In this document: positions 1 to 64,000 of the stretch, one piece after another
How the letters are laid out: each line of letters starts with the position of its first letter
Numbering within the stretch: position 1 is the stretch's first letter
Source: Chrysemys picta bellii
Lineage: Eukaryota
Length of the DNA stretch: 64,000 nucleotides
Reading direction: 5' to 3'
Assembly: GCF_011386835.1 (NCBI RefSeq)
Contig: NC_088808.1
Coordinates: 21,204,001-21,268,000 of the forward strand
The notes under the pieces: model-generated
Databases searched by the model: none
Told to the model about the DNA's origin: nothing
The model's input: the letters and a program-made list of their open reading frames with translations, nothing else
Translations under genes and position numbers: made by a program

Positions 1-227
1 TAAATCACATTTAGTTTAGCAAGCTAATGTTATAACGATTTTGGACACACTTTTGGAGCTATTTGATTTTGCAAAATAAATTGAAGAGTTCAGTGAGATA
101 TTGTAATTCCTGAGTTTGGTAATTCCCAAGTTCCCTGCGCCTTAAAATGTACTGAATAGTCTCACATGGAAGCCACCGTAAAATTGGTCTAAAATAGTAC
201 CTGTTGCCAACTTCTATCTTTGTGCAG

Positions 228-343
228 GCAAAAGAAGTGGAGAAGTCATACCCCGGCAGCTCCTGTGAATAGCAGACTATCCATGCAGGCCCAGGACTTG
301 GTATCAGAGGCCTCCAAAAATGCTGCAGTCCCCTTAGAGAGAG
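228..343 (+). CDS. Internal coding exon of an unidentified gene entering from the left edge
   Basis: Acceptor ctttgtgcag|G, open frame QKKWRSHTPAAPVNSRLSMQAQDLVSEASKNAAVPLER, donor AG|gtttgt. An alternative phase-0 donor TTG|gtatca lies at 300. Confidence 0.45.
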
Positions 344-1531
344 GTTTGTCCAGTTGCTTTTCAAAATAAGATTTCTTCATCACCTTGGGAATATGGGGGC
401 CAAATGAGGGACGTAGAATGATTGCTAAGCAGTGTCCATGAGTTAAAAACAGAGCAAGCTCTGAGCAGAGGCGACATGCAGTTCTCTTTAATAAATAAAG
501 TCTTTGCCAGCCTGGTGGTCTAATGGCGACATTACAGGGCTCTGACTGATGCTCGGCCCGAACAGTCACTGAGAAATGCTTGGTTTGTTTAAAGCGGACT
601 CTTGCCGACCCCGTGTTCTAGAGTTCCACCTCAGCTCTTACCTCATGTGGGCTCTCACCCACGTACAGCAGCTTTGCAGCCCCACGGGTGGAAGCTGGAG
701 TGTAGACACAGGACAGGTGGGTTCAGGTATTTTTACCGCTGACACACCTAGCCCTGTCATGAGCCCGGTTAGCCAACACAGTGATAAAAATACCTGCAGT
801 CCGTCTACACTACAGTTACCACTGGCAGAGCTGAACCCACTGGGAGTTGACAGGTGTATAAAACCTTTGTGTAAATGTAGCAAGGACAGGAGCAGCACAA
901 TTCTGTTAATATGGCGATGATATAGTTCAGTCCCATCTGCACAGTTAAGACCAAGCATTGTTCTAACGCGGCCCAGGTGCAACAATATTGTAACCCAGGG
1001 CTTTGTCACGCAGGCCCCAATAAGTGCACAACTGTGCAATGTGTTTCCTTTAGTCTTGAAAGCTTTGCACCAATTTCCCATTAAATTGCACACTGCTTTT
1101 CTAATTCTTCTTTTGACTTCAGTCAAACAGCATCTGGCCCTTTGTAGGTAAACTTTGTACAGTTGGTTGATCCATTCGGGAAACTAGAACAAACAGCTTC
1201 TGCTAGCAAGTTGCAAGCTTTGGATACATTGACACTATTTACTTTTGGTTGCTGTAGATTTTAAGCCCAGAACAGTGTAACTGGTGTATAAATATCAAAT
1301 GAAACATGTTGTTTTTCTTCTGAGGAACTTTCAGCTAAAATGAATTTGAGACAGATGTCTAAGCTGTGCCGTGCTTCAGCAATGTTAGCTGTCTCCTGTA
1401 GATGCCGCTTTATAGAATCAGTGTTTCCTAAAATGATTTCAAATGTATTTGCTGTGCTAACCTCATTTCCTTCTCCTTCAGCTCCTCATTATTAATGTAA
1501 TAACTAACTGGCTCTATAGTTTTATTTTTAG

Positions 1532-1664
1532 CTTCAGGTAAGGATCATGTTAGTGCTAAAAAAGAATGACCCAGTTAGATATTTGGCTGTTGCCGAAGAG
1601 CAAGCTTTGGATGCAGGTTCTCTACATCAGCTGTTTCCAGACCTAGAGCAGTTAAATTTTCAAG
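1532..1664 (+). CDS. Penultimate coding exon of the unidentified gene
   Basis: Acceptor ttatttttag|, frame ...KNDPVRYLAVAEEQALDAGSLHQLFPDLEQLNFQ, donor CAAG|gtagga (phase 1), which matches the next exon. Confidence 0.6.
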
Positions 1665-2339
1665 GTAGGATCATTATGGTTTTCCCCCCTAGTGTATTAG
1701 CTTGTTTTTTCTGATCCCTTGCTAGTTAGGACCAGACCTAATTAAACTCATGTTCTGTTTCGTTCCCAGACATTATAGCTAAATGCTAGTTTTAGCAATA
1801 CTCTGCATGTGTAGAGTACCTTTCAGTGGCTCTCAGACACCTCTGTATTGATACAGATTAGGGACTTGAGGCATAGAGACTTGTCCAACAACACTGGATA
1901 AGCCAATGGGAAAGTAGAATCCAAGCATCTTCCCTGCTCTAACCACTACATTTTGTTCATCCCATAAGATGTCCTTGGGTAGAACTGGTACTCGTTTAAC
2001 AGGAAGCAACAGGCTGTTCTGGAGGGGGTAGTGACATTAACAGCACTTTTAATTTCTTACTGGGTTTGTTTAACCAAAAGGACAGCAGTTTAACTTTACC
2101 CACATTGACAGTCTTGCAATAAATCCATATGTTTGCTTGTAATACCACTATCAAAAAAGTGATTGCCTTTGGAGCTTTTTACTCTCATAATTAAAGTATA
2201 GTTAGAATCTTTTTATATAACTATACATAAAACATAATTACTGTATAAAATTAGTACTCATAAAAGTGAGAGTAGCTACACAGCCAGAGATAGGTCAAAT
2301 GTTACCTACGCTGCTCTGACGGGTGCCTACAATTTTTAG

Positions 2340-2485
2340 TCCTAGGCGTCTACTGCCTAAAGACAGACAATTCTGCCAAATTGAATAGTGGTTTTGTAAC
2401 GTGGAGTAGCATAGAACCACTTTGCTCACTCATACTGACTTGTGACCTGCACTGGGATTTGAAGCAACATCTCTGGAAAGAGTAG
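2340..2485 (+). CDS. Terminal coding exon of the unidentified gene
   Basis: Acceptor aatttttag|, phase-1 start, (V)LGVYCLKTDNSAKLNSGFVTWSSIEPLCSLILTCDLHWDLKQHLWKE*, stop TAG at 2483-2485. Confidence 0.6.
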
Positions 2486-5250
2486 AGTGAATCAGCAATC
2501 CCATTTGGAGTGAGTGAAAGGAATAATATTGCTAATTTAAAGTATTTCAGCTTCACTTTGATTCACTTTCAGGTGTATAATACTTATGCCACCTTGGAAA
2601 GAGTCGTTGAACGTCATTAAGTAAAGCACTCTGACATGCAAGATATTAATACAGACCCTTGTGATGCAGCATAGTTCATAAAAATCTTCAGAGTACAACA
2701 CACAGCCACAAATATTTTCAGTCCGCATAAAACAAACCCAGCTTGGTTCTTAAGAGCTACAAACATTGAGATTCATGGTTCTTTTGGATGAAAATTAGCA
2801 GAAATTCTCTTGAGCCTGAATAGATTGGTTTTCCATCTCGAAAAATCACACCAAACCAGTCGAGTCGCTGCACAGAGAAGATATCTGCTCTTGGGAGCCT
2901 AACGGCCATTCCCTTTCAGCTTGTCCTTCTGGGTCCCACTGTACCGATGTGTCCCATGGAACTGAGGTGTGTGTAAGGGCACTATTGCCCTCTCGTGGGC
3001 TGACGATGCCAGGGCTGCTCAGCTGCTAATCAGTTTCCTTGACTGTTCTGTGGCTTAGCTGCCCAAGTAGAGGCCTATGTTTTGGAAACCCACTCTCCTG
3101 AGTGTGTGCATGTGCAGCCAGCCACCAGCGGTGGGCGCTGTATTGCACGCAGCCAGCGTTCATTATACTCAGAGTTGAGTCACTGTAGGACAATCGTTTT
3201 TGGAACGGATCGCTGTAAACTGGGTGAATCGTTCACAGCCGTTTACTGGATTCACATGCTGTCCACCATAGCGATGGCACGAGCTTGTTCTGACTTCTGC
3301 GGGCTCCATTATGCATTAAAGCCACACTAAAGGGTTAGTGGCGGAGCAGCTAGTATTTCTGCTGCGGCAATGAAAGCAGGGTTCTTGCTGGCATAGTTCC
3401 CTGCTCTGTAATGAAGCCACTTCAGATGAAACCCCCTCGGGAATTCAGCGTCCCGAGGGCCTGGGAGCAACATGAGCCGTTTTACAGCCTGCTGGAAGAA
3501 CTTGCTCTGCCCTCTCCGCTGCAGGAACAGTCGCCCCTCCTGAGGGCAACACCCCAGAGGTAACTAACCCCTTCTCAGCACGCCTCTGAATCCGCTAGAC
3601 AGGAGGATTTGCTGCCCTTCAACCCAGCAGCAGGCTTGAGGAAATCTGCTCTTTGTGGACTGATGCCCCCAGTGCTAAACGTCAGGTGCACACATGAATA
3701 TCCAGGTAAAGCATCAAGACCACGTGCTCTTAGCCCTCTCCCCTGCGTTAGGCACTGTTTCCTGAACCTAGCTCAGCAAACACTGGGCCCCATCCTGAGA
3801 GATGCTGAGCACCGGCTGCAAGGTGCCAACACCCTCAGCAGCCACTGAGATCAGCAGGAGCTGAAGGAGCCCAACCCCTTCCAGAATCACGCCCACCTTT
3901 TTGTTTGAAGAACTAATCCTGGCATCACCGTAGCTTTAAGAGTCTTTAAACTGATGAAGTATCAGAAGGCGACAAGCTGCCACTTACAGCGTTTCTCAAA
4001 GGTGGCCTTCTCTGCAGGAGGCCACCAGAGGCTTTTCTTGTGGCCACAGCCTCCTGGGTGGTTACTGGGGGGGGGGGGGCAAAGCAGGGGCCCCTCTCTG
4101 GAGAGACAGAAGAAGGGAAGCAGGCAGCCTGTAACATGGCCAGTGTAGACATACCCTTAATAGCTAGCAAGTCTTAAAAAACAAAAAAAAACAACCAACA
4201 AAGCAAAAGAAACTATAAGAAAAAAGACAAGAACATGCAAAAAACCTTATTTGTGTTTTTATTTTGTTTAGGTCCAGCAAAGAATAGAGACAACTGCCCA
4301 TTCTTTTTATTATTGAGTCTGCAAAAATAAATCCTACAGCAATAAATTACAATTATTTGAACATGTCTAGGTGCATGTTCATTTGTTTTTCCTAAAGTTA
4401 ATTAAGTATTTTAAGAAAAATTGTCAGAGTGGCTACCAGCTCTTGCTTTGAGGCCACCAAAAACATTGTTGTGAGAACCCTTGCACTAGAACTCTCCTAA
4501 GAGAGAGGCCTCTGCCCTCCCCCCGCCCAGTGAACTTAGTGCCCGTGACAGCTATGAGTAGACCCAGGGCAACAGTATCAACCAACACAGCCCTGCTCCA
4601 TCCCTTCTGGAAAGGGGTTGTGGATCTGGCCCTCTGACTTTACTTACAACTGATCACAGCCACATAAAATGTGATTGTGATTGTGTTTCAGATCGCAGTC
4701 CAAGTGTGAAATACCTTGCACCAAGCCTGAGCCATGCACCGAGACATGTTGGTGCAGCATTCCTTGTATCGACGCTGAGCCAGGGTGGGGTGAAAAAGGC
4801 ACAGCTCTCCGCCGGGCTAGTGTGGAGCATAGAGACGGTGAGGCTAATATCTGAACTCTCAAGAGCCAGATTTCGATTACGGTTACACCAGGTTCACTCC
4901 ATGCAAACCGGCTGCTCTGGCTTCACACGGACACCGCAGAGATGTAGTGCATTGTGGGGTGCACAGGGGCCTCCCCAACCGGAGTAGAGCCAATGTCGCT
5001 AACTGTATGCCACCCCCCAGTGCACAGCTGGGGCATTCCTACATCCTAGCTGCCAGAGAGCCCCCAGGGGCTAGTGCATCTGAGGCACAAAGACAGCAGT
5101 CGCTGAAGCTGCTTTCTGTCCCCCCGTACCCCCAGGATGAGGGAGTGGCATTGTCTTCTCCCCTCCATCCCTGCACTAGACTTAGCACCAATAGAGGGGT
5201 TCATTCTCTGGGTCTGCCCTCTGGTTGAGCTCTCTGTGGTTTGGTTACTA

Positions 5251-5589
5251 CAGGGGGTGCCCGGTATACGTCGGGGTTGCGTTCCTGAAAAGGGCAATGG
5301 ATACTGAAACGACAGATACTGGGCAATTTTTCCCCGTAAGAAATAGTGCCCCCCCTTCCCGCCCCGCCTCTTTCCGCCCCGTTCCACCCCCGCCTCTGAG
5401 CGCACCCTGTCCCTGCTCCTCCTTCTCCCCCTCCCTCCCAGCACCTCCTGCACACTGGGGGAAGCACCCAAAGAAAAGCCACGCAAAAGGTGAAGCGACG
5501 GATATATGATTCGGAACACGTTCCCCTATTGATGAGCAATGAATAGGCGAGACGACAGATAAGGGGAGACGTATACCAGGGACCCCCAG
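5251..5589. mobile_element. Tc1/mariner (Tigger-like) MITE
   Basis: Imperfect TIRs CAGGGGGTGCCCGGTATACGTC / GACGTATACCAGGGACCCCCAG with TA on both flanks; GC-rich interior. Confidence 0.75.
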
Positions 5590-7841
5590 TATAGCTAATA
5601 ATGGTACATGATCACAATATTGCTGCCACCTAACTGGAGTTTCAATGTCCGCTTCCAGAACTGGGGTTCACATTGGCATCAGGAAGTGAGCAGCTTTCCA
5701 GAAACTAACCTCATTCATTTACTACTGCAGCCCAACTCAACTCCGCATAGCAGCCAGCAGGATTAATCCAGGGTTCGGGACAGATCCTGACCCTTTCTTT
5801 AAGGACCGATACGATAATCGAATGGGAAACTGCATAGCCCAATGCAGCCCTGCACACCCGGCTTCTCAGGAAGATAGAGATGGATTTCCCAGCTGTGTTT
5901 ACATTTGAAATATAACCGGGCTAAGGCACAATGGAAGCCCAGGTCACAGGGTTCCCGTTAGACGTCGCTTGTCCACAGAAGGTTGGTGAAACACGTTCTG
6001 TGGCACGTGCTTGCAGCTTTCGGAGAAGGGTCAAAGAGGAGTTCGTTTTGTAAAACGTTCTGAAGGCGAAGAGCAAAGCTGTGATAATAAAGAAACAGCC
6101 TCCCTCTAGTTCAAACAAGTAGGTCATCCCCTCACCCTGGCTGTCCAACTAGGTTATGCCTCATGCAGGGTGGCAGGGACAGTGTTTTTTCATTTCTATG
6201 TATGGGAAGAGAAATAGATAAACCTGTGGGAGGTAACAGTGAGGATGAGTCAGAGGCAGCAGGGAAGGAGTGAAAGTAATTTTCTGGGGAGCTAATTAAT
6301 GCTGTTGGAAAATGCAGATTTCGAGCATGCCTCAGTTCTTTGGAACTGAATAACTATTCAGATAGGGATGGTTTCATTAACCTCACTAATTCTGGTGTAA
6401 TTAATTCCTGTGGGGGTTTATGGTGAAGCTTACCCAGATACCATATTGTCCTTTCTCCTCTCACAAGGAAGGAGCTAGTGTCTGACCATCGTGTTTGACG
6501 GGAGAAAGACGTGCCAGTCTCGTGCAAAGGGATTGGCGGGGGGGAGGGAGAATGGGGGGTCAGATGAGCTCTTGGCTCGAATAGCAGTACAAAGCTTTCC
6601 ACTAACTCTGAGCTTAATGCTGAGGCTTTGCTAGAAGGGAAGGCCAGCGGAACTGTTCCTTAGCTGGGCTCAGCGGGGCTTCCGATTTCAGCTAACTAAT
6701 GAGTGCAGCAGCGATCCAAGGAGATCTTTTCCGCCTCCCTAGGCACATGTTTTACAACATGAATTTCCAAAGCACCATTTACCTGCAGCGTGTCATTGAA
6801 GGAGAATGGGGGACAGGAAGCTCATATTTCTCCTGAGAGAGGAAGATTTGTTTCCTCAAAGTCATACTCCATGCCTGGACAGCAGCCTGGGGCATTCAGT
6901 CAGGTTAATCATGTCCACGAAAGTGACAGTGAAGCAGGTAGAGATTTTCTGTAGGGAGAAAAACCTCTGCCGCGGTCCCTGCACCAGTTCCACGCTGGGC
7001 CAATACTGCAAGGTTAGCCTCCCCCTGCTACACATTATCCAGCAGCCCCCACCCGGCAGGGACATGTATAGAGAGATGGATAGATATTCGCACACACTGG
7101 TAGTGATACATTAGGTTTTTGTTCCTGAAACATCTCCCTGCTTTTAAAAAAATCTGGCTCTTTGCGGAATCAGAATAGCGTTGAACCATAATAAAGCCAA
7201 GCGTGTTAAATAGCTGTTTGTATAAAAAGCACGAGGGGACATTTTTCCTTGTAAAAATTAAACAGAAGAGAAGAGGGGTGGGGGGAGGGGGCTCTTGAAG
7301 CGCTCCAGTCGGTATTATTTATTAGTTGTATCACAGTAGCACCAAGAGGCCCATGCCAAGATCAGGGGTTCCAACAGATAAGATGCTGAAGAGAAATTAA
7401 GTAACTTGACCGAGATCACACCAGAAAATTGTGGCAGAGCTGGGAACCAAGCCCAGAACTTGAGGACCAAGTCCAGAGCTTTAACCACGTGGCTCTTCTT
7501 CCTACCAAACAGCTACACTCCATACATGAGGAGATACACTGCAAAGGAAACTGCTAACACCACATCCTGGCATGATGATCAAAGCATGAACTCTTTAAAT
7601 GGAGGTTCACATTCAGATAACAAGATGACCCTGTGCTCTACAGTCCCCATGCATAAACTCCCCAGGTCTTATGGAATTTGCATAAGCACAAAAGGATTAA
7701 GTAAGGTACCATCCCATTCCCCATCTTATCCACTCTGCTGCTGCTCCCTTTCCTCCTCTCCGGCTTACACTACATCCCACAAAACCAGACTTCATCGTTA
7801 GTGTTCAGTGCAGCACAGGATGGTTGGAAAGTTCTCAGCTC

Positions 7842-7908
7842 CTAGATGGTCATTTTCAGCACAGCCACACCTCCACCAGCATGACTGGTCTTGGTATTTC
7901 CAAAGGGT
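7842..7908 (-). CDS. Kelch gene terminal exon
   Basis: Acceptor ttcttgttgcag|, (R)[21 protein letters not shown]; resembles the KLHL20 C-terminus GGGVGVIKMT. Confidence 0.85.
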
Positions 7909-10900
7909 CTGCAACAAGAAGAGGCCATAGGATATTACAGACTCTCTATTCAAGAACCTACGGGCCAGATCCTCAACCTGTGTAAAGTGAGAAACCTCAG
8001 CTCAGGTCAATGGAGCCGGGACTAGTCACAGCAACCGAGGACCTGGGCCTTCAGCGAGAATGGCACTCTCTGCTTGCTGTGATTTGTTCTGGGCAGCTAT
8101 TGAAATACGTGGCTCATGTCTGATTATTTCCCAAATTGGTTACAAAGTCCCTCACCTGAAACGTACTTTTCAGCTATGTGTTTTATCACAATCAACGTGG
8201 TGTCAAGGTGATGGTACGTCTGTCCTAAAACAGATTGCATCATTGTAATGTAGTGAGTCAGGATGGTGCTTCTATCTCACCCCGTTTTAAATGACCACTG
8301 GTGGCAAGGCCACGTTCCCATGCAGCTCACGTTTATGAGAGTTCATATTTGGCCCTTATAAGTAGCATCCAAAAACGGCTGCACTGCGCCAGGCTGTTCC
8401 CGTGAGTGGGACCCCAGAAAGGCCCACAGAGCGATGGCACACGGAGCGTGAAGCTTCCTCCAACGGCTGCAAGGGTCCACCTGGAACAAGGCTGAGGCCC
8501 ACTGGCGGGATGGTGTGCTGGGGAACCCTATGTGCCACTGCCCGTGCTGTACCTGTTCTGCACAGAGAAGACTCCAGGGTTCTTGTATTACGTGTCTTTC
8601 ATGACCACTAAAAATAATGACCCATGTGCATCGTGGGACTATTTTAAAATCCAGCGTGGATCCAACCAGCTCCAGATAGTTAATTAGTTTATTTGGAGCT
8701 AGTGTTGGGCCAGCTACAGGCTGTAATTAATTTTTTAATCTGTGGGTTGCAGGGTCATTAACCCCCGGGGTTTCTGGAGTGATTCAGATTAACAAACCCA
8801 GGCTGTAAATGCAATTGAGTGCATGCAAGGGCAGTTAATTGAGTAGCAAAGGCTGATTAAATAATCAATGCGGCATCGATTTACCTCCACTTGTTGGCAT
8901 CCAGGTCAAATCCTTCCACAGTGGTAACGTGCGTGACACCGTCGAACCCCCCGATGGCCAGTAGGTATCCATTGGCTGCAGCAGCTTTCACCTAAACACA
9001 GATCCATGGGTTTCAGAAATGAGGATGAAAGGAACAAATCAGGAGGGGCTTAAAACTAATCTGATCTCATGGGCTGAAGAGCTCTAGAATATTTTCACAC
9101 TGTGAGCAACAATAAATGGAAAGGGAGGGGACGAGACCCTGAAAACTGGGCTGTTTCCATCCTTAGAGACTCTTACAGCTGTTGATCTTCCGCATTACGA
9201 TTGTCAGTGCTGTGCCCAGGATCAGCATAGCAACGCGCTCTGGCTCTCTTGGTATCTTCGAGCCTCTCTGCCCGGAAAGAAAAGACATCATCCAAAAGCA
9301 GGCTTGGCAATTTGAAAAGGAAAACAAAACAGGCTTGGCATTTGCTAGGAGTAAATGGAGTTTAATATCCCAAACCAGTCAGCTCATGGAAAAAGGCACG
9401 GAAGTGACAAGGGCAGGGATTGGGATGGAGGAAAAGGGGCAGAATCTACTCGAAATCTGCCCACAGTGCCCGTGTAATCTGACATCTCTATTAAGATGAT
9501 CAGCAGTGAAATCGTTAACATCAGAACTACTGGCATTCAACTCCCTTGAGCAGAATAGGGCCGTTCATCCATCTCTTAGCACGGATATATCTAGTTGCAA
9601 CCTCAGCAAAGCAACCCTGCTTCTTCACAGACAGGTGGGCAGACCCTCTTGGGTCTGAAAAGGGAAGCTTAAATTCTGCAGAAGCTGATGAGAAGCCACC
9701 AGACAGTACCACTGAATGCCTGCCCAGCCCATCTTCTGATGACCCCGGATGCAGAGATGCCTCTTCCCTTCCCACCCCTCACTTTTCAGGGTTTTTTTTT
9801 TTAGATAATCAAATTCCAGCCGTTGTGTAGCTCTGTAATTGCAAAGAGGTTATGCTTCTTCGAAGGTGGCACTTTCAAACACAATTAACATGCAACTAGC
9901 CGAGAACGCTCAGAACGCGCTCATGAGGGTGATGCCGTGCCTATTTTCAGAACGACAAAGCCTCTCATCTTCGCTACAATACATTAATCAGAGTTCGTTT
10001 TACTTCATCATTGCATATGTTGCCATCAGCAGGGGAAGGGCAGAAGAGAAAATACACAGGAACAAATATCCTTTCCCCAGCAGGAAGAAAACCTCAAAGT
10101 AACCTCATTTGGCTGAGGTAACTAATACAAAAGAAATTTATAAATAATTAAACTCACAATATTTCTTGCTGCTTCTTCCTGGGCACTGTAATCCACACCC
10201 AACTCTTCAGTTGCATTTCCCATTGGGAACACATCCTACCTGCCCTCTGTGTCCCAAACTGGCTGACCATTGATCTCTGAATGAAATTTGAGAACTTGGG
10301 GTTTATCTGCACCCTGAATTATTTGGGTCCAGGTTACCTGAGCTACCATGTCTCCAAATTCAATGAGAGATGAGAAGGTGCTCTTGGTGAGGGGCAACCA
10401 ACTCTGGAATTCATTCCTCCAGCCCCCTTGGTATACAGACCAGATCTGGAGACCTTCAGATCATGCTGCACACCCTGTCTGTTTCCCCAGCCTTTTCCTG
10501 AGGAGGAGGGTATGTCTGGCAGGGTGGATGGAGGAGGAGGGGCGTCGGAGTTGGGTGACATTGATCCAGTTTTGTGTCTGTCTTCTTGTGTTAGTATTAC
10601 AATCGAATGGGCTGGAAACAGAGGTTCTGACTTTCTGTGTGGTCCTGAGCAAGTCAGTTCCCTGCTCTGTGCCTTGGTTTCTCCATCTGTTGCACTTAGG
10701 TTCCTATACTGTCCCATCACTGTGATGTGGGAGGAATAATGAACTAGACCCCATGGTAAAGCTCTACAGGACCCTTGGATGGAAGCTTGAGGCATGTAAA
10801 AGACTGTTCGCATGAAATACCTTATTCCTCTTTGATTTCATGGGCATCATCGGTGACCATTCATTGGTGACTGGATCGAACCGCTCAGCGCTACAGAGCT

Positions 10901-13900
10901 CCGTGAGGTCATCCCGGCCACCGAGAGCATAGATTTTCCCTTGGAATGTAGCACAGCCAAAATTCTCTCTGCAGGTGCCCAAGGGAGGGCAAGAGGACCA
11001 TGAATCCTCCTCAGGATTGTAACGTTCCACTGGGAGAGAAACCAGAAGAATCCTGGGTTCTAATCCCACCTCTGACCCTTGTGACCCTTTGGTAAATCTT
11101 GGATTTACTTCTGTGAGTTTGGGCCAATCGCTCCGTGCCTCAGTTTCCCCTGTATCCAACAGGGAAAATAAAACTCGCCTACCTCACAGGGGTGCTGTGA
11201 GGGCTGAGTCAATAATGGCTGCAAAATGCTTTGAAGATTAAAAGCACCCAATTGCTGAGCTTTGTTACTGATACACGAGAAGTTAATAAAAAAATTTCAC
11301 ACCCCCATGGATCAGACAGCCAGGAGGCTGCCCATCTTGGCCTTAGTTAATTGGATTGAACAGTGGAAAGGATTCATAATTGGGGAGCAGCAAAGGGTGG
11401 CTGGGTCTGAGCATGGGCAACATGGAACCATTCTCTGGCTCCATGCTGGAGGTGTCACTGGAGGGAAGGTGGGGATGGCGCAGGGGGCTCTGCTTGCTTG
11501 GGACAGCTTCCTCATTCTCTCCAGATGGCAGAGGGCTCCCTCTGCTTTGGGAGGGAAGGGAAGGGAAGGGAGGCAGAGCAGTGGAGAGAATCTAACCTGC
11601 CATAGAGCCCAAGGCCGAATATATTGGTGTGGGAATCGTACACTCATCTTAGACAGGAGCTCATCTTTGTGCCAATTTCACTCTTCCGTTACCTGAATAC
11701 AGCGGAGACTGGCCATCTGAGCCACCGATAGCATAGAGGTAGCCGTCTAGCACTGCCACCCCTAAGCCTGCACGGTGGCAGGTCATGGGTGCCATCCTGC
11801 ACCACCTGTTCCCACGAGGATCATACCTAAAGCCAGGGGGAGGCAGTCAGAAGCGCGGGAGAATGCCACGGACTGTCCCAGCTACGGCACACGAGAGCTG
11901 CTTTCCGGGCTAAGTTACGAGCAGGCTGTCTGGGATTCAGCCTGTCTCTATACAAGGCTCCCTGAGAACACAACACACCCGTTTCCACGCACAACCCTTA
12001 TCAGACAAGTCCCGTTCGCCCTCCTCGGTCCTTTGGCTGGTAGATCTGGGCCCTTTCACAAATCAAAACGTGCGAACTGAGTGCTGGCGAAAGGAGTCAG
12101 ATTGAAGAGGCCTGGAGACTGAAGCCCTCCGTCTACAGAACAGGCTCCGATCAGACACTGGCAGCGCGAGCTTCGCCCGCACTCCCCCGTCCAATGCTCC
12201 GCACCCTGACAAGAGAGCAGGCCGCTGGCCATCTTGTGAATTACAAACCAGAAACCTCCAGGTCCTGGCTCCCCTGCTTGGCAGAGCCGGGGTGCCTCAT
12301 GCCTGTGGAGGGTGTCAAGGCAACATTGGCACCTCTCTCCATATTAAACAAAAGCTCTCGACCCAAGACGGCAACCTCGGTGGCTGTAACTAACCTCAGT
12401 GGTTCACTATGAATGCAGATATTGGCAGTCCTACGGAGCACAGTCCATGAAAGTGATGTGCATCCGCACACGGGTTACGATACCTTTCCACCGTGCTGAG
12501 GCATACGATCCCATCACGGCCTCCTACACAGTACAGATAGCCTCCCAGCTCCGCTATGCCCATGTCTCGTTTGCCTTCGCTCAGGGGAGCCACGTCACGT
12601 CTCCATTCCTGCGTCATGGGGTCGTACCTTGTGCAGGGCGAAGAAAGTTTTTTTGGGGTTTTTTTTTTTTTTTAAAGGTGACAAGGTGGCAAACGTCTCA
12701 CATGCCGTGCGAGGAAAGATGGGGTTAGAAACGACACATTCAAGACTAATTAGTGCCTGAGTTTGGACTCTGTTTTCAGACGGGAGCGAGTCTCTTGCAC
12801 TGACTATTCTGAGCACTGTGTAGGTGCCTGCATGGAATGGGAATTCAAGAGGAAGGATGGCCTTGGGATCAACGCCCTAGACTGGGAGATGTGAGTTCAA
12901 TTCCCAGCCCTGCCACAGACTTCCTGTGTGACCCTGGGCAAATCCCTTCAGCTCTCTGTGCCTCAGTTTTAGATCTGAAAAACAGGGTTGGTGAGAATGA
13001 CGAAATCAGTACAGCTTGCGAAGGGCTTGGGTACTGTGCTGATTGGGAGATGGTCACATGTGTACATGAAGCAGCCAGTCAGTAGGTGTCCATCTCTTTG
13101 CTATGCATACAGCAACGTTTTCCACAGGGAATGTAATGTTTGTTTTAACATGTGCTGGGTATATTGCTGTCCCTAACAGTGCATCTATAATGCAGGCAGT
13201 GTTCCCTAGTGGTCAGGCCTGGGCATATTACTTAACCTTTCTGTGCCTCAGTTTCCCCATCTGTAAAATGGGGGATATGATACTGACTTCCTTTATAAAG
13301 TGCTTTTAGATCTGCTGATGAAAAGCCCTTTACAAGAGCTAGGTGGTATTCTTTTATCAACAAAGCTCAGTTTTATTAATTTAAAAATTCTTAATTTAAG
13401 AAATGATCCTGTATTTAAAATAGGATACTTACATGGAATATAGATTTAATAGCATATGGGATGGATCTAATTTAAGGCAATGAGGAGGAAATTAGGGTGC
13501 AAAGTGGGATGCTTGGTATGTTGTTCAAATTAACATAAGAAGTAGAAAACTCTCACTGTATATCACTAGGTGGGCTGGTTTTTTGGCAAACTGATATCTC
13601 AAAAAGGAGACAGCCCATCAGGAATAAACTCACCTTAAGGGTTTTGCAGCCTTGGAAAGACAATTTAACACATTTCTCACATGCTAGCACTCTCTCAATT
13701 CAACTTATATTTAGCAATGTGTTTCAAAAGCTGAATGTAGCACTTATGGAATGAGCAGAGGGCTTACAGTAGTCTTTACCAAGCGGTAACTGGTTGTCAA
13801 CGCTGTCATTAAACTCAAGTAGTAACTACAACCACCACAGATATGAGGGAGATTCTCCATGCCCAAGAACCCTGTATGCAAAGTGCAGTTAAATGCGAGG

Positions 13901-16900
13901 CATGCGGTTATAAAAGCATGTTGTCAGCTCAGCCCTAGCCACTCATTAAACAGAAGAAATATCTCCTTTGTATATTACCAATCTCAAACTCACTTGTCTT
14001 TCATATGTCAGCACTTTTTATTAATGATACATTAAAAAAAAGTCTTCAATGTCCATTAAAAATAATTCTAAAGATTGCAAGAGAAAGACAAATTTTGTAC
14101 AAATTCAGTTAATTAAGCCATCTCCTTCCACTGTCTCCAACCCAGCTGGAGAACTGTGTGTTCAGAACTGTTTAGAGAGGCGGTGTCACAGTTCTAAGTA
14201 AGGAGTTTACACCTTTGCTGACTGCAAGTGGAATCATTTTTCACTGTCTAGTGTATTTATCACCACTGTTCTAAAATGTAGCAAACAGCTTCAGACATGT
14301 CACTTTCTAAGTCCATTCCACCTACTGGTTCTTATCCACTAGCAACATGCTGCAAAGTTTGGGCGGCAAGCACTGCAGGGGGAAATAGATTGATTTTTAA
14401 TGATCTATATGCCCCGTGGGAAGCAGGGGCGGCTCTATGCTTTTTGCCGCCCCAAGCACGGCAGTCAGGCGGCCTTCGGCGGCATGCCTGCAGGCGGTCC
14501 ATGGTCACACGGATTCAGCGGCCTTTCTGCGGGTGATCTTCTGGTGCCACGGCTTCAGCGTACCCACCGCCCGAATTGCTGCCGAAACCACGGGACTGGC
14601 GGACCTCCCGCAGGCACGCCGCTGAAGGCCGCCTGACTGCCACCCTCACAGCGACTGGCAGGCCGCCCCCCCGCGGCTTGCCGCCCCAGGCACGCGCTTG
14701 CTGCGCTGGTGCCCGGAGCCGCCCCTGTTGGGAAGTCGCTTAGTTTCTCTGTGACTCAGCTCCCCATAGGTAAATGGCAATAGCCCCTTCTTTCCCCTCC
14801 CCTTTGTCTGTCTTGTCTAGTTCGATTGTCAATTCTTTGAGCATGGACTGTCTATTACTATGTGCATACTTAGTGCATGTGGGCCCCCGATCTCAGTGAG
14901 TGCTCTAAGCACCATTGTAATACAAATAGATAAAAAGGGGCCGTGTAGACATACCCGAGGTGCAAAGGGATTGCTCCAACACTGCAGCATATTAATGAGC
15001 CAACCCAGTTGTTGTTAGTGGATGATTACTCAGTCCCAGAAATAAGGTGAAACAGAGTAAAGGCTTTAGAGTTCCAGGGCAATTACATATAGCAGCTAAC
15101 ACCTTCCTGCCTGAGCCAAAACAACTTTCAAATATTACATCGAAACTCCACTTTGCAGGAGGAGCATTCTAAGAGATTCCGGTTCCATCTCCCTAATCCT
15201 GAGAACCACCACAAGTGCCTCAGGCCTTTAGTTAACTTGTGGGAATTGAGGTTGTTCAGGCTCCAGACTGGCCTGACTTTTGTCCATTTCACAGATTAAA
15301 GTTCCCTCTCATTTCCATTAATCTTAATGGGATCAAAGTCTTTCCATTAACGCTAAAGGCTTTTCACTTTTGCAAGCTGAAAAGCAAGATGATATTGTTA
15401 TAAAAAGCATGTGAGTTGTATGCTCCATTAGTCTGAACCCTGGATTTGCATGAGAGATTTCAAAACTATCTAATCCTCAGAAGCCAACACTATTTGTATC
15501 ATACTAGAACAGTTATTTTACCCTTCAGCACTCATTTCTGCTCTTCCTCAGATTTCTAACTGACTAGCTCTGCCAGACTATTTAGATAAACAGAATCGCC
15601 ACATTCTAAGAGCTCAACATGTGATTCCTAGCATCATCTTTCAGCTTTGAGAAAGAGACATTTGAGAACTGAGAAATGAACTGTACTTTAACTTCTGGTT
15701 TTCTCTCAGTCAATTGGGATGAAGCCTCTTTACAGAGAGTGAAAAATATAGAAGCCAGCCAGGAAGAACCAAATTAATGTTTGAATTTCTACCTGACAGC
15801 AATTCACTTTGATGCATTGCATACTAAGATTTTTGGGACTGCTAAATAGAGTTAAAATAAATAGCAGAGAGTGAAAGGAAGAGTTAAGACACTCAGATGT
15901 GTGTTTATTTTATATTTTAGTAAAAAAAGACGGTGACTTCAAACCAACAGATGACTTGGAATGTCATTTAGTGCCTGTTTTGTCTGAGAGCAACACCGTT
16001 TTCGTTTCTAATTTGCAGCAGGATTTGAATTCATGACCTGTAGGGACAGACCCAAATCAAACCCTCAGATCTGAAAGTTCCACCACATTTGGGTCTGTCT
16101 GGATCAGAACTTTGTGGATGGACCCCATTTGTGAAAGGGGCTGAACCAAGAGTCAAGCATCTCTCAAACTTTGGGAAAGCTCGGGACCAAATCTGGATCT
16201 GAACTCTGTGGCTCAAGGTTGTCTCCTTCCTGATGTACAAACATCTTGGGTCACATTTTCAAAAAGGGGCAGCCTTCCATTTTCTGGCATAATGGACACC
16301 TGCCTTTTTCCACATGCAGGTGCACTGTGGATGGCAGCCCGAGTGCTTCCTCTGCCTACCGACCACAGGGTCAGGTGCCAGCAGGGAATGCAAGATGTAC
16401 ATAGCCTGGTTTGCACCAGAAATTCATTTGCAGAATTATAGGGGCAAAATCTGCAGGGGGCCATTTGTACCTGCAAAAACAAACACAAGGCTTCAGCCCT
16501 TTGATACATTCTTTTGTGCCTAACACAGCAGATTTTCTGTTGCACAGACAAGTTTAAAATGTCTTAACCCTGCAGAATCCAAAGTTTCCCAGTCCTTCTG
16601 TTCTACTCGTCTGTTTCATAGCACAGGACTTCTGCGGGATGCAGGGTTACCTCTCCACGCTACTGAGGCAGGTTGTGCCATCATAGCCACCGACTGCATA
16701 GATGAAGTCATGAAGAGGAGCCACACCCACACCACAGCGATGTCTAGAGACAGGTCCCAGCACTTTCCATTCATGCTCCAGGGGGTTATAACATTCCACA
16801 CCACCGATATGGTCACTGCGGAGCCAGCCTCCAACTGGAAAGAGAGACATGGCACAACAGGAGCAGGAGAAATAGGACCGAAGAGGATTAAACCGTCAAG

Positions 16901-19900
16901 CCCTGCATTGTAATGGATTTCCCACCCTATGTTTCACTTCCCTTTCCTCCCCCTCCCCACCTCAAAGCTCGCGCCAGCATGCCGACCAATCACAGTACGG
17001 ACTATGAACATCGCATCCAAACCACTGCAGTGCCGATCTGCCAATCCACGCTCTCCAGTCCAAGTGAGTTGACTCTGAACGTACAGCATGCAATGCACTT
17101 CACACTCAACCTGTTACTGACAGCTATCAACAGGGCACATACAGAACACACACACACACACCAGTTCTCCATCGGGGGCTCCCCCAGACATTTTTCACCC
17201 AATGCACCACAGGGCTCCCTGCCTTCCCCACCTGGCCAGCTCCCCTGAGCAAGCACTCTTCGCCTCTCCCAATACTTGTAGGCTGAGGCTGTCTCTGAGT
17301 GACTCCTGTGGGCAGACCAGAGGGGACACTGGCTGCTGGAAGTGGGGGGAGGCCGGGCAGGAGCCCTGGTGCAGGAGCTGGCCCCACGGCAGAGGCGAGG
17401 AGCAGCAGTGCTGGCCACCCCACTGCCCTCTCAGATTTAGCCCAACGGCTCTCCATCATGATGGGAGGCAGCAGGGCCAAAATGGAGTGAGTGTGGTTGT
17501 GATCTGGTGCACGGGAGTTGCAGCGTGGCTCTGGTTTGGCCCCATCATGATGGAGGGGCCAGGGGCCAAACCTGAGGGGCTCTGTGACCCCCGTGCACCT
17601 GGTCGCAATGCCACTCGCTGAATTTTGGTCCTGCCACCCCATCACAATGGGCCAATGGTACGCAGCACGGGTACAGCTGCAGGGGCCACTGTTCTCCATT
17701 TCTGAATGCACAGCTTGACCTCTTGGTCACCTAGCTTTCTTATGCATTTACAACATGCCCATCGCCATGGTATCTAGGCTCCCCATGCACAGCTTTAAAA
17801 CTTATTGTCATCAAAGGGGCCTCATTGGCTCCCAAAGGTGTTGCTGTTGTTCATAGCGGTCGTGGGGATAGATATATCATCACCCAGGAAAATAAACCAT
17901 CACCTAAAAACTCCACAACACTAAAATTCTCTTTCCCAAATTAAACCAATTACTGATGCCTCAGTGGGGAAAAGCATAGAGGCAATAATACTGCTTTGAT
18001 CTGGGGCTTTGGGGTGGGTTTTGCTGACGGTTATTTTGGCTCCCATCTAGACAGCCAGGGACAATTCAAAGACAGGTAGGAACCATTGTCAGTTTATTGA
18101 TTTTTTACATCTACAGCATTTTCCGATGGGCCATCAGCAGCTGTTTATTGACAGGCCTGAAGCAGCATCTTCACTTGGGTGATTAAATTTCTATTGCAGT
18201 AACTATTTGGAATGATTACTACAATCACAAGGCAATTTAAAATAAATGATTTCACCACCGAGTACTGCAAACACCACATTGAGCATAATTGGAACCAATT
18301 GCAACCGGGAAGATTCAGTCGTGAGTTTGATTATTAATGTTTTATAAATACATAAGTTGCAGTGTCAATATTTTTTTTCATGGAAATGGTTTTGATGCTA
18401 CTCTGCATTTGCTCAATAAGTAGTTTAGCAGGGGGTGGAACTTCTGCAAGGAGGAGCAAAGGTTTTCAGAATATATTCTGATTTTTTTTTTAAATGGGAA
18501 AAGATTTTCCTATTAGCTGCTTATTTTTAACGACAGAATTTTCATGCTGATTGCCAGCTTGCCAAGGTACAAAGTGAAACGTCTCTCACCATTAGGAATG
18601 TTTTTAAGATTGAGCTGTGAAGTGCAGCCATGATACATCCAACTCAGCTGTATCTAAAGAGTATTTAGAACTAGGAAATCTCCACTTTCAAGTGGACCTT
18701 CATTGAAACGATATAGCTGTTGCCTACACTTTGCCTCCTCTCAGAAAACCAAGGGGAAATGTTACATTACTAAACTTTTTACCCCCTTTTGTGCTATGAG
18801 CCATCTCTCCATTCTGGAACCTGGGACACAGACAACTCTTAGAGCAGAAGAATTAGCTAGATGGAGAGAGAGTATCTTCCTGAAACCCTATTCTTTACGG
18901 TCCTTCATTTAGGATTAAAATATCTCCCCAAGAGATGTTACAGGTCCCTGTGTGCAGCGATCTGGGCATTACCCACCTACTGGGGGATGTGTTACATCAA
19001 TCAAGAAAAAACACAACCGTTCAGGCAACATCACAAGCCCACTCCTGAAGTTCCTAAATAGGCAAACTCACCTGCAAACCAACTCCACCGGCACACTAAT
19101 TGCACACAAGTGTTGCCTTGCAGTTAGATAAGCAGCATGAACACATTCAGTGCTTACAGAAGTTAGACACAGGACTAGGGTTACCATATGTCCGTTTTTT
19201 CCCGGACATGTCCGGCTTTTTGGCAATCAAACCCCCGGCCGGGGGGAATTGCCAAAAAGCCAAACATGTCCGGGAAAAATACCGGCCGGGCACTTCCTCT
19301 CTCGCAGCTGCTCTGCTCCTCCCCGGACTCAGACTTCGGCTCTGTTTAAGAGCCAAGCTGCCCGAGCCAGCGCTACCGGCTTCGGGCAGCCCCCATGCCT
19401 CCGGACCCCAGCCGCTGGAGCAGAGCAGCTGGAGCTGGGGAGGAGAAGTGCCCGGCCGGGGGCGCAGGGTCCGGAGGCATAGGGGCTGCCCGAAGCCCGA
19501 GTGCTACCGGCTTCATGGTTTGCCGGGCAGCCTCCAGACCCTGCGCCCCCGGCTGGGCGCTTCCCCTCCCGGGCTCCAGCTGCGCTGGGGAAGCGCCGGC
19601 CGGGGGCGCAGGGTCTGGAGGCTGCCAGGCAAACCGTAAAGCCAGTAGCGCTCGGGCAGCCCTTTTCGCGTGGCTGGGAGGGAGGAGGGGGAGTTAGGGC
19701 GGGGACTTTGGGGAAGGGGCGGGGAAAGGGTGGAGTTGGGGCGGGGCTGGGGTGGGAAAGGGGCGGGGCTAGGGCCCATGGAGTGTCCTCTTTTTTTATT
19801 TTTTAAATATGGTAACCCTACGCAGGACTGACCTACCTGAGCTTTAGATCAACAGTTGAGCTCTGGATCCAAAATCACCCCAGAATTTGGGGAGCTCCAA

Positions 19901-22708
19901 AGCCAGATCCACTCTGAATGCACCCACAGTTGAGATGATGTTTATTTTTACATGCCAAGAACAATGCTGGGTGCCTGACAGTGCAAGTGGCTGCATCAGG
20001 TCCCTTCCCTTACAAGCTCACAATCCAAACGGAGACAATGTTGGGATTCAGGCCTGCAGGCACCAGAAACCCATTCTGTGGCCTTAGATAAATCAACACT
20101 CTGTGCCTCAGTTTCCCCAGGAAAACAAACACCCAACTCCTCCAGGAGGGCAGGGGGAGTACTAGTTAGGTCAGAGAATCATAGAAGTGTCGGACTGGAA
20201 GGGACCTTGAGAGGTCATCTTGTCCAGTCCTCTGCACTCCAGGCAGGACTATGTAATAACTAGACCATTCCTGACAGGTGTTTGTCTAACTTCTTCTTAA
20301 AAACCTCCAGTGACAGAGATTTCGCCACTTCCCTAGGCAATTTGTTCCTGTCAGGGTAGTTAAGCACTGGAAGTTTTTCGTGGCTATGGAGAACTTTGGA
20401 CATGAAAAGCAGTAATAATATTTAGTACCAAGTATGATTATCTACAATGCAGATTATGAGCCACATTAGTCCCTGGTGCTATATTTGTAGAGTTAGGGAT
20501 ATACACACACTAAGATAGAAACCCCTTTCCTTATGGCACCCCGGGTCCCTATACTACCTTTTCTTCTATAACGGGGGTGGCCAACCTGTGGCTCCGGAGC
20601 CGCATGCGGCTCTTCAGAGGTTAAAATGCGTCTCCTTGCATAGGCACCGACTCCGAGGCTGGAGCTACAGATGCTGACTTTCTAATTGCTGTGGGGTGCT
20701 CACTGCTCAACCCCCTGCTTTGCCCCAGGTCCTGCCACCACTCCATCCCTTCCCCCAAGGCTCCTGCCCCTTCCCCCGAGCCTGCCATGCCCTCGCTCCT
20801 TCCCCTTCCCCACCAGAGCCTCCTGCGCACTGCAAAACAGCTGATTGCAGTGGGCAGGAGGCGTGGGGAAGGAAGGGGAGGTGCTGATTGGCGGGGCTGC
20901 CGGTGGGCAGCGGATGGGGGGCTGCTGACGTATTACTGTGGCTCTCTGGCAATGTTCACTGGTAAATTCTGGCTCCTTCTCAGGCTGGTTGGCCGCCCCC
21001 ATTCTAGAACTTAGGATATTTAGGACTCAGTTCAGCACCATTGACTCTGGTGGGAGTTGGATCAGGCTCTTAGAATACAAGGTCCTTTCCCACTCTCAGA
21101 AATGCTGTACTCTGTAGCCTCACACTGACACCTCACGCTACGTGCTCAGCTCTGGCTCTACTCCAGGGCTCTTCTGCCTTTGTATGTTTAAGGCCTTCCC
21201 AAAACACCGTGGCCGACTCAACGCATCTCAGACAAATTCAACAGAAACGGAGACAGGACAAACTTACCAGCAAAAATGAGCTCGACTTGCCTGCTTGCTT
21301 TGTAAGCTCCAGACTGAGAGTCCTGGGTAGTCGGTTTCCTTTGCAATTCAAGCTGCTCCCTGAGGCAATGCAAATTCCGCAGTCACAACATTATCCCAGA
21401 ACAGCTCTGCAATGGGGACAGGGCACTACCACATCCTGGGGAAACTTTAGTGCGGGGCAAGCACACAATACAGGAGAGCTAACATAGCATTAGGAGACCT
21501 TCAAAACAGCTGCTGCATCATCCATTCTGATACAGCTTTAAGAACAAACAAACAACCCTAATGATCCAGAGAGGGACTTAAAGTGTCTTGCAGGATCCAG
21601 GAGGGAGAACTTCTCTGAGGACTGTAGATTTGGGTTTATTTTTTATTTCACTGGCTTCATTTGCAGATGGTGAGTTTTGGAGTCAAGTGCCCTCTCACAG
21701 ACCGAGCAAACAGAAATCCATGAAAATCCCTGACCTGGACAACGAAGCCTGCATCACAAATGTTGCTGAGGGGTGAGCTTTGTCAAGTTTGAGGTTTTCT
21801 GAACCTAAAGCTCTTTTCAGGATTGTGAAATGAATTAAGAGTTTGAGTTCCTTTTTACCCTTTCTAGAAAACTCACTATGGTATTTAGTAAGGATGAAAC
21901 TAATATGGTTTAATAATTTATGGAAATTTAACAGGGGTCTGTTAAAAACCTGTTATGTCTGTTCAAAAACATATAGAACTGTATAGAAAATGAGATCCTT
22001 CCTAGAGAATTCTAAAGCAGGGAGATCATTCGCTTTCAACCATCCGATAGCATTTTAATGGAGGCCTCTAAAAAGGTTCCCATTCTCTGTTGTTCCACAG
22101 GACTTTAACATGTCTTCTTCAGTCTTGTAAACGAATCTCTCTTGTCCTCCCTTTCCAAAAAGGGGTTTGATATTTTTAAAAAACTTTTTTTTAAAACAAA
22201 AAGGAAGGCCGGTTTTTGTAGTAAGGGAGAGAAGAATCTTCCCCAACCCCAAAACTAGGTTTGTATGAATGAAGGCCTTATAGAACACTATATAGACTGC
22301 ATTGGTTACCTGCTCCCTTCGTCACAACTGTTCTGTAGTTTGTCACTCAGCCCCCGTCTTCAGTTCATTTTTCACCCTGTTTTTCCACTGATTTTTCCCC
22401 TCTAATCCTAAGCAGAAATAGGAACCCAACAAAATTCAAACCCAAGACAAACTTTCAAACAGTGTGTGTGAGTGGCTTCAAATTTACCCCAGGTGAGTTT
22501 ATTCTACTATCGCTTAAAACACCAGAGCCTTTCAAATGTGCAGAGCTGTAGTAAGTGGGGTCAGAAGAGAAGATTATTGGGGGGGGGGGGAAGGGTTATG
22601 GCTGCTTTAAAGGCAAGTATTGAAGTCAAATTAAAAATGTCCAAATTGTGTGCTCCTCTCCCACATTAGCCTTTCATAAAATGTACGGTACTCACCCTTT
22701 GTCTTCAT
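7842..22708 (-). CDS. KLHL20/diablo-like Kelch-repeat gene lacking visible BTB/BACK; about 348 aa if the G5 frameshift is corrected
   Basis: Hand-spliced join (minus): 22708-22696, 22407-22310, 21359-21268, 16834-16651, 12627-12484, 11826-11693, 11029-10821, 8991-8885, 7908-7842. All introns GT-AG. Six complete GG-x-Y-x-W kelch blades. The last seven exons are high confidence, the first two are inferred. Confidence 0.8.
8885..8991 (-). CDS. Kelch gene exon, blade 6 (107 nt)
   Basis: [36 protein letters not shown]; tttag| ... AG|gtaaat. Confidence 0.92.
10821..11029 (-). CDS. Kelch gene exon, blades 4-5 (209 nt)
   Basis: [70 protein letters not shown]; ctctcccag| ... AAG|gtattt. Confidence 0.95.
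11050..11240 (+). mobile_element. CORE/MIR-like SINE fragment
   Basis: Core motif gtgcctcagtttcccc followed by ctacctcacaggggtgctgtgagg. Similar fragments lie at about 10590-10740, 12855-12970, 20095-20170, 24580-24800, 28255-28390, 48640-48800(-), 51120-51260(-), 51740-51840, 60120-60320 and 61960-62060. Boundaries approximate. Confidence 0.65.
11693..11826 (-). CDS. Kelch gene exon, blades 3-4 (134 nt)
   Basis: [44 protein letters not shown]; ctttag| ... CAG|gtaacg. Confidence 0.95.
12484..12627 (-). CDS. Kelch gene exon, blades 2-3 (144 nt)
   Basis: [48 protein letters not shown]; cacaag| ... AG|gtatcg. Confidence 0.95.
13196..13350 (+). mobile_element. tRNA-derived CORE/MIR-like SINE
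   Basis: ggcagtgttccctagtgg ... tctgtgcctcagtttccccatctgtaaaatggggga ... ataaagtgcttttagatct. Confidence 0.7.
14424..14727. mobile_element. hAT MITE
   Basis: TIR CAGGGGCGGCTC / GAGCCGCCCCTG; 8-bp TSD gtgggaag / ttgggaag. Confidence 0.85.
16651..16834 (-). CDS. Kelch gene exon, blades 1-2 (184 nt)
   Basis: (V)[61 protein letters not shown]; ctttccag| ... AG|gtaacc. Confidence 0.95.
19176..19820. mobile_element. hAT non-autonomous DNA transposon
   Basis: TIR TAGGGTTACCATAT / ATATGGTAACCCTA; 8-bp TSD cacaggac / cgcaggac; GC-rich internal direct and inverted repeats. Confidence 0.9.
20174..20350 (-). mobile_element. CR1 LINE 3' end fragment
   Basis: Reverse complement of the CR1 3' UTR (gaatcatagaa tail, ggaagggacc, tagaccattcctgacaggtgtttgtctaac); same sequence as the + strand CR1 near 63950. 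Confidence 0.85.
20572..21001. mobile_element. hAT MITE (family A, copy 1)
   Basis: TIR cgggggtggccaacc / ggttggccgccccca; TSD ttctataa / ttctagaa. Confidence 0.85.
21268..21359 (-). CDS. Kelch gene linker exon (92 nt)
   Basis: [30 protein letters not shown] with strong donor G|gtaagt; joins the next exon as ELIFA|VGGW, like KLHL20 EVLFA|VGGW. Confidence 0.8.
22310..22407 (-). CDS. Putative Kelch gene N-terminal exon with an apparent +1 frameshift
   Basis: Acceptor atttctgcttag|, donor CAG|gtaacc. 98 nt where 97 is needed. Removing one G from the G5 run (22351-22355) gives [33 protein letters not shown]. Confidence 0.5.
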
Positions 22709-22788
22709 ACACACCCATCCCTGAGCACTGAAGGAGCTCCTAGCACAAAGAAGAGGGTTGTGTTGACCACATCTAGTCCAGATGGAGC
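22696..22788 (-). CDS. Putative Kelch gene start exon (ATG at 22708-22706)
   Basis: Acceptor gtctctag|, ATG AAG ACA AAG G|gtgagt (strong phase-1 donor), compatible with the next exon. Confidence 0.45.
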
Positions 22789-23854
22789 CTAGAGACTTAT
22801 ATGTCAACCCACAAGCCAAAAATAGGAATAGTTTGCATGCTTCAGACCATAGAGCATGTGACGGCACTGAAATTCCATTCAATCCTTTGTTCTCCTTTGC
22901 AACAAAACCAGATGTCCTCCTATCCCAGGAAGATTGCTCACCATGACTTTGGGCATCAAGCAGCAACAGTATCCATCCCAACTACTTTCCTCATTTGCCA
23001 TTAATTTAGTTCTTAACTGAGCTCTGCAATTATTTCCTCTCTTCTTTAAGCAAGTCAGGTGCAGGGGAGAACTGAACAATGCTTAATACATTGCATAAAA
23101 TGAAAGACAGAATGGCTTAAATTGGCTTATTTCAGCTTGACATCAATGCTCTGAGTTGAGGGCTTTCAGCACCTCGGTGGATGATCAGACTCGAAGTGAC
23201 CAGTATGTGACCACTGAGATAACACTTGCAAACACACTCTGTTAAACATCCACTGTCAGGGTGCTAGAACTTTGGGAATTCTTGTTTCCAAGACTATAGC
23301 ATGCAAAAAGAGAGACACTATTTAAAGGAATAATCCTTAAGACATTTGCTGCCCAACCCAGGGTGAAACACAATCAAAATCCAAACAGGTAAAGAATGAA
23401 ATTGTGCAAACGTTTGCATACACCGAGTCGCTCAGTGCAGGAGACTCAAGAATCCTTGGAACTGAATGGAAGGAATTAAAGGAAGAAAATTTGCTAAGTC
23501 GCCTATTTTCTATGTACCAGGACTGAAATATATTCTTTCCTTACTGTTTTCTCTTCCAAGAAGCACATTCACAAATCACTCTGAGCTAGGAGCATTTTTG
23601 AAGCGCTAATACAGAAGATCTCATCACTTCCCCCATCCACAAACATTGGCTTGTACTCCACTGCAACCCCCAGCATGATTTGGCTCACACCAATGTAACC
23701 ACACTGACTCTGGAGGAGTTACTCCTGTATACCACTCGCACTAGCAGAGGACGCCAAGTTATGGTTTAGCAAAATGTTATCAGTCAACACTAAGATTAGA
23801 GATGGTTCTGATCCAGGATCCAGTTTCTCTGCATAGCTCATCGTGAGAGTGGCT

Positions 23855-24275
23855 GGGTATCAACAGCAACGGGGTGGGAAACAGTTTTCCTGTCCCACAA
23901 AAATTTTCAATATATTTTGATGAGTCAAGAAGTCAATTGCAACATTTTTCACAAACCAAAAATTAATTTATTTTTTTTTAAATGTGGTTAAAAAAATCAA
24001 AAAGTTTTGTTTAGATTTTGACCAATTTTTATATTTTGTTTTACTATAACTAGTTTACATTTCAAAATTAAGAGTCATTTTGAACCAGAAAACTGGAATT
24101 TTTCATTTTCAAAATATTGAAACAAGATGATTAGACAATTTAAAGAGAAAAAATGTAAACATTTCCAAGTTGAGAAATTAATCAAATTTGACTATTTCCT
24201 GTGAAAATTTTCAGTTTTAATGAACTAGCCTTTTTTATTTTAAAAGTTTCATTAAAAAAATTCCTGACCAAGCCT
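23855..24275. repeat. AT-rich MITE-like repeat
   Basis: Runs of aaaattttc/gaaaatttt with inverted symmetry; a related block lies at about 37600-37815. Boundaries approximate. Confidence 0.4.
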
Positions 24276-26049
24276 AGCATGAACCTACTTCTTCACGTGC
24301 TGTCAGTATCTTTATAGACAGGATCTCCACAAGATGTCACAGAGTCCAACCCTCTTCCCATCAATGGAAAAACTCTCAGAAGCAGGATGAAGACTTTACC
24401 AATGCAGCAAAAGAGACGCATCATTTGATCTACCCCCTCTGCCCATTGAGTGCAGCTGATGTGTTGTTCAGAGTAAGTTTCCTATTAAAACTCACTTGTG
24501 ACGGACTTTCACCCTGTTGGGGTTTGTATTTTGTCCTTTGGCTGCACTTAATCCCAAAGAGTTTTTCTGATGGAAACTGAGTAAGTGTGGTTAGGTCACA
24601 GGGCTAGGAATGGAGACTCGTGGGTTCTAATCCAAGCACTACCACTACCGCCTTTTATGGATTTGGAGAAGTCATTTATCCTCTCCGAGCCTCTGTTTCC
24701 TAACACCTGTAAAATGGGTTGCACGACATATCTGGAAAGCTGAAGTAAAGTTTATAGTATGCTTTGAAGCCCTCTGATGAAATGCATCGTGCAAGTGCAG
24801 AATATTATCTCCGCATCAAAGACAGAAAAAGAACATTCCTGCTGCCCTAAGTAGGGCTGAGAGAAGATTCTAGAGGAAAGTCACGGTGGGGTTCACTACC
24901 CAATGGTGAACGTTATTAGATACCAGCCGTTTGACTCATTGCTCTAAGAGGTAAGAGATCAGTGCAGATGATGGGCTTTGTGTCACAAGAAGAGTCAAAC
25001 GGCAGTGAATATCTCCAAAACCTCTTAACGGACAAAACTGAACATAAAATTAAATGGCATGGAATTCTCTCTACTCAGCAGCTACAGAACACATGACTTG
25101 GTGCTTCAACCTTCTGTTGATGAGTGTCAGATTTGAATTCCAGCAAATAGATTCCAGAAGCTAAAAGCCATAAAAATCTTGGGGAATTTCCAGACTAGCT
25201 ACATCAGTCTGTTTAGAAGCAGACACTTGCAAAGCAAGTGATCACTGGACTGTATGGTTAGCATCAGAACAGATCAGCCCAAGCTCTGGATAACATGATA
25301 CATTGCAAAATAGGGAGAGTAATTAAAAGGTCAGTAGGAGGTTTGAGGTCACCAGTGTATTCCGATAGGGAAACTCACCCCTTAGGGCTGCTAAATGCGA
25401 GAGGGACATCACATTCTGATTCAGCTGAGCTACACTCATGGATTTCTGAAGCCCTCAACACTGCTTGGGTCCAAGCAGCAGGGAAGGAGCCATTTACTTT
25501 ATGAGTTTTACCTTTTACGGGCAGGAAACAGTGTTGGTCGCCCTGCTCTGAGCCCGTGCTGACCCCAGTGTGCCTGCATATTAAGGGGTGCTGAGTTGCT
25601 GGGGGGTGCCATCTTTCAGATATGGCTTAAAGCAGACATATTCATTTCATCCAGGCTCCACCTCCACACCTTGTGTTAGTGACGTTCCCATGCAGTTCTT
25701 GTCACCAGCAGCTCCTCCATGGGGAGCATTGCCTACTGGTACTTCAGTATCTTCCCCTCACCTCCTCTGTATTGTGTGTTAATTCCATCTGTCCTCCCTC
25801 CCCCCTGCCTCTGCTATCCCTGAGAGAGAACTTTGCTGGTAAAGTTTAAGGAAATTTACCCCGATCAGAGCCATGTTTGGGAGCCAATGCTGAGTAGAGA
25901 GAATGCTCCTGGCCAGCCAGACCACATGTTTTTCCTCTTGACTCTTAGTGGTTTAAATTGAATTAATTACAATGTAAAAAGAATAGTTTAGAGAAGACGA
26001 TTTCTTACAGTAAGAGGGCATTGAAGTGAGGGACTGGCAATAGGAAGGT

Positions 26050-26185
26050 TTCAGAGTAGCAGCCGTGTTAGTCTGTATCCGCAAAAAGAACAGGAGTACT
26101 TGTGGCACCTTAGAGACTAACACATTTATTAGAGCATAAGCTTTCGTGGACTACAGCCCACTTCTTCAGATGCATATAGAATGGA
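26050..26185. mobile_element. Penelope-like element terminal fragment
   Basis: tttcagagtagcagccgtgttagtctgtatccgcaaaaagaacaggagtacttgtggcaccttagagactaac...; near-identical to 59641-59768. Confidence 0.8.
26134..26173 (-). ncRNA. Minimal hammerhead-ribozyme motif (Penelope-type)
   Basis: Minus strand reads GCAU CUGAAGA A GUGGGC-UGUA-GUCCAC GAA AGCU U AUGC: 4-bp stem I, 6-bp stem II, palindromic AGCU stem III. Confidence 0.6.
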
Positions 26186-26335
26186 AATGCTTCTTGCAGC
26201 ACAGGTAGGCCTGGTAGGTTCACAGTAGCCTTTCTTATCAAGTTCCGTGGCAGTTTGGTGCTGTGGACCCACATCCACTAGGCACTTGTGATCGGGGAGT
26301 GTTGCATGGGGCTCTTGCCTAGTGGTCACGGTTCA

Positions 26336-26873
26336 CTATAGCGACCGTCCCACCTAGTGGCAGTAGTCCAAGGCGGCGGCAGTCCTGCCTAGTGGTTGCT
26401 GCCTGGGTGGGAGCAGAGGAAGCAGGTGGAAGTGGGTCCTCCCTACTCCACCGGGTTCAGACCCAGGGCCCTGTGAGGCTGACTCGGCTGCTCACCTGTC
26501 TTCATGTGGTGTTCAGCTTCCCTGGGTCACGTCCCACTCCCGTCCGCCTCCCATCTGACCACCGCCCGACCCTGGGAAACATTGCCTTCAGGCTTCTGGT
26601 CCGTGTCTCGTCCATTAGGTGCTGTGGCTTCCTTCACTCACCGGCTCGATACTGGCTCTGCTCCAGTCCCACGTGAGAGTTCCCAGGGCACATCCTGCTC
26701 CCTGGCTTGTCAGCCCCAGACTGAGCTGCCTGGCTGGCTTTTAAATCTCTCCTCCAGTCTGAGCCTGCGCGGCAAGGGCACGGGGCCCCTTTAGCCCTAA
26801 GTGTTACTTAACCCTGTGATCGGGGGGTGCTGCAATTCCTGCCTAGTAAGGGGTTCAGACACCCAATTGACAG
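26336..26873 (-). mobile_element. Probable solo LTR (Gypsy-like)
   Basis: Minus strand starts TGTCA and ends GCTATA, with an internal tttaaaag TATA-like box and gggccctgggtctgaacccggtggagtaggg typical of turtle LTRs. No clear TSD. Confidence 0.5.
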
Positions 26874-28419
26874 CGAGCCCCCAAATTCATTAGGCCTTGT
26901 AAGCCTAACCAGACCCAAAGGCAGCTCTGCAGAGACCAACGATGAATATGGTAAACCACAAAGCCACCTGAGCCCTAGGTGTTACCCCTGTAATCGGGCC
27001 AACAGAGAGTCACGTTTGGCCAACTCAGAATCATGCAGCTCACTTGCGTAAAGCAGTAAGGGGAGATTTGTCCCTTTCCCCATTAAAGGAGTCAGATTGT
27101 TTAATCATCCATTTACTGCAAATGCACCTGCACCCTCCCTGGTGTAGCACCAGCTCATGAACCAGAAAGTACCGGTAAGCTGGCCTAAGGTCTACACAGG
27201 GGTATCCAAGACCAAAGGACCAGCAATAGGAATCAAATATGCAGGAACTCTCAGTGCCAGATGGTGACCTGAATGGGCCATAATCCTTGATGGCCTGTAT
27301 TCAAATCTAATGAGGGAAACCTATCTCCTGAAGTGCTTCTGCTCAGCTATAAAGGAGTCTGTTAAAGATACATTAAAGCCCTTGCCAAGCATGTATTTAG
27401 CTATTGGCATTACTAAATTTTGGGTTGTTTGACACGTTCCCACAGCCCATTTGCAAGAGCTGATGGTATGGGAGTATTATTGCCGTTACCGAACTCACCA
27501 CCAGCGACAGTCAAAACATGTTGAAAGGATCAGAGACCGAATGCCAGAAAGCATCACTAATGGTGGGGGCGGGGGGGCAATTGTAGCAGGGAATCGAGAA
27601 CCATGTGGAGGGGCAGGAGATCCTAAACTTACCCAGATCCTCAAGAAACCCTTCCATGAGCTTGTGCAAGTTCATCGCAACTCCACTGAAGTCTCTTGGA
27701 CAAATTCAATCCAGATTCATGCAGTAGGTAAGAGACTTCCCCAGATCCCAGGCATGGCAGTATCCACCCATATAATCGGCAAGGAGGGCAAGTCAGGAGC
27801 CTGCCCTATGCAGCTGAAGGTGGGAAAACAATGACTATTTTTCCTCTGCCCCACAGTACCCTACTCGCTACCTGAATGCTCTACCCAGAATTGGGCAAGA
27901 TATATAATGCTTATTAATATTAAATAAGGCTACTAAGCCCTTAGGTTGTGCTTTGCATGTTGAATCCATAGATCTTGAGAAACAGACACAGGAGTGTGAT
28001 CAGTTTCGGGCTAGGAGCCAGCAACCCTGGGGTTCTAAGCCCACCTGTGACACTGACTGCTGCAGACTCAGACAAGTCCCTTGAGGATCCAGCTCCCTCA
28101 CCTGAAGCTTTGTGGCTCAGGAGGGACAATAGGCATAACTCCCTCCCCACCTTATTTTTTTTTAAATTGCTGAAGTCAGCAGGTCTGACCCAATGTTCCC
28201 AGGAAACGGAGCAGAGGAGCAAGAGGGGGGCATGGTTACACTCACTTTACTGAGTATAACTGGACCTCTGTGCCTTGGTTTCCCAATCTGTAAACGGGGA
28301 CAGCAATACAGACGCATTCACCTGACAGAGATTTCCTGGGGATTAACTAGTTAATATTTGGACAGTGCTTTGAAGACCGAAAGTGCTTGGGAAATACTCA
28401 GAATTGTGAAGCTTTAGCC

Positions 28420-28596
28420 CAGGGGTTCTCAAACTGGGGGTCGCGAGCTGTCAACCTCCACCCCAAACCCCGCTTTGCCTCCAGCATTTATAATGGTGTT
28501 AAATATATGAAAAAGGGTTTTTAATGTATAAGGGGGGTTGCACTCAGAGGCTTGCTGTGTGAAAGGGGTCACCAGGACACAAGTTTGAGAACCTTT
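28420..28596. mobile_element. hAT MITE
   Basis: Ends caggggttctcaaact ... agtttgagaacc. Confidence 0.7.
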
Positions 28597-29739
28597 TCCT
28601 TGTTTCCTTCCTCCCCAGTTCATTTTCTTACATTTACAAGCACTAGAAAGACATCCCCTAATTTAAAATACTTTCAATTTTTCACTCCTCTCCTCCCCTG
28701 CAAACCTCGCCTCACCCCGCTCCTAGATTGAATACATAATAGGCCTAATTAAATAGCAATTAACAATGGGGGAACCATGAAGGAATCATTCACTAGAGTA
28801 CTTTTGGGGAGATCAATCAAGCAATCAGCACAGCTTGTTACAACATACAAACACATTTCACAAGACGTAGGTATTTTCAGACCGTTAACACTGGGCATGT
28901 CATTCTAGCCCCACCTCCATTTGCTTGTGCTCGTCATAACCGTAAACAACAGGGGCTCTGCTGTCAATGCCACAGGACTCCGTGCAGCTGTTGGAAAGTA
29001 CAAATCATCAAGGCTTCTGAGCACACCCAAAAAAAACCAGAGCACCTGTGGGAAAAGATCTCTTCCACATTCCAAGAGGCCCAGACATTCTCTCCAAGCC
29101 ATTCCATCCATGGGACCAAATCAGGAGGGATGGTGTTGAGCCATCAGAGAGGCTCTGCTAGCAACAGTGGGAATCAAGGGCATTTGTTGTCCTGCGCAAC
29201 TGGATATTCCCCCACCATTAGCATAAAGGAAGCAAAGGTCTTGCCCAGCCTTCCTTGCAGGCTTTCCAGGGTGCTACTGTTGGATTTGGCTAATAGGCCA
29301 AACTTGAAGCCTATGCAAGGATGCATTGAAGTGATCAGAGTACCGGTCACTGGGTCCCAGTGAACTGTACAGTCAAGTCAAATCAAAGCCAACAAGGGAC
29401 GGCGGGGAAAACCCGTCCGTGTATCAATTCTCTCTAACCACTAATGGCCCATCATAAATAGGGCACCAGCAAGAAGAGAAGTACTGTAGGCTGGAGCCTG
29501 TCTCCGCTTTTGCCATCGTCAGTTTTCCCCTCCATTTCAGAGATGGTTGCAAAACAGACAAACCATTTAAAAAAATACCCCCAAAAGGGTGAGGGGGGGG
29601 AAACCTGATCTTTGCTAAAAGCTTTGGATACAATCCCAATGGCGCTTAACCTGGGACGATGTAAGACAGGGATCTCTGTGTAGAGAGGCAGCCTGCTACA
29701 GCTACACTTCAGTTTGTCACTACAGATTTATCTAGAGAC

Positions 29740-29950
29740 ATGATCTAGTGGGACTGAGCACAGGACTAGACTCCAGGAATTACCAAATGCTAATCCTGGC
29801 TCTGACACCAATTTACCGGGCAGACTTAGGCAAGTCACCCTCACTGTCAGTTTCCCCATCTATACAACAAGGGATGCTCTTGACCTACCTCCCAGGGGGA
29901 CTTGGTGATGGTAAATATTTGCAAAGCGCTGTGAACCGTAGAAGCCAGGG
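29740..29950 (+). mobile_element. CORE/MIR-like SINE
   Basis: ctagtgggactgagcacaggact ... gacttaggcaagtcac ... cagtttccccatct ... ttgcaaagcgctgtga. Confidence 0.65.
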
Positions 29951-30796
29951 AGATCCCCCAAATGCAGTACCAAAATCCACCTCAGCATAGGCAGAAATAT
30001 CTGATCTGCACTGGAATGTCCTCCACAATGTAGTTCCTAGGACAGTGGCTTTCAAACTTCTTAGGTTGCGTACCTCTTCCAAACCACGTAGTCTACCCTG
30101 TACTTGCATGTAAGCTAGAGTCATAATATACCTAAGAAAATGGGGGGGGGGGGGCAGAAGCGTCTGTAAAGGAGAAGACAACGCGTTGTCCACCATTACA
30201 GGATTTTTCTTGCGTACCCTCTGACGAGAGCTCGCATACCCCAGCTGACCCTCTTCCAAGCCCAGGACAAGAGGTTTGCCACAGTAACAGGACTTGTGAT
30301 GATTATAAATTTAAAGAAACCCCCCTCTAGTACAAGACACCAAACCCTAGGGAGGTGGGAGTAGAAGCCACTTTTGTTCTAAGTCTAGTGGCCTTCTGAT
30401 TGGCACTAGATTCCTAGATGGATGATGACCCTTCTCCATGCACTAGGGTAACAACGTGCTTCCTGACGCCTGAAAAAAGGCTGTGTGGTGTCTTCGGGTT
30501 TGTTTGGCTTTTGACCAATTTGTGGAGCTGAATGCTCACAAACAACCCTACGCTAACAGAGCAGTGCACACAGTCCGGAGCTCATAAGCAACCCAACAGC
30601 AAAGCAGGATGTACAATACGCTGGCTAGGAGACGCTGTATTTTTAAAAGGAGACATGTCAGTCTGGAGGGATTTTAGTGTCATTTAATTAATGAAAAATT
30701 CCCAGCTTGTGCCTCCTACATGCCACCATTCAGGTTCCTCTTTGCCCAGATCTTTGGCTGTTGGCTGCTTCTTGCCTGCACTTCTGCCCTCTGCTC

Positions 30797-31201
30797 CAGG
30801 GGTGGCCAGCCTGGGGCTCCGGAGCCACATGCGGCTCTTCAGAGGTTAATATGCGGCTCCTTGACAGGCGCCAACTTTCCAGTGTGCCGGGGGGGGCTCA
30901 CTGCTCAGCCCCTGGCTCTGCCACAGGCCATGCCCCCACTCCACCCCTTCCCACCTCTCCCCTGAGCCCACCATGCCCTCGCTCCTCCCCCTCCCCCCCA
31001 GAGCCTCCTGCACGCCACAAAACAGCTGATCGGGAGGTGCGGGGAGGGAGGGAGGGAGGGAGAGGCGCTGATCGGCAGGGCTGAGGGTGGGCAGGAGGCA
31101 CTGGGATCGGCAGCGGGGGGAGCTGATGGGGGGCTGCTGACTTATTACTGTGTACATTGATACATTCTGGCTACTTCTCAGGCTCAGGTTGGCCACCCCT
31201 A
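30797..31201. mobile_element. hAT MITE (family A, copy 2)
   Basis: TIR caggggtggcca / ggttggccaccccta; TSD ctctgctc / ctctactc; homologous to 20572-21001 and in the same orientation. Confidence 0.85.
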
Positions 31202-32654
31202 CTCTACTCCACTTCCCTAGTATCTTTCAGGGGCCTGGCTGCTGGGAACCTGGAAGTCCTTTTCCACTTTTACATTGCCCTGCACGTCCCAGGTGGATCA
31301 CGTGGTGGTGATGGCTTCCTTTCACCACTTCAGGAACGTTGCCAGACTCAACTATCACCCCTGCGGATGCTGTCAGTGCTTGCCCTGACTCTAATTCCCT
31401 GTTGTTGTGCATCTCAGTAAACTTCAGCAGTGCCTGTATGCCATGCTGAGATTAATAAAGCAAAGGCTCTGTTACACTCATTCTTCAGACACTCAGGAAT
31501 CACTGAAGCCATCAATGAAATGCAGCCTCTTCTGGGGTGGGACACAGCAGTTGTTTAACAGGACACAGCAACATTACATGACTATTTAGGACAAAAAGCA
31601 AAAAGAATCCTATCAAATTGGAACTCCAGAGTGAATTTTAGTTTGGCAGAATGTAACAACTGCTCTGGCATTTAGCCGGTACACAACCTTAACATCCCAG
31701 CTCTTACAAAGAGATCACTGGACCTTTAAGGGCTACAAGTTACAAGAACTTTGATTTTGCCTCTTAAAAGATCCTGAACATAGGGTCAAGGGTCAGCTTG
31801 CATACATTCACTTGGCGAGCATACAAGTCATACTTCAGCCAAACACAAGTTATTGGGCTCAATACAAGGGTAAGTGGATGAAATTTCATGGCCTGTGCTC
31901 TACAGGGAGGCCAGACTGGCTGATCTAATGGTCCTTTCTCACAGGGTCCTAGAGCCCAGACTCCAGTCCGAGCCCGAATATCTACACTGCAATTAAACAG
32001 CCCCTTAGCCCATAAGCTGGAGTCAGCTGCCAGGGGCCAGCTGCATGTTTTTAATTGCAGTTGCAGACATATCCTCAGGGTCCTTTACAGCTCCCTCCGC
32101 AGCAATCCCAGCCATGCTGACTTGACTAGGATCCTTATAGTCTCATCTTCCCATGAGCCAAACCCTGGGTTCCACAGCCTGACGCGCTCTCACATTCTCT
32201 GACCCAGGTAAGAGACTTTCCTTTATCTCCAGCCTTAGATGTTATTCCAGCCTCACATCTCTCTGGGGGGCTTACCTTTGCTTTCCACTGAGACAGCCTT
32301 TCTGCTCTGCATTATGAAACACTGCCCTCTGCTGGTCATGTCTCAAATCACCTCACAGTTCTTTTTCTGTGTTTTCATAGCCATGGGAAGAGCGTATTCT
32401 GAGATACCAATGCATTGGCACCTGAATTGCAAGGAGAGCAGTAAGTAATGTACTTCGGTGGTGCTCACAAAGGCAATTATCTTTAGGTTCCAGAAACTGG
32501 AGGAGATTATGAGGGAGAAATGCTAGTTCTTGCACAGTTAATGTTGCAGGAAATTTTCCATTCTATGCCCAATTTTGACTGCCCCCCTCCCCTTTATCAA
32601 AAATCAAATAAAAATCCACCCCAAATTTCAGACATTATTTTCTGCATGTGTAGG

Positions 32655-32850
32655 AGTGCCATTGGGCAGCTGGAGGAACACACAGAAGCGGCCGATCAAA
32701 AGTATCCCTCCATCGAACAGTACTCAAAGCAAAGGTAAAAATTATGGGAACTTAACACAGAGGACATGCCAAGAGTGGACCAGGATAGACAAGAGTGCTG
32801 GTGCCTAGTTCACGCTTTAAGCAACATCGATTACCATGGGAAGGACTCAA
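32655..32850 (+). mobile_element. RTE-clade LINE 3' fragment
   Basis: Degenerate ORF end ...NTEDMPRVDQDRQECWCLVHALS..., resembling the RTE C-terminal AQDRxxWRxLV motif. Confidence 0.5.
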
Positions 32851-34386
32851 GTTTCTGGAAGGTTTGAAGCAAACTAGACGGTTGGAGAGTTAAGAGCAGC
32901 CAAGATTTAAAATAAAAAAAAAAAGATGGTTCACTTTCTTTGGGTTTCTCCCCTCTCAGGAGCAGCTTGAGCTAGAAAATCCCATTTCATTTTGTTCACA
33001 TGGCATTACCGAGAAATGGTACCTTTGAGTATGGTTGGGGAGTTAATTATTTAAAGTCAAATTCCTCCCACTGATGCAGCTCCCATTGTCTTCATTAGGA
33101 ACTGCATCCATGCATGCAGGTGTAGAATTGGCTTATAGTTAGGAACGGTACCTGCTGGCCTTTAGAGGGTGTATGAAGCCTGCACTAGCCAGCTTATATC
33201 CATGCTGCACATTCCCAAGCTGTAGGGCTGAGAAAAAGAGAGATGTTGCTGAGGAAATCATGGCACCCTCCGTTGGACTATGACCAGGATACAAGGTTGA
33301 ATATTGTTACCCTTCCGAAAAGCATCATACAATGAGCACAAACTGCCAAGGTTTCATTTCTATGTCTTATCAAACAACAGCACCTGCAGCAGAGCCCCCT
33401 GAACGCCACTCTGGGACATCGGCTCAGTATTATTCAGCATTTGTCACCAGCTCCACTGCGTGTTAGAGGTGCCGTCCAAGCACTGACCCAGCCCAGCCTG
33501 TGATGTAAGACAGGATCACAGCACCAGGTGGTAGGACAAGAACAGAAGCGACAGCTACACGTAGACATTTATGTCAAAGGCTCAGGAATGACAGACATTG
33601 AGAACTTCTTCACCAAGTAAGAAAAGATAACTACACCATTAAGCTGTGCTCGCATTGTCTTAAACTAGGAAATGTGAAGATGGTCCCTTTCTTTCACAGG
33701 TTTTGCTCTGCAGCAACAACTACACAGAGTAAAGCTTAGAAAGCAGGTGAGCAAATCTTATCGACCACATCAGCCTGTTTACAGAATCTAGCACCAACAT
33801 AAAAGGATTTTCACAATGCAGATCCACACTAGCTCTGTGTGAACAGAGGCACGGGCCTTTCATGAACTCGTCCTCCACAGACCCAGTATTGATTACAGCA
33901 ATTGCAGAATAAAGTAATGTACAAGTGACTCCCCCTAAACATAAAACCCACACAAGTTGGGCATGTATAACACAACTTTATTGTATTAGTACTAGTGTAG
34001 CCTAACACTGTGAAGCAGATCAATGTCAATGTTGCTTTATTCTTTTAGGAAGGGTGTCTCTTTTAGAGGGCAAATATATTTCTATTCCGGTCTCCCCTCC
34101 CTCTGTGTATCAGAAATTAATAAAGGGACTGGCTAGAATTCTAATTACTTTGGGTTTTATGCAGCTGCAACATACGGATTGTCCCGGATTGTATTTCCTT
34201 TCACAGTCAGAGGAAGTAAAAGGTACAGTGGATCTGGTTACTAGCAGGTAACCTTAGCTTGACAAACCTACATACAACCCTGCCTCTTCAGTTTCAGACG
34301 TGGAAATATTGCTTATAAATGTAAAAAAATAATTTCATCTAAAAAGGCTCCAGTGATCCTGACAGCACATAGAATTTACTGGTACC

Positions 34387-34392
34387 ATGCAG
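34387..34392 (+). CDS. B3GALT9: B3GALT9 first coding exon (ATG CAG)
   Basis: ggtaccATGCAG|gtaagt; phase 0 joins the acceptor tctcttctccag|GTG at 35483 to give MQVMFCRLRTHQW, matching the recalled human start MQVTFCRLRTHQW. Confidence 0.8.
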
Positions 34393-34912
34393 GTAAGTGC
34401 TTTCTATCATTTAGCTATGGTATAGAGTGGGGGAGGAGACCATTTAGAATTGCAAATGTTACCTTGGGTCATCAGCTACAATAGGACTGCGCTGACTCCA
34501 TCCCACTTACTAATGAATATGCCTATAGTAAAGTAACTGGAAAGTCGGTTTAGTTATTTATGCTAGAAACCATGACTACAAAAAAGCATGGAAAAAAGAA
34601 GTCCATATCTACTAAATACAGCTTGTACAATTGTGTTAAACTAAGAGGTGGAAGTCTAAAATGATAAATGATTTTCCTAAGGTAAATAGCAGCCCGATCC
34701 CTTGGAATATTTAAAATGAGACCAGGCAAAACATTAACAGATATACAACAGGACACAGTCCTAATTAGTAGGGAGATCATCTAGATGAAATGATCAATTT
34801 CTTCCAACTCTAATTTCTGGCATTCTGAATGAGAATGAGTCTCTATAATTAACAAGTCACAGAGACTTTCCTCTTTAGTTCACAATAATTCTTCAAGTTA
34901 TGGGCATTTAAT

Positions 34913-35057
34913 ATAGAATATCAGGGTTCTAACCCACTGCTCAAAGCAGGACCAACCCCCAGACAGATTTTTACCCCAGTTCCTTAAATAGCCCCCTTAA
35001 GGATTGAACTCAACCCTGGGTTTAGCAGGCCAATGCTCAAACCACTGAGCTATCCCT
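34913..35057 (-). mobile_element. Turtle tRNA-derived Pol III/SINE with CR1-derived tail
   Basis: Minus strand gggatagctcagtggtttgagcattggcctgctaaacccagggttgagttcaatcc (A/B boxes), then the CR1-like 3' end aaccctgatattctat. Confidence 0.85.
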
Positions 35058-35482
35058 AAATGTCACAAAGATTCTGCTGCATAAAGCTTTTAAAATTATC
35101 CAATTTATGCTGGAGCACATTGTGTAATCTCTTGGTCATTAGGAAAACTGACACCAATAAATTAGACCAAATTCAGAAAATATTAACATGTTAATGTATG
35201 TTGCTACCATTTCCATATGCTGAACAGAGTAGGCCTGACAGACAAATGGGCTTATCACACTTTTCATCCATGGATCTTTTAGCCCTTCACAAAATATGGG
35301 CATCATTCTCTATTTCACAAATGGGGAAAGTAAAGACCAGAGAGGAAACGTAATTTGTCCAGAATAGCAGAGCAGAGCAGAGAAACAGAACCAGGATGTC
35401 CTGGTTCCACATCAGCCCGGTATCATCTGAAATGACTACCTCTAATTATAAAGGCAGAAGTGAACGTCTATCTCTTCTCCAG

Positions 35483-36589
35483 GTGATGTTCTGCAGGCTT
35501 CGGACACATCAGTGGTGTTTTATTATATTCAACATCATGCTTTTCCATGCTTTGCTGTTTGGAGGAGATTTGCTGGAGGAATACTTTCTACATTCGCTAC
35601 CGGTCACCTACACTGACATGAAAATTCTCAAAATCAGGGAGAAGGCCAGGAAATTAGACATGGATCCCCTAAAGACCAATATGTCCAAATCTTACATCAT
35701 CAGCAGTTCAGAGGTGTGCTCAGATCAAGAGGTATTTCTGCTTGTTATTGTGTGCAGCAGCCCAGAAAACAGCACAAGGCGCAACCTGATCAGACGAACA
35801 TGGGGTAATGTGACAGGCATCAGGGGGTACGCTGTGCTTGTTTTGTTTGCTTTAGGAAAGACAGCTTCAGAAGCCATCCAGTTAGACATCAGTGAAGAGT
35901 CTCAAAAGCATGGAGACATCATTGAAGGAAACTTCCTTGATTCTTTTGAGAATCAGACACTGAAGACTGTGATGAGCATGGAGTGGACAGTAACATTCTG
36001 TTCCACCGCAAGGTTTATTCTCAAAACCAATGAAGAAATGTTTGTCAACATTCCGAGTTTGGCTGAATACTTGCTTAGCTTAAGAACACATCTCGAGGAT
36101 ATTTATATTGGAAAGGTCATTCATCACGATATGCCTGACAGAGACCCTCAAAGCCAGAGCTTTGTTTCTCTCAGTCAATACCAAGAAGAGTATTACCCAG
36201 ATTACTGTAGTGGAACGGCTTTTGTCATTTCCCAGGATGTTGCTCGGAAGATATACATTGTTGCCAAGGAAACACCAGTTTTGGTTCCTCCCGATGTCTT
36301 TGTTGGAATCTGTGCTAAGAACGCTGGCATCATACCCATTCAAAGTTCTAGATTTTCTGGGAAAAAGCACATTAGATACAATCGATGTTGCTACAAATTC
36401 ATTTTCACCTCTTCCGAAATGAAAGATGAGCTATTTAAAGAATGGAGGGAGATAAGTGATGGAAAAGACTGCACTTTACTGGAAACTTATTATGGGCTGG
36501 TGTCCTGCAGAGTCTTGACCTACTTTGACAAGTTTAAACATTTTAACATGGAAACAATAAAAAATGAGGCTTTGCATTTTACCAACTAA
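35483..36589 (+). CDS. B3GALT9: Beta-1,3-galactosyltransferase 9, main exon (about 370 aa with MQ)
   Basis: Type II TM segment, GT31 motifs (RRNLIRRTWG, YPDYCSGTAF), C-terminus YNRCCYKFIFTSS; adjacent to PSMD5 as in human. Confidence 0.95.
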   Translation: MMFCRLRTHQWCFIIFNIMLFHALLFGGDLLEEYFLHSLPVTYTDMKILKIREKARKLDMDPLKTNMSKSYIISSSEVCSDQEVFLLVIVCSSPENSTRRNLIRRTWGNVTGIRGYAVLVLFALGKTASEAIQLDISEESQKHGDIIEGNFLDSFENQTLKTVMSMEWTVTFCSTARFILKTNEEMFVNIPSLAEYLLSLRTHLEDIYIGKVIHHDMPDRDPQSQSFVSLSQYQEEYYPDYCSGTAFVISQDVARKIYIVAKETPVLVPPDVFVGICAKNAGIIPIQSSRFSGKKHIRYNRCCYKFIFTSSEMKDELFKEWREISDGKDCTLLETYYGLVSCRVLTYFDKFKHFNMETIKNEALHFTN

Positions 36590-50064: not shown

Positions 50065-52141
50065 TGAGTATTCACAGAGCAGCGTCCACAGCCGGTTACT
50101 CGGCTCCTCCCGGAAAGGACTTTTGGAAAGTCACCGTCACCCAGCTCCTTCTGGAAACAGCCTTTCCCCAGCTGACCTCGGAGCGCCGGGCTCAGCTCCC
50201 TGGTCATCTCACTTCAGACATCGATTCAGACTAACTGCCTTTTGTTTTATCGTACTCCTTTATCTACAGTTTGCACAATGTTATTCAATAAATAAGTGTT
50301 GATAAATGTAAAATGAAGATAATATTTATCCACTGCGGATATAATTAGATGATAAATAAGCAGGCTTTGGTGCAGGGAAACTTTTCAGGTGGGGGTGGCA
50401 GGAGAGAAGGGAATTCTCCCTCCACTACCATGGAGTATCAATACAGCTGCTCCGTGCTCTGCTCTCCCACTATTTGGGGGTTTTGATTAACAAAGTTAGG
50501 CAGTCGGAGTCCCATTGGCCTAACTTGTCCTAGGCAGCATTGCAAGGTGATGTGCAGGGGTATAGACTTTCCTTATACAGGCTCCCCACACTCCCTTATC
50601 ACATCTGTGCAGTGTAAATCTGACCGTTCTGTTGTGCTGAGGATGGTCGGTGCCTGCAGGGGAGATCAGTGTAAGAAGAAAATGTGTCAGTCTTTCAATC
50701 TACAAGGAATAGACCAGGCAAATGAAGCTTAGCAGATACCTGAACTTTCCATTTTGTAAAGGGTTCTGAATGATCTATGATATTAAATATCTCTAAAAGG
50801 TCACTAACAATACCAGGATAATTTGGCCTTCATCCTTTGCCCAGGAATGAGATCGTTAACAGTACGATAATTGTAGAAAGTTTTGGTCTAAAGCTAGACT
50901 TAGACTGCTGTGCTAAGAAGTTTGCAGTGATCTGCTGATGAATACATTTTCTAGTAGCTTGAGAGACCTGACAGTAACATAATGACTGTCTCTATTCATG
51001 TACAGTTGAATTCTTAAAGGGACATTGTCAAAAAGTTTTAGGCCTAAAATGCCCACTACTACTTTGCACTTTTATAGCACCTGCTGAGGATGTCAAAATG
51101 CTTTAAAATATTCAGGAATTAAACCCCAGAACACTCCATTGTACAGATGCAGAAAACACGGCATAGAGGTTAAGTGACTTGCCCAAGATCACTCAGCAAT
51201 TCAGTGGCCGAGCTGGGAGAACTCAGATCTTACTTCCTGCCATTTAGCCACAACTACATGCTTCTGCCATTAAGCTTTGTGTTTAAGAAAAAAAAGTTGT
51301 ACAGAGCCAACTATTAGAAAGGTTTAAAATAAATCAAATTCAATTACTTTTAAAATTAATTTCTTAAATGTAAAACAATCCCTTGCAGTGTCAAATCCAA
51401 AACACTTTCTGACGCTTGTGCATGGGAAGGAGAAAGTGAAACTGACTAGAGATAAACGTGGAACAATTCAGGCTAGATGTGTTGTCCCAACTGACTGAAA
51501 CGTTGCAGATACACAGAGTATGAGATTGCTAAACCTGAAATAACTTTTAAAACCTACAGGGTTAACAGGCAAAGCTGTAATTAAAAGCTAGGGAGACTTT
51601 CTTTTTAAATGCTTCTTAGTTTTGTGCACTTTCAGCACATTTTTTTCTTCACATTCAAATATCTTATTCTGGGAGGCGGGAGCTAAAAACACCCTAGTTT
51701 TACTCAGATTCAGATATCACGGTGATGGGCATAATAGGCTTTGGCCAAGTCAGCGAACGTCACAGTGTCAAGTTCCCCATCTTTTAAATGGAATAATAAT
51801 AATACCTACATTACAGGGTGTTTTGAGGATTAATTAACTATCCAAACCCTGATTGATTTACTCCTGAGTAGTGTCAATGAAGTCAATAGCATGACTCACA
51901 TAAACTACAGAAGGGAATTGTCAAGGGGCAGAATGTCTTTTCCCAGCATGGAATATAGCCAGGACTCAGGGAAAGTACTGTGGAGTCTCCAATGACCAAA
52001 GATTAGTGATCTGTCCCTAAAACTACAAATCAAAAGCTTCCCCCATAATCCAATTCTTGTGTGTCTAAGAATGGCCGTGTACATCTCCCAGTGCATCTTC
52101 AATACCATTCACTGAGCCAGCGGCCCCCAGCCCACAGTAAG

Positions 52142-52510
52142 TAGGGTGACCATCCCTCCCGGGACGGTCCCTTTTATAAACCCTGCCCAAGCCGTCCCAA
52201 CTTTTGGCAAATCTGGGCATTTGTCCTGTCTGCTCTTGTCAACTTGATCAAACAGGACACATGCCCTTTTGTCACAAGGGTGGCCCGTGGAGCGCGGAGG
52301 AACAGGGGGTGGGGTGGCAGCGATGAGTGGGGGAGGCAGAGCTCGGGTGGGAGCCAGACAGGGCTCGGGTGGGGGGCAGGCAGGTGAGCAGCGTGTGGGA
52401 AGGGGCAGCAGTGCTCCGGGAGAGGCTGGCACTAGCCCTGCGCAGGGAGCGGGGGCCTCAGCCTAGCCCCACCCGGTGTCCAGTTTTCCCTTTGGGAAAT
52501 AGTCACCCTG
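52142..52510. mobile_element. hAT MITE
   Basis: Ends tagggtgacca / agtcaccctg; no clear TSD. Confidence 0.7.
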
Positions 52511-52850
52511 GGGGGGGGCACTGTAATGCATTCTGCAGAGTGAGGCACAGACTGGGCAGCACATGATCCTCTCCTGCCAGGGAGCAAATCCCAGCTCTAA
52601 CTTCGGGCTGCCTGAGAGCGGCTCCGGCTGCTCCGGGCCCTCGCCTTGCCCAGCTGGGCGGCAGGTAGCACTGAGCCGGGTACCAGCCCCTCCTGGCAGC
52701 AGCAGGAGGAGTTTCCGTGTCCACTGCAAACACCCCTCCCAGCCAGACCCGCCGCCACCGGCCCCAGCCGCGCTCTGCGCTGAGGCTGAGCAAGTGGAGG
52801 GACCGGCTGGCGGCACCGGCCTTGGCCCTGGACTAGGAGCGACCTGCAGG

Positions 52851-52934
52851 ATGAAGCTGGACTGGCTAACGCAGCGCTGCCAGCTGCCGGCTGCCCAGGG
52901 CTGCTCCCGTCCGGGGTGTTTCGCTTTGCTGCTG
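52851..52934 (+). CDS. CUTAL: CUTAL first coding exon
   Basis: MKLDWLTQRCQLPAAQGCSRPGCFALLL|gtaaga, phase 0, compatible with the exon at 55431; the start codon choice is inferred. Confidence 0.65.
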
Positions 52935-53854
52935 GTAAGATCGCTCCCTTCGTTGCAACCGGCTGTGAGAGCCCCTGCAGGCTGCAAGCCCTGTGGGCGC
53001 AGGCAGGGTGCAGATCACGGACGGGACAGTGCCCGGGGCAAGGCGAGGATGGTTTCCGCTGGTCCCTGAGGCACCAGCTGCCCAGCAGGGCAGGCAAGGA
53101 GAGCGGGGGAGCTGCTTAGGGGAAGATGAATCTGTGAGCAAGCGGCACCTCACCTGAACACCCTCCCCATCCCCGTTCAACTCCCCGCACGCTGCGGAGT
53201 ATAAATTCCTGTTTTGTTGGGGAACTTCACAACAGATTCACTTTTCCGGGACACTAATTGCACCCCGCTGAGTGCATTTCCCAGCAAACTTCTCCCTAGC
53301 TGTGGGAAAGCTGCAAAGATGCACTTAGCAGAATACAAAACTCTCTGTCTTGGGACAATGCAGATCCCAAGCCAAGTTATGCTTTCGGTGTTTAGAAAAA
53401 AGACCCATGCACATGCCAGTCTGTTTATAGATCAATTCCTGATGCCCAAACATCTAATCCAGTGGGTGATTAGGAGATGCAGATGTAGGGATTGGGGGGC
53501 GGGGGAGAGGGACTTTAAAAAAATTGATCTGAGAGAAGAAACACACATATGAAAAATATTCCCTTGTGGACATTTTCAGACTTCTCATTTGATTTTGAAA
53601 AAGTTTCTTTCACCAGTGCTGAGGAATCCTTGCTCTACTTAAGGCTGCCATGATGATTTCGTTTAGTGATGCATCAACACTAGAGCTGTTTATCAAAAAC
53701 ATTGAATATGGGGATTTCAAACCCGGATCCAAAACCAGTCCTAGGTTTTGTTTTGCAAAACTTAAGTGATGAGATTTTGCAAAATTGCAAATGTCCTGGA
53801 TTTGACCATCACTTTCCAGTCTCCCATTTTTCAGTGATTGTATGGAGTGTTTGT

Positions 53855-54070
53855 GTAGCCCCATTGGTCCCAGGATATTAGAGAGATAAGGTGGGGGAGG
53901 TAATATCATTTATTGGACCAACTTGAGAGGGACAAGTTTTCGAGCTACACAAACCTGAAGAAGAGCACTGTGTAGCCCAAAAGCTTGTCTCTCTCAACAA
54001 CAGAAGTTGATCCAATAATAGATATTACCTCACCCTCTTGTCTCTTTAATATCCTGGGACCAACACAGCA
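53855..54070. mobile_element. Palindromic Penelope-like element (second family)
   Basis: Inverted arms ttggtcccaggatatta / taatatcctgggaccaa and ttattggaccaactt / aagttgatccaataa; central ctgaagaagagc...aaaagcttgtc is a degenerate hammerhead. Confidence 0.7.
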
Positions 54071-55430
54071 CCAACAAAATTGCATATTTTTCAGTCATCT
54101 CACTGAATTTAGGATCCCACAACTGTGGTTTTTGAATCTAAGTCACTTTAAATATTAATAGCTCTGGGTGTATCCAGATCAACAACCCAGAAATCCAAAA
54201 TTTTCCAATTTGGCCTTCACTTCTTGGACAAACCCGAGGAAACAACAATTGCATTGTTGCATCAGATTTCTCACTTCTTGTTGGGAAAAAACAGGAGGGT
54301 TGTAAACATTGTATAACTCTTTATTTACAAATGTTGCTCGCTGGGACAGCCTCAAGGGATGCACATATAACTTTCATGGTTGCCAGGCTGAACAGAAGGG
54401 AGCATGTATTTCTCCCCTAATAAGGGGAATAGAAGCACTGCTCTACTCTGGCAAATACCCAGGCCAGAATTGGCTCTGTTTTGAGTTAAATGTAAGTTGT
54501 CAATGTTCCTTTAACCTTAGCGTGCACACAACCAAATTCATCCCTGGAGTAGCTCTATAATCAGATGTAGTTATTCCAGGGATGAATTTGACCCACAAAA
54601 TTAAATACACAGTTGAGATAACAGTGGAGACTGTAAGGTTTCAGTTTTGGTGCTTTTAAATCAGTGCCTGTAACAAACATAGTATGCAAATATTGTGTGA
54701 GTGAGTTATGATTTCCTTCTGTAAATATGTTTTTGCTGTACTTGTCCATAGTGGAGACAGAAAGGCAGAAATTCCTTTAGCAATAAATTGGATACCAGGC
54801 TTGCATAAAAATCTGATTATCTTCAATCTCTACGATGCAATTTCTCATAAATCAAACTGTCTGATCAGCCAACCAAACTATACATTTTTATCTTATTTGC
54901 ATATCAAGGGCCCACTCTTACAGCTTTACTTCCCTTCAGTATCAAGTCTGAAATAATAGTTTTTACTGAAGGTCAGTTCAGCTTGTTCTTGGTTTTGTTT
55001 AAAGGATGGAATGTCATTTATCCCGCCAACGAAGTACTTTATGATTCTAGTTTAAAAAAATTATAAATGTTTTTTATAGTTGTACAGTGAATTTTTTTGT
55101 ACATGCACATTTTGAGCATGATTATTGCTGAAGCAGGTGGCCCCAGTCTCCTAGGTTCTGTTCCGGACTCTGAAACTGACCCATTTATGCACTAAACCCA
55201 CTGCTCTAATGTTGGATTGAACCCACTACTGGGGAATGGTTATTTGTTTTAAACATTGTTTCTCTGAACTAAAATAATAAGCTTTACTGTAATAATGGCA
55301 ACGCAAAGAATGGAGACTTTCTTCTTGGCTCATACATACAGTAAATGCTTGGGGTTTCTTTAAAATACAACCTAAATTTGAGGGACACACTTGACCTGGC
55401 ATTCTCACTGTTGTATTTTGCATTCTTTAG

Positions 55431-55579
55431 GTAATAACTCTGTCTTTACTGATGTACCCAGTGCTGAAGAGTCTAGGTCTTCAGCTGCACTCTGCAGTCA
55501 CTGGCAGCTATATCTCGGGAACCCAGTCCATTGCTTTTGTTAACTGTCCCAATGAACAAGTTGCAAAGGATATTGCAAG
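55431..55579 (+). CDS. CUTAL: CUTAL coding exon 2
   Basis: VITLSLLMYPVLKSLGLQLHSAVTGSYISGTQSIAFVNCPNEQVAKDIAR; CutA signature F-V-N-C-P-N-E-x-x-A-K-x-I-A-R; ttctttag| ... AG|gtacgg. Confidence 0.92.
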
Positions 55580-58500
55580 GTACGGTGTCACTTCCATTGT
55601 TGTTGTGCTTGAATAATTCAAAGCCTGGCTGTCATGAAGTAATGGGTTGTTTGTTTCATGTACAGTTGTTATTTCTGAGGAGGGTTTCTCCCTTTTTCTC
55701 CACATGACACACACTTTCTCTCCCACTCATGCATTAACTCTCTCCCATAAACAGCTCTGTAGAGTAGGAACTCAACCTTCTAAAGGAAAATTGTACCCCA
55801 AAAAATATCTATCTAGCTGGTGCAGAATACAGCTGCCTGCCTCCTTCGAGGCCTAGGCTAATGTGAGCACATCACATCTCCACTTCCTGCACTGGCTCCC
55901 AGTCTGTTTCAGATGCCAGTCTAAGCCCTCAGTCCTAATTCTCAAGGCAATTCCTGGATCAAGCAACCACCATGACAGCTGAACTCCTTTGAGACAATGC
56001 AGGTCACAAAGCTCAGCAGCAGTGCATGAGGGTGGAGGGCAAATCATTCTGGGTCAAGGGGACCTGGCTCTGGAACAAACGTTCAGGTGAGATTCGGTGA
56101 CTCCAGAGCATGGCCACCTTGAGGAAATGTTGCCAAACTTTTCTCTTTCAAAAAGCCTTATCACCATAGCAAGAATGACACTTACAACACTGACACCCAA
56201 ACACTCCTCCAGAAAAAAAAAATCCTGTAACAGTCAACCAACCAACCCAAAACAGAAACCAACAGAAAATAGCCCAAGCAGAAATTCTACCCTAGAAAGG
56301 GTAAAGTGTCAGAGACCCCTATGAAGTCCCCTAGGGACTTTGCTATTGCTATTGACTTTGTGTAGGACGTGCCCAGATGCTACAATGATGGGTGGCAGTA
56401 TAAAAGCCTAAAATAGATAAAATAAAATAAAGAAAAGAAAACCAGGCCAAAAAAAGAGGGGGGTAAGGGGAGGGAGACAAAATCTGCCACTCAATACCTC
56501 TCCCGACTCTAATGCATTTTGCAAGGGCTTCAAATACATCTAGATCATTTTTATTTTTAATGTACCATAGATTTGTATGATGCACACTTCACAAATTCCT
56601 AGCTACATGGCTAAATAGCTGCTCTGTTCAGAATACTGGAAATGTTTATAGTGGACCGTTAAGTTTCCTGCAACACCTCTTATGAGCTCTGTTCCCTGCT
56701 AACTCTCTGCTTGCCAAAAACTCTGCCTCTCTTCCATAATAACAGAGTGTTCCCGAACAGCTATTCAGGAAACAATGGGCTACTAAAAGGCATTTTGTGT
56801 CACCCTCAATACTGCAACTGTATCAAGTGCGTTACCACTTGATGTGTATGACAAAAAAGAATAACTGTGTATTACTGGGGAGAAGACCATTTAGTCTATG
56901 AAAATGCTTCACATTAGCAGCTCCGCAAACATTTTCTGTCTTTTGTTCCTTCTCTTCCAGGGAAGGGAGAGGAAATAAATCACTCTCTGCAGTTAATGCC
57001 CATTGCTGAGATTTACATGTATTTTGCTAACATTTTTCTTGGTATTAATGAATTAAAGTTGAGCTCAGAGGAATTTGGATTAAGTGATAATGGGTTGTAG
57101 CAACTGGCTCTATAGATGAAAGCTGATTTTCCAAAACCCATTAGCTGCTAGTATGGATGTCTTTATCTTTCTCCTAGATTGCTCACTGAAGTACTTATTC
57201 CCAGACTCCGCTTGCAAGTATTTTCTTTGGTGTTTGTAAAGGGTTTCAGATTTCGAGGACTGCTCAGCTGTAAACAAATACAGTTTGGAGACACACCGGT
57301 TAGAGCAAGTTATAACATGAGTGACCTGCACTGATATTAAAACTGATACTAGTAGAAGTTTCCCAGTCTTTACAAAATGGAGATTTTGCTTCTTTGCCTG
57401 TGTCTGATTTGGGAAGTTGAGTTTTGTGGGTGCATAGGGCATGAGCAGGCCCTGAAGCATTCTGAAGGGGACCTCACAAATAATCTAACCTAAACATATT
57501 TCAGGCTAATCATTATCTTTTATGAAGATAAGACTGAGTTACACCTGAATATTCCATCAGCCCCCAGTTTTGCCTTGTATCTGTACACGTCTTTTTCTTT
57601 ACTTTTAGGCTTATTCATATTTCATCTGTCTAGAGTATGAATACAAATGTGTGTTAATGCTGGGACATAGAAATACACATGAAATATCCACCCCAAAGCC
57701 ATCATGAAGTATACAGCCATTTTCAGTCATCCATCTTCATCTTGTTATTAATATTTGCATTTCCCCCAGGGTCCATGTGTTTCATAGATCTCAGTTCATT
57801 GGGAGGGAATGACACCAAACAATATCCCAGGAATTGTACTTTATACTTTTATGGTGCTTTAAAAACTTGAAGTCTCACAACACCTCACAAATGTTCAGGT
57901 TTTCAATAAAAAGTTGAGATTTTTCATGGGAAAAACCTGCATTTTCTCACCAGCTGTATAGATCATGTTACAAGTACTAGGGATTTACAGTTGAAACTAA
58001 GAGCTTGTATGTACATCACTGAATCTGAAGACAGTGGTTTCCCCTAATATCCCTTCTTTCTATATCCCCTGAATGCTGAGGTGGCGTGCATGCTTTATAC
58101 AGTTTTCCTCTCCATTTAATTCCAATTAAAAGTATGTTTTCCTAGTTATCTGGTAGTAATCTGAAATGAAAATATCTGAGTGATTATTGTCATTTGCCTT
58201 TCAGTAAGGGGCCTCTTTCAATAATTACGGAACAAGCCACTCACCCATCTCTCTTTTAAAATAGAAATGGAGGAGTTGGAATGTCTGGACATGTTGCAGC
58301 CATCAAACTGGGAACTGCTTCCTATCAGTTGCAAGGGGCTAGTTGGCTTGGCTTTCCGCCATTAAAATCCTCAGCTCAGAATCTGTTCCTGCTGAAGTGT
58401 TAATGTCACCATGTCCTCATGCTTCTGTGTTGTATTTTTCCCTCTTCCAGTCAAGCTGCCAAACAAAGTTTGCCCCAGAAACTGCTCCTCTCCAGGGATT

Positions 58501-59640
58501 GCCATCACTGTCAACTTTTGCCATTAAGCTTTGTTCTATGTCCCTCAGGGTGTCAGACAGATAGGGCAGTGCTAATGTAATAGTAGTGCTACCAAAATAC
58601 AAGTTAACGTTTAATATAATACCTGTAGTAGACAAAAATAACTTATAGATCAGTGTAAATGTAGCATTTTTACTGCTATAAAAGATGCCAGCTAGAAGAA
58701 GGCCTGAACCAAAGCCCATTGAAGTTAATGAAAGACCCCTGGAGCTTGGATCAGGCCCATAATTCAGATACAAAATCTTTGTTCGTGTTCAAAACTTAAC
58801 CTGGTTTAACAGCAAAGAAATATAGGTTCAAAGAGCTAGCGCTATGTCCAGCTCTTCCCAGCGGTAGCACATGTGCACAGCTTAGTTTATGTGCAGGGTC
58901 TATAAAAAGTGTAACATTGTGTTTTCTTGTGAGCAGTAATCAGATTTTCAAGTAACTACATTTGACTAGGCAACACATTTGGAACTAGAATGAGCCACTT
59001 TAAATCTGGAACCTAAGCCTTTAGATAGGTTTGTGGGGGGAGGAGGGGAGTTGGTAAAGAAGCAAATCATTTTGCTATAACATGCATTTTTAAATGCCCT
59101 TTGTCTTCTGAAATGTGTCCATCTCCAAGTGTTCTTGGTTTGTGCCAGTCACCAACACTTCAACATTCATCAGCAATTGCGAAAATCAAGCATGGAAAAA
59201 TTGTGTCGTTGGCTGGAGACAGGTTATCACCTAGAAAAGCTTTTTGTGGCTACTTATGGATGCATAAGTACTGAACATTAAACATTTGATGTGCGTGAGC
59301 CACAGTTTAAATGGATACCATTTCACAAGAAGTTATATTGCATTCCCTGTCATAGTCTGTGCTCCTCAGGGACCAATTTCTGACCTGCTAATTTGTAACA
59401 AGAATTCTGGATCAAATCTCTGCAGGAGGGACATAAATAGTTTCCTTAAAGGGACAGCATCAGAAGTTTCTTCTTCTTGTGCTCTCTCTGCTGTTTGCAA
59501 TTTTCTGTTAGAAGGCTGATACAGACCTTGCCCTCCTGTTTTTCTGTTTTCATATGGAAAAAATGGGTTTTCACTTTCCTGCTCCAGTTTATTTTGGCAC
59601 ATAAGTCAATATACCTTTGCGTTGTTTACACCCTTACTTG

Positions 59641-59854
59641 TTTCAGAGTAGCAGCCGTGTTAGTCTGTATCCGCAAAAAGAACAGGAGTACTTGTGGCAC
59701 CTTAGAGACTAACAAATTTATTAGAGCATAAGCTTTCGTGGACTACAGCCCACTTCTTCAGATGCATCCGAAGAAGTGGGCTGTAGTCCACGAAAGCTTA
59801 TGCTCTAATAAATTTGTTAGTCTCTAAGGTGCCACAAGTACTCCTGTTCTTTTT
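59641..59854. mobile_element. Penelope-like inverted terminal-repeat pair
   Basis: 180-bp palindrome 59675-59854 with one mismatch; flanking direct repeat ccttacttgt at 59632-59641 and 59857-59866. Confidence 0.85.
59726..59765 (-). ncRNA. Minimal hammerhead-ribozyme motif (intact core)
   Basis: Same sequence as 26134-26173. The + strand mirror copy at 59764-59803 has CCGAAGA instead of CUGAAGA. Confidence 0.6.
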
Positions 59855-62393
59855 ATCCTTACTTGTATCAGGGATAGTATTTATTAATTTGTGCTCCCTC
59901 TGCTGGCCAACTGATTGATGCAACAAAGTGAAATAAAATCTTGCACAAAGACCGGCTCTCTCTTTTGTTTTAAAAGAGATTTTTTTGCAATCCATGGGAT
60001 ATTCCTCGTTAGAGGAAACCCAACGTTAGCCTTCAGCATTATTGCAGAGGACTCCACAAAAGCAATATAACTTACCGGGAAATGGTCACCCATTACGGAG
60101 GTGTCACCTGAATACAGGAGTAGTTCCCAGGAACGCCTCCGTTCTAATCCCAGCTCTAATAGCGTCTGCCTGTGTGGTTTGGGGTATGTCATGTAATCTC
60201 TCAGGGCCAGCTTCCTCATCTGTAAATTTGAGATGGGGAGGATAAATTCTTACCTACCTTAACTGACTAAGAGGATTAATTAGTGTTTTTAAAGCACCTT
60301 GAGGAGAACAGGGCTAAGTATTATTATAGCAATCAGCTGTATCTTTTGAAAAGTGTCCCCCATTCTGTAGTATGTTACTGCTTCTTCAAATCACTTAGTA
60401 AGACAAGACAGTATGACCTTGACCTAAATAGTAAAACTGAGTCAGTTCCAGCCGTTCACTGGATCATGTCATTTCCCCCCTTCTGAGATACTCTATGCTG
60501 CATGAGATTCAGACACTGCATGGCTAAAAACTCAGCTCCTTGGGCCACCTGCTCATAGTCTCCCCCATATTGTTCCATTGGGGAAGAGTTAAAGTTATTT
60601 GACTATCCTGTGGGGCATGGCTTCACTCCCACAGTCGCCCATGGCTCCCTCAGAAGCTGTGTTGCCATACTCACTTTGGCAGTGGCTGCACCCAACCCGC
60701 TCCTCCAGGAGCTGGGAACCAGCCTAGACCCAAGAGACGCATGGCTTGGAGGGCGACTGCTCTCTGGCATCTCGCCTCCCCAGTGCCCCATGCTTTGCCA
60801 CGGAGGGGATTTCCCAGCATCTGTGGGAAGAAGAAAATGGAGCTGCTTTTCTCCCCCCTCCACAGGTCTGTCCCTTTTCCTTCCTGCTACTACAGTCTGT
60901 GGTCCTGCCTTGTGGCAGGGAGAATAGTAACAAGCCACCTCCATTGTCTCATGGATCTGGCTGCGGACTGTGTAGACAGACAAAGCAGGTCTAATAATAA
61001 AGATGTGAAAAGAAGCTTATGAGAATCCAAGCTATCTAAATAGCTTTGCTTTATGGGGTAGGTGACAGATTTGAACCTGTTACATAATTGCATACTGGTC
61101 CCATGGCCTGGATGTCGACAGCTGACTTGGGTTAGTTACCGTCTGTGCTGATTTAGGTTGCATTTGGGGCAGGTCAGCCTGTGATGTTATACAGTCCTCA
61201 ATCTACATGTGGTATTTTCACAGCTTGTGACATGAAATCCTCTTTTAATGATAAAAGATTCACTAGATGATATAGTTTGTTTCATAATCCCACCTAGGAT
61301 ATATTATAATCTGGATGGAAGGGGGATATTTTTAACTTGTTCAGAGCCAAAGCAGGTTTGTTTTATTTTGTTTGAAGTAGCTAATAGTGTACAAACATCT
61401 GACCCACGGAGGGTTAATTCCTATTCTTTCATTTTCTATTCACTCCTGACTCCTCTGGAATTTTGAGGTCATATTTTTGACCCAAGTGTAATTGTTAGGA
61501 GCTTAATGTTTTCATTGCCATAGCGCTAAATACAAAACACAGGCCAGAGTTAAAGAAAAACAAATTACAAGCCTAACAGGGCCACGCCTTCAAGGAACGT
61601 TTAACACAATTTTGGGGGCAGAGGGTGCAAAAGAAACAAGCTTGATGGGCTCTCCAAAAGCATAGAGACACTGGTGAGGTTGGTAGGCACAACCTTTGAC
61701 CTTGTACTCCTAGCCCTCTTCCTACCCTGCCCCACAGTTGCTTCTGTGCTCACTTCTGCCGGCAGCCCAGATGTAACACACTGGCAGCCCCGCAATAACA
61801 AACTAGTCCACAACCAAAGGAGGAAGATTTCAGGAAGTAATGAATTTGGGTTTCAGATTTCTAATAACTTTCTGGTATGAAAAGGCTGATGTTGTTAAAC
61901 CTTTAGTACATGCGATGATTTTTAGTCTGCTGTGCATGCAAGAAGTGGAGTCTCCTGATGTGAGTTTATGACTGGGAGTCAGGGACTCCTTTGTCCTAAT
62001 CCCAGCTCCAATTCTTAATCTCAGCCTCAGTTTCCCCACTTGTAAAATGGAGATAAGACTGATGCACCATGGGAATGGTGCAAGGTTTCATTAGCTAGCA
62101 TTTGAGACTGCCATCTGTGCCTATGAGTCCTGCATATTACCCCAGACCAGCACTGATGCTGGAACCTTCAGGGTCTATCAGCAGCACACTGGAGGGACCC
62201 TCACCCTGGCTGAGAGAGTAGGAGACACGCTGAGCTAATCTCAGCTGGAAACAGATTAATTGTGCCTCAGATGTCAAGGCTTGTCACTGGAGGAAACAGC
62301 TCAAGGTTAACTTCACAGCTCAAGGTGGAGGAGGGTGCCGGGAGTGGAGGAAGTACAGTTTATTTACAAACTCACCTTGTCTGTTCTGTTTAG

Positions 62394-62453
62394 GGCCATT
62401 ATGGATAAAAAGCTGGCTGCCTGCGTGAATATCCTGCCGAAGGCCTCGTCTAT
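62394..62453 (+). CDS. CUTAL: CUTAL coding exon 3 (gene continues beyond the window)
   Basis: (R)AIMDKKLAACVNILPKASSM; ctgtttag| ... AT|gtgagt; CutA motif LAACVNI. Confidence 0.92.
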
Positions 62454-63186
62454 GTGAGTTGCACTGAACGTTCCTCCAAAGGACATACAAATGCTCGTCT
62501 GCAAATGGAAGCCTAAGCCAGGAATAGCAAACCCCAGAGGTGCCGGAGCACCCACAACTGGCTCAGCACCTCTCAGGATTAGGCCAATGAAACCATGCAA
62601 TCAGGAGACCAGTTTATTCGTAGAAGGCTGCACTGCTTTCCGATTGCAAGACAGGGAGATTATAAGAGTGACCCCTGTACTGCCACAGTGCATTAAGCAT
62701 ATGAAGGGGTGGATGGTAGGCATGCCCGCCTGTGGCCATTTGTTTATTGGTTACTTAGGAATAGAAATCTTCGCAAAGAGGATTTTAGCCTCTTTCACCA
62801 TGATTTAATGTGTGCTGTTTCTTTCATGGGACCTAAATTTAGAATATTAATTGAGGTCTTCATGCAGTAGGAAGGGGCAGCCTTTGGCCCTGGAATATGG
62901 AAACAGCAATAATACTCACAGGCATCCTGGGCCTTCCACCCAGAGATTGGAAACCTTGTCATTAATGAATGAAGCTCAGGACGTATTAATAACCTCATTA
63001 TTAAGAGGTGTTGTGACTAGCGCCTGGCCACACACACAGAGCCAGGACTAGCACAAATCTTCCATTTCCAGTGCCTGAGCCACTGGACCATCCTTCCTCT
63101 CCGAGGGCCTGCCCCAAAGCCCAATGAAGCCATCCACTCCAAGGCAGACTTCTGTGGGCTCTGGATCAGGCCCCGAATGCACGACA

Positions 63187-64000
63187 CAGAGTTCACTTAT
63201 AAAGTTTGCGGATGATACCAAGCTGGGAGGGGTTGCAAGTGCTTTGGACAAACTGGAGAAATGGTCTGAAGTAAATAGGATGAAATTCAATAAGGACAAA
63301 TGCAAAGTACTCCATTTAGGAAGGAACAATCAGTTGCACACATACAAAATGGGAAACGTCTGCCTAGGAAGGAGTACTGCAGAAAGGGATCTGGGGGTCA
63401 GAGTGGATCACAAGCTAAATATGAGTCAACAGTGTAACGCTGTTGCAAAAAAAAAAAAAAAAAAGCGAACATCATTCTGGGATGTATTAGCGAGAGTGTT
63501 GTAAGCAAGACACAAGAAGTAATTCTTCCACTCTGACTAGGTCTCAGCTGGAGTATTGTGTCCAGTTCTGGGTGCCACATTTCAGGAAAGATGTGGACAA
63601 ATTGGAGAAAACCCAGAGAAGAGCAACAAAAATGATTAAAGGTCTAGAAAACATGAACTATGAGGGAAGATTGAAAAAAACTGGGTTTGTTTAGTCTGGA
63701 GATGAGAAGACTAAGAGGGGATGTGATAACAGTTTTCAAGTATGTAGAAGGTTGTTACAAGGAGGAGGGAGAAAAATTGTTCTTCTTAATCTCTGAGGAT
63801 AGGACAAGAAGCAATGGGCTTAAATTGCAGCAAGGATGGTTTAGGTTGGACATTAGGAAAAACTTCCTAACTGTCAGGATGGTTAAGCACTGGAATAAAT
63901 TGCCTAGGGAGGTTGTGGAATCTCCATCATTGGGGATTTTTAAGAGCAGGTTAGACAAACACCTGTCAGGGATGGTCTAGATAATACTTAGTCCTGCCAT
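63187..64000 (+). mobile_element. 5'-truncated CR1 LINE, ORF2 RT C-terminus, decayed
   Basis: KFADDTKLGG ... MKFNKDKCKVLHLG ... RRLRGD ... RSNGLKLQQG.FRLDIRKNF ... WNKLPREVVESPSL; internal deletions and frameshifts. Confidence 0.95.

What the first reader, a model, noticed from the sequence alone, without database searches (positions are those of the whole stretch)
7842..22788. Kelch-only paralogue of KLHL20/diablo with no BTB-BACK module
Seen: six intact kelch blades over exons of 184/144/134/209/107/67 nt with perfect GT-AG phases, preceded by a linker exon ending ELIFA. Upstream of this there are only two short hydrophilic candidate exons starting at an ATG, and no ORF between 22.8 and 34 kb resembles a BTB domain. 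Knowledge: as recalled, KLHL20 has the same exon phases and motifs (RRCGVGV, VGG-D-G-S-P-L, GGRDD-TEL-SAER, GGGVGVIKMT), and it needs BTB/3-box to bind CUL3. Inference: the product could be a substrate-binding propeller that cannot recruit CUL3, i.e. a decoy or scaffold that shields substrates from ubiquitylation. The strongest candidate for an undescribed system in this window.
Basis: partly seen in the sequence, partly recalled or inferred. Interest (0 to 1): 0.78.

Follow-up and report, generated by a model that had tools for sequence, protein, structure and literature searches.

The report
Expressed kelch-only paralogue of KLHL20
This turtle window holds an intact, spliced and expressed gene for a 319-residue six-bladed kelch propeller that descends from KLHL20 but has no CUL3-binding half. 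The same gene exists from ray-finned fishes to an opossum under the misleading automatic name "KLHL20", and I found no paper on it.

Summary
On the minus strand, eight GT-AG exons (22718 down to 7842) encode a 319-aa protein: a 38-residue N-terminal tail and six intact kelch blades.

**No BTB-BACK module**
- Full-length KLHL20, KLHL17, KLHL18 and KEAP1 queries find no BTB or BACK anywhere in the 64 kb.
- The upstream space is closed off by a galactosyltransferase ORF (35.4 kb) and PSMD5 (40.8-49.3 kb).
- Spliced RNA contigs join exon 1 to exon 2 and exon 2 to the first kelch exon exactly as predicted.
- An in-frame TAG lies 24 nt before the ATG, so the reading frame cannot extend upstream.

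**Conserved family**
- Kelch-only orthologues form a well-supported clade in teleosts, sturgeon, bichir, a caecilian, squamates, a gharial and an opossum.
- They share the start MGVY(N/E)... The galactosyltransferase upstream recurs in rattlesnake, gharial and flatback turtle, and a KCNT1-type channel gene downstream in rattlesnake and pike.
- dN/dS is 0.09-0.30. The window's own lineage has 9 nonsynonymous and 11 synonymous changes (p = 0.002 against neutrality).
- Sea turtles have lost the first kelch exon, and the gharial carries a frameshift.

**Mechanism**
Seven of the 11 KLHL20 residues that contact DAPK1, invariant from Hydra to shark, are changed here, several to residues conserved within the new clade. 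The likeliest reading is a CUL3-independent binding propeller with its own ligand.

Databases annotate the family, but I found no literature on it.

The parts
22696..22718 (-). Coding part of exon 1: ATG (22718-22716), MGVYEDK plus 2 nt of a Gly codon, donor gtgagt. The exon extends 5' to at least 22751 in RNA.
   Evidence: Sequence. An RNA contig in run X1 joins 22696 to 21359 and runs to about 22751-22757 before Illumina adapter. The same exon is found in Natator and Eretmochelys (MGVYEDK), Gavialis (MGIYEDK) and Crotalus (MGVYKER). Fish and caecilian orthologues start MGVYNEQG / MGVQHERG.
22740..22742 (-). In-frame TAG, 24 nt upstream of the ATG and inside the transcribed 5' UTR. It excludes any N-terminal extension through this exon.
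   Evidence: Sequence. The X1 contig covers it.
21268..21359 (-). Exon 2, the linker: [30 protein letters not shown]. It is a relic of the stretch between BACK and the first blade of KLHL20.
   Evidence: Acceptor cctcag and donor gtaagt. RNA joints 21359/22696 (X1) and 21268/16834 (X4, X9). The linker aligns with KLHL20 ...[30 protein letters not shown], most clearly in the sturgeon orthologue.
16651..16834 (-). Kelch exon K1 (blade 1 and the start of blade 2)
   Evidence: tblastn maps it to KLHL20 residues ~295-372. The RNA joint to exon 2 is. It is deleted in sea turtles.
12484..12627 (-). Kelch exon K2
11693..11826 (-). Kelch exon K3
10821..11029 (-). Kelch exon K4
   Evidence: Its best natural PDB match is the KLHL20 kelch domain.
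8885..8991 (-). Kelch exon K5
7842..7908 (-). Kelch exon K6: the closing strand ...[11 protein letters not shown] and the TAG stop (7844-7842). No sequence follows the propeller.
   Evidence: The region is 95% identical at protein level in Natator.
35396..36589 (+). Neighbour that bounds the upstream space: a single-exon galactosyltransferase ORF (B3GNT-like, 397 aa) on the opposite strand
   Evidence: Pfam Galactosyl_T, E = 2e-41. A Galactosyl_T gene sits in the same place in Crotalus, Gavialis and Natator.
40795..49313 (-). Neighbour: PSMD5 on the same strand, ending upstream of the kelch gene
   Evidence: ORF translations. Pfam Proteasom_PSMB, E = 1.8e-32 and 1.9e-25 on two exons. The order is the same in Crotalus.

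Best explanation
The locus is a functional, expressed gene for a free-standing six-bladed kelch beta-propeller of 319 aa, with a 38-residue, mostly disordered N-terminal tail. It descends from a duplicate of KLHL20 that lost its BTB and BACK exons before ray-finned fishes and tetrapods diverged, and gained a new start (MGVY...) in what was the end of the BACK/linker region. Shown here: the architecture, the splicing, the expression, the purifying selection, and the conserved clade and synteny. Inferred: with no BTB/3-box and no other cullin-box it cannot dock on CUL3 or dimerise, so it acts as a CUL3-independent binding module. The ligand pocket on its top face has been remodelled relative to KLHL20, and the new residues are conserved within the clade (E for K498, P for L592, C for Y378, N for H499). 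It therefore most likely binds its own partner or partners, sequestering or scaffolding them rather than ubiquitylating them, and does not compete for KLHL20's LPDLV-type degrons. Some lineages can do without it: it is broken in sea turtles and probably in the gharial, and I know of no eutherian counterpart.
For: The gene model is intact with canonical splice sites.
No BTB or BACK is found in the window.
Six orthologues carry only kelch Pfam families at E<=1, while the KLHL20 control scores BTB at 9e-33 and BACK at 4e-38.
Spliced RNA contigs give the joints 21359/22696 (X1) and 16834/21268 (X4, X9) with GT..AG ends, adapter-terminated contigs, and an 801-nt multi-exon contig in X4. An in-frame TAG precedes the ATG.
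The kelch-only clade has 100/98 support, and the tetrapod subclade, including the opossum XP_007475408.1, has 100/100.
The N-terminus is conserved.
The order PSMD5, GalT, kelch gene, KCNT1-type channel is seen in Crotalus, and kelch gene then KCNT1-type channel in pike. PSMD5 and GalT are in the window.
dN/dS is 0.09 against Gekko, 0.11 against Crotalus, 0.20 against Gavialis and 0.30 against Natator. The window lineage has 11 synonymous and 9 nonsynonymous changes, p = 0.0017 against neutrality.
All six blades keep the GG doublet, and no BC-box-like motif is present.
An AlphaFold model of the sturgeon orthologue (pLDDT 85) superposes on the human KLHL20 kelch domain 6GY5 at TM 0.96 and 1.5 A; residues 13-38 are disordered.
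At the 11 DAPK1-contact positions, KLHL20 is invariant from Hydra to shark, the window protein keeps 4, and the clade has its own conserved residues.
Against: No protein-level or binding data exist.
The RNA evidence comes from assembled contigs of coded runs whose tissue is unknown, with one contig per joint per run.
The gene has been lost or broken in close relatives: both sea turtles share a 2-kb deletion of K1 and carry K5 frameshifts, and Gavialis has a 7-nt deletion in K4. Constraint is therefore not universal, and dN/dS of 0.3 among turtles is only moderate.
The clade evolves much faster than KLHL20: about 45-70% identity within the clade against 95% between shark and teleost KLHL20.
The contact-residue test covers one degron (DAPK1); other KLHL20 substrates may bind differently.
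Confidence: 0.7

Rival explanations
1. Decoy for KLHL20: the propeller binds the same degrons as KLHL20 and protects those substrates from CUL3-KLHL20 ubiquitylation.
For: KLHL20 is its closest relative. The kelch domains are 53% identical, KLHL20 is the best PDB match, and the protein has no way to recruit CUL3. W326, C356, G423 and R515 are kept in the window protein.
Against: Seven of the 11 DAPK1-contact residues differ in the window protein: H373Y, Y378C, Q421R, K498E, H499N, Y567H and L592A. K498, which forms the salt bridge to the degron's aspartate (PMC6720452), is a glutamate throughout the clade, a charge reversal. KLHL20 keeps all 11 from Hydra to shark.
Confidence: 0.1
2. An expressed but functionally decaying gene: it is transcribed in this species but on its way to loss, as in sea turtles.
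For: Both sea turtles share the K1 deletion and carry K5 frameshifts, and Gavialis has a K4 frameshift. Turtle-turtle dN/dS is 0.30-0.44. The clade evolves fast.
Against: In the window all eight exons, all splice sites and all six GG/W blade signatures are intact. The window's own lineage shows an excess of synonymous change (11 S to 9 N, p = 0.0017). The spliced mRNA contigs have sizeable word depth (58-254).
Confidence: 0.12
3. An ordinary BTB-BACK-kelch gene whose 5' exons were missed.
For: This is the default expectation for a KLHL-like kelch domain. Exon 2 keeps a faint relic of the BACK-kelch linker.
Against: No BTB or BACK hit occurs anywhere in the 64 kb. The upstream space is closed by the GalT ORF and PSMD5; in Crotalus only 3 kb separates GalT from the kelch gene. 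RNA contigs splice exon 1 to exon 2 to K1, and exon 1 carries an in-frame stop before its ATG. All orthologues are kelch-only.
Confidence: 0.02
4. Part of the KCNT1 transcription unit: an upstream ORF or alternative first-exon product whose conservation reflects regulation of the channel gene downstream.
For: The kelch gene sits about 5 kb upstream of a KCNT1-type gene on the same strand in pike and rattlesnake. NCBI labels the stickleback protein 'kcnt1b isoform X21'.
Against: The protein sequence itself is under purifying selection. It has its own stop and a complete fold. No KCNT1-like exon was found in window 1-7800.
Confidence: 0.05

Closest known systems
KLHL20 / Drosophila diablo (BTB-BACK-kelch substrate adaptor of CUL3)
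   Same: It has the same six-bladed kelch propeller. The kelch domains are 53% identical, the blades are collinear, and the model superposes on 6GY5 at 1.5 A. The C-terminal closing strand GGGV.V.KMT is shared, and the clade falls within or beside the KLHL20 group in the tree.
   Different: It has no BTB, BACK or 3-box, so no CUL3 docking or dimerisation. The degron pocket is remodelled, keeping 4 of 11 contact residues. It evolves far faster than KLHL20.
Predicted kelch-only proteins named 'kelch-like protein 20' or 'diablo' in databases (XP_039183079.1 Crotalus, XP_033817553.1 Geotrypetes, XP_019366375.1 Gavialis, XP_007475408.1 Monodelphis, XP_064165726.1 Anguilla, XP_040052284.2 Gasterosteus)
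   Same: These are orthologues. They form one clade with the window protein (100/98), share the MGVY... start and the kelch-only build, and have the same neighbours where these could be read.
   Different: None in kind. The window copy appears not to have been predicted in turtles as a complete protein: only partial Natator and Eretmochelys fragments surfaced.
KLHDC2 / KLHDC3 / KLHDC10 (kelch-only substrate receptors of CUL2)
   Same: They are kelch propellers without a BTB domain.
   Different: As I recall, those proteins carry a C-terminal BC/Cul2 box that links them to a cullin. Here the protein ends with the last propeller strand, and no BC-box-like motif is present. They are not close in sequence: none appeared among the listed hits.

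Membership tests
BTB-BACK-kelch (KLHL) CUL3 adaptors | N-terminal BTB/POZ domain | tested here: not met
   tblastn of 9 full-length KLHL/KEAP1 proteins against the whole window gives no credible hit for residues 1-290 at E<=10. Pfam finds no BTB in six orthologues at E<=1, while the KLHL20 control scores 8.9e-33.
BTB-BACK-kelch (KLHL) CUL3 adaptors | BACK domain with the 3-box that contacts CUL3 | tested here: not met
   The same searches apply; the control scores BACK at 3.5e-38. Only a short relic of the linker after BACK is recognisable.
BTB-BACK-kelch (KLHL) CUL3 adaptors | Six kelch repeats forming a closed propeller | tested here: met
   Kelch_1 hits on each of K1-K5. There are six GG doublets and the closing strand is present. 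The orthologue model matches 6GY5 at TM 0.96.
BTB-BACK-kelch (KLHL) CUL3 adaptors | Physical binding to CUL3 | not testable with these tools
   This needs co-immunoprecipitation or pull-down.
KLHL20/diablo orthogroup | Kelch domain nearest to KLHL20 among kelch proteins | tested here: met
   The nearest full-length relatives are KLHL20/diablo at about 50% identity. The tree groups them at 100/100. KLHL20 is the top PDB match.
KLHL20/diablo orthogroup | Conserved degron pocket (W326, C356, H373, Y378, Q421, G423, K498, H499, R515, Y567, L592; PMC6720452) | tested here: not met
   KLHL20 from Hydra to shark keeps 11 of 11; the window protein keeps 4 of 11.
Kelch-only KLHL20-derived clade (unnamed) | Forms one clade with the kelch-only proteins of fishes, a caecilian, squamates, a gharial and an opossum | tested here: met
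   IQ-TREE support is 100/98 for the clade and 100/100 for the tetrapod part.
Kelch-only KLHL20-derived clade (unnamed) | Conserved start MG(V/I)Y.. on a tiny first coding exon, followed by the linker exon | tested here: met
   The exon 1 to exon 2 joint is seen in RNA.
Kelch-only KLHL20-derived clade (unnamed) | Position between PSMD5/galactosyltransferase and a KCNT1-type channel gene | tested here: inconclusive
   PSMD5 and GalT are present in the window in the expected order, as in Crotalus. No KCNT1-like exon was detected in window 1-7800; it may lie beyond the window.
KLHDC-type CUL2 receptors | BC-box/Cul2-box after the propeller | tested here: not met
   The protein ends at the closing strand. 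A regular-expression scan finds no BC-box-like motif.
Pseudogene | Disabling mutations, dN/dS near 1, no spliced transcript | tested here: not met
   The ORF and splice sites are intact. dN/dS is 0.09-0.30 and the window lineage gives p = 0.0017. Spliced contigs exist. The criteria are met in Natator and Eretmochelys.

The most novel reading that the evidence does not exclude
An ancient BTB-less duplicate of the CUL3 adaptor KLHL20, possibly a whole-genome-duplication copy, has been kept for over 400 million years in bony vertebrates as a free propeller with its own conserved ligand pocket. It stays next to the KCNT1 (Slack) channel gene and has been lost repeatedly (sea turtles, probably the gharial, apparently eutherians). 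It would be a cullin-independent regulator, for instance a sequestering or scaffolding partner of a specific protein, perhaps tied to KCNT1, in a family thought to work only through CUL3.
Probability: 0.35. Interest if true: 0.7.

Novelty: new variant of a known kind. Interest (0 to 1): 0.55.

Why it matters
BTB-kelch proteins are understood as CUL3 substrate adaptors. This is a natural, long-conserved derivative that keeps the substrate-binding propeller, discards the ligase-docking half, and has re-tuned its pocket. It shows that the propeller can have a selectable, cullin-independent role, and it offers a tractable fish or reptile model for what that role is.

It also matters for annotation. 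The family is labelled 'kelch-like protein 20', 'diablo' or even 'kcnt1b isoform' in public databases. That can mislead orthology tables and KLHL20 studies in non-mammalian vertebrates.

Tried and rejected
**Searches that led nowhere**
- The exhaustive representative search with the single 69-aa exon K4 was swamped by giant multi-kelch proteins. Only the few short hits with high identity (P0149, P0125, P0081) were useful.
- The look-up of encoding contigs had no record for the caecilian (P0125) or opossum (P0275) proteins, so their neighbourhoods could not be read.
- tblastx of the Crotalus and pike KCNT1-like 5' regions against window 1-7800 found nothing.
- Earlier scan notes had nothing for this place. 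Two notes on other kelch genes elsewhere in the genome did not bear on this one.
- Three literature searches for a BTB-less KLHL20 paralogue found nothing relevant; one search gave only the KLHL20-DAPK1 structure paper that I used.

**Ideas considered and rejected**
- I first suspected from memory that the motifs belonged to KLHL17 or KLHL3 rather than KLHL20.
- Low-stringency tblastn hits for K1 in sea turtles and for K6 in Gavialis were not collinear, so I masked them before the dN/dS work.
- The N-terminal MG... does not fit the PROSITE myristoylation pattern as I recall it (residue 6 is D or E), so I make no lipidation claim.

**Steps not taken**
- The spliced window protein could not be handed to the fold or search tools by reference, so the sturgeon orthologue was folded instead.
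- One hit list contained a human protein (P0311). I did not fetch, compare or search it.
- The third word search, which could have mapped birds, monotremes and eutherians, was not run because of its cost. Absence from those groups is therefore not shown.
Full report
**Observation**

The kelch exons are on the minus strand.
- K1 16651-16834
- K2 12484-12627
- K3 11693-11826
- K4 10821-11029
- K5 8885-8991
- K6 7842-7908, ending in TAG

Their phases chain without a break. Each of K1-K5 passes the Pfam Kelch_1 cut-off on its own. The linker exon ending ELIFA is 21268-21359, with acceptor cctcag and donor gtaagt.

One more coding exon lies upstream, at 22696-22718. It reads ATG GGT GTG TAT GAA GAC AAA GG followed by gtgagt. 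Joined, the eight exons give a 960-nt reading frame and a 319-aa protein. That protein has a 38-residue N-terminal tail and six blades, each with its GG doublet and tryptophan, and it ends with the propeller's closing strand [11 protein letters not shown].

**Is there a BTB-BACK module?**

I ran tblastn of nine full-length BTB-kelch proteins (six KLHL20, plus KLHL17, KEAP1 and KLHL18) against the whole 64 kb at E<=10. The kelch exons match, collinear with KLHL20 residues ~295-590. Nothing credible matches the first ~290 residues on either strand.

The space upstream is closed. A single-exon galactosyltransferase ORF lies on the opposite strand at 35396-36589 (Pfam 2e-41). PSMD5 lies on the same strand at about 40.8-49.3 kb.

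**RNA evidence**

Public runs holding this stretch were laid on 16780-22779. The results:
- A contig in run X1 joins 21359 to 22696.
- Contigs in X4 and X9, from two further studies, one of them on another organism label, join 16834 to 21268.
- Both joints have CT..AC ends on the plus strand, which is GT..AG on the gene's strand, at exactly the predicted borders.
- The X4 contig is 801 nt long. Only 93 nt of it lie on exon 2, so it runs on through several kelch exons.
- Its other end reads the last 11 nt of exon 1 and then Illumina adapter.
- The X1 contig runs about 35-40 nt upstream of the ATG and then into adapter.

These are therefore spliced cDNA. Inside the covered 5' UTR there is a TAG (22742-22740) in frame with the ATG. 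Even an unseen upstream exon could not extend the protein. No joint to anything further upstream was seen.

**Relatives**

A search of 1.8 billion representatives with exon K4 was dominated by giant multi-kelch proteins. It did surface three short, closer proteins. Two word searches named them and found more:
- rattlesnake XP_039183079.1
- *Gekko kuhli*
- gharial XP_019366375.1
- caecilian XP_033817553.1
- opossum XP_007475408.1
- bichir and sturgeon
- many teleosts of 331-369 aa, such as eel XP_064165726.1, pike, and stickleback XP_040052284.2

All are named 'kelch-like protein 20', 'diablo' or, in stickleback, 'kcnt1b isoform X21'. Fragments from two sea turtles also appeared. None has a BTB or BACK Pfam hit even at E<=1, while a shark KLHL20 control scores both strongly.

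The fish proteins all begin MGVYNEQG or a close variant, and the caecilian begins MGVQHERG-EQLALEKKP. The window's [17 protein letters not shown] is the same start. The first exon is also present in Natator, Eretmochelys, Gavialis (MGIYEDK) and Crotalus (MGVYKER).

A maximum-likelihood tree of the kelch domains puts all kelch-only proteins in one clade (100/98). The window protein sits in a tetrapod subclade (100/100) that includes the opossum. The clade lies inside or beside the KLHL20/diablo group (100/100), and its exact position relative to vertebrate KLHL20 is unresolved.

The gene's neighbours are conserved. Crotalus has the order PSMD5, galactosyltransferase, kelch gene, KCNT1-type channel. 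Pike has the kelch gene followed by a KCNT1-type channel. Gavialis and Natator have the galactosyltransferase upstream.

From my own knowledge of human gene positions, KLHL20 and KCNT2 both lie on 1q, and PSMD5 and KCNT1 both lie on 9q. This suggests a whole-genome-duplication pair. That is inference and was not tested here.

**Selection and losses**

Codon alignments built exon by exon give these dN/dS values for the window copy:

| Compared with | dN/dS |
|---|---|
| Gekko | 0.09 |
| Crotalus | 0.11 |
| Gavialis | 0.20 |
| Natator | 0.30 |
| Eretmochelys | 0.34 |

I polarised the turtle differences with outgroups. The window's own lineage has 11 synonymous and 9 nonsynonymous changes, where neutrality predicts 77% nonsynonymous (p = 0.0017). 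The sea-turtle stem has 6 and 8.

The two sea turtles share a clean 2-kb deletion that removes K1, with identical breakpoints (window 17666/15660). They also carry different frameshifting expansions of a G-run in K5. Eretmochelys has in addition lost 15 nt of K3 and two GG doublets. The gharial assembly has a 7-nt deletion in K4. The gene is thus dispensable in some lineages but intact and constrained here.

**Mechanism**

An AlphaFold model of the complete sturgeon orthologue has mean pLDDT 85, with residues 13-38 disordered. It superposes on the human KLHL20 kelch domain 6GY5 at TM 0.96 and 1.5 A.

The KLHL20-DAPK1 structure paper (PMC6720452) names the contact residues: W326, C356, H373, Y378, Q421, G423, K498, H499, R515, Y567 and L592. 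I fixed the numbering with an offset that matched 11 of 11 in shark KLHL20. All 11 are invariant in KLHL20 from Hydra to shark.

The window protein keeps only W, C, G and R. The clade has its own preferred residues at several positions:
- E at 498 in every member, reversing the charge that pairs with the degron's aspartate
- P at 592 in 85%
- C at 378 in 73%
- N at 499 in 64%

No BC-box-like motif is present and no sequence follows the propeller.

The protein therefore cannot reach CUL3 by any recognisable element. It probably does not read KLHL20's LPDLV-type degron. It appears to have a conserved pocket of its own. I conclude it is a cullin-independent binding propeller, sequestering or scaffolding a partner that remains unknown. 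The pure 'KLHL20 decoy' reading is possible but less likely.

**Novelty**

The proteins are in public databases under borrowed names. Three full-text searches found no paper describing a BTB-less KLHL20 paralogue. Kelch-only proteins as such are known (the KLHDC family). What is new is a long-conserved truncated derivative of a CUL3 adaptor with a remodelled pocket.

**Limits**
- The tissue of expression is unknown.
- The evidence comes from contigs, not reads.
- Absence from birds and eutherians is not shown.
- A human protein in one hit list was left untouched.

Noticed in passing
window 40795-49313, minus strand: PSMD5 (26S proteasome non-ATPase subunit 5) spans about 8.5 kb in many exons. 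Its first coding exon (MAEEALELL...) sits in a 61% GC island at 48-50 kb.
   Followed up: partly
window 35396-36589, plus strand: A single-exon 397-aa galactosyltransferase ORF (B3GNT-like, Pfam Galactosyl_T 2e-41) lies divergent from the kelch gene. It is conserved at this position in Crotalus, Gavialis and Natator.
   Followed up: partly
window 19180-21000 (intron 2 of the kelch gene): Hundreds of short RNA contigs at 90-95% likeness pile up here, with word depth in the thousands and many loose ends. These look like interspersed repeats expressed from elsewhere, not part of the gene.
   Followed up: no
L001 (Natator depressus) 18352/18353 and 24783-24800; L005 (Eretmochelys imbricata) 5668/5669, 9222-9224, 12094-12108: The sea-turtle copies are pseudogenes. 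They share a 2-kb deletion of kelch exon K1 with identical breakpoints. Each has a different G-run expansion that shifts the frame in K5. Eretmochelys also has a 15-nt deletion in K3.
   Followed up: yes
L004 (Gavialis gangeticus) about 22300: A 7-nt deletion in the IYALGG motif of K4 shifts the frame. The locus also holds 10 kb of N, so an assembly error cannot be excluded.
   Followed up: partly
L002 (Crotalus tigris) 21992 onward; L006 (Esox lucius) 23992 onward: A KCNT1-type (Slo-like) potassium channel gene starts about 5 kb downstream of the kelch-only gene on the same strand in a snake and a teleost. NCBI calls the stickleback kelch-only protein 'kcnt1b isoform X21'. This may reflect read-through or shared regulation.
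   Followed up: partly
window 21330: RNA contigs of X1 and X4 read A where the window has G. This is the second base of codon 18, Thr to Ile, in the unconserved linker. It is an allele or a species difference.
   Followed up: no
window 22770-22772: An upstream ATG opens a 10-codon ORF that ends at the TAG at 22740-22742. It lies at or just beyond the 5' end of the RNA contig, so it may not be transcribed.
   Followed up: no
window 52100-53240: A GC-rich stretch (55%) has long overlapping ORFs on both strands and no obvious coding signal. It may be a CpG island or the promoter of a gene beyond PSMD5.
   Followed up: no
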